Assembly: GCA_964635045.1 (NCBI GenBank)
Contig: CAZWMJ010000005.1
Coordinates: 1 to 52,553 of the forward strand
DNA length: 52,553 bases
DNA from: an uncultured Gammaproteobacteria bacterium
GTDB lineage: Bacteria > Patescibacteriota > Microgenomatia > Levybacterales > UBA12049
Reading direction: 5' to 3'
Notes under the pieces: model-generated
The model's input: only the letters and a program-made list of their open reading frames with translations
The model's database searches: none
Told to the model about the DNA's origin: nothing
Translations under genes and position numbers: made by a program
Shown: positions 1 through 52,553 of the stretch, piece after piece
How the letters are laid out: each line of letters opens with the position of its first letter
Numbering within the stretch: the stretch's first letter is position 1

Positions 1-150
1 CTAAATCAAATATTACTGCCTTAATCACAAAATTAATTGTACCACACTAGAAAAGACATATTAAATAAACCTTTATGGATATTTAATTTCGCGCATTGTT
101 TCTTCAACTATGGATACTCCATGGGAGTTTTCTGCCACTTCTCCCTTTGA

Positions 151-363
151 TTCTTCTTAATTGTTATCGCATACATAAGGTATTACCTGGAACACATGGA
201 GCATTTGTTGCCAGAAAGCTTAACTCTCATTCATGAAATTGAAACGGATGATCCAAGCTGTATTGATGCCTGCTGGCATAGAAGATTTGAGTCAAAAAGG
301 AAAAATGGCGAATGGTTTGATCTTAATTCTTCCGACGTAAAATCATTTAAGAGGCGAAGGTGA
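151..363 (+). pseudogene. C-terminal remnant of a T5orf172/MUG113-type GIY-YIG-superfamily protein
   Basis: Manual translation from ATG 196: MEHLLPESLTLIHEIETDDPSCIDACWHRRFESKRKNGEWFDLNSSDVKSFKRRR*. It resembles the family C-terminus (IxTDDPxxIExxWHxRFxxKRxNGEWF). An in-frame TGA at 148-150 leaves no N-terminal half. Confidence 0.6.
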
Positions 364-492
364 ATAGTCTAGAATACCAAATTCTTTTAATTTAAGGTTA
401 CATAGGCTTGCAGTTGTTGGTACATTGTTTGGTATTCCTGTATAATTAGTTCGAAAGTAGCAATATCGGGCTCACCAGATAACAGATTAAAG

Positions 493-1545
493 CTAAATTA
501 GCTGAGATATTTTGTCACCGAGCTCTGACGTAGTTAGCGGGTTTGGTGAAATATCTTTGGTGCCAAAACCATCTTCAATTGTTTTTTTAACAGCGTTTAC
601 AACTGTTTCACTTTCTTCTGCTAGATCAAAACTGTATTTCAACATCATGGCGGCAGACAGAATCGAGCCGATGGGATTAGCCGTATTTGTACCGGCGGCT
701 TTGGGAAAAGAGCCATGAATTGGTTCATAGAGTGATATTTTTTCTCCCAAAGAGGCAGACGGCAAAAGTCCGATTGAGCCGGCAATCACCGATGCTTCAT
801 CAGACAGAATATCGCCGAAGATATTATCGGTTAAGATTACATCAAACATAATCGGCCGCTTAATTATCTGCATGGCGGCGTTGTCAACGTACATATATTC
901 ACAAGTAACATCGGGAAAATTTTTAGCGTATTCCATCACCGTTTCCCGCCAGAGCTTTGATGTTTCCAAAACGTTGGCTTTATCAACAAGCGTAACCTTT
1001 TTATTTCTTTTTCTGGCTAGTTCAAAGGCAATTTTGGCAACGCGCAAAATCTCTTTCTTACTATAAATATTAGTTTCAAAAGCTGTTTTATCAATATTTT
1101 TTCTGCCCCGGGGTTTGCCAAAATACAATCCTCCTGTTAGCTCGCGAACGATAACAAAATCAACATTTTGCACAACTTCTTTTTTAAGCGGAGATGTTTC
1201 TATTTGTGGAAATGAAAAAATTGGCCGGATGTTGGCAAATAGACCAAGTTGTTGACGAAGCGCCAGCAGTCCCTGTTCGGGGCGGACTTTATTTTTGGGA
1301 TTGCTGTCGTATTTTGGATCTCCCACCGCTCCCAGCAAAATGGCGTCGGCGTCTTGGCAGATGGTAATTGTTTCCTTGGGCAATGCAGAACCTGTTTTAG
1401 CAATAGCGGAAGCGCCTATCAGAGCATTATTGAACACAAATTGGTGGCGAAATTTTGTGCTCAATTTTTTGAGTACTTTTATTGCTTCATTTATGACTTC
1501 CGGGCCTACACCGTCGCCTGATAATACCGCAATCGTTTTTTTCAT
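493..1545 (-). CDS. leuB: 3-isopropylmalate dehydrogenase
   Basis: GDGVGPEV, RPEQGLLALR, NIFGDILSDEAS and EPIHGS motifs. Confidence 0.97.
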   Translation of the reverse strand: MKKTIAVLSGDGVGPEVINEAIKVLKKLSTKFRHQFVFNNALIGASAIAKTGSALPKETITICQDADAILLGAVGDPKYDSNPKNKVRPEQGLLALRQQLGLFANIRPIFSFPQIETSPLKKEVVQNVDFVIVRELTGGLYFGKPRGRKNIDKTAFETNIYSKKEILRVAKIAFELARKRNKKVTLVDKANVLETSKLWRETVMEYAKNFPDVTCEYMYVDNAAMQIIKRPIMFDVILTDNIFGDILSDEASVIAGSIGLLPSASLGEKISLYEPIHGSFPKAAGTNTANPIGSILSAAMMLKYSFDLAEESETVVNAVKKTIEDGFGTKDISPNPLTTSELGDKISQLI

Positions 1546-2135
1546 ATCGAAAAATCGTTTCTCCTTTTCCTTTCAAAGGCAAAAATTTGCGATTGTAAAC
1601 TTAATAAATAATCAATATCGTCATACTCTTTAATAAGACACATTTTTCGATAAGGATCAAGAGGGAATTTTTCTTTAATATTGATATTTTCAATTTCAAT
1701 AGTTTGGTTTGGGATATCAATATTAACAATTGTTTTATGATTTATTTTTACCTCAGCAAAAAGTTTATTTAAAAAAGTTTGCGAAACCTGTACGGGTAGA
1801 AGTTGATTTATTAAGGCATTATTTTTGAAAATATCGGCAAAAGAGCTGGAAATTACAGCATCAAAACCATAGTCTTTCAATGCCCAAGCAGCGTGTTCCC
1901 GGCTTGAACCAATGCCGAAATTTCGGCCCGCCGCCAGTATTTTTCCCTTGAATGTTTTATCGTTTAATACAAAATCTTTTCTTGGTTTGTTGTTTGAGTC
2001 AAAGCGCCAGTCGCGAAAAAGATGCTGGTCAAAACCTTCCCGCGTTACTGCCTTAAGAAAGCGCGCCGGGATAATCTGATCGGTATCAATGTTTTCCATT
2101 GGCAGTGGTACGCAGGTTGAGAAAATTTTCTTCAT
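1542..2135 (-). CDS. leuD: 3-isopropylmalate dehydratase small subunit
   Basis: [13 protein letters not shown] and [15 protein letters not shown] motifs; 4-nt overlap with leuB. Confidence 0.97.
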
Positions 2136-3538
2136 AGTAATTCTCTTGGGTCGGTTATGCGACCGGTTAAAGCCGACGCGGCCGCTGTTAATGGACTGGC
2201 CAAAAACGTGCGGGCACCGGGACCCTGACGGCCTTCAAAATTTCTATTTGAGGTAGAGATACAATATTTTCCCGAGGGAATTTTATCTTCGTTCATGCCC
2301 AGGCAGGCCGAGCATCCGGGGCCCCGTAGTTCAAAACCAGAATCTTTCAGAATTTTATCAATTCCCTCTTTGCGAGCTTGAGTTTCCACTTGCCTTGAAC
2401 CGGGGACGACGAAAACTTCCACATCGTCCGCTTTTTTTCTTCCTTTAACAATGTGCGCTACCATACGTAGATCTTCAATGCGGGAATTGGTGCAGCTTCC
2501 CAAAAAGACATAATCAACTTTTTGATCTTGTATTTTTTTACCGGGTTTTATGTTCATATAATTTACGGCTTTGCGAAAACTACTGCGCTGACTCTCCATT
2601 TGAAAATTATCTTCGGTGGGAATGTGTTGGCTGATTTTAATTCCCATGCCTGGATTAGTTCCATATGTCACCATCGGTTCAATGTCAGAAGCGTCAAAAG
2701 CGACCCGTTTGTCATATTTAGCCCCTTTGTCGGTAGGCAAGGTTTGCCAATTCCGCAAAGCAGAATCCCAGTTTTTTTCTTTTGGTGCAAACGGTCTGCC
2801 TTTCATGTATTGATATGTGGTTTCATCAGGCGCAATCAAGCCGCCCCGCGCCCCCATCTCAATGCTCATGTTACAAATAGTCATGCGGGCTTCCATGGAA
2901 AGATTTTTAATAGTTGAGCCGGTGTATTCCACAAAATAGCCCGTGCCGCCGCCGGTTGATATTTTGCTGATAATGTAAAGGATGATATCTTTTGACACCA
3001 CGCCTTTTCCCAATTTACCATTTACTTCAATATTCATAGTTTTTGGTTTGTTTTGCAGGATGCATTGACTGGCCAAGACTTGTTCTACTTCGCTGGTTCC
3101 GATGCCAAAGGCCACCGCCCCAAAAGCGCCGTGGGTGGAGGTGTGGCTGTCGCCGCAGACAATGGTCATGCCGGGTTTAGTAATGCCCAGCTCCGGACCT
3201 ATGATATGAACAATCCCCTGAAAAGGATGTCCCATGCCGTAAAGACGGATGCCAAACTCCGAACAGTTTTTGGTAAGTTTTTCTACCTGAATTTTGGATA
3301 ACAATTCTTTAATCGGCAGATGCTGATTTTTAGTCGGCACGTTGTGGTCGGCCGTAGCCCAAGTTCTATCGGGTCGGGCGACTTTTATTTTTCTTCGTCT
3401 TAGTCCGTCAAAAGCCTGCGGAGTTGTCACCTCGTGAATTAAATGCGCGTCTATATAAAGCGCGTCAGGATATCCAACTTTTCGCTGCACAACATGAGCT
3501 TCCCAAATTTTGTCAAAAAGCGTTCGCGGTTTATTCAT
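2132..3538 (-). CDS. leuC: 3-isopropylmalate dehydratase large subunit
   Basis: [44 protein letters not shown] and [12 protein letters not shown] motifs; Fe-S cysteines present. Confidence 0.97.
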
Positions 3539-3562
3539 AAAAACATTCTATCATAAAATTTT

Positions 3563-4138
3563 CTATTTAGCGCGTTTTAGGCGGTTCTTAAAGGTTGTGA
3601 ACTGTTCCTTAAATTTTTCATTTACTTCTTTGAATAATTCCGGTTTACCATCTATACTAGATAGTATGGAGTCCAACTTCTTTCGCTCTTTTTCGTCGCT
3701 TCTTTTGATAATTTCTTCAAGAATAAATTCGGGCAAAAAATACATGGAGTACCTGCGTTTGAAATTATACAAAGAGTAAGGGATATATTTCTCTTCAAGC
3801 GTATGTTCATATATCTTTTTTCCTTTTTTTGGAATCCTCCCAATAACCAGGCGAAAGCCACTGCCGGAGAGTGTTAACCAAGCGTTAACTCTGGCAACAG
3901 TATTAAAGCCAACTCTCAAAGCGGTTCGTATTTCTTCGTATGTTTTGCCGTTAATTAATAATCTTGCAACCTCCAACCGTTTTGCTAACATTTCAAGTTC
4001 TTGAGGGCCAAGTAAATCTGTTAAAAATTGTGCCGCTTCCTCTTTATTTTTAAGAGAAGTAATTGCCTCGCAAAAAGCTATTAAAAGTTTTTGTCTTTCT
4101 TCTTTATTCAATTTTGGAATTCTTGCAAACTTCGCCAT
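3563..4138 (-). CDS. TrpR-like (YerC/YecD family) HTH repressor with C-terminal extension
   Basis: FLTDLLGPQELEMLAKRLEVARLLINGKTYEEIRTALRVGFNTVARV matches the Trp repressor fold. Confidence 0.85.
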   Translation of the reverse strand: MAKFARIPKLNKEERQKLLIAFCEAITSLKNKEEAAQFLTDLLGPQELEMLAKRLEVARLLINGKTYEEIRTALRVGFNTVARVNAWLTLSGSGFRLVIGRIPKKGKKIYEHTLEEKYIPYSLYNFKRRYSMYFLPEFILEEIIKRSDEKERKKLDSILSSIDGKPELFKEVNEKFKEQFTTFKNRLKRAK

Positions 4139-4141
4139 TTA

Positions 4142-4176
4142 TATCCATACTATAGAGTATGAATAGTAGTTGTCAA
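4142..4176 (-). promoter_or_regulatory. sigma70 promoter for trpR-like-leuCDB with overlapping palindromic operator
   Basis: Minus strand TTGACA (4176-4171), 16 nt, TATAGT (4154-4149); inverted repeat CATACT-ATAG-AGTATG at 4146-4161. Confidence 0.65.
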
Positions 4177-4210
4177 GAGAGGGAGACGTATATGCTATAA
4201 TGGCGCTGTT

Positions 4211-5056
4211 ATGCTTGGCGAGGGACATAGAAGTATTGATTATAGATATTTTGATGAAGAAGTTGAAGGACCGTATCGAGGTATTATTCGAACTGGCAGT
4301 TATGGCTTAGTGTCGCTTGTTCGAGCGGATTTTGTACAGCAAGGAGTAGATAAGGCATTTAAGTCGAAAGCCAGATGGGGTTTGCGGTTAGGCGATTTTT
4401 TTAGCGGAGTTCGTCGTTCTTCTACGGCCGAAGCGTTTGACATAGGAGCAGTTACGCATCGGGTGATAGATGAGGGGGTAGCTAGAGAAGATGATATTGG
4501 AAGATTTCCCAGAGACGTAAAAAAAAGAAGCGATCTTATCAAACTTGCCAATATTATAGCGGGTATGGCGAGTTTGTATGGACATCGCGTTCTTCAAGAA
4601 CAAAGAACGGGAAATATTGGGCAACCTTATACTTTAGGTTTACAATTGTCCGATTTTTTGGAAGTGGTTCCGCCAGAGGTTGCCGCAAGAGTTCTTTTTG
4701 CCGCATCAGATCCTGATATCGCCCAAACAATTCTAAAAGGACAAGGCTCACTTCGAGGTCTTCGGCATATTGACGTGCAGCCTCATGCCGTTGAAGCAGT
4801 TGTTCTTTTGCCGAAAGACGCTCGGCACGAGATTTTTACACAAATGGTAGCGCTTGAGCCGGGAATAGGAGGAAGGGCAAATCGATTTTTTGGGGTGATT
4901 GCTTCCAACTGGGCAAACAGGACTTCGGATTATTGTGGCCAAACGCTCATATATCAAAACCTACAAGGCGACAGGGCCATGAGGCAAATTTTAGAAATGC
5001 AGACAGATTTAGCAGAACTTGGACCGCTTGTTAGAGGTGAGGCGGTCAGGAGTTAG
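4211..5056 (+). CDS. hypothetical protein (281 aa), opposite orientation inside the ilv/leu cluster
   Basis: Long ORF filling the trpR-ridA gap; TGcTATAAT at 4193-4201 just upstream; no recognisable motif. Confidence 0.7.
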
Positions 5057-5432
5057 AGATAAGGCCAATTGCCTCGATTTCGACAAGTGCTCCTTTGGGG
5101 AGACTTAAGACTTCAACTGTGGCACGGGCAGGTTTGCCGGTAAAAAACTTGGCATAAATCTCGTTCATTTTGGCAAAATCATTGATGTTTTTAAGATAAA
5201 CTGTGGTTTTAACCACTTTTGTCAAATCAGAACCGGCCGCCTCCAAAACAGCCTCGATATTTGTAATAACTTGTTTAACCTGATTTTCCAGCCCTTCAGC
5301 CAGACTGCCGGTTACAGGATCCATGCCGATTTGCGCCGCGCAGAAAACAAATCCTCCCGCCACCACCGCCTGTGAATACGGCCCAATTGCCTTCGGCGCT
5401 TTATTGGTTTGAATTGATTTAATTTTACTCAT
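5046..5432 (-). CDS. ridA: RidA/YjgF family enamine-imine deaminase
   Basis: [28 protein letters not shown] and LVEIEAI motifs. Confidence 0.93.
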
Positions 5433-7186
5433 GATGTTACTGCTCCCGTGCTGGCGCTTGAGACCAGTTTGGCGTATTTGGCCAAGACGCCTCTATTGTA
5501 TTTTGGTTTTGGCACCCGCCACTGACCTTTTCGTTTCGCCAGCTCACTGCTTGCCACTTCCAGATTAACTTCTCTTTTGGCCAAATCAATTGTAATTCTA
5601 TCTCCCTCTTTTATCAAGGCAATGGTGCCGCCCGCTTGAGCTTCGGGGGTAATATGGCCAATGGTGATTCCGTGGGTGCCGCCGGAGAAGCGGCCGTCGG
5701 TTATAAGCGTCACATCTTGTCCCAGACCCGCGCCCATCAGGGCAGCAGTAGGAGAGAGCATCTCCCGCATGCCCGGACCGCCTTTAGGCCCCTCATAGCG
5801 GATAACCATCACATCTCCTTTGTTAATCCTTTTTTGCAGAATAGCATCAAGAGCATCTTCTTCCCGTTCAAATATCCGGGCCGGGCCCTCAAACTTTTTG
5901 ACTTCGCGGCCGGAAAGCTTGATGATGGCTCCCTCGCGGGCCAAGTTGCCGTAGATAATGATCATGTGGTGTTCGGGTTTAGCCAACGGTTTATCAATCG
6001 GATAGATAACATTTTGACCTTTGGGGAAATCGGGAGCAGTTTGCAAATTTTCTGCCACGGTTTTTCCGGTGACCGTCAAACAATCGCCATGAATAAGTCC
6101 GGCCCGCAAAAGCATTTTCATCACCATCGGTATTCCTCCGATATTATCCAAGTCTGCCATGACATATTGACCAAAAGGCTTGAAATTGCCCAGAAGCGGC
6201 ACTTTTTTGGCAATTCTGCTAAAGTCATCAAGATTTAATTTAATTTCTGCTTCATGAGCTAAGGACAAAAGATGGAGTACCATGTTGGTGGAGCCGCCCA
6301 GAGCCAAGGCCACGGTGATGGCATTTTCAAAAGCCTTTTTGGTCATAATATCACGCACGTGAATATCTTTTTCTAAAAGATGAAAAAGGGCCTTGGCGGT
6401 TTCAATGCTGTCGCGGCGTTTTTTATCGGAAATGCGGTTTTTTTCATCCACTGCCGGATGTGAGGCGCTACCCGGAATACTCATACCCAATGCCTCAAGA
6501 ACCGAGGCCATGGTATTGGCGGTGTACATGCCCCCGCAGGAGCCGTTGCCCGGACAACTGCGGCATTCTATTTCATGAAAATCCTTTTCACTCATCTTGC
6601 CCGCCGAGTACTGTCCAATTGCTTCAAAAGTGCTAACAATAGTTAAGTCTTGGCCTTTATAATGACCCGGCAATATTGTTCCGCCATAAAGAGTGATGCC
6701 GATACTGTTGTTTCTAGCCAGAGGAATAAGAGAAGCGGGAATTGTCTTATCGCATCCTGATAGTGTTATTGCCCCGTCTGCCGCGTAGGCTTCATGCATC
6801 ATTTCAATGGAGTCGGCGATTAGCTCCCGTGAAGGAAGCGAATATTTCATGCCTTCCATACCCATGGTTTCTCCGTCGGTGACCACCGGCGTGCCAAAAA
6901 TAATCCCCTTGCCGCCCTGCTTTTCCAGCTCGTCCATTATTAAATTTCCTAAATCGTAAATATGGGCGTTGCAGGGAGTGATATTGGTAAAAGGACAGGC
7001 CACAGTTATAAGAGGTTTGGTAAAATCGTTATCTTTAAAACCTACGGCCCTCATCATGGCCCGGGCATGAGCCCGTTTTACCCAATCTTTGCCGTTTAGA
7101 CTTCCCGTCAAAGCGGTACTGCGTATTTTTAGGTCCTGGCAGTCGCAGTTTTCACAATCTTCACAATGGCCGGTATTTTTTTTCAT
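5429..7186 (-). CDS. ilvD: dihydroxy-acid dehydratase
   Basis: [46 protein letters not shown] and TDGRFSGG motifs. Confidence 0.97.
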
Positions 7187-8673
7187 ACAATCTTTTGCAG
7201 TCCGTCAAGATAAGCCTTGACCGATGCCACCACAATATCGGTATCGGCGCCAAAACCAAAATAAATGTTGTTTTTATAATTAAGCTGAATATGCACCTTG
7301 CCGATGTCGTCGCTGCCCCCAGTTATGGCCTGCACCAAATACTCTTCCAACAAAACTTTTTTGTTGACAATTTTGTTAACCGCGTTAAAAGAAGCATCAA
7401 CAGGGCCGTTTCCCGAGGCCTTGGCAGTTTTTTCCACTCCCTTAATTTTAAGCCTTATTTCTGCCGACGGCTTTGTTTTGGTACCGGAAGAGACATTAAG
7501 CGACACAAGAGCCAGACCGGTTTCAGCACCCTTTTGGCCCATCAGCACGTGTAGATCATCGTCATTAATATCCTTTTTTTTGTCGGCAAATTCCAGGAAT
7601 TTTTGATACAGACTGTCAAGTTTTTCCTGTGAGATTTCGTAGCCCAGTCTTTCCAAGTGATGGCGCAGAGCCGATCTTCCGGAACGGGCTGTTAAAACAA
7701 GTTGCGACTGAGTAATTCCCACATCCTGCGGGTTGATAATTTCGTAGTTTAGTCTATTTTTCAAAACCCCGTTTTGGTGAATACCGGAGGAGTGGGCAAA
7801 GGCGTTTCGCCCGACGATGGCCTTATTGGCCTGAACAGGCATGCGCATAAGACGGGATACAAGGCGGGAAGTTCGGGCAATTTTTTCGGTATTGATATTG
7901 GTTTTACTAGCAAGATCCTGACGAGTTTTGATAATCATTACCACTTCCTCTAACGCGGTGTTTCCCGCCCGCTCTCCCAAACCATTGACAGTTACTTCTA
8001 TTTGCGTGGCGCCATTGATAACAGAAATGATAGTATTGGCAGTGGCCAGGCCCAAATCGTTATGGCAATGAACAGAAACGATTACTTTGTCAATTCCTTT
8101 GACATTTTCAAATAAGTATTTTATTTTTGCTCCAAATTCATCCGGCAGGCAGTAGCCGGTGGTGTCGGGAATATTTACAGTGGTGGCTCCGGCTTTGATT
8201 GCTTCTTCAATAAAGCGGGCTAAAAAGGCGTTTTCCGTTCGTCCGGCGTCCATGGCGGAAAATTCCACATCGTGGGCAAATTTTTTGGCGTATTTTATTG
8301 CGTCAATGCCCTGCTGAAGAATTTTTTCTCTCGTTGAACGAAACTGATATTTAATGTGTACGTCGGAACTGCTGATAAAAGTGTGAATTCTTTTATTTTT
8401 GGCTTTTTCCAGTGAAGATGCCGCCGCGTCAATATCCTCTTTAATGGCTCGGGCAAGGGCGCAGATAACCGGCCGTCTGACTGTTTTTGAAACTTCAATA
8501 ATAGATTTGAGATCTCCCGGGCTGGAAATGGGAAACCCTGCCTCAATAATATCAACGCCTAAATCGTCCAAAGCTTGCGCCACCTCAATTTTTTCAATGG
8601 TATTTAATTGACAGCCCGGCACCTGCTCCCCGTCTCTAAGTGTAGTATCAAAAACAAAAATCTGCCGTTTCAT
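7183..8673 (-). CDS. leuA: 2-isopropylmalate synthase
   Basis: [25 protein letters not shown] and GNGPVDA motifs. Start moved to ATG 8673 (ATGA overlap with the ilvC stop); the ORF-track extension runs through repeat DNA. Confidence 0.95.
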
Positions 8674-9788
8674 TTCTTTACCTCGCCCGCCATCGCTACG
8701 CTCAGGCGTTGCGGGCGGGTCCTTTCCGGGCGAAGACCTGTACCAGACGGTACGGGTCGCAGTTCTCTCACTTTCGCTCCTGCTCTCCACATTTCTGAAT
8801 TTCTCATTTCTAAGAGTTCTTTTTCTAACCCTTTTTTGTAGTCAGGTTTACTGTTGGCTTTAATTACTACTTGCGCTTCATGTCCGTTTTTTACTTTTTG
8901 ATACAATTCCTCAAAAACCGGCTCCACCGCTTTTCTAAATTTGTGCCGCCAATCCAGCGCTCCTCTTTGAGCGGTGGTGGAACAGTTGGCGTACATCCAG
9001 TCCATGCCGTTTTCCGCAATTAATGGGATTAGGCTTTGAGTCAGTTCCTCCACCGTTTCATTAAACGCCTCGCTGGGGCTGTGTCCCATCCTTCGCAAAA
9101 TGTTGTATTGAGCTTCCATAATACCGGCCGTAGCTCCCATCAGCACTCCCCGCTCGCCGGTGAGATCGCTGAACACCTCTTTTTCAAATGTAGTTTCAAA
9201 TAGGTAACCCGATCCAATGCCAATTCCCATAGCCAAAACTTTTTCTCTCGCCTTTCCTGTGGCGTCCTGATAGAGAGCAAAACTGCTATTTATTCCCTTT
9301 CCTTCCAAAAAGAGTTTACGAACCGTTCTGCCGGAACCTTTGGGGGCTACCAGAATAACATCGACGGTTTTTGGCGGAACAATACCGGTGTGTTTTTTGT
9401 AGGTAATGCCAAAGCCATGCGAGAAATAGAGCGCCTTACCTTTTGCTAGATGCCTTTTAATAGTTGGCCAGGCTTCAATTTGTCCGGCATCGGACAGCAA
9501 ATAGGCAATAATTGTACCCCGTCCGGCCGCTTCTTCTATTTCAAAAAGCGACTTATTTGGTTTCCATCCATCAGTTACGGCTTTCTTCCAGGAGTCGCCG
9601 CCTTTTCTTTGGCCGACAATCACATTAAAGCCGTTGTCGCGCAAATTAAGAGCCTGCGCCGGTCCCTGAACGCCATAGCCGATAACAGAAATAACTTCGT
9701 TTTTAAGCGTCTGTTTGGCTTTTGAGAGAGGAAATTCACTTCTAGTTACCACTTCCTCTGCGACGTCGCCAAATTTCATTTTTGTCAT
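8670..9788 (-). CDS. ilvC: ketol-acid reductoisomerase with a repeat-derived C-terminal tail
   Basis: [21 protein letters not shown] and [12 protein letters not shown] motifs; N-terminal [10 protein letters not shown] as in Bacteroidetes/fungal-type KARI. Confidence 0.95.
8681..8720. repeat. palindromic element (CCCGCCATCGC...GCTCAGGCGTTGCGGGC family) in the ilvC 3' end
   Basis: cctcgcccgccatcgctacgctcaggcgttgcgggcgggt; both arms shared with 29281-29328. Confidence 0.8.
8735..8758. repeat. 24-bp imperfect palindrome, in frame in ilvC
   Basis: gacctgtacc-agac-ggtacgggtc (9/10 bp stem); the protein reads [12 protein letters not shown]. Confidence 0.65.
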
Positions 9789-9798
9789 AAAATCTCCT

Positions 9799-11463
9799 TT
9801 AGCTAAATTTTTTATTGAGATAATTTACCAGTCTTCTTAGTCCTTGACGCAATACATCGTCTTCGCAGCCAAACGAGATGCGGATGTGATTTTCTCCGCC
9901 CGGCCCAAAAGGCGAGCCGGGAACAACCGCCACTTTGGCTTGTTTTATTAGCTCAACAGCAAATTTTCTATCGTCAACAGGTTTGGTAATTTTGGGAAAA
10001 GCATAATAGGCGCCCTGTATGGGAGTAGATTGTAAAAATGGCGTCTTGGCTAATTCTTCCTCCACAATTTTTCTTCGCCGCACGTAAGCCTTTTTATACT
10101 CATCATAAACATTTTTGCCCTCAAGTGCTGAAAGAGCCGCGTATTGGGATGGGGCGGCGGGACAGGTAACAATGGCATCATGAACCTTAAAAATTCTGTC
10201 GATAAGTGGTTGACTGGCTACAATATAGCCGATTCTCCAGCCGGTCATGGCGTATGATTTGGAAACTCCAAAAACCGAGATGATTTTACTGCCGGCGCTA
10301 TGAAGGCTGGCAATACTGACATGTTTTTTTCCGTCGTAAACAAAATTTTCATACATTTCATCGGAGATGATAATTAAATCGTGTTTACGGGCTATTTTTA
10401 TAATATCGGTCAGTTCCTTTTTACTATAAACTTTGCCTGTTGGATTGCTGGGATTGCAAATCACTATGGCCCGCGTTTGGGGGGTGATGGCTTTTTCCAA
10501 AGATTCGGTATTTAACAGCCACCCCTCTTTAGTTTCTTCCATAGGCACATAAATAGGCGAGCGGCCGCGCAAAGCAATCCTTATTTGTGTAATATGTGGA
10601 TTGTAATTGGGCGATGGCATTAAGATATCATCCTGCGGATCAAGAATGCTTAAGAAAATTGCCATCATTGCTTCCATTGCGCCGTGGGCGACAATTACTT
10701 GAGAAGGGGAAACAGCGATGCCGTTATCCCGTTTGACCTTTTTGGCAATTGCCGCCCGCAGTGGTTCAATCCCATAGCCGGCCGTATATTTATCGGTGAG
10801 ATTTTGGTCCATTGCCCGCTTGACTGCCTGTTTTATATGAGCGGACGTGAAAAAGGATGGAGTTCCCTGAGCCAGAGAAATAACGTCCTTATTCTGTTTG
10901 GCTAATAACTCTATCTGTTTTATGACGGAAACCTCAATGGTGGAAGTAACATGCGGACTATCCACCTTCTTGGTTGGCTCTTTCTCCAAAGCAATTCTGC
11001 CCGAGCGAACAACATCCTCAATACCAAATGGTACAAGCTTAGATCTTAGATGATCAATCTCCTCTTCGGTACCTGTCTTTTCTACAATGACATAGTTTTT
11101 GCCTCTATGTGTAATATTGCTCCCTGTGCGGTAAGCAATATGCTGAATGTCCTGGGCTTCTTTCGGGCTTTTGTCTTTTACCTTAAAAAGGGCAATTTCT
11201 TTGAAAATAAGGTCTTTGTCGCCGTGCGCATGCACACTTAGCACCTCAATAATTCTTTGCAGTTGATTGGTGATTTTAGCGATAATTTCGGGATTTTCTT
11301 TGACCGCAATGGTAAAGCGCGAAACGTGTTTTTCTTCGATTTCCGAAACAGTCAGACTTTCAATATTGATTTTGCGTCTAAGAAACTGATTGGCGATATG
11401 ATACAAAACGCCCGGCCTATTTTCGGAAAATACGGTTATTGTTGTTGTTTGTTTTTGTTCCAT
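9799..11463 (-). CDS. ilvH: acetolactate synthase regulatory subunit (ACT domains) fused to a class I PLP aminotransferase
   Basis: aa 1-160: ENRPGVLYHIANQFLRRKINIESLTV and VVRSGRIAL. C-terminal part: QGTP, CNPSNPTG, SDEMY, SKSYAMTGWRIG (PLP lysine) and PGSPFG. Confidence 0.9.
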   Translation of the reverse strand: MEQKQTTTITVFSENRPGVLYHIANQFLRRKINIESLTVSEIEEKHVSRFTIAVKENPEIIAKITNQLQRIIEVLSVHAHGDKDLIFKEIALFKVKDKSPKEAQDIQHIAYRTGSNITHRGKNYVIVEKTGTEEEIDHLRSKLVPFGIEDVVRSGRIALEKEPTKKVDSPHVTSTIEVSVIKQIELLAKQNKDVISLAQGTPSFFTSAHIKQAVKRAMDQNLTDKYTAGYGIEPLRAAIAKKVKRDNGIAVSPSQVIVAHGAMEAMMAIFLSILDPQDDILMPSPNYNPHITQIRIALRGRSPIYVPMEETKEGWLLNTESLEKAITPQTRAIVICNPSNPTGKVYSKKELTDIIKIARKHDLIIISDEMYENFVYDGKKHVSIASLHSAGSKIISVFGVSKSYAMTGWRIGYIVASQPLIDRIFKVHDAIVTCPAAPSQYAALSALEGKNVYDEYKKAYVRRRKIVEEELAKTPFLQSTPIQGAYYAFPKITKPVDDRKFAVELIKQAKVAVVPGSPFGPGGENHIRISFGCEDDVLRQGLRRLVNYLNKKFS

Positions 11464-11467
11464 ATGC

Positions 11468-13153
11468 TTACTCCAAAACTATTTCATCGCAGGCAGCACC
11501 TGATGGTACCATCGGAAAAACATTTTCTTCTTTCTCGCAGACCACCTCAAGCAAGTACGCCTCTTTTGCCGAAAGAAGTTTATCTATTTCTCCATTAAGT
11601 TTTGAGCGCTTATCAACTGATTGGGCCTTAATATAAAAGCCTTTGGCAACAGCCACAAAATCAGGATTTTTTAAGTCCACAAATGAGTAGCGCTTTTCAA
11701 AAAAAAGCTGCTGCCACTGGCGGACCATGCCAAGAAAGTTATTATTCAGTATAACTATTTTTAGCGGGATTTGGTCCTGGGCAATGGTTGCCAGCTCTTG
11801 AACGGTCATTTGAAACCCTCCATCGCCGATAACTACGATGACCTGTCGATTGGGAGAGGCGATTTTAGCGCCAACGCCGGCCGGCAGGGCAAATCCCATT
11901 GTCCCCAATCCGCCCGATGTGATAAAACTATTCGGTTTTACAAAATTATAGTAGCGCGCCGCTATCATTTGGTTCTGGCCAACGTCTGCCACAATAATTG
12001 CTTCTCCTTTTGTTTTTTCCGAAAGGAGTTGTACCACTTGTACCATTTTTATCTCATCATGCTTTGACAGCATTTCCTTTTTGGTCACTTTTTCGTATTC
12101 GATTTGATCGTATTTTCGAAACTGCGACAGCCAGCCGTCGTGAGTATTTTTCTTTATTATTGGCAAAAGCTTTGAGAGTGCTTGCTTGGCGTCGGCGTTT
12201 ATAGCCACATCGGCCTTAACATTTTTATTAAGTTCGGCGCTGTCAATATCTATGTGTATTATTTTTGCCTGCCTTGCGTAATCGTCAACTTTGCCGGTCA
12301 CTCTATCGTCGAAACGCATCCCTACAGCCAAAATCACATCAGCTTTGTTAGTCAAAATGTTTGCTCCATAGCGTCCATGCATGCCCAAAAGCCCCACATA
12401 TAATGGGTGATTGGCCGGCATGGCAGAAAGTCCGTGCAGTGTTGTGCCAACAGCAATGCCGCTTTTTTCAGCAAATGCCAACACTTCTTTCTCAGCATGA
12501 GCAATAAGAATGCCATGACCTATCAGCATAAATGGCCTTTTTGCCTTATTTATAAGCTGTGCCGCCTTTTTAAGATCATTTTGACTTATCGAATAGGTCG
12601 GATTATAACCTGGAATTTTTATTGCTTTTTGCGGTTTATAATCAAAAGTTTCAATTTGCGCATTTTTGGTGATATCAATTACCACCGGTCCGGGTCTGCC
12701 CGAGCCGGCTATAAAAAATGCTTTTTTAAGAATGTACGGAATTTCCGAAGCGTTGGTTATTTGATAATTCCATTTTGCAATAGGCGTTGTTATTCCAATA
12801 ACATCTGTTTCCTGGAAAGCATCCGTGCCAACTAAGTGCGCTGTCACCTGCCCGCTTATAAAAACCACCGGCACCGAATCCAGCATGGCATCGGCAATGC
12901 CCGTAACTAAGTTGGTGGCGCCCGGACCGGAGGTCACCAACACCACTCCCGGTTTGCCTGTTATTCGGGCGTATCCTTCGGCGGCATGTGCCGCCCCCTG
13001 TTCATGCCGCACCAAAATATGGCGTATTTGTTTATTATAGTCGTACAGCGCATCGTATACAGGCATGATAGCGCCTCCCGGATAGCCAAAAATTACTTTT
13101 ACTCCTTCGTTAACGAGCGATTTACAAACAGCTTGCGCTCCTGTTATTTTCAT
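11468..13153 (-). CDS. ilvB: acetolactate synthase catalytic subunit
   Basis: FGYPGGA, RHEQGAAHAA, TSGPGATN, SGGLGTMG and GDGGFQM...NN ThDP motif. Confidence 0.97.
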   Translation of the reverse strand: MKITGAQAVCKSLVNEGVKVIFGYPGGAIMPVYDALYDYNKQIRHILVRHEQGAAHAAEGYARITGKPGVVLVTSGPGATNLVTGIADAMLDSVPVVFISGQVTAHLVGTDAFQETDVIGITTPIAKWNYQITNASEIPYILKKAFFIAGSGRPGPVVIDITKNAQIETFDYKPQKAIKIPGYNPTYSISQNDLKKAAQLINKAKRPFMLIGHGILIAHAEKEVLAFAEKSGIAVGTTLHGLSAMPANHPLYVGLLGMHGRYGANILTNKADVILAVGMRFDDRVTGKVDDYARQAKIIHIDIDSAELNKNVKADVAINADAKQALSKLLPIIKKNTHDGWLSQFRKYDQIEYEKVTKKEMLSKHDEIKMVQVVQLLSEKTKGEAIIVADVGQNQMIAARYYNFVKPNSFITSGGLGTMGFALPAGVGAKIASPNRQVIVVIGDGGFQMTVQELATIAQDQIPLKIVILNNNFLGMVRQWQQLFFEKRYSFVDLKNPDFVAVAKGFYIKAQSVDKRSKLNGEIDKLLSAKEAYLLEVVCEKEENVFPMVPSGAACDEIVLE

Positions 13154-13156
13154 AAG

Positions 13157-14086
13157 TTATACCTTTATTTTTGTGCACCACTTCTCATACTTTTTTTCCC
13201 TTCCATAAACGATGGAAAAATAAAGCTGCTGAAGTTTTGCCGTAATGGGACCCCGTTTCCCATCGCCGATGGTACGGTTATCGACCTTGGCAATCCAGGC
13301 CACTTGTACGCCGGTTCCGCTAAAGAATGCTTCATCGGCAATATAAAGCTCCGTTCTATCAATTGTTCGGACTTGTGTTTTAATACCCAAATCCTCTGCC
13401 AGTTGTAAAATAGTGCGTCTGGTTATTCCTTCAAGAATATCATCAGTTACGGGCGGGGTTAGCAAAACGCCGTCCCGCACCACAAAAATATTTTCGGCAG
13501 AACCCTCAGACAGATGACCGTCTTCTGTCAGCATGATCGCCTCGTCAAAACCCAGCTTTGTGGCTTCCTGCCGGGCAAGGGCGGAATTTATGTAGGAGCC
13601 GGAAATTTTGCCGCGGGCGGGAATAGCGTTGTCGGAAATTCGCCTCCACGATGACACCATGGCCGAAAGACCCTTATCAACCGGTAGGTATTCGCCAAGA
13701 GGCATCATATAAAGCGCGAATTCAAAGGCGGCGTCTCTTTCAAGGTTGGGCGATAGATTAGTACTGCCGGCGTAGGCAAAAGGCCGCATATAGGTATCGG
13801 TGGCCGGCTTATTGTTTTTAACAAGTTCAAGGGTAATCTTTTTGAGCTGCGCCTCATCGTATGGTATGTGCGTTCCTATAATCTTCAAAGAAGAAAGAAA
13901 CCGTTTGTAGTGATCTTCTATTCGAAACAGAGATAAATATTTACCCTTTTTATTATAGTATCCCCTAATACCGCCGAACACACCCGTGCCATATTGCAGG
14001 GCGTTAGTCATAATAGGAACATTGGCGTCCTCCGTTTTGACAACTTTGCCTTGAAAAAATATATGTGGAAAATATTCGCTTTTCAT
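13157..14086 (-). CDS. ilvE: branched-chain amino acid aminotransferase
   Basis: LQYGTGVFGGIRGY, GKISGSYINS, SEGSAEN and ILEGITR motifs; start moved to ATG 14086, downstream of the terminator. Confidence 0.95.
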   Translation of the reverse strand: MKSEYFPHIFFQGKVVKTEDANVPIMTNALQYGTGVFGGIRGYYNKKGKYLSLFRIEDHYKRFLSSLKIIGTHIPYDEAQLKKITLELVKNNKPATDTYMRPFAYAGSTNLSPNLERDAAFEFALYMMPLGEYLPVDKGLSAMVSSWRRISDNAIPARGKISGSYINSALARQEATKLGFDEAIMLTEDGHLSEGSAENIFVVRDGVLLTPPVTDDILEGITRRTILQLAEDLGIKTQVRTIDRTELYIADEAFFSGTGVQVAWIAKVDNRTIGDGKRGPITAKLQQLYFSIVYGREKKYEKWCTKIKV

Positions 14087-14089
14087 ACT

Positions 14090-14114
14090 AAAAACCCGCC
14101 CATACGGCGGGAAG
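14090..14114 (-). terminator. attenuator terminator hairpin
   Basis: Minus strand CCCGCC-GTATG-GGCGGG followed by TTTTT. Confidence 0.85.
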
Positions 14115-14149
14115 ATTTGTTGCCTTGCCAACTGGCGCACCTCCCGCCC
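14090..14149 (-). promoter_or_regulatory. transcription attenuator with mutually exclusive antiterminator and terminator
   Basis: GGCGGGAGG just after the leader stop pairs with CTTCCCGCC (9 bp, one G:U), the 5' arm of the terminator. Confidence 0.8.
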
Positions 14150-14197
14150 TTAGCGAGTAACGAGAAGAACAACAATTGACAAACTTATGTTAGTCAT
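14150..14197 (-). CDS. ilv/leu leader peptide MTNISLSIVVLLVTR (15 aa)
   Basis: ATG ACT AAC ATA AGT TTG TCA ATT GTT GTT CTT CTC GTT ACT CGC TAA; run of I-V-V-L-L-V codons; below the ORF-track cutoff. Confidence 0.85.
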   Translation of the reverse strand: MTNISLSIVVLLVTR

Positions 14198-14206
14198 GTA
14201 AATACT

Positions 14207-14235
14207 ATTGTAGTACACTTTTTTTGAAAAAGCAA
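14207..14235 (-). promoter_or_regulatory. sigma70 promoter of the ilv operon
   Basis: TTGCTT (14235-14230), 17 nt, TACAAT (14212-14207); TACTA-CAA-TAGTA palindrome over the -10. Confidence 0.7.
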
Positions 14236-14236
14236 G

Positions 14237-14884
14237 TTATCCGGTTTGGGATGCTAAAACACGTTCGTTGGACAAGCCGAAGGTGGTGCCGTGCTTTTTG
14301 AACATACTCCAATATTGTTTTTGTTTTTTCTTGCTTTTGAACATGGATAGCCATGAAGTAGCGTCTTCAATTCTCATTCGGGCGTGTTTTACAAAATTCA
14401 ATAGCCACGCGAAAAAGTTTTCATGATAAGCGCCTATTTTTGCCGGAATTTGTTCTACCACTATTTGTTTGTAGGTAATTTGAAGTTCCTGAGATTTTGA
14501 GATAAGCACTCTTAACTCAAAAAGAATCTCCTGAATTTTTTGTGTAACGCTTTGGTCTTTTTCTCTCTCAATTCTTTCTCCCGCATGCAAAATTTCCCGT
14601 CTGTAGTCAATGCCCGGTTCCACATTCCAGGCCTTTTTTTCGGAACGTTTTTCCGCCAGTTGGCTTAAATTTAATTCCTGTCCTTCCAAAAGATCTCCGC
14701 CACTGCGCGTTCCGTCACTGCGTTCATGTCCTCCTAACATTTGATTCCAAATACTATTTACCGATTCTTTGGCAAAATCAGAAGTAAAAGATCGGGCAAC
14801 TGCGCCGGGAATAGACTTTACATTCTCAAAAGAGTCTTGCTCGACAAGTCTTTCTGTTTTTACTTTTGTTTTATTACTTTTCAT
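14237..14884 (-). CDS. conserved Microgenomates hypothetical protein (DUF5660-like)
   Basis: C-terminal YWSMFKKHGTTFGLSNER and GIDYRREI motifs; family name from recall. Confidence 0.6.
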   Translation of the reverse strand: MKSNKTKVKTERLVEQDSFENVKSIPGAVARSFTSDFAKESVNSIWNQMLGGHERSDGTRSGGDLLEGQELNLSQLAEKRSEKKAWNVEPGIDYRREILHAGERIEREKDQSVTQKIQEILFELRVLISKSQELQITYKQIVVEQIPAKIGAYHENFFAWLLNFVKHARMRIEDATSWLSMFKSKKKQKQYWSMFKKHGTTFGLSNERVLASQTG

Positions 14885-14898
14885 TATGGGTTACAATA

Positions 14899-15738
14899 TC
14901 ACAAATTTTTCAGAAAATCAAGTGTTTTTTGCTGACGCAAGATACCGGCCAAAAGATATCTGTTTGCTTCAAGGGCTTTTCTCTCTCCAGCGCTTTTGCC
15001 TTTTTGGACAGCTTCTTCGATTTCTTTATCATTTACCGTAATATGTTCATCCTCGGCAATTTTTTGCAGAGCAAATTCCAGTTTAAGATCGCCCTCCGCT
15101 TTTCTTTGATATTCGTCCCTAAGAGACTGAGGCGTTCTTCCGGATGAAGAAAGATACTGATCAAGGCTAAGGCCTAATTTTTTAACGTCGTCCAATGTTT
15201 GCGACAAAAGTCTTTCCACCTGCTGATCAAGAAGAATTTGAGGAACAACGACAGTCAGACCCCCTATAAGAGCGGCAATAATATCTTCAAACTTTGTCGG
15301 TAGAGGCTCCTTGCCCGGGACAATAATTTTACTTTTGGCTGTGACCGTTTGAATATTTTTTTTATAATCTCCAAGTTGAATTTCGGGGGTCTCGCAGGTT
15401 AACGCATAAAATTGCCAATCGCGCGGGGAAGTGATGGGATCATCCAGTTTCTCTACGTGAATTTTAGGAGTAATAATGGGTTTAATCGAATGTTCTTTGA
15501 TAGCCTCCAAATAATACTGAGGAAGCAGTTTTTTGAGCACTTCTTCTTTTACTTCTTCCCGATTTATTTTTTCCTCGGCAATTTTTTTTGGGGCCTTACC
15601 TTTTCTAAAACCGGGAACTGAGAGCGATTTAGCCTTTTTTACCAGCTCTTCTTCGAACGCCTTTTTTACGGCGTCATTGGGAATTGTTACGGTCAATTTT
15701 ACTGTCCCGTCTGATAATTTTTGCAATGCAGATATCAT
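14899..15738 (-). CDS. tig: trigger factor, short form (ribosome-binding plus C domain, no PPIase)
   Basis: GFRKGKAP signature; 279 aa; start moved to ATG 15738, outside the tRNA. Confidence 0.85.
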   Translation of the reverse strand: MISALQKLSDGTVKLTVTIPNDAVKKAFEEELVKKAKSLSVPGFRKGKAPKKIAEEKINREEVKEEVLKKLLPQYYLEAIKEHSIKPIITPKIHVEKLDDPITSPRDWQFYALTCETPEIQLGDYKKNIQTVTAKSKIIVPGKEPLPTKFEDIIAALIGGLTVVVPQILLDQQVERLLSQTLDDVKKLGLSLDQYLSSSGRTPQSLRDEYQRKAEGDLKLEFALQKIAEDEHITVNDKEIEEAVQKGKSAGERKALEANRYLLAGILRQQKTLDFLKNL

Positions 15739-15744
15739 ATCAAG

Positions 15745-15825
15745 TGCGGGCGGAGGGATTTGAACCCCCACGAGTTTCCTCACAAGGTTCTAAACCTTGC
15801 GTGTCTGCCATTTCACCACGCCCGC
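15745..15825 (-). tRNA. tRNA-Leu(TAG)
   Basis: GCGGGCG acceptor, CAAGG-TTTAGAA-CCTTG anticodon arm, long variable arm, GGTTCAAATCC. Confidence 0.95.
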
Positions 15826-15858
15826 CCACCTTTGCGCGCTTGATGCAGTATACACGAT

Positions 15859-16416
15859 TTATAAAGAAATGTGAAGTGCGCTTGAAGGGTTATTTTCGGC
15901 AAATCGGTCTATTTTGTTTATTGTGCCTTCAACTCTTTGCGCCCACGTGGGAGAGGCGGAGTATATTCTGCCAATGGAATACACATCTTCGACTTTCCAC
16001 GAGTTAATATACTGTTCGCGCAGCCCTTTGGAGACAACTTCAATGCCTTCGTCAAACGAAGAAAATCGAATGACATTGTCTCCATATATACCCCATCCCC
16101 ACGCATTGTATGAATTGGTAGGAATTTGTTGGCCATAGGTTGACTCAATAGCCGAGATAGCCACCAGCAGTTTCCAGTCAAGTTGATATTTATCGGCGAC
16201 TTTTACAAATGTTTCGGCAGAAGGAGTCAGCGGCGAATCGTATTGTTTAAGATATTGTGTAAGTATTTTTGCGCGGACGTCTTCTTTCATAACAGGAGAA
16301 GCAGGCATGAGAACAGCAGATGAACCTGATGCTTTTTGCTCGGCGTATATTTTCTGTGGATTTAAAATTGAGATAGATATGATGACAAACAAAGTTATTG
16401 CAACTTTTATCTGCAT
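15859..16416 (-). CDS. membrane-anchored lysozyme-like/glucosaminidase-domain protein
   Basis: N-terminal TM; DWKLLVAISAIESTYG and YNAWGWG; paralog of 16515-17069; start moved to ATG 16416. Confidence 0.65.
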   Translation of the reverse strand: MQIKVAITLFVIISISILNPQKIYAEQKASGSSAVLMPASPVMKEDVRAKILTQYLKQYDSPLTPSAETFVKVADKYQLDWKLLVAISAIESTYGQQIPTNSYNAWGWGIYGDNVIRFSSFDEGIEVVSKGLREQYINSWKVEDVYSIGRIYSASPTWAQRVEGTINKIDRFAENNPSSALHISL

Positions 16417-16418
16417 AT

Positions 16419-16460
16419 AAAAAAATCCTAACGTACGCCGTTTATGACATACCTTAGGAT
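16419..16460 (-). terminator. terminator-like hairpin with U-tract occupying the 5' UTR
   Basis: ATCCTAA-G-GTATGTC-ATAAAC-GGCGTAC-G-TTAGGAT then TTTTTT; ends 2 nt before ATG 16416. Confidence 0.6.
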
Positions 16461-16469
16461 CTGATAGGG

Positions 16470-16498
16470 ATTGTATCACATAACTATAGGTTTGTCAA
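16470..16498 (-). promoter_or_regulatory. sigma70 promoter
   Basis: TTGACA (16498-16493), 17 nt, TACAAT (16475-16470). Confidence 0.75.
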
Positions 16499-16514
16499 GT
16501 CCTTTACTATGGGG

Positions 16515-17069
16515 TTATAGCTGATTCATGAAGTGAGTGACGCCTCTTGCCCAACTGCCGTCGCTTGGAGGAGTGTAAACCTTCATTATTTGCTCAGGCG
16601 TTTCCAAACCTTTTTGTTTGTATTCCTTTGCCAGCGTCTTTGTTACAATATCTATCCCTTCCTGATAACTTTGAAATTTTCTTACTTTGTTGCCATAAAT
16701 ACCAAATCCCCAGCAATTGTATGAGCCTAATGGAGCTTTTTTACACAAGTTAGATTCTTGCATTGCAATGGCAGGCAGAAGACGAAAATCAATGCCATAG
16801 AGCTCGGCGGCATCTATTATATTTTGAGCATAAGGTTGAAGAGGAGACTGGTATTTGGCAAAAAATTCACTAATTGACTCCAAGCGATTATCTTTTCCAA
16901 CCACATCGCTTGTCAGAACATTTTGTGTGGCCGGTAAGGCGGCGAAGGCAATACTTTTTGGCGCATCGTTATTCTGTTTATACGACAGAAAAAGAAAATA
17001 AGTCAGAGTGAAAACAAAAACAATCGGCGCTAAAAGTACAAAAGTTACGAGCAGGTATAGCCTTTGCAT
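16515..17069 (-). CDS. membrane-anchored lysozyme-like/glucosaminidase-domain protein
   Basis: N-terminal TM; IDFRLLPAIAMQESNL and YNCWGFG. Confidence 0.65.
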   Translation of the reverse strand: MQRLYLLVTFVLLAPIVFVFTLTYFLFLSYKQNNDAPKSIAFAALPATQNVLTSDVVGKDNRLESISEFFAKYQSPLQPYAQNIIDAAELYGIDFRLLPAIAMQESNLCKKAPLGSYNCWGFGIYGNKVRKFQSYQEGIDIVTKTLAKEYKQKGLETPEQIMKVYTPPSDGSWARGVTHFMNQL

Positions 17070-17157
17070 GAATAATTCATCCTCGCATACTTTCGCTCTG
17101 TTGTCAAGTTTTCAAGGCTATGATAGAATTAGAATATAGGTGTATGGGCATGTGGCG

Positions 17158-17190
17158 CCCCACAAATCCGCCAGCTGGCGGATAGCGGGG
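17158..17190. repeat. perfect 18-bp palindrome nested in a CCCCAC...GCGGGG hairpin
   Basis: atccgccagctggcggat at 17166-17183, upstream of the tRNA cluster. Confidence 0.7.
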
Positions 17191-17209
17191 TAAAGAATTG
17201 TTATATAAC

Positions 17210-17296
17210 GCGGACGTGGCGGAATGGTAGACGCGATAGGTTCAGGACCTATTGACCCAAAAGGTCATGGGGGTTCAACTCCCTTCGTCCGCACCA
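17210..17296 (+). tRNA. tRNA-Leu(CAG)
   Basis: GCGGACG acceptor, ATAGG-TTCAGGA-CCTAT, long variable arm, ends ACCA. Confidence 0.95.
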
Positions 17297-17317
17297 CTTC
17301 GACAGGTTTAGTGTAAG
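17295..17317 (+). repeat. tRNA-abutting repeat (CACTTCG...CAGTGTAA family), degenerate copy
   Basis: cacttcgacaggtttagtgtaag overlaps the CCA of tRNA-Leu(CAG). Confidence 0.6.
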
Positions 17318-17320
17318 CAA

Positions 17321-17403
17321 GGGTCGGTGGCGGAACTTGGTATACGCGCATGCTTGAGGTGCATGTCCCGCAAGGGGTGGAGGTTCAACTCCTCTCCGAC
17401 CCA
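17321..17403 (+). tRNA. tRNA-Leu(GAG)
   Basis: GGGTCGG acceptor, CATGC-TTGAGGT-GCATG, long variable arm. Confidence 0.95.
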
Positions 17404-17404
17404 C

Positions 17405-17486
17405 ATCTGCAAAGCAGATTTCTGATATTTCATGTTTACATTTTAAAAAGCTTAAAATTGAAAAGTAAAAATTCTGCTCTGCAGAA
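17405..17486 (+). mobile_element. 82-bp internally deleted (MITE-like) derivative of the GIY-YIG element at 23128-23436
   Basis: Ends ATCTGC-AAA-GCAGAT and TTCTGC-TCT-GCAGAA; interior 17425-17457 reads (I)FHVYILKSLK, a GIY-YIG N-terminus. Confidence 0.75.
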
Positions 17487-17561
17487 GGTCGATTAGCTCA
17501 ATGGTAGAGCGCTTCGTTTACATCGAAGATGTTGGGGGTTCGAGTCCCTCATCGACCACCA
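17487..17561 (+). tRNA. tRNA-Val(TAC)
   Basis: GGTCGAT acceptor, CTTCG-TTTACAT-CGAAG, ends ACCA. Confidence 0.96.
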
Positions 17562-17583
17562 TTTGTTGTATAATAAAGGTCCT

Positions 17584-17656
17584 GCCGAAGTTGCCAATGT
17601 GGTCAAGGCGTCCGCCTGAAGAGCGGATTATCGGTGTTCGATTCACCGCTTCGGCA
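17584..17656 (+). tRNA. tRNA-Phe(GAA)
   Basis: GCCGAAG acceptor, TCCGC-CTGAAGA-GCGGA, CGGTG-TTCGATT-CACCG; atypical GCC/GGC D-stem. Confidence 0.88.
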
Positions 17657-17684
17657 CCCGCCAAAAATTGAATATTTGGGCGGG
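17657..17684. repeat. spacer hairpin joining tRNA-Phe and tRNA-Gly
   Basis: cccgcc-aaaaattgaatatttg-ggcggg; starts right after the Phe discriminator and its last G is +1 of tRNA-Gly. Confidence 0.6.
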
Positions 17685-17755
17685 CGCGAGTAGTTCAGTG
17701 GTAGAACGTCTCGTTGCCAACGAGAAGGTCGCCGGTTCAATCCCGGTCTCGCGCT
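17684..17755 (+). tRNA. tRNA-Gly(GCC)
   Basis: GCGCGAG acceptor, TCTCG-TTGCCAA-CGAGA, U73. Confidence 0.96.
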
Positions 17756-17784
17756 CAAGGAGTCTGACTCGGCTAATTATTGCT

Positions 17785-18144
17785 ATGATATTTTGGGGAA
17801 AGGTAAGAAAACGAAGCGGCAGAGGCAAAACGCTTGGTTTCCCAACGGCAAATGTTAACTTGCGCAAGCCGATTTCTCAAGGAATTTATATTTCCCAAAC
17901 CAGAGTTGGGAAGAATTTGTATCATTCGGTTACTTTTATCGGCCAAGCCAAAACCTTCAACGAGACCAAGTTTCAGGCGGAGAGCTATATTTTCAACTTT
18001 AACAAATCAATCTACGGTCAATGGATATCTATGTATTTGATTAAAAAGATTAGAAATAATAAAAAATTTACCTCTAAAGAAGATCTTGTTAAAGAGATAA
18101 AAAAGGACATTACAAAAGCCAAAGCGTATTTTAGCCGATTGTAA
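17785..18144 (+). CDS. stand-alone riboflavin kinase (RibF C-terminal domain only)
   Basis: GRGKTLGFPTAN, QGIY, ESYIFNF and IRNNKKF motifs; start moved to ATG 17785. Confidence 0.88.
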   Translation: MIFWGKVRKRSGRGKTLGFPTANVNLRKPISQGIYISQTRVGKNLYHSVTFIGQAKTFNETKFQAESYIFNFNKSIYGQWISMYLIKKIRNNKKFTSKEDLVKEIKKDITKAKAYFSRL

Positions 18145-18279
18145 ATAACGGAAGTCGATTTTATCTTCCTAAACCACAGTAAAAAATAATCAAGGGCTGT
18201 TATACCAATTACTCCTGACCAGAGCTGCATTGATGTGCCCTTGAGTAAAACACAACAGACCGATTCCCTACCTGATAGT

Positions 18280-19038
18280 TTAGGGAAAAACAGCTCCCTG
18301 TGTTCTTCCATGATTTGTCGAGATGTCATATTGAACTTCTTGTTGTTTATATTTGTCTAGAATTTCGTTTCCCAGATTTATTACTCGCTGATTATGTTCA
18401 ACGCAATTATTAGAAAAAGGTAAACTGTAGAGAGCGTCCATGATTTCTTGAGTAGCCCCAGTTGCAATATCCTGATGCCCGCTTTCATGATTTTTTAAAG
18501 CCTCAATATACTTAGTCCATTTTGAATCCAAATTTGAATCGGGATTACCTGGTTTAATCCATTTAGGGAAGGTAAAAACTATATTTATTCTAACGAATGG
18601 TAGTTCATTACAAGGCTTCGACCAAATAATATCCCACTTTGTGTATGCATCATGTCTGCCATAGGAATCGGTAGGCCCAAGAGTATTCATTTGTTGTCTT
18701 AGATCGTTTTCCGTTAGTCCCTGAATATTATAATAATTTGTAACAATGTTTAGACCTATTTTTGGTTTACTAGACTTTACGGTATTTTCAGGTTGTTTAT
18801 CTTCTATAACTGTTTTTCGTGTGGGGGAAGGAGAGAGGGCCTCGTTATTATTGATTGTATCTTTATTTAAATCATTCGATATGCGAGTTTTTTGAGATAT
18901 ACTTATTGAATTTCCTTCGATATAGACGCGATAACCCAAAGACTGTAATCCTATGTATACTGTTATAAGTAAGATAGAGCAAATAAATAATATTCTTTTT
19001 CTCGTAATTTTTTTTAAAAATTTTTGTGACCCATCCAT
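18280..19038 (-). CDS. membrane-anchored DUF922-like putative Zn protease
   Basis: N-terminal TM; TFPKW, HESGH (HExxH) and YDISTNHGRTQG. Confidence 0.7.
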   Translation of the reverse strand: MDGSQKFLKKITRKRILFICSILLITVYIGLQSLGYRVYIEGNSISISQKTRISNDLNKDTINNNEALSPSPTRKTVIEDKQPENTVKSSKPKIGLNIVTNYYNIQGLTENDLRQQMNTLGPTDSYGRHDAYTKWDIIWSKPCNELPFVRINIVFTFPKWIKPGNPDSNLDSKWTKYIEALKNHESGHQDIATGATQEIMDALYSLPFSNNCVEHNQRVINLGNEILDKYKQQEVQYDISTNHGRTQGAVFP

Positions 19039-19065
19039 AATTTTCTTCTCTTACTAGCTGGCCGT

Positions 19066-20277
19066 TTATCGAAAATGTCGAATTTCTTGGATTTTGGTTT
19101 TATTAAGAGGCAGTTCAACAGTAAAGCTTGTGCCATTTTTTGGAATACTAGAAACTTTAATTCTCCCACCATGCATTTTAACTATCTCAGATGTTATAAA
19201 AAGGCCTACACCCAACCCTTTTTTATATTCCTTAGGTCCCGATGCATGTTTAAAAAGATCAAAGATAACTTTTTGTTCTTGAGTAGGAATTCCTATGCCC
19301 TCATCTTTAATGATAAATTTTCCCCAACCTCCGTTCATAAAAATCTTAATTTCAATTGGTTTGCTTTCCCCATATTTTATTGCATTCGAAATAAGATTTG
19401 TAATTACTTGCTCAATTTTTACCTTATCCCATCTTCCCACAACAGATGATTTTGCGTGGATTTTTATCTTGTATTTTTCTTTTTTTAACATCTCAGAAAA
19501 ACTCTGCTTTACCTGCTCTGTTACACTCACAAGATCAGTATCTTCAAGCTGTAATTTCATCCTTCCCGTTGAAATAAGAGAAACGTCAAGTAAATCGTTA
19601 ATTATTAATGATAACCATTTTATTTGTTGTTCCGAATTATTCAACACTTTCATTAATTTCTGAATTGAAAAATTTGCGAGCGAAACATTTTGTATGCTAT
19701 TTAACATGTCATGAAGTTTTAAAAGCATTATGGCAAGAGGTGTTTTTAGCTCGTGTGATACTATGGAAAGGAATTGGTCTCTTGCCTTGATGTTCTTACG
19801 GGCTATCTCATATTCATCATATAATTGAATAAAGGTACGTGCATATGTTTTCTCTTGTTTTTTTAATTTTGTTACTTCATTAGCTTCTTTAATTAAATTT
19901 ATTAGATAGCTTATAATAATTGCCCCACCTATGAAAAAGGCGAGTTGTATATACAAAGTTAAATCCAAATCAGTTTTGTAAAAAGCTCTGAAAAGAAAAT
20001 AGGCTTCAAGCGAAATAATCCCCATAGTCAATAAAGCAGAATATAAACCACCTAAAAAAGCGCTGAGGGCTATGATTATTAGAAAAAAAAGGTAAAAAGG
20101 TGTCTTATCGGAATAAGTTTTGAATAAATCAATTGCAAAATATATAAGTATTCCAAAAAGCGTGTTAGCTCCAAATATAAAAAAATACCTTACAAGTTGC
20201 CTTTTATATGATATATACCTTTTTGAGTAATTATATAGATTAAAAAATTTGTCTTTGAAATGTGGATCATTTTTCAT
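19066..20277 (-). CDS. sensor histidine kinase (DUF4118-like TM, HisKA, HATPase)
   Basis: SHELKTPL, NLISNAIKYG, DEGIGI and GLGVGLFI motifs. Confidence 0.93.
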   Translation of the reverse strand: MKNDPHFKDKFFNLYNYSKRYISYKRQLVRYFFIFGANTLFGILIYFAIDLFKTYSDKTPFYLFFLIIIALSAFLGGLYSALLTMGIISLEAYFLFRAFYKTDLDLTLYIQLAFFIGGAIIISYLINLIKEANEVTKLKKQEKTYARTFIQLYDEYEIARKNIKARDQFLSIVSHELKTPLAIMLLKLHDMLNSIQNVSLANFSIQKLMKVLNNSEQQIKWLSLIINDLLDVSLISTGRMKLQLEDTDLVSVTEQVKQSFSEMLKKEKYKIKIHAKSSVVGRWDKVKIEQVITNLISNAIKYGESKPIEIKIFMNGGWGKFIIKDEGIGIPTQEQKVIFDLFKHASGPKEYKKGLGVGLFITSEIVKMHGGRIKVSSIPKNGTSFTVELPLNKTKIQEIRHFR

Positions 20278-20357
20278 ATAGCATTACATTAGCAGACTTT
20301 GCCTGTGTAATTCAAGTGCGTTGGTGGTTAGTCCAGGTTAATGGTATAATTTAGGCA

Positions 20358-21296
20358 ATGCAAAAAACTATCCTTATTGTTGATGACGATGATGAGCTAA
20401 GGGACTTTTTAAAAAAAGTCTTGGTTGCTAATAACTTTAAAGTAGTAGAGGCATCTGATGGAGCGCAAGCTTTGGAAGCTGTAGAAAAATACTTTCCGGA
20501 TTTAGTACTTCTTGATTTCGGATTACCAAAAGTTCCAGGAGAAACTGTTTGTGTAAAAATCAAAAAAGACCACCCAAATATTATTGTAATTGCTTTAACT
20601 AAAAAAACCCAAAATTCTGATGTTGTGCATGGTTTACAAATAGGCGCTGATGATTATATAAGTAAACCTTTCGTTGCCGAGGAGTTAATAGCCCGAATAG
20701 ATGCAAGGTTTAAAAACAAAACTACCAATGCGCAAGTTCAATCAGGAGTAGAAGAATCATTGGTGGATGAAGCAGAGTCGGGCAAAATAATCTTTAGAGA
20801 AAGTGTTGCTTTAATTATTATCCGCTTAATCTTAACAGAAGCTCTCTTTGGATTTTCGATTCTCCTTTTTAATATTTTATACTCGTATATAAATTCATAC
20901 TTAAATAATAGCGACCTCTCTACTTTGTATTTTATAGTTTTAGGAGGAGCGTTTTTAATTAACCTTATGATGGTATCTTCGATTGCCTTAAAATGGGCAT
21001 CAGAATATACTGAGATATCCAAAGAAGGAGTTGTGAGACATACCGGCATTCTTCACAAAAAAGAACAAAAATACGCCTGCAATTTTGTTGAAGGAGCTAA
21101 GCTTAACCAATCATTCCTGGGATTACTTTTTAACTACGGGACAATTGAACTATATGATCCCGCTCTTAAAGAGCAAGTTTATTTATTAAACATAGCAAAT
21201 CCTAAAAAAAATAGTGAAAAAATACAAAAGATTGTTTCAAAGCCAAAAACTCAGCCTATGCCGTTTATAGTTGGAACGAACTCAAAAACTCAATAG
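20358..21296 (+). CDS. response-regulator receiver fused to two TM helices and a bacterial PH-like domain
   Basis: ILIVDDD, LVLLDFGLP and GADDYISKPF; C-terminal GVVRHTGILHKKE and QSFLGLLFNYGTIEL; no DNA-binding domain. Confidence 0.75.
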   Translation: MQKTILIVDDDDELRDFLKKVLVANNFKVVEASDGAQALEAVEKYFPDLVLLDFGLPKVPGETVCVKIKKDHPNIIVIALTKKTQNSDVVHGLQIGADDYISKPFVAEELIARIDARFKNKTTNAQVQSGVEESLVDEAESGKIIFRESVALIIIRLILTEALFGFSILLFNILYSYINSYLNNSDLSTLYFIVLGGAFLINLMMVSSIALKWASEYTEISKEGVVRHTGILHKKEQKYACNFVEGAKLNQSFLGLLFNYGTIELYDPALKEQVYLLNIANPKKNSEKIQKIVSKPKTQPMPFIVGTNSKTQ

Positions 21297-21337
21297 TTTA
21301 ATTAAAAAATCTTGTAGGACATAAACTTATTATATAG

Positions 21338-21372
21338 CCCTTCGACCCTTCGCTATGCTCCTCGCTCAGGGA
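21338..21372 (+). repeat. repeat-family copy
   Basis: cccttcgacccttcgctatgctcctcgctcaggga shares the TCGCTWTGCTCYTC core with 23514-23563 and 26871-26900. Confidence 0.55.
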
Positions 21373-21423
21373 GTTCGACTTTTAGATTTCAGAGATAATT
21401 TGACAAATATAGTGGTTATAACA

Positions 21424-21456
21424 GTGAGCGAACCCAATTTATTGGGTGAGTCGAAC
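21424..21456 (-). repeat. hairpin repeat at the 3' end of the disrupted tRNA-Gln
   Basis: Minus strand GTTCGACTCA-CCCAAT-AA-ATTGGG-TTCGCTCAC. Confidence 0.55.
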
Positions 21457-21458
21457 TG

Positions 21459-21565
21459 CTGGGAGACTAGGATTCGAACCTAGATAGTAAGATCCAAAGT
21501 CTTACGTCTCATCGCCTTTGGCGAGACCGCGCCGAAGGCGCTGGCTACCGTTAGATGACTCATGT
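21459..21565 (-). pseudogene. tRNA-Gln(TTG) pseudogene with 36-nt D-loop insertion and lost 5' acceptor strand
   Basis: TAAGA-CTTTGGA-TCTTA arm, CTAGG-TTCGAAT-CCTAG and TCTCCCA-G are intact; 5' ACATGAG cannot pair; insertion at 21509-21544. Confidence 0.75.
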
Positions 21566-21571
21566 CTAGAG

Positions 21572-21642
21572 CTGCCGGGCTTGGATTCGAACCAAAATAG
21601 ACGGATCCAAAGTCCGTCGTCCTACCATTAGACGACCCGGCA
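21572..21642 (-). tRNA. tRNA-Gln(TTG), intact
   Basis: TGCCGGG/CCCGGCA-G acceptor, GTCT-AATGGTA-GGAC, ACGGA-CTTTGGA-TCCGT. Confidence 0.95.
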
Positions 21643-21645
21643 GTT

Positions 21646-21888
21646 CTAGACACCAATCAATTTCTTAAATGCCTCTCCATGCTTATATTTCTTTATTTGT
21701 TGTTCTCTTTTAAAGGCTTCACTTTTTGTTTCAAATTCTTCTTCATAAACAATTTCAAATGGTCTATACGGCTTTGTCGATTTATTTTTACCTGCGTTAT
21801 GAGTTCTTAGTCTTTTATATTTATCCAATGTATGACTAATGTAATACCAATCATTAATCTTACTTCTTAGAATATAGGTAACATACAT
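21646..21888 (-). CDS. minimal GIY-YIG nuclease (80 aa, YhbQ/SLX1-like)
   Basis: MYVTYILRS..YYISHT..RLRTHN..STKPYRPF..EAFKREQQIK; the second motif has S instead of G. Confidence 0.9.
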   Translation of the reverse strand: MYVTYILRSKINDWYYISHTLDKYKRLRTHNAGKNKSTKPYRPFEIVYEEEFETKSEAFKREQQIKKYKHGEAFKKLIGV

Positions 21889-21892
21889 ATTT

Positions 21893-21967
21893 GATCCAAA
21901 GTCCGTTGTCTCATCGCCTTTGGCGAGACCGCGCCGAAGGCTCTGGCTACCGTTAGACGAACCGGCA
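21893..21967 (-). pseudogene. 5' half of tRNA-Gln(TTG) with the same 36-nt D-loop insertion, broken after the anticodon loop
   Basis: TGCCGGT-TC-GTCT-AACGGTAG-[21946-21911]-GAC-A-ACGGA-CTTTGGA-TC, then AAAT-ATG of the GIY-YIG gene. Confidence 0.8.
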
Positions 21968-22042
21968 ATCCTCATAATTATAGCACAGGAAGCGATTTTT
22001 TTGCGGTTGACCTTGGCTTCTAATTCAAATTATAATAATTGA

Positions 22043-22996
22043 ATGAAATATGGTTTGTTAATTCTGCTAAGCATTCTTTTAGGAATTTTAATGTGGCTTG
22101 TTTATCCGCTGTTAAAATCCGAAAAAATTACAATTATTTCATCTTTGCCCAATTTTCTGACTATGGCAAAAAATAATCAGGTGACAACTCTTGATTTGTG
22201 GCTTCCTCAGATAGATGATAGTAATAATGAAATAGGTTTTGCGCCGAATATCTCGGCCAGATCAGCTCTTGTTTACGATTTGACTACCAATCAGGTTATC
22301 TTTGCCAAAAATCCAAAGGACAAATTGCCTATCGCTTCTCTGACTAAAGTGATGACGGCAATTATTGCTTTGGAAAATAAAAGAAAGGACGATCGTTATC
22401 TGGTGGTAAAAGACAGTCTGGTTGGCGAAAACAGCATGGGACTTGCGCTTGGTGAAGTTTTGACAATTGAGGAGCTTTTATACGGACTGCTTCTTCCATC
22501 CGGAAACGACGCGTCGGAGGTACTGGCTGACAGTTTCCCTTCCGGCAGAGAGGGATTTATCAAAGCCATGAATAGCAAGGCAATGACCATGGGACTGCGA
22601 GATAGCAATTTTACAAATCCATCCGGTTTGGAAGGAGATGGTGATCAATACTCCACCGCATATGACTTGTTGGTGATAACCCGGTACGCCATCTCCAACT
22701 TCCCTTTATTTAATAAAATCGTTGCGACTGCGCAGTACAGTATTACCGAAACTCAAACACACAAGGAATATTACTTGCAGAATGAGACCAATCTTTTGAC
22801 AAGTTATCCGGGCGTTAAAGGAGTAAAAACCGGTTACACGCCGGAGGCCGGACTATGTTTAATTACTTACCTTGACTATAATGGACATCAAATTATTAGC
22901 GTTTTGTTGGGAAGCAGTAATCGAAGAGAGGAAATGAAAGAACTTTTGGATTACTCTCTCAAAAAGTTTGGAGTTAAGATTCTCGAAAGACCGTAA
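22043..22996 (+). CDS. D-alanyl-D-alanine carboxypeptidase (peptidase S11)
   Basis: ASLTK (SxxK), SGND (SxN) and KTG motifs; N-terminal TM. Confidence 0.93.
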   Translation: MKYGLLILLSILLGILMWLVYPLLKSEKITIISSLPNFLTMAKNNQVTTLDLWLPQIDDSNNEIGFAPNISARSALVYDLTTNQVIFAKNPKDKLPIASLTKVMTAIIALENKRKDDRYLVVKDSLVGENSMGLALGEVLTIEELLYGLLLPSGNDASEVLADSFPSGREGFIKAMNSKAMTMGLRDSNFTNPSGLEGDGDQYSTAYDLLVITRYAISNFPLFNKIVATAQYSITETQTHKEYYLQNETNLLTSYPGVKGVKTGYTPEAGLCLITYLDYNGHQIISVLLGSSNRREEMKELLDYSLKKFGVKILERP

Positions 22997-23043
22997 ACTT
23001 GAAGCAAAGTCTCATTTACGATACAATGGAAACTGTAAGTATC

Positions 23044-23126
23044 GGGCGAGTGGTGGAATGGTATACACGAAGGCCTTAAGAGCCTTTGACCGCAAGGTCG
23101 TGTGGGTTCGACTCCCTCCTCGCCCA
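23044..23126 (+). tRNA. tRNA-Leu(TAA)
   Basis: GGGCGAG acceptor, AAGGC-CTTAAGA-GCCTT, long variable arm; one T-stem mismatch. Confidence 0.92.
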
Positions 23127-23127
23127 C

Positions 23128-23436
23128 ACCTGCAGAGCAGGTTTCTTAAGACTTAATGTATAAGGTTTACTTATTAAAAAGTTTAGCTAAACCTGAAAAA
23201 AGTTATGTAGGTAGAACAATTAAACCGATAGTGGAACGTTTAAAAGAACATAATTCAGGTCAAGCGAGGTCAACTAAATCTTATATACCGTGGAAGCTGA
23301 TATATTATGAACAATTTTATTGTGAATTATGTTCAGATAAAAGAGAGGTTTTTCTGAAATCGGGAAAGGGTTTTAGATTAAGAAAAATTATATTAGAAAA
23401 CCAAGAGTTATTAAGATAGTGTTCTGCTTTGCAGAA
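23128..23436 (+). mobile_element. 309-bp GIY-YIG cassette with inverted hairpin termini, between tRNA-Leu and tRNA-Pro
   Basis: Left end ACCTGC-AGA-GCAGGT; right end GTTCTGC-TTT-GCAGAA(C), where the C is +1 of tRNA-Pro. Confidence 0.75.
23156..23419 (+). CDS. minimal GIY-YIG nuclease (87 aa)
   Basis: MYKVYLLKS..SYVGRT..RLKEHN..STKSYIPWKLIYYE..KREVFLKSG. Confidence 0.92.
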   Translation: MYKVYLLKSLAKPEKSYVGRTIKPIVERLKEHNSGQARSTKSYIPWKLIYYEQFYCELCSDKREVFLKSGKGFRLRKIILENQELLR

Positions 23437-23510
23437 CGGGGAGTAGCTCAGTTGGCTAGAGCGCGCGGTTTGGGACCGTGAGGTCGGAGGTTCAAGTCCT
23501 CTCTCCCCGA
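23437..23510 (+). tRNA. tRNA-Pro(TGG)
   Basis: CGGGGAG acceptor, CGCGG-TTTGGGA-CCGTG. Confidence 0.95.
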
Positions 23511-23513
23511 CAA

Positions 23514-23563
23514 GTTTACACTGAGGAGCAAAGCCAAGTCAGACTTGGCAAAGCGACGAAGTG
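23514..23563 (-). repeat. tRNA-abutting repeat with nested GCCAAGTCAGACTTGGC palindrome
   Basis: gtttacactgaggagcaaa-gccaagtcagacttggc-aaagcgacgaagt|G, where G is +1 of tRNA-Gly. Confidence 0.75.
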
Positions 23564-23633
23564 CGGGTGTAGTTCAATGGTAGAACACGACTTTTCCAAA
23601 GTCGATACGAGGGTTCGATTCCCTTCACCCGCT
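23563..23633 (+). tRNA. tRNA-Gly(TCC)
   Basis: GCGGGTG acceptor, CGACT-TTTCCAA-AGTCG, U73. Confidence 0.95.
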
Positions 23634-23771
23634 CACAAGTTCCGAGTGGGCGGGGCGGTGCGAAGTACCGCCCATGGGTTTAGGCCTTCAGAACTCACCT
23701 TTTTGTCGGAGAGTATGAGGTTCGGGCCAAGCATTTTGTGTTTGTTGAAACTTGAGGATTTGCTCCTCCTT

Positions 23772-25499
23772 CTATCCAAAAGTAAATGCAAAAATCTCTG
23801 TTTTGTTATCCTCAAATTCGAGTCTTAAAATATGTCTCCCTGCAGTTGGTAAATTAATCAATTTATATAACTTATCTGAGTCAATCGTAACGATACCCTC
23901 TCTGTTATCCACTCCGAAATTTTGCAGTTTGTCATCAAGATAGACCTTTACTTTTGCTGGAGTACCTTTTGTACGCATGACTAGAAATACTTCCTTGGAT
24001 TCAAAGTTAAGAAGTAATTTTGCGCCTTTTTGTGGATTGGCATATTCTTCCATGACATTCCAATTGCCTGCGTAAGCAACTTGATTGCTCCCCAAACTGG
24101 TGGGAGATGTATAGGTACCAAGAGCATCTTTCTTAAGATGCTCAAGAGAAGCAAAGTTGTCAATACGTCCATATCCCAAATATATCTCAGGAGTTTTTGT
24201 TTGTACTTGATAGGTTGGATTATTTATCTCGAATGTTACATCTTTGGCACCAGTTTCTTTGAGTAAATCCTGAATTACTTCTTCGGTTTCATCATAAGCA
24301 CCTTCACCAAAATGGGTGTAGCGGATATACCCTTCCTTATCTATAATGTATTTAGCAGGCCAGTAGCGGTTGTTGTAAGCTTTCCAGGTAGCAAAATCAT
24401 TATCCTGGACAATTGGGTAGGGAAGCTTGAAGTCTTTGATTGCCTGTGCTAGATTTTTCTCGCTCTTTTCAAACTCGAATTCCGGCGAATGGACCCCAAT
24501 AATTATCAGCCCCTTGTCATTGTATGTTTTCCACCATTTTCGAAGATACGGCATAGTTCTTTGGCAATTGATGCAGCTATATGTCCAGAAATCGATGATC
24601 ACAACTTTACCTTTTAGTTGCTTAAGAGTGAGTGGGTCACTGTTAAACCACGCTCCCCCAGGAATAAGTTCTGGCGCAACTGGACCTTTCGGTAATGTCA
24701 TATCTGAGATAGGTTTACCAATTTTTGTTTTGTCTATAGGTTTTTGATTTATTTTCTCAAGCTCTTTTTTGACTGATATATTATCTTCAAATTTGGTTAA
24801 GCCAACTCCATATTGTGGGAAAGTGTTTAAAACAAATGTTTGAAACTTCCTATCAATATTAAAAAATATTCCAATGGCAGTTAGGATCATTAATATTCCG
24901 AACAGTTTTTGGATATTCCCAAGATTTGAAAGCAACCAGGGAACACGTCGAAGTGCATTTTGTCCACCAAGTATTATCAAAAACATCGGAATTGCAGTAC
25001 CCAGAGAATATGCAAGAGTAATAAGAAAGGCATCAAAAGTGACAGAGCCGGTAATTGCCAAAGATATAACAGATGCGAGGATTGGGCCGACACACGGTGT
25101 CCAGAGAAGTCCCACAGAAAAACCTATCAGTAATCCTCCGCCAAAGCCAGTTCTCTTTTGGCTACTTGGCATAAATCCTGCTAATTTGGAAAACAACCTC
25201 TCAACAACCAACTGAAACTGTGGAATAAGAAGTGATGCACCAAACCCCGCTATAACCACTACTGAAACAAGTCTCAGCATATCTGCTGAAATACCACTGA
25301 GGCGAACTATGGTTGAAAGGAAGAGAGTGAAAAAAGTAAAGCTTAAGATAAAGCCAATAACCACACCCATGGGTCGTGATTTTCCAATATTTTGACCTCC
25401 GATACTTGACGTAAGAATAATTGGGAGTATTGGTAGTATGCAAGGAGAAAGTATTGTTATAACTCCTGCTAGAAATGCAAATGCAATTAGTAATATCAT
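23772..25499 (-). CDS. dipZ: DipZ-type protein: CcdA/DsbD TM domain, thioredoxin-like domain and C-terminal domain
   Basis: SPCILPILP, WTPCVGPIL, FWTYSCINC and IGVHSPEF motifs. Confidence 0.9.
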   Translation of the reverse strand: MILLIAFAFLAGVITILSPCILPILPIILTSSIGGQNIGKSRPMGVVIGFILSFTFFTLFLSTIVRLSGISADMLRLVSVVVIAGFGASLLIPQFQLVVERLFSKLAGFMPSSQKRTGFGGGLLIGFSVGLLWTPCVGPILASVISLAITGSVTFDAFLITLAYSLGTAIPMFLIILGGQNALRRVPWLLSNLGNIQKLFGILMILTAIGIFFNIDRKFQTFVLNTFPQYGVGLTKFEDNISVKKELEKINQKPIDKTKIGKPISDMTLPKGPVAPELIPGGAWFNSDPLTLKQLKGKVVIIDFWTYSCINCQRTMPYLRKWWKTYNDKGLIIIGVHSPEFEFEKSEKNLAQAIKDFKLPYPIVQDNDFATWKAYNNRYWPAKYIIDKEGYIRYTHFGEGAYDETEEVIQDLLKETGAKDVTFEINNPTYQVQTKTPEIYLGYGRIDNFASLEHLKKDALGTYTSPTSLGSNQVAYAGNWNVMEEYANPQKGAKLLLNFESKEVFLVMRTKGTPAKVKVYLDDKLQNFGVDNREGIVTIDSDKLYKLINLPTAGRHILRLEFEDNKTEIFAFTFG

Positions 25500-25523
25500 A
25501 TTATTGTTAATTAACCTCTGATA

Positions 25524-25559
25524 CTAGTTTTTGTTTGCCCATATAAGGACAAAAACTAG
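25524..25559. other. intergenic hairpin with 11-bp arms
   Basis: CTAGTTTTTGT...ACAAAAACTAG between the thioredoxin gene and dipZ; no long U-tract on the minus strand. Confidence 0.45.
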
Positions 25560-25568
25560 CACCACAGA

Positions 25569-26066
25569 CTACTTAATATTGGCGAGTAACTCATCAGTTT
25601 TACCACCGTTCCATTTGGTTACTTCTTTTCCAAGGCCATCTATCTGGACGAATGTGTGCTGATAAGTGATTGCGTATTTTTTGGCAAGCTCCTTTTCTTC
25701 CTGATCAGTGTCAGTATCATTATAATTGACTCTAATAACTGTTACATCAGCTGGGATCTTACTCGAGTTCGCCGTAAGGTCGGCATCAGCTGGTTTACAG
25801 ATTGGGCACCAATTAGCGTAAAAATATAAGACCCTGCGCTTATTAGCTGATCCGTCAAGTACCCCCTTTGAGTACTCAACATAGCGTGAACTATCTTTTT
25901 TCATCATGACATCATCCTGCTTTGTAGTATTTCCCTTTTCCATGGTAGCTTTTTCCTGCTCCATTTTTACTTTTTCAGCCTGTTGAGAATTCTGATTTGC
26001 TATAAACAACCCTCCCACAACCAGAACTAAAACGACAACGCCTGCAATTATGATTCCTTTATTCAT
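25569..26066 (-). CDS. membrane-anchored thioredoxin-family protein
   Basis: YFYANWCPIC (CxxC) and ITYQHTFV; N-terminal TM. Confidence 0.9.
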   Translation of the reverse strand: MNKGIIIAGVVVLVLVVGGLFIANQNSQQAEKVKMEQEKATMEKGNTTKQDDVMMKKDSSRYVEYSKGVLDGSANKRRVLYFYANWCPICKPADADLTANSSKIPADVTVIRVNYNDTDTDQEEKELAKKYAITYQHTFVQIDGLGKEVTKWNGGKTDELLANIK

Positions 26067-26090
26067 TTATTTTTCACCCCCCCTCTCATA

Positions 26091-26456
26091 TTAATGTTTG
26101 ATATGCCCATAAATCAGTCCGAGTATCTTAGCTAATAAACCAATACAAAGCGAAATAACAAGAAAAGGATCAACCTCTCCTTTGAAACTTTGAAAAATAA
26201 CACCGAAGGTAAGTGTTGCAATAACAGCGAAATATGCAAACCGAGACGCAATGAATTTATGGAATTGTTCTCTTTCATCACCAGGTGTCTCTTTCCATAA
26301 AGCGGCGGCGAAAATAATAAATAGAACAACCAAGAACGGAACCATAAATGGATGGAGGGACTGTGGCATTAGGAGGTCAAGCGGATTTATAAAAAAGACT
26401 AGCAGTCCAATAAGGGCAAGCGAGATGATTATTTCACCGATAAATTTATTCTTCAT
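26091..26456 (-). CDS. small membrane protein (4 TM)
   Basis: Hydrophobic segments, DEREQFH motif, directly after the XRE regulator; start moved to ATG 26456. Confidence 0.7.
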   Translation of the reverse strand: MKNKFIGEIIISLALIGLLVFFINPLDLLMPQSLHPFMVPFLVVLFIIFAAALWKETPGDEREQFHKFIASRFAYFAVIATLTFGVIFQSFKGEVDPFLVISLCIGLLAKILGLIYGHIKH

Positions 26457-26658
26457 ATTTATATATAAACACTTCCTCGACAGGTTTTTTAAAAGACCTG
26501 GCAATTTTCATACCAAGCAACAGTGAAGGGATATAATTTCCCTTTTCGATTGCAATGACTGTCTGCCTTGAAACACCTAGAGCTTTTGCGAATTCTTCCT
26601 GGGTAACATCTTTTTCTTTTCGCAGCTCTAAAACTCTGTTATTAACATGTTCTCTCAT
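26446..26658 (-). CDS. XRE-family HTH transcriptional regulator
   Basis: TQEEFAKALGVSRQTVIAIEKGNYIPSL; start moved to ATG 26658. Confidence 0.92.
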   Translation of the reverse strand: MREHVNNRVLELRKEKDVTQEEFAKALGVSRQTVIAIEKGNYIPSLLLGMKIARSFKKPVEEVFIYKYEE

Positions 26659-26667
26659 AATTCCGTA

Positions 26668-26732
26668 AATGTCAAGTAGATTTGACATTATTTTAGAAGG
26701 CGAGAGTGGCTTTGTCAAGTAGGATTTACATT
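26668..26732 (-). promoter_or_regulatory. promoter with two palindromic operators
   Basis: TTGACA (26718-26713), 17 nt, TAAAAT (26695-26690); operators AATGTCAA-GTAGAT-TTGACATT (26668-26689) and TGTCAA-GTAGGA-TTTACA (26713-26730). Confidence 0.75.
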
Positions 26733-26870
26733 TTAACACCCGGTTTTGATTAGCTTATAATTATTTATAAAACTCCGGCAAATTTTCCCGCTCCGGCTTG
26801 AACGGATAAACGGGGCTACTCAGCATAAAATATGTTGTAAAGTCTCATAATTTGGTATAATTGAATATAT

Positions 26871-26900
26871 GCGCTTGCGCTGAAGAGCAAAGCGATGAAG
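26871..26900 (-). repeat. tRNA-abutting repeat, empty allele
   Basis: Minus strand CTTCATCGCTTTGCTCTTCAGCGCAAGCGC; inverted partner at 26976-26997. Confidence 0.7.
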
Positions 26901-26972
26901 CGCCCATAGCTCAACGGATAGAGCAAGTCGGTTCTAACGATTAGGTTGGGGGTTCGAATCCCTCTGGGCGCG
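26900..26972 (+). tRNA. tRNA-Arg(TCT)
   Basis: GCGCCCA acceptor, AGTCG-GTTCTAA-CGATT; G at position 32. Confidence 0.9.
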
Positions 26973-27073
26973 CCTCACATTCGTTCGGCGCAAGCGCTTT
27001 ACATCTCTTTGTTTCATTGATATACTTTGTATTGGAAATTGGTAGTATTGGTATTTATTGGTAGTATTTTTTT

Positions 27074-27146
27074 GGTGGTTGTAGCTCAATGGTAGAGCGC
27101 AAGCTTGTGGAGCTTGATGTTGCGGGTTCGATCCCCGTCAGCCACC
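27074..27146 (+). tRNA. tRNA-His(GTG)
   Basis: G-1:C73 pair, GTGGTTG acceptor, CAAGC-TTGTGGA-GCTTG. Confidence 0.96.
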
Positions 27147-27212
27147 CATAAAGCAGAACAAGTTCGCTCATGGCTACAGCCTCACATGTAAAAACTACAT
27201 TCATTAGGATCC

Positions 27213-27316
27213 ATGCGAAGAGAAAAACAATTAAAAAGATGGTCGCGTGCTAAAAAAAAGCGTTGATTGCAGGAAACATAAATGAGCTTAAAAAATTAAG
27301 TAAAAGTAAACATTAG
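27213..27316 (+). pseudogene. frameshifted C-terminal remnant of a minimal GIY-YIG (UPF0213-like) gene
   Basis: MRREKQLKRWSRAKK, frameshift in the A-run at 27252-27259, then ALIAGNINELKKLSKSKH*. Confidence 0.7.
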
Positions 27317-27445
27317 CACGAGAGATATTCCTTAAAAGTGGCTACAATAGAAAACAGTTTAAGAAAATACTGAAGAATACAATAGAAATTTTAGGAACTC
27401 ATCTTAATATATATTTCTAAAGAAAAAGTATGATAGACTAAGTTT

Positions 27446-28459
27446 ATGGAACCAGATTCAGGAGGAGGGTTGTTCAGAAGCGCTAGAGAATTATTTGGTC
27501 GTTTTAGAAGAGGTAAACCTGCCCCGTCAGAACCATCAGTTGTTAATCAAGATATATTGCATACTGAAACCTGCAGAGAGGCTGTTGCTTTATGGGGAAG
27601 GTCCCTATTTCTTAATGCGGATAGGGCTGCTGCTAGACAAGCTAACTATGACGGTAGCATACTAGAAGCTGTTTATAAGGCAAAATTTTCCGATCAGCTT
27701 GGATCAGAAGGAACTCTAACAGGTATTCCTCAACAGATTATGGCAAGTAGAGATAAATCTGGTGGTGTAGAATCCTTTCATTTTACAATTCTTCAAGGAA
27801 ATGTGCCAGTTAATTACTCCGTAGTTAAAAGAAGGAATGAGTTTCATGCAAATATAGCATACGAATATCCAGATAGCCAAGTTTTTGTTATTGTAGGTAC
27901 AGACGCATCAGGTCAATTACGTTTTGATCAGCTTTCTGTAAAAAGCATACCCTCAATCGATAAACAATATAACAGTAGAGGTCTATCACTAGACATAAAC
28001 ACTTTTTCCTCTACCGATGAAGGAAAAGAAAAACCAATAATTCTAAAACAATTTTTAGGCGAATCTACAGCCGATGGTGTATTTTCCGGTAGAATTAAAG
28101 CCACAATGGAGTATGGAGCTGTAGGTCCAAATAGTGATGTTGAATTAATAGATGGTCAGGAAGTTTGTGCGGAAACCAACGGTCCATTTTGGGGAATTTA
28201 TTCAAGGAATCATGGAATTACCTTCAAACTAAATAGGGATTTGTCACATTGGCAGACTCCACTAGCTGAATTAAATCCTAAAAAGGATGCAGTATTGTTA
28301 AAAGGATCGACTGAAGGTCGTGCTATTAGCTTTCCGGTGAAGACAAGTATTACGAGCTATTTAGAAAAAGTTCTGAAACTTAAACCTGGAAGGTTTGATC
28401 TTGACCCAACTGCAATACCTGCTATTTCGTCTCCAAGCGCGCCTACATCTACTGGTTAA
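27446..28459 (+). CDS. hypothetical protein (337 aa)
   Basis: Long ORF; TAGACT 6 nt before the ATG; no family recognised. Confidence 0.7.
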   Translation: MEPDSGGGLFRSARELFGRFRRGKPAPSEPSVVNQDILHTETCREAVALWGRSLFLNADRAAARQANYDGSILEAVYKAKFSDQLGSEGTLTGIPQQIMASRDKSGGVESFHFTILQGNVPVNYSVVKRRNEFHANIAYEYPDSQVFVIVGTDASGQLRFDQLSVKSIPSIDKQYNSRGLSLDINTFSSTDEGKEKPIILKQFLGESTADGVFSGRIKATMEYGAVGPNSDVELIDGQEVCAETNGPFWGIYSRNHGITFKLNRDLSHWQTPLAELNPKKDAVLLKGSTEGRAISFPVKTSITSYLEKVLKLKPGRFDLDPTAIPAISSPSAPTSTG

Positions 28460-28461
28460 AA

Positions 28462-28686
28462 TTAACGATAAATTGCAATTTTACTGTACCTGGAAAGAGA
28501 TTCAATTGTTTCCTCCTGAGCTTGTTCTACCCTGTCATTTACTTGTTCTACCCTTTTATTTACTAACTCTACCTTCATTTCAACTGTGTCTAGTTGTTGT
28601 TTAACTCCTCGCAAATCCACTTTAATTGGCTTCAGTTTTTTCTCTATCAAATCACCAATTTGACCTAAAAGTTTTTTATCATCCAT
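28462..28686 (-). CDS. small coiled-coil hypothetical protein
   Basis: Heptad-like VELVNKRVEQVNDRVEQ; TAGTAT 6 nt before the ATG. Confidence 0.55.
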   Translation of the reverse strand: MDDKKLLGQIGDLIEKKLKPIKVDLRGVKQQLDTVEMKVELVNKRVEQVNDRVEQAQEETIESLSRYSKIAIYR

Positions 28687-28806
28687 ATTTTTATACTACA
28701 CTTTCTAACCTTGTTTTTCAATGGGTAAATTACTCCAAAATACTAACTTTCATTGATCTAGTTTGTCCTCTTGCGCCTTCGCATATTTTTTGCGTATGAT
28801 GAGAGG

Positions 28807-30087
28807 ATGAGACAGATTCTCCACCTTGACTTTGATTCATTTTTTGCCAGCGTTGAACAGCAATATAATGCTCATCTGCGCGGAAAACCAATCGGTGTTA
28901 CCGCCCAAAATGGCAGAACCTGCATTATCGCTTCCAGCCGCGAAGCAAAACTATTAGGGATTAAAACCGGCGCGCGCAGTTGGGAAGCAAAAAAGATATG
29001 TCCGGCAATCACTTTAATACCCGCTGATTTTCCCAAATATTGGGAAGTTAGCAAAAAATTTCTAGGTATTGCCAAAGACTACTCTTCTGATGTGGAACTG
29101 TTTTCCATAGATGAAGTATTCATGGATATTAGTAAAACCAGACATTTGTTTGGCGGTGTATCTGGCGTGGTTGCAAGAATAAAAAATCGGATCAGAAAAG
29201 AAATCGGCGAGTATATTACCGTGTCTGTCGGTATTTCCTATAACAAATTATTATCAAAAATGGCATCAGGACTTGCAAAACCCGCCCGCCATCGCAAGCA
29301 TGAGCTTGCTCAGGCGTTGCGGGCAGGACCAAATGGGGTGGTCGAAATTCAACCGGCAGATGTGGACAAAATTTATTCATCGGCAAAATTAACCGATGTT
29401 TGCGGTATTGGGGAACAAATAAAGACGCGGCTTAACAATATTGGGATTTATTTTCTTTGGCAATTGCGAGATACTCCCCTGCCGTTTCTTGTGACCGAGT
29501 TTGGCGCGGCGGAGGCGGCATTTTTAAAAAATATAGGATTGGCCATAGATAATTCCCCGATTATTCCTTACACACAAGCCCCGGAGGTAAAATCGGTCGG
29601 CAGAAACTACTGTCTGCCGAAAAATGAATATAACAAACAGATAATTTTACAAAATATCTATGAGCTTTGTGAGGAAGTGGCATTGAAATTAAGAAGGCTG
29701 AATAAAAAAGCCAGAACGGTGAGGGTATTTTTGAATGGTAGTCAAACTATTAGCGGGCAAAAGACCTACCAAGAGGCTTATGATAGCGGCCAAGATTTCT
29801 TCAGATTAATTAAACGTCAATTTAGTTTGAATGAAAAAGACTATGTCCGACAAATCAGTATTGGCGTTTCCAATTTGGAAGATGCAAACATAGGACAAAT
29901 TTCTCTTTTTGATTCTGTAAAGAGGAATAGGCGTTTATTATCTGCAGTTGACGCCATTAACGAACGCTTTGGCCACCATACCATCCGCAATGGTTTTTTA
30001 TTATACGCAGATAAGCTGACTACCGTCCCTAACGGCTATATGGCGGATAAATACGAACGCGCCAAACTGGCCCGGACTGCGCGATAG
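28807..30087 (+). CDS. dinB: DNA polymerase IV (Y family) with a 16-aa in-frame insertion
   Basis: HLDFDSFFASVEQ, SREAK, FSIDEVFMD and SVGISYNKLLSK motifs; start moved to ATG 28807. Confidence 0.93.
   Translation: MRQILHLDFDSFFASVEQQYNAHLRGKPIGVTAQNGRTCIIASSREAKLLGIKTGARSWEAKKICPAITLIPADFPKYWEVSKKFLGIAKDYSSDVELFSIDEVFMDISKTRHLFGGVSGVVARIKNRIRKEIGEYITVSVGISYNKLLSKMASGLAKPARHRKHELAQALRAGPNGVVEIQPADVDKIYSSAKLTDVCGIGEQIKTRLNNIGIYFLWQLRDTPLPFLVTEFGAAEAAFLKNIGLAIDNSPIIPYTQAPEVKSVGRNYCLPKNEYNKQIILQNIYELCEEVALKLRRLNKKARTVRVFLNGSQTISGQKTYQEAYDSGQDFFRLIKRQFSLNEKDYVRQISIGVSNLEDANIGQISLFDSVKRNRRLLSAVDAINERFGHHTIRNGFLLYADKLTTVPNGYMADKYERAKLARTAR
29281..29328. repeat. 48-bp palindromic insertion in dinB
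   Basis: cccgcccgccatcgcaagcatgagcttgctcaggcgttgcgggcagga encodes PARHRKHELAQALRAG inside the KPNG motif. Confidence 0.85.
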
Positions 30088-30094
30088 AGATAAA

Positions 30095-30904
30095 TCACAT
30101 TTCCGAGACAAAGGAAGCCTCTCGTATCACTTCACTATGTTTTTGCGATGGCAGCTTTAGAACATTGAGACACTCCTTGTCATGGCAAATATCTTTCGCC
30201 AGCATTATTCTATTTTTGGAGAGTGTTTGTTTTTCTTTTTCAGAAAGAGAAGTCAGCGCGGTAATTGGAGAAAGGCCCGATTTCTCAATCATATCTCTCA
30301 AAGAGTCTCCTGTCGGATAGTTCCAGCTAATTACTTTCATTCCCATACAAAGTGAGTAAGCAATAGCATCCTGGGTAATTTTGGTATTGGTTATAAGCCA
30401 CGCCTGATTCAAATTGTTTCGTTCGATAAGATCATTAAAGCGGGCTTTCGTATATAAAGCGACATGCACATTGGTTTTTGCGCCTGCCAAATTATGATAC
30501 TTTGCCTCAATCATTATTTTCTCACTATTTTTTTGGGCAACCACATCAACTTCATGCGTGATGCATTTTCCCTGCATGATGTTTCTGACAGAGGTTTGGT
30601 AGCCAAACGCAGTCAACAGACGACCTAAAAAATCCTCAAAAGGGTAGCCGGTTGGGCCAAGGGCCATGATGGCTTGTTTGAGGCTAAACTTGGCAGCAGT
30701 ATAAGGATGAGAACTCCGCCCTAAAAATTCCACAATATGACCGTAAATTTCCGAGGTGCTCACTCCCTCATAAAGTTTTGATTTGACGTGAGAGAGCACC
30801 TGATTTTGCAATTTTACCGGAACACCTGCCCGACGGATGCCGCTTATGATTTTTTCTTCGCTATAAGGCTGTCTTTCTCCATCGGCTTTGGTGACAAAAA
30901 CCAT
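30095..30904 (-). CDS. ATP-cone domain plus Mrr-like PD-(D/E)xK nuclease domain protein
   Basis: VTKADGERQPYSEEKI ATP-cone start; HEVDVVA..IEAKYH nuclease motif. Confidence 0.8.
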   Translation of the reverse strand: MVFVTKADGERQPYSEEKIISGIRRAGVPVKLQNQVLSHVKSKLYEGVSTSEIYGHIVEFLGRSSHPYTAAKFSLKQAIMALGPTGYPFEDFLGRLLTAFGYQTSVRNIMQGKCITHEVDVVAQKNSEKIMIEAKYHNLAGAKTNVHVALYTKARFNDLIERNNLNQAWLITNTKITQDAIAYSLCMGMKVISWNYPTGDSLRDMIEKSGLSPITALTSLSEKEKQTLSKNRIMLAKDICHDKECLNVLKLPSQKHSEVIREASFVSEM

Positions 30905-30919
30905 ATCACCTATAGTTTC

Positions 30920-33271
30920 TCACAAACTTTGAAAAAATAAAAGGTCGCTTTGCAGTACGTTTAATTGATTATTTGATAAATTGTGATCGTCATCCTGATA
31001 TAGTTTAAGCTGTGATTTTTTATTCATGCTCAATAAATCATTGAAAAGTTCAATTGACCATTGATACGGTACGGTTTGATCATCTGTGCCGTGATCTATT
31101 TGAACGGGTATTTTTATATCGCTAAGATACAAAAGAGGAGATAAGCTGGACCAAAGTTTAGGATTATCAGCTGGGCTGCCCAAAATTTTAAAGGTGGTGA
31201 AATAAGGATATGGTCTTTCTTTTGCCTCCGGAAGAAGTCCTAAATGAGATTTTTCAAACCACTTGATTGGGTCTGTAACCGGCGCCCACAGGACGGCGCC
31301 TCTTATTTTACCCACTAATTCGGGTTTTTTGCCCATTACTTCCAATACTTTTAAGGTCACTTCCCCGCCCATGGAATGCCCCCATAAATAAATCTTATTG
31401 GCGTTGGCATTTGATAAATTTCCAATTGAGGTTACAAGATTAAGTACATCGATAGGATAGGCAAACCGCATCAGCGCCGTGTCCACAACTTCCGACTGAC
31501 CGTTTCCCCGAAAATCCGGTTTTAAGACCATAAAGCCATTAGATGCAAACCAATCGGCAATAGTTTTATACGAGGAGACAGTGTCGTAGTTTTTGGGAGA
31601 AATATAGCCGTGATTTAACACGATTACCGGATAGCCTTCTTTGGGCATTTTCGTTTTGGGAATATTAAGAAGCGCGTAAAGCTTCAAGCCGTCAGACATA
31701 TAGGAAACTATGGAGGAAGAAAATAGTATGGACGGCGGAAGATCTTTTTCAACTTTAATTTCACTGCCAATATAGTCTCTATGCTGTAATGTTTCAATTG
31801 ATAAAGCAAATAGTTTTACCTGTGTCGGCTTCTTTTGCAGATGTAAATTTCTCTTTTCAAAAACTATAAAATCGTCGTGTTTAAAAATTTCTACATAATT
31901 TTTATCTTTCTTCAGTTTTTCGGCAATATCTTTTTGCGCATCGAGTGTCGGCTGAGCAAAAGAATCGTTAAGTAAAAACAAAATTATGTCCGCCCGATCT
32001 ATTCCCACAGGGATGGTAAAAATTTTTTGTCTGCGGGAAAGATGCGAGCCAAGATTATTTGTGGCGGCAATGCTGTAGCGCTTTGGAATGCCATCCAGAA
32101 ATTCGCTAATAACAGTCTTGTTTGGCAGGGGTTTAACGAACATATCAATGCTGGCATTTTTTGCTAAAGGCAATGGACCAAATAAATATGCTGAGAGAAT
32201 AGTAAAAAAGATTAAATATATATAAAAATAAAATTTGGGAATTTTAGGAAACAATTTTATAAGTTTTCTTACACCGAAAATAGCAGAGACAAAAATAAAA
32301 GGAGTAATGACTGCGCTATATTGGTAATAAATTTGATGAAGTTGAGTGTTGTTGCTAAGCAAATTAATTAATAAATCAGGCACGGCAAATGCTAAATATA
32401 AGGGGGATAAAAGCGAAACGAACCCCAAAGGTATAAAAAGTTGTTTTATATATTCAATTCTTCCATCCTCAAGAATTTTCAAAAAAATTTTATGAGGAGA
32501 TAGAGACACATTTTTAATTACTTCTATTGGTGAATTTCCAAATTCCGAATAGTAGGATAGCGCAAAATGCTGCCCGTTTGCATTTTGAGGGATTACAATA
32601 GATACCAAATAAAAGAATAAAGCTAGGAATGTAATTATTATTAATAATCCCAAAGTTTTCGTTCTTTTCGCTTTTTCAAAAAATAAAGGAATCCCAAAAA
32701 TAGAAGTTGCGATCCACACTTGCTCTTTTGTAATACCTGAAAGAATAAGAAAAGCAGTCATCAACAAATAATTCCGTTTTATCAAAAAATAAAAAGATGC
32801 CAGAAGAAGAGTTGTCGCTAGAGTAACCGCGTGAAAATCATATAAATTGGTGTATTGTAGCGCAGGACTCATTAGAAATAAAAAGCTAAATATTAATGCA
32901 AAATGTTTATTTTTGAGAATGCTCTTTGCTATTAAAAAAATGAAAATAGCTCCAAGGGCAAGAATAATAGTTTGTGTTAATAAAAGAGTTTTTGGGTGAG
33001 ACCACAACAGGTATAATGGAGATAATAAAATAAGCATGAAGTCTGCATGGGCAGATAATCTGGAAATTATAAGTCCGTTGTCGCTGAAGCTTTGGAAAAT
33101 CCTTCCGTTAACTGTATTCCATACCGTCTGATCCATATTTCCCAAGTCATAACGACCCGTATAAAAATTGTCATAGCGTAAAAAACTAGCAACTGTGAAA
33201 TAAGCTATATAAATACAGATTAATATTCCAAGAACAAATTCGTGTGATTTTATGAGGCTTTTAATTTTCAT
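30920..33271 (-). CDS. DUF2079 (GT-C-like) membrane domain fused to an alpha/beta hydrolase (S9-like)
   Basis: YDLGNMDQ, YDFHAV, KEQVW and YQYSA in the N-part; NHGY, WGHSMGG, DQTVP and DDHNL in the C-part. Confidence 0.8.
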   Translation of the reverse strand: MKIKSLIKSHEFVLGILICIYIAYFTVASFLRYDNFYTGRYDLGNMDQTVWNTVNGRIFQSFSDNGLIISRLSAHADFMLILLSPLYLLWSHPKTLLLTQTIILALGAIFIFLIAKSILKNKHFALIFSFLFLMSPALQYTNLYDFHAVTLATTLLLASFYFLIKRNYLLMTAFLILSGITKEQVWIATSIFGIPLFFEKAKRTKTLGLLIIITFLALFFYLVSIVIPQNANGQHFALSYYSEFGNSPIEVIKNVSLSPHKIFLKILEDGRIEYIKQLFIPLGFVSLLSPLYLAFAVPDLLINLLSNNTQLHQIYYQYSAVITPFIFVSAIFGVRKLIKLFPKIPKFYFYIYLIFFTILSAYLFGPLPLAKNASIDMFVKPLPNKTVISEFLDGIPKRYSIAATNNLGSHLSRRQKIFTIPVGIDRADIILFLLNDSFAQPTLDAQKDIAEKLKKDKNYVEIFKHDDFIVFEKRNLHLQKKPTQVKLFALSIETLQHRDYIGSEIKVEKDLPPSILFSSSIVSYMSDGLKLYALLNIPKTKMPKEGYPVIVLNHGYISPKNYDTVSSYKTIADWFASNGFMVLKPDFRGNGQSEVVDTALMRFAYPIDVLNLVTSIGNLSNANANKIYLWGHSMGGEVTLKVLEVMGKKPELVGKIRGAVLWAPVTDPIKWFEKSHLGLLPEAKERPYPYFTTFKILGSPADNPKLWSSLSPLLYLSDIKIPVQIDHGTDDQTVPYQWSIELFNDLLSMNKKSQLKLYQDDDHNLSNNQLNVLQSDLLFFQSL

Positions 33272-33274
33272 TAG

Positions 33275-33347
33275 TGAGCCGCCTCGGAGTCGAACCGAGA
33301 ACCTACTCCTTAAGAGGGAGTTGCTCTGCCAGTTGAGCTAGCGGCCC
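33275..33347 (-). tRNA. tRNA-Lys(CTT)
   Basis: GGGCCGC acceptor, ACTCC-CTCTTAA-GGAGT. Confidence 0.95.
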
Positions 33348-33422
33348 ATTCATTTGAGGAAATGAACGTTATTTAGTATACTATAAGAAACAAGTTTAGA
33401 GCAAGTGTATTTTAGATAAAGA

Positions 33423-33495
33423 GCGCCTGTAGCTCAACGGATAGAGCACCTCGCTTCGGACGAGGGGGTTGGGGGTTCGATTCCCTTCAGGCGCG
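33423..33495 (+). tRNA. tRNA-Arg(TCG)
   Basis: GCGCCTG acceptor, CCTCG-CTTCGGA-CGAGG. Confidence 0.93.
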
Positions 33496-33545
33496 CAAAA
33501 AATTTTGACAATATCTTTAATATCTGCTAGCATTTCAAAGCATAG

Positions 33546-33950
33546 ATGAGAAAAATACTTAGCAGTATTGTTATCAACGGAGCTGGATTATTCATTCTTT
33601 CACAAGCTGTTTCCGGAGTAATAATAACAGGCGGATTGCCGACATATATTTTTGGAGCCCTGACGCTGTCGGTGATGTCTTTTCTTCTTAAACCAATCTT
33701 AAACCTTTTAACTTTGCCGCTTAACCTTGTCACATTTGGAACTTTTTCATTTCTGACGAATGCCGCTATTTTATATCTATTAACTGTTTTTATACCTCAA
33801 ATCTCTATCAACGCATTTATTTTTAAGGGATTTTCCGCTTTCGGATTTGTAATTCCCGAAATTTCATTCAACACTTTTTTCGCGTACATAGTATCGTCAC
33901 TTGTTTTATCTGTTATCTTATCATTTATTCAGTGGTTGATTAAAAAATGA
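33546..33950 (+). CDS. 4-TM phage-holin-family (YvlD-like) membrane protein
   Basis: LKPILNLLTLPLNLVTFGTFSFLTNA motif. Confidence 0.85.
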   Translation: MRKILSSIVINGAGLFILSQAVSGVIITGGLPTYIFGALTLSVMSFLLKPILNLLTLPLNLVTFGTFSFLTNAAILYLLTVFIPQISINAFIFKGFSAFGFVIPEISFNTFFAYIVSSLVLSVILSFIQWLIKK

Positions 33951-34912
33951 GTAAAGCGAAGGTGGATAAAAAAATTGTCTGTTTGGGCGGAGGTGTGGGA
34001 ACAGTCAATCTGATTAAAGGACTCAAAGAATATACACAGAGTATTACGGTGGTGGTGTCGATGGCCGATGATGGCGGTTCGGCCGGAAGACTTCGCAGGT
34101 TTTACCGCATACCCCCTCCCGGAGACATTATCAACTCTATCGCGGCAATGAGTAATGCGGAAGCGATACTTAAACAACTGTTGTTATATCGGTTTGCCGG
34201 CGATCGCTACGGCGCGGATTATTCTTTACCCGGTCACAAATTGGGCAACCTTATTTTCACCGCTCTAATTTCCATTACCGGAGATTTTAATAAAGCGCTT
34301 GAACAAATGCATGTAATTTTTAAAACCGTTGGCCGTATTCTGCCATCCACTGTGGAAAGCATATCCATTTGGGCGAAAACTTCGGTTGGAGAAAGAGTAG
34401 ATCGGGAAGAAAACATTGACCTTGGAAGATTCACCGGTAAAATTGAAAGGGTGTATCTGACACCATCAAAACCATCTACATCGAAGGAGGTTATTAGCTC
34501 AATTAACAATGCGGATGTGATTATTGCCGGGCCGGGAGATTTATATACCACTACCTTGCCTGTGCTTTTAGTTCCGGAAATTATTACCGCGATTAAAAAT
34601 GCCAAGGCTCGCAAATTATTTGTGGTAAACGTGGCTAATAAAAGTTTTGAAACGCCTAACTATTCCATAACCGATTATGTCAATGCCATAATTAAACATT
34701 GTAAAACTAAAGTTTTTGACACATTTTTAGTTAACAATAATTTTAAATCTGCAATTCCGGCAATCTACCGCCAGCAATATGAATACGTCACTAACATTGC
34801 CGATACTGGGAAAAATAATTTTGAGGTAATTACGGCCGACTTGGTAAATCAAAATTTTCCAATCTATCATGACTCAAAAAAACTTGCAAGAGTAATCTGG
34901 GAACGTATATAA
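33947..34912 (+). CDS. yvcK: YvcK/GlmR family protein
   Basis: GGGVG, DDGGSAGRLR, PPGD, GHKLGNL and GPGDLYT motifs. Confidence 0.9.
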   Translation: MSKAKVDKKIVCLGGGVGTVNLIKGLKEYTQSITVVVSMADDGGSAGRLRRFYRIPPPGDIINSIAAMSNAEAILKQLLLYRFAGDRYGADYSLPGHKLGNLIFTALISITGDFNKALEQMHVIFKTVGRILPSTVESISIWAKTSVGERVDREENIDLGRFTGKIERVYLTPSKPSTSKEVISSINNADVIIAGPGDLYTTTLPVLLVPEIITAIKNAKARKLFVVNVANKSFETPNYSITDYVNAIIKHCKTKVFDTFLVNNNFKSAIPAIYRQQYEYVTNIADTGKNNFEVITADLVNQNFPIYHDSKKLARVIWERI

Positions 34913-34920
34913 TAAAATTT

Positions 34921-35133
34921 ATGATTATTACATTATTGCAAATAATTGTTGCTTTGCTTTTGATAGGTGTCGTGCTCCTTCAGGTGCAGGGCAGCGGCAT
35001 CTCTTCTACTTTTGGCGGATCCGGTGAATTTTACAGAAGTAAAAGAAGTATAGAAAGAATGTTAATTTGGTTCACAATCGTGTTGACAATTCTTTTTGCC
35101 GTCTTATCAATCGCCGCGCTTATTTATTATTAA
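34921..35133 (+). CDS. secG: preprotein translocase subunit SecG
   Basis: VLLQVQGSGISSTFGG; two TM segments. Confidence 0.88.
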   Translation: MIITLLQIIVALLLIGVVLLQVQGSGISSTFGGSGEFYRSKRSIERMLIWFTIVLTILFAVLSIAALIYY

Positions 35134-35148
35134 AATAAGATCTCTCTT

Positions 35149-36507
35149 ATGTTAGTTTTTCGAAAGCGTCTAATCTATTGGTTGATAAAAGAATATATTA
35201 AAAAATCCGGTAGAACATTTTTATTCTTTTTCGCAATTGGTCTGATATTTTTTTTTATAATTTCACGCGTGTTGACGTTGGGTATATTCAATATAATACC
35301 AATCAATAGCGAATCTATAGGTATTGTCGGATCATATACGCTGGAGAAGCTGCCTTCAGAAATACTTGACCAGTTATCGATTGGTCTAACATCGGTATCG
35401 GCGGATGGCAGAATATTACCTGCTATTTCTGAAAAATGGAGAGTAGAAAACGACGGCAAAAAATACGTTTTCGAACTCAAAAAAAATCTTTATTTTACCG
35501 ATGGTAGTAAGCTTACCTCAAATGATATTAATTATAATTTTTCAAAAGTGACTGTCAAGAAAATTGATCGCCACAAGATTAGTTTTGAATTGAAAGAACC
35601 ATATAGTCCATTTTTGGTCAGCGCTTCCCGTCCGGTATTTAAAAAAGGCTTAGTGGGTGCGGGAAGCTATAAATTAAAAAAAATAAAGTTTAATGGCAGC
35701 TTCGTGGAATCATTAACGTTGGTTTCCGTCAAAAACAGCTTCAATACCAAAAAATATTTTTTTTACCCAACCGCCAAAGCATTGAAAACCGCTTATATGC
35801 TTGGCGAAGTGTCTAGAGCCGCAGGGCTTCTGGACACAACATATCGAAATGTTAACCTTGCTGAGTTTACCAACACTTCTGTGAATCGTCAAATTGATTC
35901 TTCACAAATAGTTTTGCTGTTTTACAACACCCGCGATCCAATTCTTTCAGAAAGAGAGGTTAGAAACGCTCTTTCTTACGTCCAGCCGGACAATTTCCCG
36001 GAAGGCAAGCGGGCATACACGCCAATTTCACCGCTGTCCTGGGCTTATGCTTCACAGTATGCAAATAATCAGGATTTGGAGTACGCTCAGACTCTCCTTT
36101 CTTCGTCTAATGCGGTCAAAAACAGCAAAAACGATTTAACTCTTGAGATAAAAACATTTGCCGAATATAAGCAGGTAGCGGAAAATATTGCAAAATCCCT
36201 GACCAAAGTTGGTGTAAAAAGCAAAATCGTGATTGTGGACTCCATACCGGCAAACTACCAAATATTTATAGGTAATTTTTTAGTACCTAAAGACCCCGAT
36301 CAATATATGCTTTGGCATTCGGGACAGGAAAATAACATTACCAGATACGAAAATAAAAGAATTGATAAATTGTTGGAGGACGGCAGAAAGACCGTTGATA
36401 TTAACGAACGTAGGAAGATTTACGCGGACTTTCAAAAATATCTTCTGGCCGATTCTCCGGCCTCATTTCTCTATTTTCCCTACAAATACGATATTACAAG
36501 AAAATAG
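35149..36507 (+). CDS. ABC transporter substrate-binding protein, family 5
   Basis: FTDGSKLTSND, FELKEPYSPF, DPDQYMLWHS and IDKLLEDGR motifs. Confidence 0.85.
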   Translation: MLVFRKRLIYWLIKEYIKKSGRTFLFFFAIGLIFFFIISRVLTLGIFNIIPINSESIGIVGSYTLEKLPSEILDQLSIGLTSVSADGRILPAISEKWRVENDGKKYVFELKKNLYFTDGSKLTSNDINYNFSKVTVKKIDRHKISFELKEPYSPFLVSASRPVFKKGLVGAGSYKLKKIKFNGSFVESLTLVSVKNSFNTKKYFFYPTAKALKTAYMLGEVSRAAGLLDTTYRNVNLAEFTNTSVNRQIDSSQIVLLFYNTRDPILSEREVRNALSYVQPDNFPEGKRAYTPISPLSWAYASQYANNQDLEYAQTLLSSSNAVKNSKNDLTLEIKTFAEYKQVAENIAKSLTKVGVKSKIVIVDSIPANYQIFIGNFLVPKDPDQYMLWHSGQENNITRYENKRIDKLLEDGRKTVDINERRKIYADFQKYLLADSPASFLYFPYKYDITRK

Positions 36508-37792
36508 CCTGCCGGCGAAGTTTTCGGTGGTGGGCAAGGGCAAAACGGTGAGCTTCATCTCGAAGCCGCTGGAGTAATTTAAGCGCGCGGCTGTTTCTTG
36601 GCAAGCGAATTATGGTAGCACCCTTAAAATGTCCTTTTGGAATAACAATTTCTTCTTCACGCTTCGCCAAACCGATAACAGGAATTTTTAAATCAGTTTC
36701 TTTAACGACGGTTTTTGCGGCATTGACTTGATTTACTCCCCCATCAACAATAATAAGGTTAGGTATGACCCATTCGCGATGTTTTAGTCTTCTTCGCAAA
36801 ACCTCCATGAGCATCGATACATCATCGGGCGTATGCTTTAACCTGATTTTAAACAAACGATACTGACTTTTGTCAATGACGCCCTTTGCGGCAACCACCA
36901 TGGAGCCGGTGGCTTGTTTCCCCTGAATGTTGGAGATATCATAGCATTCGATTCTGGAAAGATTATAAACTTTTACGCCGTAATTTTTTAGCGCATTTTT
37001 TAGCTCGTTGATATCTAATGCGGATTCATCACTTAGCAAGTTTGGATTTTGAGCGTATTCTATTGGGTCTCTGATAGACGCTGTTACAACATTGATTGTA
37101 TCAATCTGTTTTTTAATTAGTTTTGCTTCTTCAAAGTTTTCATTTTTTGCCGCTGTTTTCATTTTGTCAAACAAAAGTTTCAAAATATATTCTTTTTTGC
37201 CTTCAAGAAATGCAATAATCATTTTTATTGTTTGTCTGTATTTTCGCCGTAAAACTTCCGAGTTAAACGCAGGTAGGCAGGGACAAAGATTGAGATAATG
37301 ATATAAACATGGTTTTTTCCCATGATTTTTAACTGACTGGTACGGAAAAATCCTGCGGATCATTTTGAGAATTTTTCGAACGTCTCCAATATTTGGATAC
37401 GGCCCAAAATAAACCGCCTTTGGATCATCAATTTTTCTAACTTGCAGGACAGCGGGAAACATGTCTTTTACGGTAATTTTGATAAACGGATAGGCCTTGC
37501 CGTCCGTCCAACGAACATTATATGAAGGATTGTATTTTTTAATAAGATTCGCTTCAAGCAGTAAAGCTTCCAGTTCAGACTCTACCAGAATGTGAGAGAT
37601 TTTATAAATTCTTGAAACCAGACTGGCGGTTTTTGGGGGCAGACTTTCAATAGCTCCGAAATAACTCGCAACTCGCAGTTTTAGATTTTTTGCCTTGCCG
37701 ACGTAAAGTACATTACTCTTTTCGTCTAAAAAAAGATATACGCCGAAGTCTTCCGGCAATGACCGATAAGATGAGTACAAAAATCGACGCAC
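36494..37792 (-). CDS. uvrC: excinuclease ABC subunit C, lacking the C-terminal HhH domain
   Basis: LYVGKAKNL, IECYDISNIQG, DGGVNQ and RDEAHRFA motifs; GTG 37792 has AGGAGG 8 nt upstream (ORF track starts at 37801). Confidence 0.93.
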   Translation of the reverse strand: MRRFLYSSYRSLPEDFGVYLFLDEKSNVLYVGKAKNLKLRVASYFGAIESLPPKTASLVSRIYKISHILVESELEALLLEANLIKKYNPSYNVRWTDGKAYPFIKITVKDMFPAVLQVRKIDDPKAVYFGPYPNIGDVRKILKMIRRIFPYQSVKNHGKKPCLYHYLNLCPCLPAFNSEVLRRKYRQTIKMIIAFLEGKKEYILKLLFDKMKTAAKNENFEEAKLIKKQIDTINVVTASIRDPIEYAQNPNLLSDESALDINELKNALKNYGVKVYNLSRIECYDISNIQGKQATGSMVVAAKGVIDKSQYRLFKIRLKHTPDDVSMLMEVLRRRLKHREWVIPNLIIVDGGVNQVNAAKTVVKETDLKIPVIGLAKREEEIVIPKGHFKGATIIRLPRNSRALKLLQRLRDEAHRFALAHHRKLRRQAIFL

Positions 37793-39563
37793 CGATAACA
37801 CCTCCTAAAATTGTCCATTTTGTCACAAAAATGGGTGATATTTCTATCTTGTTTTGAATATTAGTTTGACCGGAGAGTATTGTAATAGTATCTTGTTCAT
37901 TTGTCAAAAACGGCGTTTTTTCAAAGGAAAAAGATCTGTCAATATATCCGAACGGAGGTATATTGCCAAAGGCAATTTTTTGAGTTTTCGGCTTAAGTTT
38001 AGTTGACCGAATCGTAACAGTTTGGGCTCCGACAACTCTTCCCCCGCGATTATATATTCGAAGTGACCCGCCAACCGGCAGACCCGATAGTTGTTTTGGC
38101 GACACCTCGCTGGTAAATAACACGTTCTCATTATATTGAGTTTCCTGTGTAGTGAAATATACCGACACATCTTTGACATTTTCAAATCCGGGAATTTTAT
38201 AACCTCCCGCCGGAGGGGGATAACTGCTGTTGTATCCCTTAACCACAAAAGCGATATGATCGAAATCCATCACATTGAAATAGTCAACCCCTCCGGTGGT
38301 ATTTCCCCAAGTCGGATCTACCATTACCCAAGTCATAAGCTCCCTGTCGTAATACTCGGGCCATGCATGAAGAACGTCCTTCACCAGCGATAGAGGTCTT
38401 TCTCTGGAATTATCCGTGTAGGCAAAACCATCCACTTCCCGAGCAGGAATTCCGGCGGCCCGGGCAAGAGCCACGAAAAGATCTGTAAATTCCAGGCATA
38501 CCGCGGAAGCCGGATTATTTAAAACATTGACGGCACCTAAACGCGGTTTGCTGTTTGTAACTCTTGAATAGTCATAGGTTAAATTCTTCACCAAATATTG
38601 GTAGATGGCGGCCGGGGTTTTTAGCGAATTGGCAAGCTTTTTAATCTCATCATTTTGTGTCTGCCAGTAAGGTTTTTCTATTAAGTAGGGAGAAAGATCC
38701 GTTTCCGATAAAATTTCTTTTTTGGGGTAAAGCGACAATTCAACCTTACCTTTTACCACAACATCTTTTTTTTCAGAAGGAGAAAGAGAATACTTCGCCA
38801 GCCAATTTCCGTCCCCGTCTTCAACCACGTTTACAGGCGCGGGCGTTATATCTTCTATAAAAACATCCTGGTAATTGGTGGCGGGAGGCAGGGCAATCTC
38901 GGTTTTAACCGGAAATAAATTATTATTTTTCAGATGGTAGGAAAGTGTGAAACCATATATTTGTTTTTCTCCGTAAGCGATGGAAATTCCCGATTTTTTC
39001 AATTGATCTTTGGTAAAATCCAAAGTGTTATTTTGGTAACTTAAGACTTTAAAAAAGTCAGGTTTTACGTAGGAGGGCTTGCCAAAAGTCTGAGGAGTTT
39101 TAACGTGCACCGTAAAGTTTGAGAAATCGCTTTGATTTGAAAGCCCGGGAATATTTATCTCCCAAATACTGCCTTGTTTTTTAGCAACGTCATCGGTATC
39201 AAATTGCAGATTAAAATTAAGAATTGCCCCCTCCCCCACCACCCGCTTGTTAAACGACAGCTCAATATTGTTTCCCTCACTGGTTTTCGTGACAACCGGA
39301 TTGATTAGGCCGTCTGGATCGTTTGCGCGAATGTTTTTTATATCGCTGAATCCCAACTGTATTTTGTAGGATGAGGCATAGGAATTAGCGGACTTATTAG
39401 TCAAATTAACATTGAGATTGACATTGGTTACGCCGTTTATATTGATGGTGTAAATTACATCGGCGGAAATTGTAAAGTTTTCCGACGCCTGAATATGTTT
39501 AGAGAAAACAGAAAAAAACAAAAACACGATTGCGCCAATCAGAAAAATTTTCTTCATCCTCAA
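37713..39563 (-). CDS. secreted or membrane-anchored transglutaminase-like protein
   Basis: AVCLEFTDLF, HAWPE and VDPTW triad motifs; signal peptide and C-terminal TM. Confidence 0.88.
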   Translation of the reverse strand: MRMKKIFLIGAIVFLFFSVFSKHIQASENFTISADVIYTININGVTNVNLNVNLTNKSANSYASSYKIQLGFSDIKNIRANDPDGLINPVVTKTSEGNNIELSFNKRVVGEGAILNFNLQFDTDDVAKKQGSIWEINIPGLSNQSDFSNFTVHVKTPQTFGKPSYVKPDFFKVLSYQNNTLDFTKDQLKKSGISIAYGEKQIYGFTLSYHLKNNNLFPVKTEIALPPATNYQDVFIEDITPAPVNVVEDGDGNWLAKYSLSPSEKKDVVVKGKVELSLYPKKEILSETDLSPYLIEKPYWQTQNDEIKKLANSLKTPAAIYQYLVKNLTYDYSRVTNSKPRLGAVNVLNNPASAVCLEFTDLFVALARAAGIPAREVDGFAYTDNSRERPLSLVKDVLHAWPEYYDRELMTWVMVDPTWGNTTGGVDYFNVMDFDHIAFVVKGYNSSYPPPAGGYKIPGFENVKDVSVYFTTQETQYNENVLFTSEVSPKQLSGLPVGGSLRIYNRGGRVVGAQTVTIRSTKLKPKTQKIAFGNIPPFGYIDRSFSFEKTPFLTNEQDTITILSGQTNIQNKIEISPIFVTKWTILGGVIGASIFVLILSVIAGRLRRISFFRRKE

Positions 39564-39653
39564 TCTATTGTACTACAAAAAATATCGTAATTAATACAGG
39601 TTTTGTAACCTTTAAGGTTGTAAATAAATTCTCATTATGTTATAAAGTGATTT

Positions 39654-40640
39654 ATGAGTGCGGAGAGGGCAAAACATATTGAACTTGAAGGATTTAATGC
39701 AATTTTGCCAGAAAGCGTGATAAAACTTCCAAACGGAACTTTTTGGTTAGAGTTAAAAACTAAATCTGGATCCGTTGAGGGAGTACTGCATTTACCCCCT
39801 CAACCTAATGGTTCAATTTTACTTTTTGAACCAGACTTTCCCGGTGATGCGTCGACTAGATTAGAGCAACTTTGGGCAACAAATTTGGTTGAAAATGGCT
39901 ACACAATATTTGCTGCAAGACACAACGGAACTATTATAAATGGACAGCATTCCGACATTTACTTGAACTGTCCTGAAAGACAAGTGCAGGCAAAAGCAAA
40001 GGATCAGGAAATTCTTGGAGAAAAAGATAGTCCAACAATGGCGGATTGGCTTAAAGAACCACTTGTTATGATGGAGGCGTTTGCCCCATTCTATCAAGAA
40101 GTTGTTCTGGCGGGTCATTCGTTTGGCGCTCTCGCAACTCTTTTTTCGTTAATAGATTTTTCGAAACAAAATCCGGAATTAACTAGTCATATCAGAAGAT
40201 TTGTATCTCTTGCCGGGGCAGTTGGTAGATTTATAGGTGATGGCGAAGGTCCGATGAAAGGATGGCATATGTATGTAGATACGGATGCTGTTCGTGCAAA
40301 AGTCAAAATAGGAAGTAAAGACGAAAATCTGGAAGCGCTTAGGGATGCGTATATAAAAATTCACGAACAAGCTTCTTTCTTTCCAGTAGATATGGATTTT
40401 CTATTTGTAGTTCCATGGGGAAATGAAGAGGGAACGATGGATGAATTAGTCCCCCCCGAAGAAGCGCTAGATATGATTTCTTCCTTAGGTAGAGGGCATT
40501 TAATTCTTGATCAGGGAGAACAATCGGATGTACATAGCGGGAGGCTTGTTCACGACATGCATAATCTTAGGCCTGATAGCTTGGTTCAGCTTCTCAACAA
40601 AAATTGGCTTCCCCCAGATGAATTTTCCATCTTACCCTAA
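39654..40640 (+). CDS. alpha/beta-hydrolase-fold protein
   Basis: AGHSFGA nucleophile elbow; DELVP and VHDM candidate acid and His. Confidence 0.65.
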   Translation: MSAERAKHIELEGFNAILPESVIKLPNGTFWLELKTKSGSVEGVLHLPPQPNGSILLFEPDFPGDASTRLEQLWATNLVENGYTIFAARHNGTIINGQHSDIYLNCPERQVQAKAKDQEILGEKDSPTMADWLKEPLVMMEAFAPFYQEVVLAGHSFGALATLFSLIDFSKQNPELTSHIRRFVSLAGAVGRFIGDGEGPMKGWHMYVDTDAVRAKVKIGSKDENLEALRDAYIKIHEQASFFPVDMDFLFVVPWGNEEGTMDELVPPEEALDMISSLGRGHLILDQGEQSDVHSGRLVHDMHNLRPDSLVQLLNKNWLPPDEFSILP

Positions 40641-40658
40641 GGAATTTCCGATACCTCA

Positions 40659-42206
40659 TTATACTTTCCAATCATCTATTCTGCTAAAAATAGGATCGGA
40701 ATCTGTAATTTTGGGTGGGTAAAGCGTATATAAGCCGGTTTCTGGGTCTTTCTCGCCTGTGAATCCAAATCTCCTATAAAAATCTAATACGTTGCATTCA
40801 TCAATTGTCAAAACTGGTTTTTGTCTTTCAATAAGTTGATCTACAACCTTTTTTCCCACTCCAGATCCTCTTGATTCTTGACTAAGATAGATTACTCTTT
40901 TGTTTTCATACTCTGCAAATACGCCAATTATTCTGCTATCCAAAAATATTGGTTTTAAAACCATCTCACTCAACGTATCTTCCTTATGTATATCAACTAA
41001 ATGTTGTGTAAATTCTTCTAAGTTTTTTTCCCATTCCAGCCGTAATCTTTCAACCCCGTCTTCAGGTAAACCAATTAAATATCCGTGATGCAATAATTCA
41101 ATAGAAAATTCATTCCTGTTTGGATCTGCACCAATTTGCTTGATAATCTCATCCACTTCTTCTTTGGAGCCGCAAGGTTGAGGAAATGAAGTTACGTTGG
41201 ATGATTTACCCCATTGCGAGTGAAAATGAAGCAGATATTTAATGTTTGGAAAATAGCGGTACAAAGAATCACTAACAGCAGTATCTATTGATGATTTTGT
41301 TCCTCCTTTAAAAAAGACGTTTCTGTTTTCATGGTCAACTAAAGCAATCGCCGATTCGTCAACAGTCGTTTTACTTTTGTCTACTTGTCTTGGAGTAACA
41401 ACTATAAATTCACCGTACCTCATTGAGATATTTCCAGAGGTGTCGAAAAGAAGCTTGGTATTTTGGGCAAATTGAAGCAATCTAGAAAACTTTTCTTTTT
41501 CTTTCATGGGAACATCGGGAAGATCTGATACTTGCTCCGTGTGATACCAGCTTACCCTTGATCTTTTTTTGACGAACTCCACAAGTTTTCTTGATACATC
41601 TTCTCTGCTTCCGACAAGATTAATAGTACCACCTTCAGCAGTGACAAGGATAACCGGATGCATTCCATCGTGAAGATCCACGGAATCGTTTGCAACAGTT
41701 AGATTTAAATGGGCACTTGCATTTTGCTCTATCGCAGCAGCTATTAGTTCTTGTCTCGTTACTCCGGACAATAATTTAAAGCCTACAATAAATACAGGAT
41801 TTCCATATGTTTCTCTTAATAATGGAAGAATTTTGGGTGTTGGTTCTAATTCAATCGTTAAACCTTCTTGTGATGAACTTATTTTTCCATCTACCACCAC
41901 TCTGGGTCTATAATCGGCAACCGCAGCTGCATGAATGATTATATCTGGTCTCTCTTTACATAAAAGCATACCTTGAAGACTTTGTGCGGTTGTAAAAAAT
42001 TCGTGATTAACCTCTGGAATTGTACGGCCAAACAGTGCCGGTACATCTTTATGGCATTGTACGGTAACATCATAACCACTATCAACTAAAGCCTGTGCTA
42101 TCCAATAACCAAATCTTCCGGTGGAAAAATTCGTGATAGCTCTAACCCTGTCAATTGGTTCTTTAGTCCCGCCAGTAGTTACTATTGCACTTTCCAGACT
42201 TCTCAT
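40659..42206 (-). CDS. CoaB-like ligase, class II aldolase-like and GNAT triple fusion
   Basis: TTGGTKEPIDRVRAITNFSTGRFG, HAAAVADYRP and VGFKL; TSGNISMR, LLHFH and HHG; RGSGVGK and FYRRFGF. Confidence 0.8.
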   Translation of the reverse strand: MRSLESAIVTTGGTKEPIDRVRAITNFSTGRFGYWIAQALVDSGYDVTVQCHKDVPALFGRTIPEVNHEFFTTAQSLQGMLLCKERPDIIIHAAAVADYRPRVVVDGKISSSQEGLTIELEPTPKILPLLRETYGNPVFIVGFKLLSGVTRQELIAAAIEQNASAHLNLTVANDSVDLHDGMHPVILVTAEGGTINLVGSREDVSRKLVEFVKKRSRVSWYHTEQVSDLPDVPMKEKEKFSRLLQFAQNTKLLFDTSGNISMRYGEFIVVTPRQVDKSKTTVDESAIALVDHENRNVFFKGGTKSSIDTAVSDSLYRYFPNIKYLLHFHSQWGKSSNVTSFPQPCGSKEEVDEIIKQIGADPNRNEFSIELLHHGYLIGLPEDGVERLRLEWEKNLEEFTQHLVDIHKEDTLSEMVLKPIFLDSRIIGVFAEYENKRVIYLSQESRGSGVGKKVVDQLIERQKPVLTIDECNVLDFYRRFGFTGEKDPETGLYTLYPPKITDSDPIFSRIDDWKV

Positions 42207-42279
42207 AAATCAAGTGAATTTTAGCACTTGATAAATCAAATAGCAATAAATTGAGATGTAAAACTATATATGTTAGAAA

Positions 42280-45156
42280 TTAGAGAACTTTTTTAAGGAA
42301 TTGTCCTGTGTAGGAGGATTTTACTTTAATTAAATCCTCTGGGGTGCCCTGCGCCACTATATGCCCGCCCTGATCTCCTCCCTCCGGACCCAGGTCAATA
42401 ATCCATTCGGCGTTTTTCACCACATCAAGATTATGCTCAATGACGATAACCGTATTCCCCTGATCAACCAGATTACGCACCACTTTGAGCAACTTCTCCA
42501 AATCCGCAAAGTGCAGTCCGGTGGTAGGTTCATCTAAAAGATATAACGCCCCTCTGCCTCTCTTTGACAGCTCGGAGGCCAGTTTTACCCGCTGCGCCTC
42601 CCCTCCCGATAATGTTGGAGCGCTCTGGCCAAGTTTTATATATGAGAGCCCTACATCATAAAGCGTTTGTAATTTATGCGCAAGTCCGGGAACGAACGAA
42701 AAAAAGTTCAGCGCTTCGGTAACGCTCATCGATAAAACATCGGCGATATTTTTTCCATTAAATAAAACCTGCAAGGCTTCAGAAGCATACTGTTTTCCTT
42801 CGCACACCTCGCAAGTTACATAAACATCCGGCATAAACTGCATTTCAATTTTGAGTTGTCCTTCGCCCTCGCAAACTTCACATCTGCCGCCTTTGACATT
42901 AAAACTAAATCTCCCCGGGCCATATCCCCTAAGGCGCGCCTCTTTAGTTTTGGCAAAAAGTTCTCTAATGTAGGTAAAAGATCCGGTATAGGTAGCCGGG
43001 TTGCTCCTGGAAGTCCTGCCGATTGGCGATTGATCTATTAAAAATACATTTTTTATATTTTCCTCACCCGTAATTCTTCCATAGGCGCCGGGTTTCTGTC
43101 TGTGAAATGGATTTTGTTTTTGCATAAGAGCGTGATATAAAATATCATTGACAAGTGTTGATTTGCCGCTTCCCGACACGCCGGTTACCACAATAAACTT
43201 GTTGAGCGGGAAATTAACGTCTATGTTTTTCAAATTATGTTCGGATGCTCCATGAATAGTAAGATATTTACCGGATGTTTGAGAATCTTTAATAATTTCC
43301 AAACCGCGATTTCCAATATCTATTTTTTTCTTTCCGCTGAGATACTGTCCGGTCAGAGAATTACTATTTCTTTTTAGCTCATCAACCGATCCCCAAGCCG
43401 TAATTTTTCCCCCATTTTCCCCCGCGCCCGGACCAAAATCAACTAAAAAATCCGCCTCTTCCATTGTCTCCTTGTCATGTTCCACAACAATCACCGTGTT
43501 CCCCAAATCCCTCAGTCTCTTAAGGGTTTCGATAAGTTTTTTGTTATCGCGCTGGTGAAGACCAATTGACGGCTCATCCAACACATAAAGAACGCCTGTT
43601 AGTCCGCTGCCGATTTGGGAGGCCAGTCTGATTCTTTGCGCTTCGCCTCCGGCCAAAGTCTGCGCCCCTCTTGACAGCGTTAAATAATCTAAACCTACAT
43701 CTACCAAAAAACGAATCCTGGTTTGAATTTCTTTAATAATTAGTCCGCCAATCTCCAATTCTTTTGAATTTAGAACTTTTCTCAACTGATCAATAAACTC
43801 CAAAACGGCGATAATTGAAAAACTGCAAACATCAACGATAGATTTGCCATTTATTGTCACGGATAACGCTTCTTTTTTTAGCCGACTACCTTGGCAAGTA
43901 GTACAGACTTCATATCTCATAAACCGTTCAATTTGCGATTTAATAAACATTGAATCGTTTTCGCGGTGGCGCTTACGAAGCTCTTCCACAATACCCCGAA
44001 AAGGTTCGAATATAACAGTTTCTCTGCCCCATCTGTTATTTCCAGCAACTTCATATTCTTTGTCGGCGGTTCCCTCAAGTATCACTTTTTTTTCTGCTTC
44101 GGAAAACAGAGACAATCTTTTTGATTGAGAGATATTATTTTTCTCGCAAAATATCTTAAATGTTCTGGCAAACCAGGTATCCTGCTGAGAAACATTGGCA
44201 AACGGCAGAATTCCTCCCTCGGCAATTGACAAATTGTTGTTAATAATCAAATCCTCGTCAATGGTTAACACTGTTCCCAGCCCGCCGCAAGCTGAGCACG
44301 CCCCGTTGGGAGTGTTAAAGGAAAACAGTCGCGGCTCAATTTCAGATAGAGAGATATTGCAATTGGGACAGGCGAATTTCTCCGAGAAAAGTTCGTCTTT
44401 CATCTTTCTGGGTTTTTCCGGAAGATTAAATCCTTTATCCTGAATAATCGAAGCAATGATCTCTCCGTTGCCGAATTTTAAAGCTATTTCCACATCGCGG
44501 CTTACTCTTTCCCGATCTGTTTTTTTCGTTAAAATTAACGCGTCAACCACCAATTCAATGGTGTGCTTATTGGTTTTTATTAAAATGAAATTGTCGTCAA
44601 TTAAAAAAATCTCTCCGTCTATTCGCGCCTTTTTATAACCCCGTTTTTTTAAATCGAGAAAAAGCTCTCTATATTCTCCTTTTCTATCTTTAACTAAAGG
44701 CGCAAGTATCAATAATTTAGTCTCCTTCGCCTTGGCAATAATGGCGTCTGTGATCTGTTCCTTGGACTGACGGGAAATCTCAAGGCCACATTTGGGACAA
44801 TGAGGATGGCCGACTCGGGCAAACAGCAGACGCAAATAATCGTAGATTTCGGTAACCGTCCCCACCGTGCTTCTTGGATTATGCGATGTTCCCTTCTGAT
44901 CAATGGAAATGGCGGGAGAAAGTCCGATGATTTGATCAACATCGGGTTTCTTCATAATGCCGAGGAATTGACGGGCGTAAGATGACAAACTTTCCACGTA
45001 TCGCCTCTGCCCCTCCGCGTAAATTGTGTCAAAAGCCAAGCTGGATTTGCCGCTGCCGGACAGTCCGGTAAAAACCGTCAGTTTATTTTTGGCAATCTCC
45101 AAATCGATATTTTTTAGATTGTGTTCTCTGGCTCCTTTTATGATGATGCTATCCAT
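42280..45156 (-). CDS. uvrA: excinuclease ABC subunit A
   Basis: GLSGSGKSS, GVSGSGKST, two LA/SGGEAQR signatures and Zn fingers. Confidence 0.98.
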   Translation of the reverse strand: MDSIIIKGAREHNLKNIDLEIAKNKLTVFTGLSGSGKSSLAFDTIYAEGQRRYVESLSSYARQFLGIMKKPDVDQIIGLSPAISIDQKGTSHNPRSTVGTVTEIYDYLRLLFARVGHPHCPKCGLEISRQSKEQITDAIIAKAKETKLLILAPLVKDRKGEYRELFLDLKKRGYKKARIDGEIFLIDDNFILIKTNKHTIELVVDALILTKKTDRERVSRDVEIALKFGNGEIIASIIQDKGFNLPEKPRKMKDELFSEKFACPNCNISLSEIEPRLFSFNTPNGACSACGGLGTVLTIDEDLIINNNLSIAEGGILPFANVSQQDTWFARTFKIFCEKNNISQSKRLSLFSEAEKKVILEGTADKEYEVAGNNRWGRETVIFEPFRGIVEELRKRHRENDSMFIKSQIERFMRYEVCTTCQGSRLKKEALSVTINGKSIVDVCSFSIIAVLEFIDQLRKVLNSKELEIGGLIIKEIQTRIRFLVDVGLDYLTLSRGAQTLAGGEAQRIRLASQIGSGLTGVLYVLDEPSIGLHQRDNKKLIETLKRLRDLGNTVIVVEHDKETMEEADFLVDFGPGAGENGGKITAWGSVDELKRNSNSLTGQYLSGKKKIDIGNRGLEIIKDSQTSGKYLTIHGASEHNLKNIDVNFPLNKFIVVTGVSGSGKSTLVNDILYHALMQKQNPFHRQKPGAYGRITGEENIKNVFLIDQSPIGRTSRSNPATYTGSFTYIRELFAKTKEARLRGYGPGRFSFNVKGGRCEVCEGEGQLKIEMQFMPDVYVTCEVCEGKQYASEALQVLFNGKNIADVLSMSVTEALNFFSFVPGLAHKLQTLYDVGLSYIKLGQSAPTLSGGEAQRVKLASELSKRGRGALYLLDEPTTGLHFADLEKLLKVVRNLVDQGNTVIVIEHNLDVVKNAEWIIDLGPEGGDQGGHIVAQGTPEDLIKVKSSYTGQFLKKVL

Positions 45157-45217
45157 GCCGAATTTTTATTTTACCAATTTCTTTGCGAATTTACCATAGT
45201 CGTAATATAATAGTTGA

Positions 45218-46453
45218 ATGCCAATTAGAATTGCCATGATTTCCTATCACTCCTGTCCTCTGGCATCGGTTGAGGGTAAGGAAACAGGAGGACTAAATGT
45301 TTATGTCCTCCAGTTATCCAAAGAACTAGCCAAACTAGGCTTTATGGTGGACATGTTTACCAGATGCCAGGACGAAAAACAGCCAAAAGAGGTTAAGTTG
45401 AGCGAAAATCTTCGGCTTTTTCATTTGGAAAGCGGACCGACAAAGCCTATTCCCAAAAAAAGTTTAATGCAATATCTGCCTGAGTTCATCGACAGCTTTA
45501 CAAAGTTTGTTGAAGATAATGGCATTCAATATGACATCTACCATTGTCACTATTATCTATCCGGGCTGGTCGGACTTAACATAAATAAACAACGTAAGGA
45601 GAAAATACCTATTATTATCACTCTTCACACACTGGCATTAATGAAAAATCTGGTGGCCAGAGACGAGATGGAGAAAGAAGATAAGTTTCGGATTGAGGCG
45701 GAATTAATGCTGGTTGCTCAGGCTGATAGAATTATCTGCTCAAGTGAAAGCGGCGGAGAATATCTGTCGCATCTTTATAGCGCGCCATCCTCAAAAATTA
45801 CCATTGTTACTCCCGGAGTTGATACTAAACTTTTTCGGCCCATCGACCGCCTCAGAGCCAAAAAACATATCAAAGCCCTCCCAAAGCATAAAATAATTAT
45901 GTTTGTCGGTCGAATTGAAGCCATTAAAGGACTCGATGTACTTTTGTATGCCATGAAAATGCTTATCGCCAAACTTAAGAACATGCGCCTTTGTCTGTGG
46001 ATTGTAGGAGGAGATATTTCGCAAAAACGCAGTCTTTGGTCAAGGGAGCTGATAAAGCTTGAACAACTGCGCGCGCTTTTAAATATTACAACGGAAGTAA
46101 AATTTGTGGGAAGAAAACCCCAAAAAGAATTACCATTTTATTATAACGCCGCCGAGTTGGTGGTGATGCCTTCACACTATGAATCATTTGGCTTGGCCGC
46201 TTTGGAGGCCATGGCCTGCGACAAACCCGTCATTACTACCGATGTCGCCGGCGTTTCGGGTGTTTTTGATAAAAAACATCAGGATTTGATTATCTCTTCC
46301 AATAATCCCCTTTCTCTGGCACAACAAATGGAGAAACTTCTTACCAGGAAAAGTCAGATATCAGGCGATCTTCGCCGGGCCATATCTGACCTGACATGGG
46401 AAAATGCGGCCCGCAAAGTCGCCAAAGTTTATGAAGACATTTTATCTGTTTAG
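45218..46453 (+). CDS. GT4 glycosyltransferase, MshA-like
   Basis: HSCPL..TGGLNVY, HCHYYLSG, VGRIEAIKG and YESFGLAALEAMAC motifs. Confidence 0.85.
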   Translation: MPIRIAMISYHSCPLASVEGKETGGLNVYVLQLSKELAKLGFMVDMFTRCQDEKQPKEVKLSENLRLFHLESGPTKPIPKKSLMQYLPEFIDSFTKFVEDNGIQYDIYHCHYYLSGLVGLNINKQRKEKIPIIITLHTLALMKNLVARDEMEKEDKFRIEAELMLVAQADRIICSSESGGEYLSHLYSAPSSKITIVTPGVDTKLFRPIDRLRAKKHIKALPKHKIIMFVGRIEAIKGLDVLLYAMKMLIAKLKNMRLCLWIVGGDISQKRSLWSRELIKLEQLRALLNITTEVKFVGRKPQKELPFYYNAAELVVMPSHYESFGLAALEAMACDKPVITTDVAGVSGVFDKKHQDLIISSNNPLSLAQQMEKLLTRKSQISGDLRRAISDLTWENAARKVAKVYEDILSV

Positions 46454-46928
46454 ACATGCCGAAACCAAAAAAGAAGGAGAGCATTACACAAAGGAGGATA
46501 TCATCAGCGCGCAAATTCTGAAAGAGGGTGTCCCACCCATAAAGCGCATGGCCAAGTTTCTTAAAAACTGTCCTATTGACGCGTGGTATGTTTCCGAATA
46601 TCTTCGCTGCCAGCAAACAGCGGATATTATATCCAGTATTACAAAAACAAAATTTACTAAAGATAAGCGCTTAGGCGAGTTTCACCCAAGATATCTTCCG
46701 GAACCCTTTTACCGCTTCAGAAAACGCATAGCCGATTTTTTAAAGATGATTCTTAAAAGTAATCACCATGATATAGTTATTTGCACTCACGGAGCGGTTG
46801 TCTCGGGATTTAAACATTTTTTGACAGGAAAGGAATTTAAACGAAACAATATATATGATGATTTAGATACCGGAGTTATAACTATTGTAAAAAATAACAG
46901 TGTTGAAGTAATAAATTTTTCCAACTGA
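46431..46928 (+). CDS. histidine phosphatase (phosphoglycerate mutase superfamily)
   Basis: RHAE, SEYLRCQQTA, RLGE and THG motifs; start moved to ATG 46431. Confidence 0.85.
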   Translation: MKTFYLFRHAETKKEGEHYTKEDIISAQILKEGVPPIKRMAKFLKNCPIDAWYVSEYLRCQQTADIISSITKTKFTKDKRLGEFHPRYLPEPFYRFRKRIADFLKMILKSNHHDIVICTHGAVVSGFKHFLTGKEFKRNNIYDDLDTGVITIVKNNSVEVINFSN

Positions 46929-46932
46929 ATTG

Positions 46933-47006
46933 TACCGCGTGCGGGAGTCGAACCCGCGATTTTCGGGATGAAAACCCGACGTCCTAGGCCACTAGACGAA
47001 CGCGGC
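46933..47006 (-). tRNA. tRNA-Glu(TTC)
   Basis: GCCGCGT acceptor, TCGGG-TTTTCAT-CCCGA. Confidence 0.94.
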
Positions 47007-47040
47007 AAAGTCAGACTTTGCCAGCCAAGTTTGACTTGGC
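47004..47040. repeat. tandem palindromes at the 5' end of tRNA-Glu
   Basis: GGCAAAGTC-A-GACTTTGCC (47004-47022, overlapping tRNA +1 to +3) and GCCAAGT-TTG-ACTTGGC (47024-47040); same family as 23533-23549. Confidence 0.75.
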
Positions 47041-47142
47041 GGCCTGCTAACAAGTATTATAGCAAATTGTGAAATAGATTAAAATAACACAGTACCACCA
47101 TGTGGCACTGTGTCCGAAATAAATTCAAGAACTAAATCTAAT

Positions 47143-47805
47143 TTATTTCAGCTTTTTCTTTAAGGCCTCAACCACTTCTTTCGCCGAACCCTGTCCTCCC
47201 AAGCCGAATGCTATTCCTCCGGCTATTGCCACCATGGCCACAAATCCGGTAAATAGTATTCTGATCAGGTCACTGGCTACGCCAAGCTGATTAAGTACGG
47301 CTAAAAAGACAAATATCGTTATAGCCCAACGCGCAACAGATGCTACCGTTTGAGCTGTTTCAGACGATATGCCTCGACTTGACGCCAAAATTACGTCATG
47401 AGAAAGCCGTGAGAAAACCAGTCCGACAAGACCTATGATTGCCGCCACAAACACGTTTGGCAGGTAAATTAAAAATGTATTTAATACCGTTGTGATTTGA
47501 GGTAATCCCCACACGTCTGCTGTTGGTATTAAAAATAGCACGATGATAAACCACCTGACTATTTCCGCCAATATGTTTGACCAAACAAATTCTTCTTTGG
47601 CTTCCGGCACCCCGTATTTGTGCAAAAACGCCTCTATTTTCAAACTTTTCAAAAGTTCCAAAACAAGGCCTTTGAGTATGGAAGCGACTATTATACCTAC
47701 AAGAAGAATTATAACTCCGGCCAAAAACTTTGGGACAAAACCTGCCACCGCGCCTAGACCGCTATTGAGGGATACTATTATGCTTTGACCGATATCAGGT
47801 ACCAC
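47143..47805 (-). CDS. conserved TM-helix-repeat membrane protein (MscS-associated/CmpX-like)
   Basis: FVPKFLAG, YLPNVFVAA and VLNQLGVA repeats; GTG 47805 preceded by GGAGGTG. Confidence 0.75.
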   Translation of the reverse strand: MVPDIGQSIIVSLNSGLGAVAGFVPKFLAGVIILLVGIIVASILKGLVLELLKSLKIEAFLHKYGVPEAKEEFVWSNILAEIVRWFIIVLFLIPTADVWGLPQITTVLNTFLIYLPNVFVAAIIGLVGLVFSRLSHDVILASSRGISSETAQTVASVARWAITIFVFLAVLNQLGVASDLIRILFTGFVAMVAIAGGIAFGLGGQGSAKEVVEALKKKLK

Positions 47806-47932
47806 TTTCTTTCTCACCTCCCTTCATCCGCCGAGATTGGTGATACGAAGGCGGTATACACATATCTATAATTAGTGTAGAATGCTATTTTCATCTTGTC
47901 AAGTGGGAATAATCACTGTATAATTTAAAAGG

Positions 47933-47954
47933 GTTTACCCTGAACGAAGTGAAG
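47933..47954 (-). repeat. tRNA-abutting repeat, minimal copy
   Basis: gtttaccctgaacgaagtgaa|G, where G is +1 of tRNA-Lys. Confidence 0.7.
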
Positions 47955-48028
47955 GGCCGGTAGCTCAGCGGTAGAGCAGGAGCCTTTTAAGCTCTTGGTC
48001 ACAGGTTCGAATCCTGTCCGGCTCACCA
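47954..48028 (+). tRNA. tRNA-Lys(TTT)
   Basis: GGGCCGG acceptor, GGAGC-CTTTTAA-GCTCT, ends ACCA. Confidence 0.96.
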
Positions 48029-48117
48029 TTTCGGATTTTGAAGCAGGATTGTAGGATTGGCTCCGGCTGGGTGGTAAGAGACCTAAATGTTATCTAAATT
48101 CTGATATACTTTAACTG

Positions 48118-48675
48118 ATGAACCATTGGCAATCTTGGAAATACAAGAATCTTAGTATTTTCTTTCTCTCATTGATAGTTGCGTTTTCTCTCTCTCGCTA
48201 TGAGGGCTTTCACAGTTTTTTGCTAAATTTAGGAGAACTCGGATATATCGGCGCGTTTCTCGGCGGCACATTATTTGTTTCAACATTTACCGTAGCAACT
48301 GGAGCGGTTGTTCTTTTAGTTCTTGCAGAAAGGTTATCACCGGTAGAAATAGGAATTATTGCGGGTCTCGGTGCAGTTGTGGGAGACTTCACTATATTTC
48401 GATTTATTAAAGATAACTTAATAGCTGAAGTAACACCCATTTATAATGGATTAGGTGGTAGCCATGTAACAAAAATGTTGCATAGTAAATACTTTAGTTG
48501 GACTTTACCAGTTATCGGGGCAATCATTATTGCTTCGCCGTTTCCTGACGAAATTGGGGTAAGCCTTATAGGGATATCAAAAATGAAAACCTATCAATTT
48601 CTTATAGTATCTTTTATACTTAATGCAGTTGGTATATTCCTTGTTGTTTCAGCTTCTTTGGTTATCAAGCCATAA
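48118..48675 (+). CDS. multi-pass membrane protein, possibly VTT/DedA-like
   Basis: Several TM segments; GAVVGDFTIFRF and SPFPDE. Confidence 0.6.
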   Translation: MNHWQSWKYKNLSIFFLSLIVAFSLSRYEGFHSFLLNLGELGYIGAFLGGTLFVSTFTVATGAVVLLVLAERLSPVEIGIIAGLGAVVGDFTIFRFIKDNLIAEVTPIYNGLGGSHVTKMLHSKYFSWTLPVIGAIIIASPFPDEIGVSLIGISKMKTYQFLIVSFILNAVGIFLVVSASLVIKP

Positions 48676-48733
48676 TAGAAAGGAAACTATAATCACCACT
48701 TCATTGTCTTTGAAATGATTAAAAATAGTCTGT

Positions 48734-49849
48734 TCATATAAAATTTAATGCTGCCTGTGCTTCTTTGAGATTCTTATTGTAATAGACAGCTTTTTCAAAT
48801 TCATTCCGCGCAGCCTCAATATTTCCTTGTTTTTGGTAAATCCTTCCGCGCAAGATGTAAAGCTCTGAAAAAGCTCTATTGTAACTGCTCAAAACTTTAT
48901 TAGTTATCTGAAACACTCTGTCATAATTTTCCAGCTGATAATATGCTTGAATTGGTTCTATCTGATACCAAAGAGTTCTGAAGGGAAGGGTAGCTTCTAC
49001 CTTTTCGAATTCCTCAACAGATTGTTGATACTGCCCTGTATTGTAAAAAGCTACAGATAGATTAAAGCGTGAATAAATATCATCAGGATTTACTACCAGC
49101 TGTCTCTGCGCATTCTGCGCTGCTTTTTGCCAAGCTTTCTTGATGTTGAAGTCCTCTCCTAAAATTGCTTCAGCTATTTTCTTCTTTTCTTGAGATACCA
49201 AAACAAGGTATTCAAAGTTAAATTTTTCCCAGATGGTATTGAAAGTGTCATAGTCAAACCAGAGATTTTTATTTTGCAGAGAGTCATCTTGGATGATTTG
49301 ACTATTAGTATCATCGTATCCTTTAACTACTCTGTAGTGGCCTATATCTTCATTAACCTTAGTCCAAGTTCTGGCAATAACCGGAATGTCGTAAGTAATA
49401 AAAAGCTTAATTTTTTCGATATCTCCATTAGGTCTATGGTACGAGACAAGATCGTATTCCCTAGCTTTGTCTGCCATCTCCTCTAAGGTTACTGATTTAT
49501 CATCGTTGTCGCCAATCGGATTTTGATAAGGTCGCAAATCCTGCCCTAGTTTAGCTTGAGTTTCATTTATACCAAAATATGAAAGAACCATAGACAGTGA
49601 AGCAGGCCCGCAGTTGTTGAATGTCTGAAAAATATGATAGTCATTTGCCAAGATTTTACTTTGAGAAGGTTGAATTAGGCTTATTTTTGGAATAGGAGAA
49701 GGATAAACAGGGAGGGTGATATCTTGAATAACGTTTTCCGGAGCGTTCTTAGAATTAAGATTTATTCCTATTGCGACAAAAATAGAAACTGAAACAACAA
49801 CCAGTGGTATGAATAATACTGTCTTTTTAGGAATTTTTGGTATATTCAT
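48734..49849 (-). CDS. C39-like cysteine peptidase with TPR repeats, membrane-anchored
   Basis: QTFNNCGPAS and GHYRVVKGYD; C-terminal TPR-like helices. Confidence 0.85.
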   Translation of the reverse strand: MNIPKIPKKTVLFIPLVVVSVSIFVAIGINLNSKNAPENVIQDITLPVYPSPIPKISLIQPSQSKILANDYHIFQTFNNCGPASLSMVLSYFGINETQAKLGQDLRPYQNPIGDNDDKSVTLEEMADKAREYDLVSYHRPNGDIEKIKLFITYDIPVIARTWTKVNEDIGHYRVVKGYDDTNSQIIQDDSLQNKNLWFDYDTFNTIWEKFNFEYLVLVSQEKKKIAEAILGEDFNIKKAWQKAAQNAQRQLVVNPDDIYSRFNLSVAFYNTGQYQQSVEEFEKVEATLPFRTLWYQIEPIQAYYQLENYDRVFQITNKVLSSYNRAFSELYILRGRIYQKQGNIEAARNEFEKAVYYNKNLKEAQAALNFI

Positions 49850-50891
49850 CAGTTTTCAGATATTTATCAAAAAACTCAATCGAGCGTTTCATGGCAGTAT
49901 CAAAACTATTAGTTAAGTTATGGTCATCGCCTTCATAAGAATAGAGTTCAACAAGTTTGTTAGCCTCTTGAAGTTGGGTATTCAATTTCTCTGAAAAAAT
50001 AAATGGGACATGGGAATCGTCTTTTGCATGATGAAGTTGCATTAGTCCGGAAATATCTTTGACATAAGAATTGGCAGAAATTGAGTTCCAAAACTGTGGA
50101 TTTTTCGAAGGCTCACCATATTGGTCAATCAGGTTTTGCCTCCAAGAAGTTGCCCAAAAAGGCGGCGCGCTTGAGGGCGGCGTTCTTCTCCTCCAGTTTT
50201 CCAGTAAATCCTGGTATGAGCCAACTACCCCTGCCCAAATCACGCCGACTTTAATGTCTTTTGAAATAACCATTGAGCGCAAAGTAATACTTCCTCCCAT
50301 TGAGTGTCCCCACATGCCCACTCTTTCAGGATCTGCATCCTGGTATTTTTTGATGGAGCTTAAAGCGTTCAAGACGTCAATTGTATAGGCATTTGAACCA
50401 TACCCTCCCTCTGCTTTGCCTTCGGAATTTCCATGTCCGCGATAATCAGATTTAAAAACTATATAGCCATTTCTGGCAAATGCATCAACATAATCTGTAT
50501 AACGTTCAGTTGTTCGATATTGTACTGGTTGAATATAGCCATGATTAAAAATAATCACCGGCCAGCCCGAAGTCGGCCTCTGGCCGATGGGAACAGTTAA
50601 TAAAGTACAAATTTTAAGACCATCGGATTTGTAAGAGGCAATATACTGATTATAATTACTCCCAGGAAGAAGTGTTTGTTCGATGGTGATCTCGCTTCCC
50701 GGATATACTTGCTTTCTCATATATTCAATTGACAAGGGGTGCAGCTCTTCTTGAAGTCCTCCTAAATTGCTATCTTCTATTTGGGTCTTGTCCTTTTGAG
50801 ATGATAGGTTCGATAAGAAAACACCAGTCAAAATAATTAAAACGCCGAAAGTGCTTAAAATAACAATGAGAATTGGGTTTGCTTTCAACAT
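49827..50891 (-). CDS. S9-like alpha/beta hydrolase, membrane-anchored
   Basis: NHGY, DYRGHG, WGHSMGG, DSHVP and DDHNL; paralog of the C-domain of 30920-33271. Confidence 0.85.
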   Translation of the reverse strand: MLKANPILIVILSTFGVLIILTGVFLSNLSSQKDKTQIEDSNLGGLQEELHPLSIEYMRKQVYPGSEITIEQTLLPGSNYNQYIASYKSDGLKICTLLTVPIGQRPTSGWPVIIFNHGYIQPVQYRTTERYTDYVDAFARNGYIVFKSDYRGHGNSEGKAEGGYGSNAYTIDVLNALSSIKKYQDADPERVGMWGHSMGGSITLRSMVISKDIKVGVIWAGVVGSYQDLLENWRRRTPPSSAPPFWATSWRQNLIDQYGEPSKNPQFWNSISANSYVKDISGLMQLHHAKDDSHVPFIFSEKLNTQLQEANKLVELYSYEGDDHNLTNSFDTAMKRSIEFFDKYLKTDEYTKNS

Positions 50892-50898
50892 ATCAGTA

Positions 50899-52023
50899 TT
50901 ACCTAAAAACCTCAGGATTAATTTTGATTAGCCTATCGTCATTTTCTTTTGGATTTCCCCTGCCATCGGTATTACTGGTAGTGATATACAAATAGTTATC
51001 AGGACCAAGAACTACTGCTCTAATGCGGCCAAATTGTCCTTGAAAATGTCTTTTTAAGGATTTATCGGCGATTTTATATTCAAAAAGCGCCTCACCGCGA
51101 AGTCCGCCGAAGAAAATACTCCCATTAGAAAAAGTGGCTCCGGCCGGCGCCCAAGTAGCATTTGGTCCTGATTGAATAATAGGGCTAACCATTCCTTCTT
51201 GCTTTCGGTCGCCCTGAACCACCGGCCAGCCGTAATTTTTGCCTTTCTCAATAAGGTTTAATTCATCAAGAGCTTGCGGCCCGTGTTCTGTCGCCCAAAG
51301 CCTGTCTTGATTATCCCATGTAAGTCCTTGCGGGTTACGATGTCCATAAGAATAAATAAGATTACCAAAAGGGTTGTCGGGTACCGCTTTCCCTTCATCC
51401 GTAACTCTTAAAATTTTCCCGGCTGGTGAATTTATGTCTTGAGCTAAAGACGGATTTTGAGCATCCCCGGTTGTAATGTATAAATATTCATCCGGCCCAA
51501 ATTTTATTCTGCCTCCGTTGTGATTAATTGCTCCGGGAATTTCATCAATAATTACCTGTTCATTTGCTAACTTATTATTTTCAAATTTAAACCTTACTAC
51601 CCTGTTTAGCGTATCGTCTCTATTGCTTGAATAAGTGTAATAAAGATAAACATGCTTGTTGTTTTCAAAATCAGGGTGGACGGCGACACCTAAAAGTCCA
51701 CCCTCTCCAATATGTTTTACTTCTTGAATTATAATTTTCTGTTTATTTTTGATTAAAAGCAGTGTTCCAGGCCTTTCGGTAATTAAAATTTCACCATCCG
51801 GCAGAAAAACTATTTCCCAGGGGATATTGAGGTTTTCGGCGATTATTTCTCTGTCCTCTTGCCCCTCTTGAACAGATTGAGCCCGATCAACTTTCTTAGT
51901 TACCTCCTTAAATTCCGGTTGTTTGCTCTGATAAAAATACAGTCCCATAAGTACACCTATAAATACCACCAACGCTAGCCCAACAAATATATTTTTTTTC
52001 GAAGAAAAGCTTTGCCTATTCAT
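50899..52023 (-). CDS. PQQ-dependent sugar dehydrogenase (GSDH/YliI family)
   Basis: EGGLLGVAVHPDF, HNGGRIKFGPD, YGHRNPQG and GRIRAV motifs. Confidence 0.9.
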   Translation of the reverse strand: MNRQSFSSKKNIFVGLALVVFIGVLMGLYFYQSKQPEFKEVTKKVDRAQSVQEGQEDREIIAENLNIPWEIVFLPDGEILITERPGTLLLIKNKQKIIIQEVKHIGEGGLLGVAVHPDFENNKHVYLYYTYSSNRDDTLNRVVRFKFENNKLANEQVIIDEIPGAINHNGGRIKFGPDEYLYITTGDAQNPSLAQDINSPAGKILRVTDEGKAVPDNPFGNLIYSYGHRNPQGLTWDNQDRLWATEHGPQALDELNLIEKGKNYGWPVVQGDRKQEGMVSPIIQSGPNATWAPAGATFSNGSIFFGGLRGEALFEYKIADKSLKRHFQGQFGRIRAVVLGPDNYLYITTSNTDGRGNPKENDDRLIKINPEVFR

Positions 52024-52198
52024 ATCTTAAAGCTTCGATGCTGTGTTTTTTTCTTTTTCCAAGTTTTCTAATCTTATTTTCTGCCATAATTCATTCTATA
52101 ATAGAATATTGCTCAAAAATTATCATGGCAGATTTTAAGCCATCTGTAAATAACAAATGCGGTTGCAATGATGCTAAACTCTGCTATACTAAACATAC

Positions 52199-52553
52199 GT
52201 GAACGTTACTAAATTTTTTTCCTGGACATTCTCAGGTCTAGCCTTTGTCACCTTTATTTTCTTCTCAAGCATTGTTTCCTTAATTACTGACTGGTGGTGG
52301 TATCAGGAAGTAGGACTTACCGAAGTTTTTATCAAATCCCTCAGCACTAAAATCATTGTAGGAACCGTAACAGGAACTATTGCCGCAATTTTTCTTCTTA
52401 CGAATTTATCTTTTGCCATCCGTTCGAAAATACCCTGGATGGTGGCCATTCCCGAAAGTCTCATTGGTAAACCCTTAACTCTGGATAACCGGATGGTTGG
52501 GAAACTCGGAATTATCTTAACCTTTCTTATCGCCTTTTTTATCGGCTTAGTCA
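52199..52553 (+). CDS. UPF0182-family membrane protein, truncated by the window end
   Basis: Manual translation from GTG 52199: ..SLITDWWWYQEVGLTEVFIK..; open to the window end; TGcTATACT upstream. Confidence 0.7.
   Translation, partial: MNVTKFFSWTFSGLAFVTFIFFSSIVSLITDWWWYQEVGLTEVFIKSLSTKIIVGTVTGTIAAIFLLTNLSFAIRSKIPWMVAIPESLIGKPLTLDNRMVGKLGIILTFLIAFFIGLV

Follow-up and report, generated by a model that had tools for sequence, protein, structure and literature searches.

A small GIY-YIG nuclease gene and a complete tRNA-Gln gene nested in a disrupted tRNA copy, probably one member of a widespread selfish cassette

The window, i.e. the whole analysed stretch of 52,553 nucleotides, carries on its minus strand a GIY-YIG gene nested in a partly duplicated tRNA-Gln gene (Table 1). 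All features listed in the original prediction were found where it had placed them, including the junction 2 nt past the anticodon loop. The 5' relic (copy A) comprises two tRNA parts that are contiguous after removal of the 36-nt insert, hereafter named H. The relic ends at 21893, and the ATG of the nuclease gene follows at 21888, 4 nt past the end of the half-tRNA; the TAG stop at 21648-21646 lies within TCTAGA. Without its insert, copy A is identical to the intact gene in 36/39 positions and has a D-loop C (TAACGGTAG) in common with the third copy (copy C), which agrees with the predicted chimeric 5' half. Copy C (21558-21458) is only 50/65 identical to the intact gene after removal of its insert. 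The 5' acceptor strand is missing, the TCTCCCA 3' strand is unpaired with the preceding sequence, and part Y is a dead relic. Part x' belongs to another tRNA-Gln lineage than the intact gene. The D-arm of this other lineage and the TCTCCCA 3' end were also present in the related locus L007 and in the last relic of locus L005. A TGnTATAAT context upstream of the relic occurred in L005 as well. The extended -10 site at 21977..21985 was not called by a simple -35/-10 scan; it presumably drives relic, nuclease gene and intact tRNA as one transcript.

Table 1. Features of the tRNA-Gln/GIY-YIG locus, in the order of the minus strand
Feature	Position	Strand	Remarks
Extended -10 promoter-like site TGCTATAAT	21985-21977	minus	TGC directly before TATAAT (21982-21977); 9 nt between the site and the 5' tRNA relic
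Copy A, part X: tRNA-Gln positions 1-21, with the 5' strands of acceptor and D-stem and the D-loop	21947..21967	minus	matches the intact gene in 19/21 positions
Left 68-nt direct repeat (x'+H+y')	21893..21960	minus	repeat search: family D6, 91% identity
H of copy A, 36-nt insert CCAGAGCC-TTC-GGCGCGG + TCTCGCC-AAA-GGCGATGA	21911..21946	minus	covariance model R1, 52.6 bits
Copy A, part y': tRNA-Gln positions 22-39, with the 3' strand of the D-stem, the 5' strand of the anticodon stem, the anticodon loop (TTG) and 2 further nt	21893..21910	minus	17/18 identical to the intact gene
GIY-YIG nuclease gene, stand-alone, 80 aa, UPF0213-type	21646..21888	minus	Pfam PF01541
Leader arm TGTCTAGA (last codons, stop, 1 nt)	21645..21652	minus	8-bp complement of the trailer arm beyond the intact tRNA
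Intact tRNA-Gln(TTG), working copy of the module	21571..21642	minus	ARAGORN; Rfam RF00005, 60.8 bits, full length
Trailer arm TCTAGACA	21563..21570	minus	pairs with the leader arm; occupies the place of the copy C 5' acceptor strand
Copy C, part x': tRNA-Gln positions 8-21 (TCATCTAACGGTAG)	21545..21558	minus	identical to positions 8-21 of the L007 Levybacteria tRNA-Gln
Right 68-nt direct repeat	21491..21558	minus	partner of the left repeat
H of copy C	21509..21544	minus	all stem pairs intact; R1 scores: minus strand 57.9 bits, plus strand 52.9 bits
Copy C, part Y: tRNA-Gln position 22 to 3' end, with the anticodon arm (TAAGA/TCTTA around TTG), the T-arm and the acceptor 3' strand TCTCCCA-G	21458..21508	minus	partial tRNA match, Infernal 26.6 bits (below the 29-bit threshold; model positions 9-63 only)

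Both inserts are placed exactly between GGTAG and GAC and are identical in 35/36 positions; a chance match of this quality was obtained in 0/100 shuffles. They form the core of two 68-nt repeats, 62/68 identical with a perfect run of 34 nt inside H, that bracket a 334-nt segment of nuclease gene, intact tRNA and trailer arm. The sequence between the repeats is unique and continuous. The only genes in this segment are the GIY-YIG ORF and the tRNA, without the tyrosine or serine recombinase gene of an integrase-borne genomic island at a tRNA gene. The leader and trailer arms around the intact tRNA covary across the Gln-type loci (GTGTCTAG/CTAGACAT, GTATCTAG/GTAGATAC, GTGCCTAG/GTAGGCAT), and the complementarity is significant overall (p = 0.006). 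As a universal feature the stem was discarded: it is absent at many Ser and Tyr loci and present around some tRNAs without an adjoining nuclease gene.

The 80-aa ORF matched the Pfam GIY-YIG domain (PF01541) over residues 1-67 with an E-value of 6.5e-14 and 52.4 bits (cut-off 22.6). Of the catalytic set, Y5, Y16, R26, H30, N31 and E57 are present. At position 18 of the YIG motif the window protein has a serine, the 19/19 aligned homologues a glycine, and the protein may be impaired by this exchange. Together with a broken stem pair in the H of copy A, the serine suggests that the cassette copy in the window may be inactive. No domain besides GIY-YIG was found in the Pfam search of the window protein, only a short C-terminal helix motif, and a sequence-specific DNA-binding domain as in I-TevI, I-BmoI and the Seg proteins is absent from the 80 residues. 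The nuclease activity is putative, and its target is deduced solely from the genomic context. The best PDB sequence matches were 1zg2 and 1ywl (E about 1e-5), the UPF0213/COG2827 proteins BH0048 and EF2693, which share fold family and size with the window protein but come without a described function or genomic context. PHROGs, PADLOC and NCBIfam yielded zero matches for either GIY-YIG protein, relatives of the window nuclease were not found in viral contigs, and an exact-protein look-up had neither the 80-aa nor a 109-aa product on record. The longer product begins with an ATG at 21975, from which a reading frame through the half-tRNA into the nuclease had been predicted. This ORF exists, but it is not conserved: homologues read the upstream DNA in other frames or are blocked by a stop codon, such as the TAA that L005 has two codons ahead of the start. 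The continuous frame in the window is a coincidence. The nuclease family comprises 3,503 clusters (50% identity) at E <= 1e-10, with 32 close homologues at 52-72% identity. The clade of the window nuclease is set apart by a C-terminal KxGEAFKKL motif and by its tRNA/H context. The nuclease phylogeny follows the tRNA identity, with a monophyletic Gln clade.

The locus is not the private rearrangement of a Gln-Gln pair that had been envisaged, but one member of a conserved module. Of 57 genome loci that contain a relative, 41 have an intact tRNA (Gln, Ser, Tyr or Thr) downstream of the nuclease gene; in 39 of them it starts within 50 nt of the stop codon, in two more beyond intervening repeat units. 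The linked gene is a GIY-YIG gene at every locus. In at least 28 loci, the upstream 130 nt hold a 5' fragment of the same tRNA, interrupted by H and often 100% identical to the intact tRNA (38/38 in L006, 39/39 in L011). Beyond the intact tRNA, 3' relics with H are present in the window and in L003, L004, L005 (two copies), L007, L020, L024, L030, L040 (two copies), L042, L044 and L047. A clean case is L071 with a relic of positions 1-43, the ORF, the intact tRNA and a relic of about positions 44-72. N-terminal extensions of the homologues with 52-72% identity are translated half-tRNA plus H, e.g., SSNGSQRLRRGLAIGDETTDFG in protein P0003. The hosts are ultra-small Patescibacteria as well as Ignavibacteria/Bacteroidota, and Melioribacter sp. 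OK-6-Me, an apparent isolate assembly, has the same architecture in at least three tandem units. In L005, relics and intact tRNA are identical around the H site. The flanks have no synteny between loci; the window and L003-L009 share no flanking genes, so that no orthologous empty site could be aligned.

H was confirmed as a real, structured palindromic element that occurs elsewhere, and the refuting condition set for it in the original prediction thereby falls away. It consists of two abutting 7-bp GC hairpins with a total length of 35-37 nt and strong covariation. Over 24 H copies, the two-hairpin model had 98.7% of its cells paired and 41 double-sided changes, a result that 0/500 shuffles equalled; in this alignment, copy A has one broken stem pair (A at position 5). 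By this comparison, the structure of H is under selection. The original prediction had also let the two hairpins pair with each other. Such a single long hairpin is the thermodynamic optimum for the window sequence, but comparative support is absent, as its 79% of paired cells equals the level of shuffles. The H of copy C matches covariance model R1 on both strands (Table 1) and is thus a pseudo-dyad. A hammerhead-like reading of GATGAG within H was dropped, as this stretch varies among other H copies. Rfam searches of the window region and of 13 related loci, at gathering cut-offs and more permissively (E <= 5 and E <= 1, respectively), gave tRNA matches only, including sub-threshold partial matches of the relics, and no intron, ribozyme or leader family. 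H sequence variants differ from one nuclease clade to another. Most frames of H are without stop codons, therefore gene callers often extend an ORF through it. Two adjoining GC hairpins of this kind are reportedly known from the work of Paquin, Laforest and Lang (2000) on chytrid and Allomyces mitochondrial DNA. Those elements are small and mobile; they occur between genes and within variable parts of RNA genes, and their genomes possess mobile endonuclease ORFs as well. Unlike H, they are mitochondrial and are not known to be physically tied in a fixed way to an endonuclease gene or to tRNA relics. Double-hairpin elements of this kind are mentioned in PMC2800124.

A palindrome that targets D-loops, as the original prediction had it, is at variance with the distribution of H. 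The position between GGTAG and GAC is shared by the window and L003-L007; over all tRNAs, H lies at 7|8, 14|15, 21|22, 30|31, 35|36 or in the T-loop, hence in the D-loop, the anticodon stem/loop, the T-loop or after the acceptor stem, always at loops or stem-loop junctions. The flanks at tRNAs are contiguous tRNA positions, i.e. the insertion is clean. The spacing from H to the ATG is 10-28 nt in about 30 loci, and this physical coupling to the nuclease gene contradicts an independent second event. Nor is H a GTAG/CGTC-tagged REP: GTAG is simply the tRNA D-loop, and H copies outside D-loops are preceded by CTG, TTG, TGG or A-rich DNA. In 320 kb, H was almost confined to the nuclease/tRNA modules, and the window had no H outside its module. 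More than half of the matches in a metagenome pattern scan for H were due to chance, in contigs with a GC content above 0.6, and were discarded. Some H copies are remote from any GIY-YIG gene, and the link between H and the nuclease could therefore be an indirect one. Relic+H units without an ORF were present at a tRNA-Asp (L167) and, in two copies, at a tRNA-Thr (L041). H lies in frame in a XerC-like integrase (L149), the SecA wing/scaffold domain (L067) and the N-terminal extension of GyrB (L162), host proteins that were confirmed by Pfam, none of them in the window. Further solo copies lay in frame in RNR and ClpB-like genes; others were in a 23S rRNA gene and in intergenic clusters. Within ORFs, H has no stop in the frame of the host gene, which fits translation and not splicing. 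The A-rich flanks of solo H were uninformative about target-site duplications.

In-frame insertion into conserved protein genes is a trait shared with the Rickettsia palindromic elements (RPE), reportedly described by Ogata et al. in 2000. RPEs are palindromic selfish DNA located in frame in essential protein genes and in RNA genes of small-genome bacteria, where they are tolerated as extra peptide loops (reviewed in PMC10969869). Unlike the 35-37 nt of H, they have 100-150 bp, an unrelated sequence and no known linked nuclease gene. H is a 36-nt structured palindrome that lies in frame in essential proteins, and in rRNA, of streamlined genomes, parallel to the RPEs, but with a candidate enzyme adjacent.

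Decayed copies are part of the pattern. The ORF of L006 has an in-frame stop, L057 has a truncated gene relic, and eroded relics in L004 and L008 document decay by deletion. Pseudogenes, truncated copies and a patchy occurrence on different tRNAs compose a pattern of invasion and decay. The Logan contig L001 (SRR12113430) shows relic-H-relic without ORF and tRNA, a form equal to what recombination between the 68-nt repeats would produce, and pairs TGCCGGT with TCTCCCA at its acceptor ends; this only candidate for an empty or excised allele may, however, stem from a k=31 assembler passing through the run of 34 identical nt. L002, a Logan contig from a related sample, breaks at H.

We consider the locus to be probably one copy, in a tRNA-Gln-specific lineage, of a widespread selfish cassette that consists of a GIY-YIG gene and a complete tRNA nested in a disrupted tRNA copy. 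Its spread is most likely that of selfish DNA. The cassette is apparently undescribed so far; the literature searched contained no description of a tRNA/H/GIY-YIG module. Its order is a presumed tRNA promoter, a 5' relic split by H, the nuclease ORF, the intact tRNA in a leader/trailer stem and an H-bearing 3' relic of the displaced, different tRNA-Gln. Judging from the 50/65 identity of copy C, the tRNA brought in by the cassette would be foreign. The ORF would lack a promoter of its own and depend on the tRNA promoter, whose transcript would contain it as the 5' leader of the working tRNA; the host could then not silence the ORF without losing the tRNA. RNase P would split the mRNA from the tRNA. 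The nuclease may cut cassette-free tRNA genes of the same identity, repair would copy ORF and tRNA into the break in the manner of mobile-ORF homing, and the imported intact tRNA would make up for the destroyed gene. H, held 10-28 nt before the ATG, would act as a cis element of the cassette, most likely as binding or recognition structure of the nuclease, or as a breaker of the homology between relic and intact tRNA. Recombination between the H-bearing 68-nt repeats could remove or install the 334-nt segment of ORF and tRNA.

Several observations count against this reading. The protein is a catalytic domain without a DNA-binding domain of the I-TevI or SegB kind, and site-specific homing is therefore hypothetical. 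A nuclease that cuts its cognate tRNA gene would endanger the intact copy of the cassette, in which no change conferring resistance was identified. A simple insertion does not predict that the two relics in the window overlap by 68 nt. The lack of relatives in viral contigs, the possible inactivity of the window copy, the doubt about L001 as an allele and the H copies remote from GIY-YIG genes weigh against the cassette as well.

Among the closest precedents for such a cassette are mobile ORF elements (mORFs) of fungal mitochondria, known from atp6 of Allomyces macrogynus and from atp6, atp9, cox2 and nad3 of Glomus (PMC3630166). In mORFs, a free-standing endonuclease ORF, of the GIY-YIG type in atp9, resides inside a host gene; a foreign copy of part of this gene becomes expressed, and the displaced native part stays alongside as an unexpressed duplicate (PMC3630166). 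Likewise, the intact tRNA and the relic copy C are of different tRNA-Gln lineages. The mORF-type trait of a duplicated target gene with the displaced native part kept as relic is present, on both sides of the ORF. Unlike mORFs, the cassette is located on a bacterial chromosome, has a tRNA gene as its putative target, carries a whole tRNA and not a gene end, and has relics on both sides; its protein is a bare 80-aa catalytic domain, and a conserved double hairpin is part of the unit. A GIY-YIG gene between tRNA genes is also known from the free-standing homing endonuclease SegB of phage T4, which cuts a related genome in its tRNA gene region and, together with its flanks, is passed on preferentially (PMC2330249, PMC2988022). 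Seg proteins, in contrast, possess a DNA-binding domain and are accompanied neither by tRNA duplication nor by a hairpin element, and the window protein differs from them by having no PHROG match and no relatives in viral contigs.

If the cassette reading is true, thousands of small hypothetical GIY-YIG/UPF0213 proteins gain a context and a testable function in selfish cassettes in tRNA genes of Patescibacteria, Ignavibacteriota and Bacteroidota. Half-tRNAs, tRNA pseudogenes with 36-nt inserts, odd N-terminal extensions in gene calls and contig breaks at tRNA loci would be accounted for. With an 80-aa nuclease, a 36-nt DNA structure and one tRNA, the system is very small; it poses the questions how a nuclease without DNA-binding domain finds its target and how mobile DNA couples itself to a gene that the host cannot lose. 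As the cassette is present in cultured Melioribacter strains, a laboratory test is feasible.

A more far-reaching proposal, possible in our view though doubtful, is a new class of bacterial mobile element, a GIY-YIG counterpart of REPIN/RAYT, with H as its non-autonomous half and the 80-aa protein as its autonomous half. The 36-nt H would insert at single-stranded loops of folded DNA, i.e. the D, anticodon and T loops of tRNAs, rRNA and in frame SecA, GyrB and XerC, and the nuclease gene would survive in the leader of the tRNA gene that it duplicates. REP and REPIN sequences are likewise GC-rich palindromic units of about 36 nt in inverted pairs that flank a small nuclease-type gene and have many copies elsewhere (PMC3116915, PMC3733652, PMC2817692). 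Of the REP/REPIN-RAYT traits, the inverted hairpin pair, the multiple copies and the flanking enzyme gene are present at the cassette, the GTAG/CGTC tag and a Y1 (IS200/IS605-like) RAYT gene absent. The cassette has a gene for a GIY-YIG hydrolase and not for a Y1 (HUH) transposase; unlike the strictly extragenic REPs, H copies lie inside coding and RNA genes, and their number in the window is low. The likeness is one in working, not in membership.

As an alternative to the selfish cassette, a REPIN/RAYT-like pair was weighed, in which a single-copy, largely vertical nuclease mobilises or maintains H. H would insert at single-stranded loops of folded DNA, namely cloverleaf loops of tRNA genes and AT-rich coding DNA, and the tRNA relics would arise as side effects when H inserts and the DNA around it is duplicated, with no part played by ORF homing. 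The pseudo-dyad character of H, its presence on both sides of the nuclease gene like REPs around RAYT genes, the solo copies in protein genes, 23S rDNA and intergenic clusters, the ORF-less units at L167 and L041, the preference for loops and stem-loop junctions and the clade-specific variants all speak for such a pair. It is nevertheless rather unlikely: GIY-YIG enzymes only hydrolyse DNA and have no known strand-transfer chemistry, which leaves the pasting of H unexplained, the 52-kb window is free of H beyond the module, and ORF decay without synteny fits a short-lived selfish gene better than a maintained host-like gene.

Decay bears also on a host-beneficial operon, in which the H-containing tRNA-like leader acts as regulatory RNA and the nuclease as housekeeping factor for the adjacent tRNA gene or transcript. 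The tight, conserved spacing from H to the ATG, the conserved leader/trailer stem around the tRNA and the large nuclease family would suit an operon of this kind. Pseudogenised or truncated copies beside an unaffected tRNA, tandem pile-ups, the patchy occurrence on different tRNAs, relics decaying by deletion (L008, L004) and the lack of an RNA family match render it improbable.

Clean insertion between contiguous tRNA positions, a conserved structure and a reading frame kept in protein genes could also indicate an intervening sequence removed from RNA. H would then be a tRNA intron of a new type, and the copies that contain it would be functional or split tRNA genes, served by the nuclease as homing or processing enzyme. 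However, an acceptor stem is out of reach for every H-bearing copy: copy A breaks off at position 39, the 5' strand is missing from copy C and from its counterparts in L005, L040 and L007, and L001 combines ill-matched acceptor ends. An intact copy always adjoins, ARAGORN finds neither copy A nor copy C, Infernal places copy C below threshold, no intron or ribozyme family matches, and H in ORFs is open as if translated. We regard this explanation as very improbable. A bulge-helix-bulge intron was rejected, as the surrounding genes are bacterial and no acceptor stem is possible.

The combination put forward in the original prediction, a private tRNA-Gln rearrangement by a nuclease gene at the anticodon with partial duplication plus an independent D-loop-targeting palindrome of the REP type, accommodates the common D-loop position in the window and L003-L007, yet is hardly credible: more than 40 loci show the composite, with Gln, Ser, Tyr or Thr tRNAs, H changes its place in the tRNA but is always near the ATG, GTAG is missing at other copies and no RAYT is involved. 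It is equally implausible that the order of half-tRNA, nuclease gene, tRNA and third copy is a chimera mis-joined through the 68-nt repeats. In favour of a chimera, two Logan assemblies from related samples part from the window exactly at the repeat, L002 by a break and L001 by another path. Recurrence in more than 50 independent assemblies nevertheless excludes a misassembly of the architecture: the order of relic+H, ORF, intact tRNA and H-bearing relic was present in dozens of them, which differ in the assembler used and include an apparent isolate genome as well as long contigs.

The order of half-tRNA, GIY-YIG gene, intact tRNA and third tRNA copy, claimed in the original prediction for the minus strand, was present in the window at the positions listed below. 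The TAG stop codon of the reading frame lay inside TCTAGA. Both damaged copies, the 5' relic upstream of the nuclease gene (copy A) and the copy downstream of the intact tRNA (copy C), carried, as had been noticed, the same 36-nt insert, termed H, at the same tRNA site; the inserts were identical in 35 of 36 positions, with no such match expected by chance. Copy C lacked the 5' acceptor strand and was recognized by Infernal as a partial tRNA only (26.6 bits). Two 68-nt repeats (62/68 identical), each consisting of H between short tRNA segments (x' and y', see below), flanked 334 nt that comprise ORF, tRNA and trailer arm. The last ORF codons TGTCTAGA and the post-tRNA trailer TCTAGACA form an 8-bp stem that covaries across the Gln clade. 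The density of tRNA genes was very high, with sixteen located in the 52 kb (15744-48028), including a Leu-Leu-Val-Phe-Gly cluster at 17210-17756; tRNA-Gln(TTG) was the only glutamine tRNA of the window.

Parts of the tRNA-Gln module in the window, in 5' to 3' order of the minus strand
Feature	Position	Strand	Basis
TGCTATAAT (promoter-like)	21985-21977	minus	sequence reading
Copy A, tRNA-Gln positions 1-21	21967-21947	minus	sequence reading
H of copy A, 36-nt insert	21946-21911	minus	sequence reading
Copy A, tRNA positions 22-39	21910-21893	minus	sequence reading
GIY-YIG ORF, 80 aa, 4 nt past copy A	21888-21646	minus	Pfam GIY-YIG E = 6.5e-14
Intact tRNA-Gln(TTG)	21642-21571	minus	tRNA gene detection
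Trailer TCTAGACA-TGAG	directly 3' of intact tRNA-Gln, before copy C	minus	sequence reading
Copy C, tRNA positions 8-21 + H + positions 22-3' end	H 21544-21509, end 21458	minus	

A protein search recovered 32 close homologues of the window nuclease (52-72 % identity); with a profile, 3,503 clusters were hit at E <= 1e-10 among 1.84 billion cluster representatives. The N-terminal extensions of several homologue gene calls were translated half-tRNA plus insert, those of many clusters a translated hairpin (TAxGGxPxxAV, HRLWRGP) or a translated tRNA T-arm. The suggested read-through from an upstream ATG into the nuclease recurred in the frame of the window in the homologues P0003 and P0017, but in another frame in P0010 and P0015, thus the upstream DNA is conserved and its translation is not. 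A scan with one genome per species gave 57 loci in Patescibacteria (Levy-, Roizman-, Magasanik-, Pacei-, Saccharibacteria and others), Ignavibacteriota/Melioribacter and Bacteroidota. ARAGORN placed an intact tRNA within 50 nt of the stop codon in 39 of these and beyond intervening repeat units in two more, thus the locus is not a private tRNA-Gln rearrangement. The downstream tRNA was Gln(TTG/CTG) in the seven closest relatives, elsewhere Ser (four anticodons), Tyr or Thr. At least 28 loci had within 130 nt upstream a 5' fragment of the cognate tRNA, often identical and interrupted by a GC-rich double hairpin. The nuclease phylogeny tracked tRNA identity; in the Gln clade, loci with the TTG and the CTG isoacceptor were intermixed. 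A comparison of the flanks found no synteny between loci. Decay was visible as a nonsense codon (L006), a truncation (L057) and eroded relics. It is shown that nuclease ORF, intact tRNA of cognate identity, relics and H form a conserved composite.

If X and Y denote the parts of the intact tRNA before and after a split at position p, with y' as the next 8-18 nt of Y and x' as the last 5-14 nt of X, the module order is promoter, X-H-y', 0-13 nt, ORF, 0-45 nt, intact tRNA and often a 3' unit of trailer arm, x', H and Y, occurring once or twice in tandem (twice in L005 and L040). H ends 10-28 nt upstream of the ATG, and the tRNA positions on either side are contiguous, so H is a clean insertion. 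The split p lies at 21/22 in the window, L003-L007 and the Ser-GCT/TGA types, at 6/7 in L008, at 14/15 in Ser-GGA, L019 and L027, at 30/31 in L009 and L071, and at 35/36 in the Tyr loci, between anticodon bases 34 and 35; some 3' relics (L024, L110) have H in the T-loop. In the Gln clade the junction of relic and ORF is near tRNA position 38-45 regardless of p. The simplest case is L071 with relic 1-43, ORF, intact tRNA and relic about 44-72. In Melioribacter sp. OK-6-Me, three or more units of leader, X, H, y' and ORF stand in tandem. Relics with H and without ORF were seen for tRNA-Thr (L041, two copies) and tRNA-Asp (L167). Among Patescibacteria tRNA genes with no adjoining nuclease gene, tRNA-Thr(GGT) and tRNA-Trp of L029 and tRNA-Thr(TGT) of L045 and L052 also have a 10-14-bp complementary leader and trailer that lengthen the acceptor stem.

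A gap-free alignment of 24 copies resolved H into two abutting 7-bp hairpins (98.7 % paired); a bulged A marks the first, and a bulged T is frequent in the second. Covariation amounted to 41 double-sided changes, e.g., pair 4-16 as CG, GC or UA, and none of 500 shuffles was as good; by these comparisons, H is evidently a structure under selection. Copy A of the window has the sole broken 5-15 pair among the aligned copies. For the window sequence, folding energy favoured a single long hairpin, a form that the comparison of copies did not support. The second hairpin approximates the reverse complement of the first, hence H matches its own covariance model on both strands; this symmetry would suit a dimeric protein or a cruciform.

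The covariance model matched two sites only in the 52-kb window, and in 270 kb of related loci H occurred almost solely just 5' of the nuclease gene and just 3' of the intact tRNA. Metagenome contigs scanned with a degenerate pattern gave many chance matches in GC-rich DNA; the low-GC contigs presented H adjoining this nuclease and tRNA (about 11 contigs), H in relics without ORF, and H in frame in protein genes, besides a 23S rRNA gene and clusters. Hosts of in-frame H were a XerC-like integrase (L149), the SecA wing/scaffold domain (L067), a GyrB N-terminal extension (L162), ribonucleotide reductase (L143) and a ClpB-like protein (L175). The in-frame copies are 36-39 nt long and read as peptides such as TTAYGGAPQKAVG, ITASGGTPLKAVV or HHRLWRGPAESGK; others lie in L081, L095 and L171, among low-GC, Patescibacteria-like contigs. 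In L111 (2946-2983) H is within an insertion of the 23S rRNA gene, and intergenic stretches of L096 (3780-3950) and L124 (9560-9800) hold several H or single-hairpin units per ~200 nt. Thus H is a mobile mini-palindrome in the manner of RPE/REP, strongly tied to this nuclease clade, yet neither tRNA- nor D-loop-specific; with the variable p, its occurrence in protein and rRNA genes contradicts an insert aimed at D-loops. H behaves like REP/RAYT and RPE elements, but the defining GTAG tag and Y1 transposase are absent, hence it is not the GTAG/CGTC-tagged palindrome first supposed. A REPIN/RAYT-like partnership with the nuclease in service of H is a possible, though rather unlikely, reading.

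Most likely, the locus represents endonuclease-driven selfish DNA in bacterial tRNA genes, in a variant that is widespread and apparently unreported; no description of the module was found in the literature searched, with subscription journals outside its coverage and an earlier description possible. Coupled to the cassette is H, a structured 36-nt palindrome, which invades essential genes as well. As a homing-endonuclease-like mobile ORF, the nuclease would cut cassette-free tRNA genes of cognate identity and be copied in along with a replacement tRNA. Expression would proceed from the tRNA promoter, within the tRNA precursor. H may be the cis element of the ORF, serving, non-exclusively, as nuclease recognition or operator structure, as heterology blocking ORF loss by recombination between relic and tRNA, or as mRNA 5' stabilizer; recombination between two H copies would add or remove the segment of ORF and tRNA. 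In its working, the module comes closest to the mitochondrial mobile ORF, which carries in a foreign gene end and displaces the native end (PMC3630166). Phage T4 has a GIY-YIG homing enzyme, SegB, within a tRNA cluster (PMC2330249); unlike SegB, the window protein, a member of the uncharacterised UPF0213 group, has no DNA-binding domain, which speaks against homing, and the two proteins show no match. Homing also leaves the escape of the carried tRNA from cleavage and the 68-nt overlap in the window unexplained. That ORF and tRNA form a host-beneficial operon is improbable, and an RNA-level intron as the cause of the interrupted copies even more so. The two-event model of the original prediction, a local rearrangement joined by an independent palindrome, hardly survives the spread of the loci: the feature was real, its interpretation right only in part.

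With H removed, copy A matches the intact gene in 36 of 39 positions, copy C in only 50 of 65. The D-arm TCATCTAACGGTAG and the 3' end TCTCCCAG of copy C recur in the Levybacteria tRNA-Gln of L007 and in the last relic of L005. This resemblance and the divergence indicate that copy C is left over from another, probably resident, tRNA-Gln; the working tRNA-Gln of the window probably arrived with the ORF. The Logan contig L001, obtained from a related sample, has exactly the sequence that recombination inside the 34-nt stretch of H identical in both repeats would produce; contig L002 ends at this stretch. L001 represents either a true allele, excised or empty, or a path through the k=31 graph. 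The short-read assemblies of related samples (L001, SRR12113430; L002, SRR12113424) break off at the H repeat and at a 16-nt palindrome (about 21430-21446 in the window), elements that fragment assemblies at tRNA loci; misassembly of the window itself is scarcely credible. In the window protein Ser replaces the invariant Gly of YIG; this copy may be decaying.

The stretch 3' of copy C (21337-21457, minus strand) holds an inverted repeat AGTTCGACT...AGTCGAACT, the 16-nt palindrome ACCCAATAAATTGGGT, a GC-rich motif CCCTGAGCGAGGAGCATAGCGAAGGGTCGAAGGGC and then a six-codon ORF stub. GCCCTGAGCGAACGAAGTGAGTCGAAAGGC, resembling CCCTGAGCGAGGAGCATAGCGAAGGGTCGAAGGGC, lies in L041 (2840-2958) just 5' of a second-type GIY-YIG gene, and the stretch may be what remains of a further cassette. 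Another stand-alone GIY-YIG gene, different from the first, is present in the window at 23156-23419 on the plus strand (87 aa, Pfam E = 2e-9), 28 nt 3' of tRNA-Leu(TAA) and 17 nt 5' of tRNA-Pro(TGG), with small hairpins on either side (CTGCagaGCAG, 23130-23140; TTCTGCtttGCAGAA, 23422-23436); neither H nor an obvious tRNA relic was present at 23130-23436. In L021 (2887-3380, a Melioribacter roseus MAG) tRNA-Ser(GCT) is followed by a second-type GIY-YIG gene and then by 3' tRNA-Ser relics, whose T-loops hold a double hairpin other than H, TGAGCCggaGGCTCA-TCAGCCttaGGCTGA; in one relic it occurs together with H. The arrangement suggests a cassette type in mirror image that has a hairpin family of its own.

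Follow-up and report, generated by a model that had tools for sequence, protein, structure and literature searches.

The dinB gene at this locus carries its KPNG motif in two pieces, with a palindrome lodged directly after the lysine whose counterpart in Dpo4 (K159) contacts the dNTP triphosphate. We therefore asked what kind of sequence the insert is, whether it entered the site once or repeatedly, and what has become of the polymerase that bears it.

A palindromic insert in the KPNG motif of dinB

The motif is split between its Lys and Pro codons by a 48-nt, GC-rich imperfect palindrome. The features concerned are listed below, with coordinates that refer to the window, that is, the whole stretch of 52,553 nucleotides analysed here.

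28771-30087, plus strand: dinB open reading frame (Y-family DNA polymerase IV), identified by Pfam IMS and IMS_C.
29275-29280, plus strand: codons Ala169 (GCA) and Lys170 (AAA); Lys170 is the catalytic KPNG lysine and Ala169 the insert-linked substitution.
29281-29328, plus strand: 48-nt hairpin-repeat copy, in frame in dinB; empty in 111 of 120 homologues, with copies of the same subfamily in other genomes.
29281-29290 and 29314-29327, plus strand: outer arms of the insert, CCCGCCCGCC and GCGTTGCGGGCAGG, read from the sequence.
29294-29309, plus strand: inner hairpin of the insert, GCAAGC-ATGA-GCTTGC, read from the sequence.
8681-8719, minus strand: second repeat copy, inverted relative to its host gene ilvC; it shares CGCCCGCCATCGC and GCTCAGGCGTTGCGGGC exactly with the dinB copy.

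The reading frame runs through LAK, then PARHRKHELAQALRAG (16 residues), then PNG; the codons GGA CTT GCA AAA precede the insert, its own run from CCC GCC to GCA GGA, and CCA AAT GGG follow. Both the sequence and the open reading frame thus bear out the first-pass annotation, which had placed 48 nt in frame between LAK and PNG, and the inner hairpin that it described is present with its ATGA centre. Pfam matches to IMS (8.1e-44) and IMS_C (2.2e-14) indicate that the catalytic core and the little-finger domain are both present. The true start of the gene is probably an ATG about 12 codons downstream of the start of the open reading frame (MRQILHLDFD...), as in homologues. Folding of the insert gave -33.6 kcal/mol (z = -3.1) for the minus strand and -27.8 kcal/mol (z = -1.9) for the sense strand.

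The second copy lies near the end of ilvC. It has the centre CGC-TAC-GC and is part of a 45-nt in-frame insertion of 15 residues, read from (R) through 13 further residues to (V), three codons before the ilvC stop, which itself overlaps the leuA start (ATGA, 8670-8673). The KARI_C domain of IlvC ends at residue 345 of 372, and the insertion falls in the tail of the protein; relatives terminate in ...LRPE(K/R/N)QK*. The first-pass annotation had matched the arms of the dinB insert to an element at 8681-8720; the shared arms stand, with the refinement that the copy (8681-8719) is translated in frame, not intergenic. When the 17-mer right arm was searched with up to 3 mismatches, the window gave 2 matches against 0.04 expected, and none of 100 shuffles gave two. 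Across the whole 923-kb genome, the only close copies are those in dinB and ilvC.

A different small palindrome, GACCCGTACC-GTCT-GGTACAGGTC, occurs on the minus strand at 8735-8758 and is also translated in the IlvC tail. It is flanked by two LRP codon triplets, which form an imperfect 9-nt duplication.

Filled and empty sites among DinB homologues

An alignment with DinB orthologues, proposed in the first-pass annotation as a search for an empty allele, gave an uninterrupted K-P-N/D-G in 111 of 120 homologues and an insert at the KPNG site in the remaining nine, so an equivalent loop is clearly not common to all orthologues. The nine filled alleles are spread over at least five lineages and include both orientations, several element subfamilies (at least three) and three junction types, two of which replace Pro-Asn. 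A tree containing eight of them, built before the ninth was recognised, placed them in four separate groups, and the ninth, P0057, falls in a further well-supported clade. Two inserts are inverted, that of L215 and that of L025, the latter although it lies inside a filled clade. The filled allele P0023 and the empty allele P0119 share 91% nucleotide identity; a single clean 45-nt indel separates them at the site, and the target is not duplicated.

When inserts were compared, the arms were 100% identical in every one of 15 pairs, whereas the figure was 67% for flanking coding DNA and 45% for third positions; in L026 translation of the right arm uses a different frame. As the arms are identical while frames and orientations differ between alleles, the conserved unit is the DNA of the arms and not the peptide. 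Across the filled alleles the insert adds 5-18 residues to DinB. None of the nine DinB inserts shifts the frame or contains a stop, and nor does the insert in ilvC; the multiple-of-three lengths are partly an ascertainment effect, since alleles were found by protein search. A metagenome scan with the DinB junctions returned only three DinB matches, all near-copies of alleles already in the set.

The empty majority, the separate lineages and the clean indel point to a recurrent insertion hot spot and not to an ancestral loop. As judged from alignment and tree, these alleles show that insertions at the KPNG site arose several times independently in Levybacteria DinB genes. An ancestral loop with many precise losses was considered and rejected, because it leaves the two orientations, several subfamilies and three junctions unexplained, and because no empty allele keeps Ala169.

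The repeat family in Patescibacteria

Members of the family consist of invariant arms, CCCGCCCGCC...GCGTTGCGGGCRGG, enclosing a variable inner stem-loop, with an overall length of 31-57 nt. The exact arm pattern was found in 21 of 401 sampled Patescibacteria genomes (~5%), and 19 of those matches look like true elements; a reversed control pattern had no matches in the 401 genomes. Strict-pattern copies number up to 21 per genome. With a looser arm pattern, genome G076 gave 100 strand-wise matches, corresponding to ~65 places, among them many identical copies and nested composites; controls for the strict and looser patterns gave 0. The same element in many unrelated places and genomes agrees with the first-pass view of a DNA-level repeat that adds peptide by the active site.

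Copies occur in both orientations, their flanks are AT-rich, and from this distribution we infer that the family is mobile. No target-site duplication was found in the filled/empty dinB pair or in the flanks of other copies. As to a target motif, copies show no more than a preference for positions just after an A-rich run that ends in A. Some empty DinB sites can form a weak local hairpin, GGnCTT..AAGCC (-2 to -6 kcal/mol), which was not convincing as a target. Classical DDE-transposon MITEs have terminal inverted repeats and a target-site duplication. An origin as such a MITE was rejected on the clean 45-nt indel and the absence of duplication at the filled/empty pair and at other flanks.

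For 23 copies of the best-sampled subfamily, RNAalifold and pair counting gave 92% pairing with one compensatory pair, and covariation was not significant; support for the hairpin thus comes from the pairing and from the different inner stems across subfamilies, not from covariation statistics. Searches of Rfam 15 at the gathering score returned only tRNAs for the window, and tRNAs and one rRNA end for 20 element loci. A sub-threshold COG2827 RNA match (15.5 bits, E = 2.3) was not reproduced on other copies. In IMG/VR there was no element-like match among low-GC viral contigs. When genome contigs were scanned more widely with the arm pattern, high-GC genomes gave chance matches and only low-GC matches were informative. 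Among the low-GC matches listed, a few lie in MAGs labelled Desulfobacteraceae or Gammaproteobacteria. The papers searched contained no description of these CPR repeats.

About a fifth of distinct copies (6 of 29) lie deep inside long open reading frames, their hosts being a pseudouridine synthase, two class-I tRNA synthetases, a glycosyltransferase (GT4), a FemAB protein and DinB. The repeat also occurs at D-loop positions of tRNA-derived sequences. We considered whether these were interrupted working tRNAs and rejected the idea, because ARAGORN on the rejoined flanks gave no tRNA spanning the join; the tRNA pieces are therefore stubs or decayed copies, beside intact tRNA genes.

Association with small GIY-YIG genes and Y1 transposases

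Small single-domain GIY-YIG proteins, ~75-90 residues long, are encoded next to some of the repeats. In three genomes, 5 of 23 such genes are preceded by an element that lies at most 62 nt before the start codon, where 0.09 would be expected (P = 4e-8), and L168 provides a further case. The proteins measured 75-87 residues. A cassette of tRNA stub, hairpin, GIY-YIG gene and intact tRNA is present in L160, L167 and L168 and at 21.6-22.0 kb of the window. Element-bearing genomes average 7.4 GIY-YIG matches per genome and other genomes 3.4 (Mann-Whitney P = 1e-7). The best solved relatives of the CPR mini GIY-YIG proteins are UPF0213 (EF2693, E = 0.004), and NCBIfam gave only weak matches to a group I intron endonuclease model. 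Most repeat copies are not adjacent to a nuclease gene, and the copy in dinB stands alone, without a nuclease gene in its vicinity. None of the five small GIY-YIG genes of its genome adjoins this repeat subfamily; with only two copies present as well, these may be relics.

Each of the six genomes checked has matches to Y1_Tnp, one being a 231-aa RAYT-like open reading frame in the genome of the window. Such matches are present in 14 of 19 element-bearing genomes and 176 of 380 others (means 3.0 and 1.2, P = 1e-3), which leaves five element-bearing genomes with none. In the six genomes, where the element lists cover the genome, none of 24 Y1_Tnp matches had an element within 500 nt, the nearest being ~600 nt away, and there was no GC-rich hairpin within 900 nt of the RAYT-like open reading frame.

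Fate of the enzyme

The first-pass annotation had left open whether the insert is tolerated or inactivating, and the evidence favours tolerance. In an alignment of 60 homologues, D20, D22, D114, E115 and K170 do not vary, and P187 and G189 hardly do. For five dinB pairs dN/dS was 0.06-0.12; four of these pairs have both members filled, and in such pairs dS is 1-2.4. In an AlphaFold2 model, a step also suggested at the first pass, DinB had an overall pLDDT of 85, exceeding 90 in the core and falling to ~57-61 in the insert (below 50 at residues 178-182). Its top Foldseek matches were Dpo4/DinB ternary complexes, with TM scores (normalised to target) of 0.84-0.86. The model thus shows the insert as a floppy loop on an intact predicted Y-family fold.

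Ala precedes the catalytic lysine in 8 of 9 filled alleles but in none of 111 empty ones; at this position the nearest empty relatives have N, K, Q or D. The single exception among filled alleles is the youngest insertion, which retains the Asn codon of its empty sister. Instead of compensating for the insert, Ala169 could mark a background that was permissive for it.

Discussion

The most probable explanation, which we hold with good though not complete confidence, is that a mobile Patescibacteria hairpin repeat has repeatedly inserted in the KPNG motif of DinB and is translated there as a loop that the still functional enzyme tolerates. The repeat inserted between the Lys and Pro codons without target-site duplication; it would then remain in the mRNA and give rise, on translation, to a flexible loop of 12-18 residues at the protein surface. 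Survival would be limited to insertions that keep the frame, lack stops and lie at permissive places, and DinB would stay functional, with help from the convergent switch to Ala just before the lysine. How the repeat moves is more tentative. We put at somewhat under an even chance that it does so as a hairpin of single-stranded DNA on which the mini GIY-YIG nucleases act whose genes it often directly precedes, by analogy with Ssn nucleases and their SRM hairpins; alternatively, a RAYT-like Y1 transposase might act in trans. A bolder extension seems rather doubtful to us: that the solo hairpin represents a minimal, non-autonomous version of a CPR mobile system, as yet undescribed, in which a GIY-YIG nuclease of 75-90 residues and a hairpin work together and hairpins are pasted into ssDNA with a real target preference and no target duplication, that the Lys/Pro junction of KPNG is a homing-like hot spot, and that repeated insertion forced a convergent compensatory Lys/Asn to Ala change and maybe tuned nucleotide binding by the translesion polymerase. 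The recurrent hot spot, the convergent Ala before the lysine and the link to mini GIY-YIG genes all go beyond the first-pass annotation.

The repeated insertions could instead reflect a single entry into DinB in one lineage followed by spread to other alleles through homologous recombination among related bacteria, in a homing-like co-conversion. Six alleles do share an identical insert position (AAA followed by CC), and the near-perfect linkage of the insert to Ala169, with a codon that is mostly GCA, could be a co-conversion tract. We nevertheless consider this improbable, given the differing subfamilies, both orientations and three junctions, two of which delete the Pro-Asn codons. In addition, the Ala codon is GCC in L027, the Lys codon after Ala is AAG and not AAA in L215, the youngest filled allele retains the Asn codon of its empty sister, and the filled alleles share only 67% identity in their flanking DNA. 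Loss of function is a separate concern, with an insertion that has inactivated or crippled DinB and a gene heading for loss through a mutagenic lesion of its active-site motif. The insert does follow directly the lysine that in Dpo4 contacts the dNTP triphosphate, nearly invariant Pro-Asn is replaced in two alleles, and the internal branches to filled clades are rather long. Set against the low dN/dS, the full-length open reading frames, the catalytic residues that are all kept and the intact predicted fold, this reading appears highly improbable.

We give almost no credence to removal or bypass of the insert at the RNA level (as an intron-like element, a processed intervening sequence or by translational bypassing), by which the DinB protein would be unchanged and the tRNA-like copies handled alike. 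The stable hairpin and the presence of the repeat at D-loop positions, where translation is irrelevant, would fit such a process. It is opposed by the fact that the inserts, nine in DinB and one in ilvC, are without exception in frame and stop-free (to which ascertainment contributes), by insert lengths and junctions that vary around no conserved boundary motif, and by the adjacent Ala169 change, which implies that the protein feels the insert; moreover, there is no Rfam family match and the interrupted tRNA pieces are stubs and not working genes. As to the mobiliser, it is unlikely that the repeat is a REP-like element moved by RAYT or IS200-type Y1 transposases, with the GIY-YIG adjacency due to shared gathering at tRNA clusters. 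Hairpins in single-stranded DNA are known substrates of Y1 enzymes, which do not duplicate the target, and Y1_Tnp is both present in all six genomes checked and enriched in element-bearing ones, but none of the 24 matches has an element within 500 nt, no hairpin lies near the RAYT-like open reading frame of the genome itself, five element-bearing genomes have no Y1_Tnp match, and the element is without a GTAG/GTGG head.

Ssn GIY-YIG proteins (CDD family cd10448), similar in size and architecture, bind ssDNA and cut it, and only it, beside the hairpin repeats on either side of their genes (Chenal et al. 2025, PMC11893778). The likeness to the Ssn/SRM/NTS systems (PMC11893778) lies in 20-50-nt hairpin repeats, in many copies per genome, by single-domain GIY-YIG genes of ~80-100 residues. 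In both, non-palindromic parts give orientation, and ssDNA-based spread and an IS-like layout of repeat and gene are suspected. The SRM consensus (HGTCWY N0-2 YYVSBRH N0-5 WNVSBRG N0-2 RNCYNB) matched the NTS positive control and none of five representative CPR copies on either strand, with 0 matches in the genome of the window. NTS repeats are rarely intragenic (2%, PMC11893778), whereas about a fifth of CPR copies are translated inside long open reading frames, and PMC11893778, which also discusses Y1 action on ssDNA hairpins, makes no mention of Patescibacteria. The Ssn system is known from enzymology and the CPR system from sequence alone.

Rickettsia palindromic elements (RPEs) are ~100-150 bp long, are confined to Rickettsia and add peptides at permissive surface positions of host proteins that stay functional. 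The CPR elements resemble them in being palindromic, in frame and translated in conserved proteins (DinB, IlvC and five others), and differ in their length of 31-57 nt, unrelated sequence and Patescibacteria hosts. The first-pass analogy with RPEs holds for the in-frame translated palindromic repeat but not for the size, sequence family or host. We know of no recurrent RPE insertion at the same site of an active-site motif, nor of a linked compensatory change. The GC clusters of yeast mitochondria, too, are mobile palindromes of 30-50 nt, rich in GC within an AT-rich genome, and can reside in frame in a protein gene (var1) and inside other elements; they are organellar, some classes have short target duplications, and no nuclease gene adjoins them. 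They are like the CPR repeat in size, GC-richness, in-frame residence and nesting in other elements, and unrelated to it in sequence.

REPs are extragenic by definition, have a GTAG/GTGG head and flank a Y1 transposase gene. In common with REP/BIME and RAYT, and with the 'peel and paste' of IS200/IS605, the CPR elements are short imperfect palindromes in many copies without target duplication, and by this analogy hairpin recognition likely takes place on single-stranded DNA, as for REP/RAYT. Unlike REPs, they do not flank Y1 genes, are without a GTAG-type head, and are often intragenic and translated. Small GIY-YIG genes among tRNA genes recall phage T4 SegB, a free-standing GIY-YIG homing endonuclease. 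Seg proteins have a DNA-binding domain and no hairpin repeat, in contrast to the CPR cassettes with their hairpin, and the DinB copy is solo.

The splitting of a Y-family active-site motif in at least five lineages, with purifying selection persisting, amounts to a natural replicated experiment, and the Ala substitution beside the insert leads to testable predictions on the role of the KPNG loop and on compensatory evolution. Such inserts resemble lineage-specific loops and are thus a concern for annotation. The solo hairpins are tied to cassettes of hairpin and mini GIY-YIG gene at CPR tRNA genes and to the Ssn ssDNA nucleases, and may lead to a new set of hairpin-specific single-stranded DNA enzymes. 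In Patescibacteria, these CPR hairpin repeats create new protein sequence in essential genes (tRNA synthetases, pseudouridine synthase, DinB), which bears on the evolution of tiny genomes.

The dinB insert and recurrence at its site

The insert was located as follows:
29281-29328, dinB insert, CCCGCCCGCCATCGCAAGCATGAGCTTGCTCAGGCGTTGCGGGCAGGA, flanked by the AAA (Lys) and CCA (Pro) codons of ORF 28771-30087

This ORF encodes a Y-family polymerase (Pfam IMS, 8e-44; IMS_C, 2e-14), and its reading bears out the first-pass annotation, in which 48 nt coding for PARHRKHELAQALRAG lie between LAK and PNG. Arms common to a second copy had also been described, and 8681-8719 has both CGCCCGCCATCGC and GCTCAGGCGTTGCGGGC exactly. 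A 17-mer of the repeat occurred twice in the window versus 0.04 expected. The two window copies were the only close ones in their genome (923 kb, 41% GC), which is Levybacteria-like Patescibacteria (CPR) going by the names of the best DinB matches. A nested hairpin was predicted on both strands of the dinB copy, at -33.6 kcal/mol (z = -3.1) for the minus strand and -27.8 kcal/mol (z = -1.9) for the sense strand.

Reading this sequence as an insertion presupposed that orthologs do not all carry an equivalent loop. When DinB homologues were aligned for the empty allele, as the first-pass annotation had proposed, K-P-N/D-G was uninterrupted in 111 of 120, and extra residues lay exactly at KPNG in nine. 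DNA of the loci inspected revealed the same element in eight of these nine, six oriented as in the window (L001, L021, L022, L023, L024, L026) and two inverted (L025, L215); the ninth (L027) was a different GC palindrome. Seven inserts measured 48, 45, 45, 42, 36, 36 and 36 nt, and in the other two the Pro-Asn codons were replaced; all lengths were multiples of three, which is partly an ascertainment effect. The inner parts represented different subfamilies, each occurring elsewhere in other genomes, and the right arm of L026 was translated in a different frame (SVAGR, not ALRAG).

With homologue P0057 not counted as filled, the eight filled rows of the DinB tree fell into four separate groups, and clustering was equally tight in 0 of 500 label shuffles. 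P0057, the ninth, lay in yet another well-supported clade and was ~80% identical to its empty neighbours. The filled allele P0023 and the empty allele P0119 shared 91% nucleotide identity and were set apart at the site by one clean indel of 45 nt, TTAAATAA[ACCCGCC...GGGCATG]GCCAAAC; this comparison showed no target duplication. An ancestral loop followed by dozens of precise losses was considered as an explanation for the scattered filled alleles, and was ruled out by the two orientations, several subfamilies and three junction types. From the same features we conclude that at least five independent gains have occurred within ~10 nt of DinB.

Conservation and distribution of the element

As the alleles had been collected by protein similarity, comparison of their arms was not circular. 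Among the six forward DinB copies the arms (8 + 11 nt) were 100% identical in 15 of 15 pairs; the flanking coding DNA (126 nt) was 67% identical, and its third codon positions 45%. The encoded peptides differed, RLPAGRQ being among them. Judged by these alignments, the conserved entity is the DNA of the element, not the peptide.

In an even sample of 401 Patescibacteria genomes, 21 matched the pattern CGCCCGCC-N8-38-GCGTTGCGGGC, 19 of them holding true elements by inspection, and the reversed control pattern had no matches in the same survey. Copy number reached 21 per genome by the strict pattern. In genome G076 a looser arm pattern gave 100 strand-wise matches, or ~65 places. A single 37-mer recurred there in more than 25 identical copies, and nested composites had also multiplied, to at least six copies. 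In these composites one hairpin element sits in the loop of another (e.g. C6:3751-3807, C7:13522-13578, C14:42695-42751, C16:38263-38319). Existing hairpin loops therefore serve as insertion targets, and composites can multiply.

Among the matches listed, an identical 36-mer, CCCGCCCGCCTCGCAAGCGAGAGCGTTGCGGGCAGG, occurred in MAGs carrying Saccharibacteria and Desulfobacteraceae labels, in an unlabelled MAG (L136) and in DinB allele L026, and its 31-nt core also in Levybacteria and Zambryskibacteria MAGs. Element flanks were AT-rich, often with an A directly before the element's CC, and no duplication was seen in the flanks of the loci inspected. Rfam scans of the window and element loci returned no family matching the element, and nothing element-like was found among the low-GC viral contigs of IMG/VR.

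In the best-sampled subfamily pairing was 85% in the inner stem and 92% over the entire structure, versus 26-45% for slid controls; compensatory change affected one pair only, with no statistical support for covariation. By inspection, inner stems differ between subfamilies yet stay hairpins (CTCG/CGAG, CCCG/CGGG, TTCG/CGAA and TTTG/CAAA around CAAG). Copies of the window's subfamily in genome G359 (e.g. C3:75162-75216, C6:161723-161779) have inner loops enlarged by 15-20 nt of AT-rich, copy-specific sequence, and cargo can apparently be accommodated in the loop. Other GC-rich hairpin families are present in the window's own genome (C3:23072, C4:7992, C6:33450, C14:106, C31:2415, C10:21719), for example AATGTCAAGCCCCGCC-TTT-GGCGGGGCGCAGACCC (twice) and GCCCCGC-TNA-GCGGGGCTTCG (several copies).

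Residence within genes

The window copy at 8681-8719 belongs to an in-frame insertion of 45 nt, located three codons ahead of the ilvC stop. In this IlvC the KARI_C domain stops at residue 345 of 372; relatives end ...LRPE(K/R/N)QK*, and the window tail differs and holds the insertion. The ilvC tail also contains, at 8735-8758 on the minus strand, a second, unrelated palindrome (core GTACC-GTCT-GGTAC, read as VPSGTG) between two codon triplets for Leu-Arg-Pro, CTGCGACCC and CTTCGCCCG, which look like an imperfect 9-nt target duplication from another small element.

Of the 29 distinct copies at the CPR loci retrieved, six lay deep inside long ORFs. Intragenic hosts, assigned by Pfam except for DinB, were:
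RluD-type pseudouridine synthase
class-I tRNA synthetase core
tRNA synthetase anticodon-binding domain
GT4 glycosyltransferase
FemAB protein
DinB

In-frame residence within genes is common for this hairpin family. At L037:320-353, in a Saccharibacteria MAG, the cosmopolitan 36-mer contributes in-frame sequence (LPATLSLARRAG) to the leader peptide of a type IV pilin-like ORF, immediately ahead of its G|FSLVELM prepilin cleavage motif.

Effect on DinB

Residues D20, D22, D114, E115 and K170 were invariant in the DinB alignment, and P187 and G189 nearly so. The window dinB and L021 gave dN/dS of 0.12 (dS = 1.0), three other pairs with both genes filled 0.06-0.09, and a filled/empty pair 0.11; these ratios indicate that insert-bearing dinB genes have long been under purifying selection. 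The structure model proposed earlier was run with AlphaFold2 (60-sequence alignment; mean pLDDT 85). Residues 171-186 were predicted as a loop bordered by well-predicted elements, and confidence fell there to block means of 57-61, with values below 50 at 178-182. The model could be superposed on ternary complexes of Dpo4 and DinB (TM 0.84-0.86, normalised to the target).

Ala preceded the catalytic Lys in 8 of 9 filled alleles and in 0 of 111 empty ones, which have Lys, Asn or a few others (Fisher P = 1e-9, P0057 not counted as filled). In the empty alleles closest to each filled group, the position is occupied by Asn, Lys, Gln or Asp. The Ala and Lys codons vary among filled alleles (GCA AAA, GCC AAA, GCA AAG), which points to a protein-level effect. 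The sole filled allele without Ala, P0023, is the youngest insertion; insertion may have come first, followed by convergent change to Ala, either compensatory or permissive. We infer that the insert is translated and that insert-bearing DinB is active as a polymerase.

DinB matches were in two pieces in eight related genomes (G001, G003, G005, G013, G016, G019, G025, G037), the break lying near query residue 346-350 in seven and near residue 125 in G025. The pattern suggests that the little-finger region is either recurrently interrupted as well or frameshifted.

Association with GIY-YIG genes

At L160, L167 and L168, from other CPR genomes, a tRNA-gene 5' stub with the hairpin is followed by a 75-80-residue GIY-YIG ORF and an intact tRNA gene. 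The window contains a cassette arranged in the same way around another hairpin, which is GC-rich and takes the place of part of the D arm in a tRNA-Gln-like 5' half-gene. It also holds a second mini GIY-YIG ORF:
21572-21970, minus strand, cassette
21646-21888, minus strand, cassette GIY-YIG ORF of 80 residues, its start 4 nt past the anticodon-loop sequence
21572-21642, minus strand, intact tRNA of the cassette
23156-23419, plus strand, second mini GIY-YIG ORF of 87 residues, between tRNA genes 23044-23126 and 23437-23510

The same genome has two more such ORFs (C4:67538, C2:63934). At L157:700-1000 a normal tRNA-Phe adjoins a tRNA-Phe-like sequence with at least four GC-rich hairpin insertions (D loop, anticodon stem, after the anticodon loop, T arm).

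In three copy-rich genomes the start codons of 5 of 23 small GIY-YIG genes were preceded by an element at a distance of 62 nt or less, versus 0.09 expected (P = 4e-8). Element-bearing genomes had 7.4 GIY-YIG matches versus 3.4 in others (P = 1e-7) and 3.0 Y1 matches versus 1.2 (P = 1e-3), both values ignoring phylogenetic non-independence. RAYT/IS200-type Y1 transposase genes were present in 6 of 6 genomes checked, and none of 24 Y1 matches had an element within 500 nt. The window's genome encodes a RAYT-like Y1 transposase of 231 aa that contains HFH and RYIH motifs (C3:2089-2781, minus strand), with no GC-rich hairpin within 900 nt. Taken as a family, the element is presumably mobile.

Relation to known systems

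Among characterised systems the Ssn family comes closest, consisting of single-domain GIY-YIG proteins of ~94 residues that bind NTS/SRM hairpin repeats flanking their genes (20-50 nt, hundreds of copies) and cleave single-stranded DNA beside them; its authors point out an IS-like architecture and the REP/RAYT parallel (PMC11893778). The CPR element is SRM-like in layout but fails the SRM consensus. The best solved relatives of the CPR mini GIY-YIG proteins are UPF0213 proteins; membership of the Ssn family would place them in cd10448. NTS repeats, unlike the CPR element, are seldom intragenic (2%). The analogy drawn in the first-pass annotation with Rickettsia palindromic elements holds for their in-frame, translated lifestyle, which the CPR element matches, its own translation being presumed. 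Rickettsia palindromic elements are larger and unrelated to it in sequence. We therefore class the CPR element with neither family and regard it as a variant akin to both.

Follow-up and report, generated by a model that had tools for sequence, protein, structure and literature searches.

Locus and integrity of the fusion gene

The DNA analyzed here (the window, 52,553 nt in full) carries a complete ORF whose 515-aa product joins a CoaB-type ligase, a class II aldolase-fold domain, and a minimal GNAT (Table 1). The ORF starts with ATG and has no internal stop codons, and the AlphaFold full-length model (pLDDT of 93.4, pTM of 0.90) presents the whole protein as one compact unit. The first-pass annotation, made from the sequence, had described this triple fusion without recognizing its architecture, and we likewise found no description of a ligase-aldolase-GNAT arrangement in the literature searched. 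It had also named a sequencing error joining separate ORFs as one way in which its reading could fail. However, the identical 515-aa protein is encoded in four independent assemblies, and more than 40 full-length homologs (36% to 87% identity) keep the domain order unchanged; the fusion is therefore not an assembly artifact. Likewise, 104 representative clusters (E < 1e-30) carry the module at an unchanged position, conservation extends to the domain junction (R215 and W220), and the active-site residues are all intact, so that a chimeric assembly, a gene-joining frameshift, or a decaying pseudogene, in whose favor we found nothing although the N-terminus is split in one relative (L009, with a DFP fragment of 54 aa and an ORF of 474 aa), is refuted with near certainty. 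The fusion is a real, rare, and conserved three-part enzyme.

Two further features flank the gene. A promoter-like site between uvrA and the fusion may allow transcription independent of uvrA; it is weak, such sites being fewer than in shuffled sequence. On the other side, a convergent ORF ends 18 nt from the fusion stop codon, as noted before, but the label of serine hydrolase that it had been given goes back to a GHSFG motif and sub-threshold matches to alpha/beta-hydrolase Pfam families (E of 0.07 to 0.16), and a search for a PDB relative found none. We rejected this ORF as a functional partner: it occurs only in contigs of the same organism (L001 to L003) and beside no other homolog, so no functional link is given.

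Table 1. Features of the fusion gene and its immediate surroundings
Feature	Position (nt)	Strand	Basis
Fusion ORF, complete, 515 aa: CoaB-type ligase, class II aldolase-fold domain, and mini-GNAT	40659..42206	−	ORF call, Pfam, AlphaFold
Phosphopantothenate-cysteine ligase (PPCS) domain, monofunctional (type III-like), residues 1-216	41559..42206	−	PF04127, 2gk4 profile match, Foldseek, conservation
Ligase motifs: TGGTKEPID (10-19), R22, N26, AAAVAD (93-98), GK108ISS, FK144LL, ND (173-174)			
Linker, residues 217-234, poorly conserved, after conserved KR..V.W junction	41505..41558	−	27% mean identity, zero invariant columns
Class II aldolase/AraD-fold domain, trimmed, residues 235-405	40992..41504	−	PF00596, AraD 1jdi alignment, Foldseek
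Minimal GNAT, residues 406-500, loop R446-G-S-G449-V-G451, invariant C471, FY..GF motif	40707..40991	−	Sub-threshold Pfam, 6k5m profile match, model
C-terminal tail, residues 501-515, and stop codon; NUDIX attachment point in four-domain relatives	40659..40706	−	
Promoter-like site TTGCTA-17-TAAAAT with TG, in 73-nt gap after uvrA	42218..42246	−	Consensus match only
Convergent 328-aa ORF, GHSFG nucleophile-elbow motif, possible alpha/beta hydrolase	39654..40640	+	Motif and sub-threshold matches

The N-terminal domain is a PPCS-type ligase

The step of CoA synthesis catalyzed by phosphopantothenate-cysteine ligase (PPCS, or CoaB; EC 6.3.2.5), the addition of cysteine to give phosphopantothenoylcysteine (PPC), is essential and has been studied in depth; the enzyme is a drug target and is known either as a stand-alone protein or fused to CoaC. 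In the fusion, the Pfam DFP profile (PF04127) matches residues 6 to 178 (E = 2.3e-34), whereas a Pfam search of the ORF for a flavoprotein (CoaC) domain found none, in line with the CoaB motifs without CoaC described initially. The fusion family profile has its best PDB match in 2gk4, the PPCS of Streptococcus pneumoniae (E = 1.8e-41), and the best PDB matches of the ligase domain are this structure together with Mycobacterium and E. coli PPCS structures. Foldseek also placed 2gk4 at rank 1 (E = 9e-18) and returned the CoaB structures 2gk4 and 1u7z with TM scores of 0.79 to 0.85 over the target (0.83 to 0.85 for 1u7z), in keeping with the Rossmann-like fold of DFP/CoaB.

Ten positions of the ligase domain (G12, T14, E16, D19, R22, N26, A94, A95, D98, and K108) are kept in 22 of the 22 aligned homologs; R22 and N26 are conserved in every sequence covering the region and align with VRSITNHSTG of 2gk4. 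The fusion family thus keeps the equivalents of the CoaB active-site residues R207, N211, A280, D281, and the first lysine of the K-X-K-K loop, among which R207 and N211 in M. smegmatis are the Arg/Asn pair serving cysteine transfer, the second half-reaction (PMC7794376). By the roles described there, the glycine-rich GGTxExID loop (T10 to D19 in the fusion), the Asp of AAVxD (D98), and the lysine K108 make up the nucleotide and cation site, and all are invariant in the 22 homologs. Only this first lysine of K-X-K-K is retained in the loop of the fusion, K-I-S-S, as in 2gk4. The domain scores below all NCBIfam PPCS equivalog cut-offs, with 114.8 versus 219.7 for TIGR00521, 114.5 versus 265 for NF005231, and 107.6 versus 217.2 bits for TIGR02114.

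The ligase domain resembles type III PPCS (2gk4; coaB_strep, TIGR02114) in fold, size, and the motifs GGTxExID, R..xN, AAVxDY, the single-lysine K-I-S-S, FKLL, and ND...QH, and the separate coaC that follows the fusion gene in relatives recalls the streptococcal arrangement. Unlike type III PPCS, the fusion bears two extra C-terminal domains of about 300 residues, stays well under the TIGR02114 cut-off, and is an accessory gene in the window genome, alongside a canonical CoaBC. With bifunctional CoaBC (Dfp, TIGR00521), it shares the ligase domain, the catalytic residues, and the joining of CoaB to a partner that may organize the oligomer. However, this partner is a C-terminal class II aldolase fold plus GNAT in the fusion and an N-terminal FMN decarboxylase in CoaBC, and identity between the fusion's ligase domain and the ligase half of CoaBC from the same genome is about 30%.

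The central domain combines an AraD-like metal site with family-specific residues

Aldolase_II (PF00596) matches residues 253 to 334 (E = 2.2e-9; 37.9 bits versus a cut-off of 22.2) over profile positions 16 to 96 of 183, and a profile alignment of the domain with AraD (1jdi) gave an E-value of 1.2e-11. Foldseek returned FucA (2opi, E = 2.3e-8) and AraD (1jdi, E = 5.9e-8), as well as YgbL, NovR, and TqaM. The predicted metal site comprises D308, H327, H329, and H374, all four of which are invariant among 22 homologs. Specifically, D308, H327, and H329 align with AraD D76, H95, and H97, with KSSID308T set against KPSSD76T of AraD and LLHFH supplying both histidines of the HxH motif, and the third histidine sits in an HG motif (HHG; H374 and G375), as in AraD and FucA, whose GN..S and KPS(S/I)DT motifs align as well. 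The metal-site Asp of the fusion is like that of AraD, at the position of FucA Glu73. These matches bear out the class II aldolase fold with HxH, a third His, and an Asp at the FucA Glu position that had been read from the sequence.

Beyond the metal site, the family has its own invariant residues, namely R273, K277, C345 (in FPxPCG), E350, and H402. The first four of these and the metal ligands are invariant at 36% to 87% identity and also persist in remote proteins with a different N-domain. Several features set the domain apart from AraD and FucA. The Pfam profile is matched over its first half only, and HMM alignments to AraD and FucA end about 6 to 13 residues past the HxH motif, where the segment of the fusion is about 20 residues shorter. 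In FucA and AraD, this segment holds Tyr113 and Asp120, respectively; the second-shell acid/base residues are Tyr113 in FucA and Asp120 and Tyr229 in AraD. Furthermore, the phosphate-loop residues are replaced in the fusion by TPRQVDK with its invariant Arg and Lys, and a family-specific FPxPCGxxEE motif is added, in which E349/E350 and C345 are candidate replacements for the FucA/AraD acid/base residues. Equivalog scores fall far below the cut-offs (26.7 versus 389 for araD, 29.8 versus 137 for mtnB, and 12.3 versus 400 for fucA).

A minimal GNAT domain follows, often with a NUDIX extension

The acetyl-CoA motif RGSGVGK that had pointed to a C-terminal GNAT is present at residues 446 to 452, although the Pfam scores of the window protein are sub-threshold: Acetyltransf_7 matches residues 432 to 483 (E = 7e-5) with 23.5 bits, under its cut-off of 27, and Acetyltransf_1 reaches 15.2 bits versus 20.7. 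PF13508 is on record for several to many of the fusion homologs. The CoA-pyrophosphate loop R446-G-S-G449-V-G451, which corresponds to GNAT motif A (R/Q-x-x-G-x-G/A), is conserved in 19 to 21 of the 22 homologs, G449 and C471 vary little or not at all within the family, and a profile match links the domain to the plant serotonin N-acetyltransferase 6k5m (E = 4e-4). The modelled secondary structure (three strands, helix, strand, helix, strand) also fits a GNAT. The R-x-x-G-x-G loop and the FY..GF helix are shared with small GNATs such as Acetyltransf_7 and 6k5m; unlike these, the domain spans about 95 residues, lacks the N-terminal arm, and has the invariant Cys471. Searching each domain by HMM and by structure, as had been suggested, thus yielded Pfam and Foldseek matches for the ligase and aldolase domains and a GNAT below the Pfam cut-off; the Foldseek matches listed belong to the CoaB and aldolase parts.

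Roughly 40% of the fusion family clusters add a C-terminal NUDIX domain. In these four-domain relatives, its best matches are MutT/NudG-like families, and the match to the CoA pyrophosphatase family is weak (E = 8e-6, far under the cut-off).

Distribution and gene neighborhoods of the fusion family

About 100 homolog clusters share the three-domain layout, and most carriers are Patescibacteria-type bacteria with tiny genomes. We searched 60 close relatives of the window genome and 300 genomes sampled across the phylum for the module and found it in none of them; the fusion gene is thus a sporadic, dispensable accessory.

The gene neighborhoods of the homologs, whose analysis had been proposed at the outset, were compared by all-against-all BLAST of the neighbors in about 24 distinct loci. 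Recurrent neighbors were a TrmB-like regulator (7 loci), CoaC or CoaB (3 loci), CN_hydrolase (2 loci), and UvrA (2 loci). The TrmB-like regulator is divergent and adjoins the fusion, which fits a ligand-controlled accessory function. The link to CoaC/CoaB is limited to 3 of the about 24 loci, with none at the window locus. Two distant relatives, L022 and L035, have CoaC directly downstream: the stand-alone CoaC of L022 (1.7e-41 to coaC_strep/coaBC) starts 3 nt past the fusion stop codon, and the fusion stop codon of L035 lies in a 4-nt overlap with a CoaC that is 54% identical. In L019, the homolog has no DFP match, aligns only from residue 103, and has lost the catalytic core of the N-domain; its operon runs on from the module to a TANGO2-like gene, a separate CoaB, and, on the next contig, CoaC. 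A search for biosynthetic cluster context in the about 24 loci found none. The non-CPR members L011 and L024 have class III aminotransferases and a PLP decarboxylase alongside.

CoA pathway genes in carrier genomes

The window holds no further coa gene, as had been stated, but a canonical CoaBC (420.9 bits versus a cut-off of 219.7) lies on another contig of the same genome. Of 10 further carrier genomes, 7 have no DFP domain besides the fusion, and a search for a CoaC-type flavoprotein (PF02441) found none in 7. Five CoaC-less carriers (G001 to G004 and G010) have neither CoaD nor CoaE as full-length matches above the cut-off, with a weak CoaE match in G001 and, in G003, a CoaD match that is partial and sits where a contig ends. 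PPC would be a dead end in carriers without CoaC, CoaD, and CoaE, unless the MAGs are incomplete or other enzymes are used. Pantothenate kinase (PanK) of types I and III and archaeal phosphopantothenate synthetase were found neither in nine ~1-Mb carriers nor in the window genome; a search for type II PanK gave no match but was run without a positive control and is hence uninformative.

A proposed CoA-linked multi-enzyme and its alternatives

We put at about even the chance that the fusion is an accessory, CoA-linked PPCS-type multi-enzyme with two extra domains. The analysis shows what the domains are, which residues are conserved, the architecture across the family, the CoaC/CoaB operons in relatives, and the sporadic distribution; what each of the three domains acts on, and whether intermediates are channelled from one to another, we infer. 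In favor of this reading are the PPCS matches and conserved active-site residues of the ligase domain, the CoaC/CoaB operons, the carriers with the fusion as sole DFP domain, the constraint on the extra domains, the compact model, the TrmB-like regulator, and the inhibition of CoaB by CoA thioesters. Against it stand the scores under the PPCS equivalog cut-offs, the seven carriers without a CoaC-type flavoprotein, five of them also short of CoaD and CoaE, the PanK and synthetase searches, which identified no source of 4′-phosphopantothenate, the canonical CoaBC of the window genome, the absence of the module from the 60 relatives and 300 phylum genomes, the small share of loci with CoaC or CoaB, and the sub-threshold GNAT. 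Judging from sequence and fold, the ligase domain would bind CTP, form an acyl-CMP from 4′-phosphopantothenate or a very close analog, and pass the acyl group on to the L-cysteine amino group. With CoaC encoded alongside, as in relatives, the product would be decarboxylated and feed into CoA synthesis. Together, the AraD-like domain and the mini-GNAT form one conserved two-domain module, fused to the ligase or, in one relative, linked by an operon to a separate ligase. Since both keep their ligand and catalytic sites, we read them as active parts rather than scaffolds. The aldolase-fold domain is predicted to hold a divalent metal, bound by the Asp and three His, beside an anion-binding Arg/Lys pair, and would act on an alpha-hydroxy-carbonyl group bearing a phosphate or carboxylate. 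The 4′-phosphopantoyl head group matches L-ribulose 5-phosphate in its P-O-C-C-C(OH)-C(=O) spacing. Among small GNATs, PanZ (PanM) connects pantothenate synthesis with acetyl-CoA. The GNAT of the fusion may bind CoA or acetyl-CoA and either couple the ligase to CoA status or acetylate an amine from the same pathway; the inhibition of CoaB by CoA thioesters is a precedent for the sensing of CoA by the ligase (PMC7794376).

It is unlikely, in our judgment, that the fusion is instead an ordinary housekeeping or regulated PPCS, with the GNAT as a non-catalytic CoA/acetyl-CoA sensor and the aldolase fold as an oligomerization scaffold replacing the role of CoaC. The 7 of 10 other carriers in which it is the sole DFP domain would agree with such a role, as would the CoaC directly downstream in L022 and L035 and the short, sub-threshold GNAT; moreover, class II aldolases form oligomers, the fold has a non-catalytic member in adducin (Foldseek, 8iah), and mycobacterial CoaB requires CoaC-driven dimerization and is inhibited by acyl-CoAs (PMC7794376). 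However, the invariant metal ligands, R273, K277, C345, and E350, found in remote proteins as well, form the pattern of an active site and not of a scaffold. Furthermore, the window genome encodes a CoaBC besides the fusion, and absence of the gene from all 60 relatives argues against a housekeeping role in the window organism.

We consider it equally improbable that the protein is a self-contained pathway for a non-CoA metabolite, as first proposed, in which another acid and amine would be ligated, cleaved or epimerized, and N-acetylated to give a thiol cofactor, a detoxification product, or a specialized metabolite. Such a role would accord with scores under the PPCS equivalog cut-offs, the many carriers without CoaC, CoaD, CoaE, and PanK, a sporadic distribution resembling horizontal transfer, and the ligand-type regulator adjacent in several loci, and the aminotransferases and decarboxylase near L011 and L024 could supply another amine. 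Yet all residues tied to both PPCS half-reactions are retained, CoaC and CoaB are the only pathway genes in tight operons with the fusion family, and biosynthetic cluster context is absent from the about 24 loci. Of the roles suggested at first, one related to pantothenate or CoA is supported by the CoaC/CoaB operons of L022, L035, and L019, which make a secondary or generic small metabolite less likely.

Very improbable is a third alternative, in which the aldolase-fold domain acts as a flavin-independent, metal-dependent PPC decarboxylase in place of CoaC and the fusion alone makes 4′-phosphopantetheine. Although 7 of the 10 other carriers have the fusion and no PF02441 flavoprotein, and the fold includes metal-dependent decarboxylases (YgbL, the 3-hydroxy-2-methylpyridine-4,5-dicarboxylate decarboxylase 2z7b, and NovR in Foldseek), an intact aldolase-fold domain shares an operon with CoaC in L022, L035, and L019, which disfavors it as a CoaC substitute, and the window genome has CoaBC. 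In addition, PPC decarboxylation requires transient thiol oxidation, which a Zn/Fe enolate-stabilizing site does not provide.

Taken as a CoA-linked multi-enzyme, the conserved union of PPCS, aldolase-fold, and GNAT domains, often with NUDIX, would point to an uncharacterized reaction or control point beside the cysteine-adding step, and it offers a handle on how CoA is obtained or recycled in Patescibacteria-type carriers, which have no detectable PanK and only a patchy set of CoA pathway genes. One specific form, which we hold to be a long shot, is salvage or repair of the cysteamine end of 4′-phosphopantetheine/CoA in PanK-less cells. In such a cycle, the NUDIX domain of four-domain members would cut CoA to 4′-phosphopantetheine; hydrolysis, by the aldolase-fold domain or amidase-type neighbors, would strip a damaged or unwanted cysteamine to leave 4′-phosphopantothenate; the CoaB domain would re-add fresh cysteine; CoaC would decarboxylate the re-ligated product; and the GNAT would N-acetylate the released amine. 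If true, this would explain carriers that have CoaB, with or without CoaC, but no PanK. TANGO2 is a human disease gene with a still unexplained link to vitamin B5 and CoA, for which the L019 operon, with the module, CoaB, CoaC, and a TANGO2 homolog, is a genomic clue; salvage would give the bacterial TANGO2 homologs a concrete CoA-linked role.

As a separate observation, hydrolases of four unrelated superfamilies adjoin the fusion in 5 loci, for an estimated chance expectation of roughly 3, and we treat this as a lead only. The amidase-type neighbors are CN_hydrolase (L014 and L032), a TANGO2-like Ntn hydrolase (L019), and Amidohydro_2 (L035).

Domain composition and active sites of the fusion protein

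The first-pass annotation had described a CoaB-like ligase lacking the CoaC flavoprotein domain, joined to class II aldolase and GNAT domains. Its motifs LLHFH, HHG and RGSGVGK, together with an Asp at the position of FucA Glu73, were all found in the 515-aa fusion, and Pfam searches returned a DFP/CoaB ligase domain with no flavoprotein domain (see table). The Aldolase_II match exceeded its gathering score, whereas the GNAT match fell slightly under its own. Three NCBIfam models for phosphopantothenate-cysteine ligase (PPCS, or CoaB) gave ~108 to 115 bits, roughly half of each cut-off; although it fails these equivalog cut-offs, the ligase is very probably a PPCS in function. For the full-length protein, an AlphaFold model (22 homologues as input; mean pLDDT 93.4, pTM 0.90) suggests one compact particle and not a chain of separately tethered domains. 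Foldseek bore out both larger domains: the N-domain of this model matched PPCS structures 2gk4, 1u7z and 6th2 (TM 0.79 to 0.85 over the target), and a separate model of residues 218 to 515 (pLDDT 90.7) matched class II aldolase folds at E ~1e-8, including FucA (2opi), AraD (1jdi), YgbL and three non-sugar proteins of this fold (TqaM, NovR, pyruvic oxime dioxygenase).

Across 22 aligned family members, mean identity to the fusion was 51% in the ligase domain (24 invariant columns), 44% in the aldolase-fold domain (17) and 38% in the GNAT domain (3), with no conservation in the linker. Ligase residues G12, T14, E16, D19, R22, N26, A94, A95, D98 and K108 were present in all covering sequences, and the conserved set matches the M. 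smegmatis CoaB active-site residues R207, N211, A280, D281 and the first Lys of the K-X-K-K loop (PMC7794376). The fusion has a K-I-S-S loop, as does the best PDB match, the monofunctional S. pneumoniae PPCS 2gk4 (E = 1.8e-41). All four AraD-type metal ligands of the middle domain (D308, H327, H329, H374) are invariant; when the family profile is aligned to AraD (1jdi; E = 1.2e-11), KPSiD308T falls on KPSSD76T and H327-x-H329 on H95-T-H97. Invariant R273 and K277 stand in for the FucA/AraD phosphate-loop residues, and C345 (FPxPCG motif), E350 and H402 are also invariant. Because the counterpart of the FucA Tyr113/AraD Asp120 segment is ~20 residues shorter, the chemistry of this domain need not equal that of the sugar enzymes. 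Conserved GNAT residues comprise R446, G449 and G451 of the CoA-pyrophosphate loop and C471. Judged by these residues, each of the three domains looks able to catalyse a reaction or to bind a ligand.

Locations of the fusion gene, its domains and related features
Feature	Location	Strand	Details
Fusion ORF	window 40659-42206	minus	515 aa, ATG start
DFP/CoaB (PF04127)	fusion residues 6-178		E = 2.3e-34
Aldolase_II (PF00596)	fusion residues 253-334		E = 2.2e-9
Acetyltransf_7 (GNAT)	fusion residues 432-483		E = 7e-5
uvrA	window 42280-45156	minus	73-nt gap to fusion
uvrC	window 36494-37801		near fusion
Transglutaminase-core protein	window 37713-39563	minus	616 aa
tRNA regions	window 15744-17756, 21571-27147, 33274-33496, 46932-48028		
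Five-tRNA run	window 17210-17756		Leu-CAG, Leu-GAG, Val, Phe, Gly
Canonical CoaBC, own genome G000	C7:8711-10066 (L007:1408-2766)	minus	DFP 194 bits
L019 operon	L019:7557-9777, continuing on G006:C107		contig DASTLG010000125 (Patescibacteria MAG)
Amidohydro_2 gene	L035:4323-5228		directly upstream of fusion
Nit-like CN_hydrolase	L014:6490-7242		
Nit-like CN_hydrolase	L032:4523-5275		
uvrA	L036:909-3794		
Split family gene (P0036)	L009:7892-9425		
Remote family member (L041)	G217:C3:147198-147584		

Coenzyme A genes in relatives and carrier genomes

The strongest functional clue came from three distant relatives (L022, L035 and L019; 33 to 36% identity over the C-terminal part). At L022, a stand-alone 188-aa CoaC begins 3 nt past the fusion stop codon; it carries PAMNxxMW and LACGD and scores 1.7e-41 against coaC_strep and equally against the CoaC portion of coaBC, its UbiX match being far worse. 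At L035, a CoaC (54% identical) begins 4 nt before the fusion stop (ATGA overlap). The L019 homologue, alignable to the family from residue 103 on only, has no DFP match; this aldolase-fold plus GNAT protein heads a tight operon, followed by a TANGO2-family gene (PF05742, E = 2.9e-29; product beginning MCT), a stand-alone CoaB and CoaC. The CoaB start overlaps the TANGO2 stop, and the gene runs off its contig to resume on a second one, where CoaC comes next. CoaE lies on the same contig as the operon. With the ligase either fused to the aldolase-fold plus GNAT module or encoded alongside it, and CoaC next, gene order at these loci is an argument for a CoaB role of the fused domain and for placing the module in the CoaB/CoaC pathway. 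The L019 operon is also a genomic clue to the function of TANGO2, whose human counterpart is a disease gene, so far unexplained, with links to vitamin B5 and acyl-CoA (PMC11867700, PMC13044924).

The fusion's own genome (0.92 Mb, 88% complete; the window is its contig C5) encodes a canonical CoaBC (TIGR00521 score 420.9 versus a cut-off of 219.7), so that the fusion is an additional paralogue there. Neither CoaD nor CoaE above cut-off, PanK of type I or III, nor archaeal phosphopantothenate synthetase was found in that genome, whose CoA pathway appears to consist of middle steps only. The remaining pathway genes were sought in 10 other carrier genomes. In seven of them the fusion was the sole DFP domain and no PF02441 flavoprotein was found; CoaE and CoaD exceeded cut-off in five and three, respectively. 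Type III PanK occurred in a 3.5-Mb Oligoflexia genome only, and type I PanK and archaeal phosphopantothenate synthetase in none of the 10, the PanK absence covering types I and III (the type II search had no positive control). This patchiness fits a simple CoA-synthesis role poorly: either the small MAGs are incomplete or hold unknown enzymes, or the ligase substrate and product are exchanged with a host, or the protein serves a different cycle.

Candidate functions

We give about even chances to an accessory, CoA-linked multi-enzyme composed of PPCS, an aldolase-fold domain and a mini-GNAT. Its type III-like PPCS domain would most likely form 4'-phosphopantothenoyl-CMP and couple it to cysteine, and the attached metal-dependent aldolase-fold domain and CoA-binding mini-GNAT would take the same pantothenate-derived metabolites, and acetyl-CoA or CoA, either as substrates or as signals. 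As a structural rationale, which we infer only, 4'-phosphopantoyl shares its phosphate-O-C-C-C(OH)-C(=O) spacing with the AraD substrate L-ribulose 5-phosphate. A plain feedback-regulated PPCS, with both extra domains non-catalytic, seems unlikely. We also doubt the first-pass proposal, a pathway in which the ligase handles another metabolite. A repair or salvage cycle replacing the cysteamine end of phosphopantetheine/CoA is quite improbable, and we give very little credence to a flavin-free replacement of CoaC by the aldolase-fold domain, since the two co-occur in operons.

Extent and distribution of the family

Identical 515-aa proteins occurred on four contigs, each from a separate sequencing run, and a word-indexed search recovered ~46 full-length homologue clusters (36 to 87% identity) with unchanged domain order. 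A sequencing error joining separate ORFs was thus not upheld, and the chance of an artefact is negligible. An exhaustive HMM search with the aldolase plus GNAT query yielded 104 representative clusters at E < 1e-30: ~26 had the three-domain layout (490 to 575 aa, module starting near residue 215 to 295), ~43 a long layout (600 to 740 aa) with an extra C-terminal NUDIX in those checked, and a few a short layout (425 to 440 aa) with a shortened N-terminal part. The individual domains are already known; the architecture, its predominant NUDIX-bearing form and the CoaC coupling appear undescribed, no description of them having been found in the literature searched. In P0036, present on 21 contigs, the ligase N-terminus is a separate 54-aa ORF overlapping the 474-aa main ORF; a frameshift may explain this, as may a programmed or alternative start.

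Remote relatives (E ~1e-20), such as P0233, P0243 (~350 aa) and P0239 (488 aa), keep the aldolase-like core alone, behind an unrelated Rossmann-like N-domain (~190 aa) without a Pfam match, which makes the metal domain the part that stays constant across a broader, uncharacterised superfamily. Their core shares KPSVDT, HxH, PxPCGxxEE and GHG, and one member has a PTH2 (peptidyl-tRNA hydrolase 2)-like C-terminus.

The nearest named carriers are Candidatus Daviesbacteria, Saccharibacteria, Uhrbacteria and Parcubacteria/Patescibacteria MAGs, joined by some ~1-Mb MAGs labelled Gammaproteobacteria and the one Oligoflexia; genomes of the window organism's relatives span 0.6 to 1.9 Mb. The module was absent from all 60 same-family or same-order genomes, 12 of which had a CoaBC-type DFP domain, and from all 300 genomes drawn across the phylum, one of which had only the remote aldolase-core type. 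Searching with a strict peptide pattern gave 10 carriers in a set of 185,579 species genomes and, in a metagenome collection, 12 loci. The fusion gene is thus a rare, patchy accessory.

Gene neighbours and other features of the window

All-against-all BLAST of ORFs from ~24 distinct loci, a neighbourhood comparison that the first-pass annotation had called for, revealed one recurrent partner, a ~260-aa TrmB-like winged-helix regulator (7 loci), usually divergent and immediately upstream; CoaC or CoaB adjoined the family gene in 3 loci. The convergent ORF that the first-pass annotation called a serine hydrolase (328 aa, GHSFG motif) had no significant family or PDB match and adjoined the fusion in the same organism only. 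Hydrolases from four superfamilies with no relation to one another (the window's alpha/beta-like ORF, CN_hydrolase, TANGO2/Ntn and Amidohydro_2) adjoined the family gene in five loci, which could represent non-orthologous displacement of a hydrolytic step but is not clearly above chance. The CN_hydrolase and Amidohydro_2 genes are amidase-type; the two CN_hydrolases are 71% identical and differ in orientation. Class III aminotransferases lay near the gene at L011 and L024, the latter also with a PLP decarboxylase. In the window, uvrA is upstream of the fusion on the same strand, and at L036 a TrmB-like regulator separates it from a relative 33% identical; this adjacency may be coincidence or old synteny. 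uvrC is also near the fusion.

Beside the hydrolase-like ORF lies a gene whose product has a transglutaminase-core domain (PF01841, E = 1.8e-17) and is predicted to be anchored in the membrane. The 52.5-kb window also holds 16 tRNA genes, all Rfam-confirmed, a dense set for a genome under 1 Mb.
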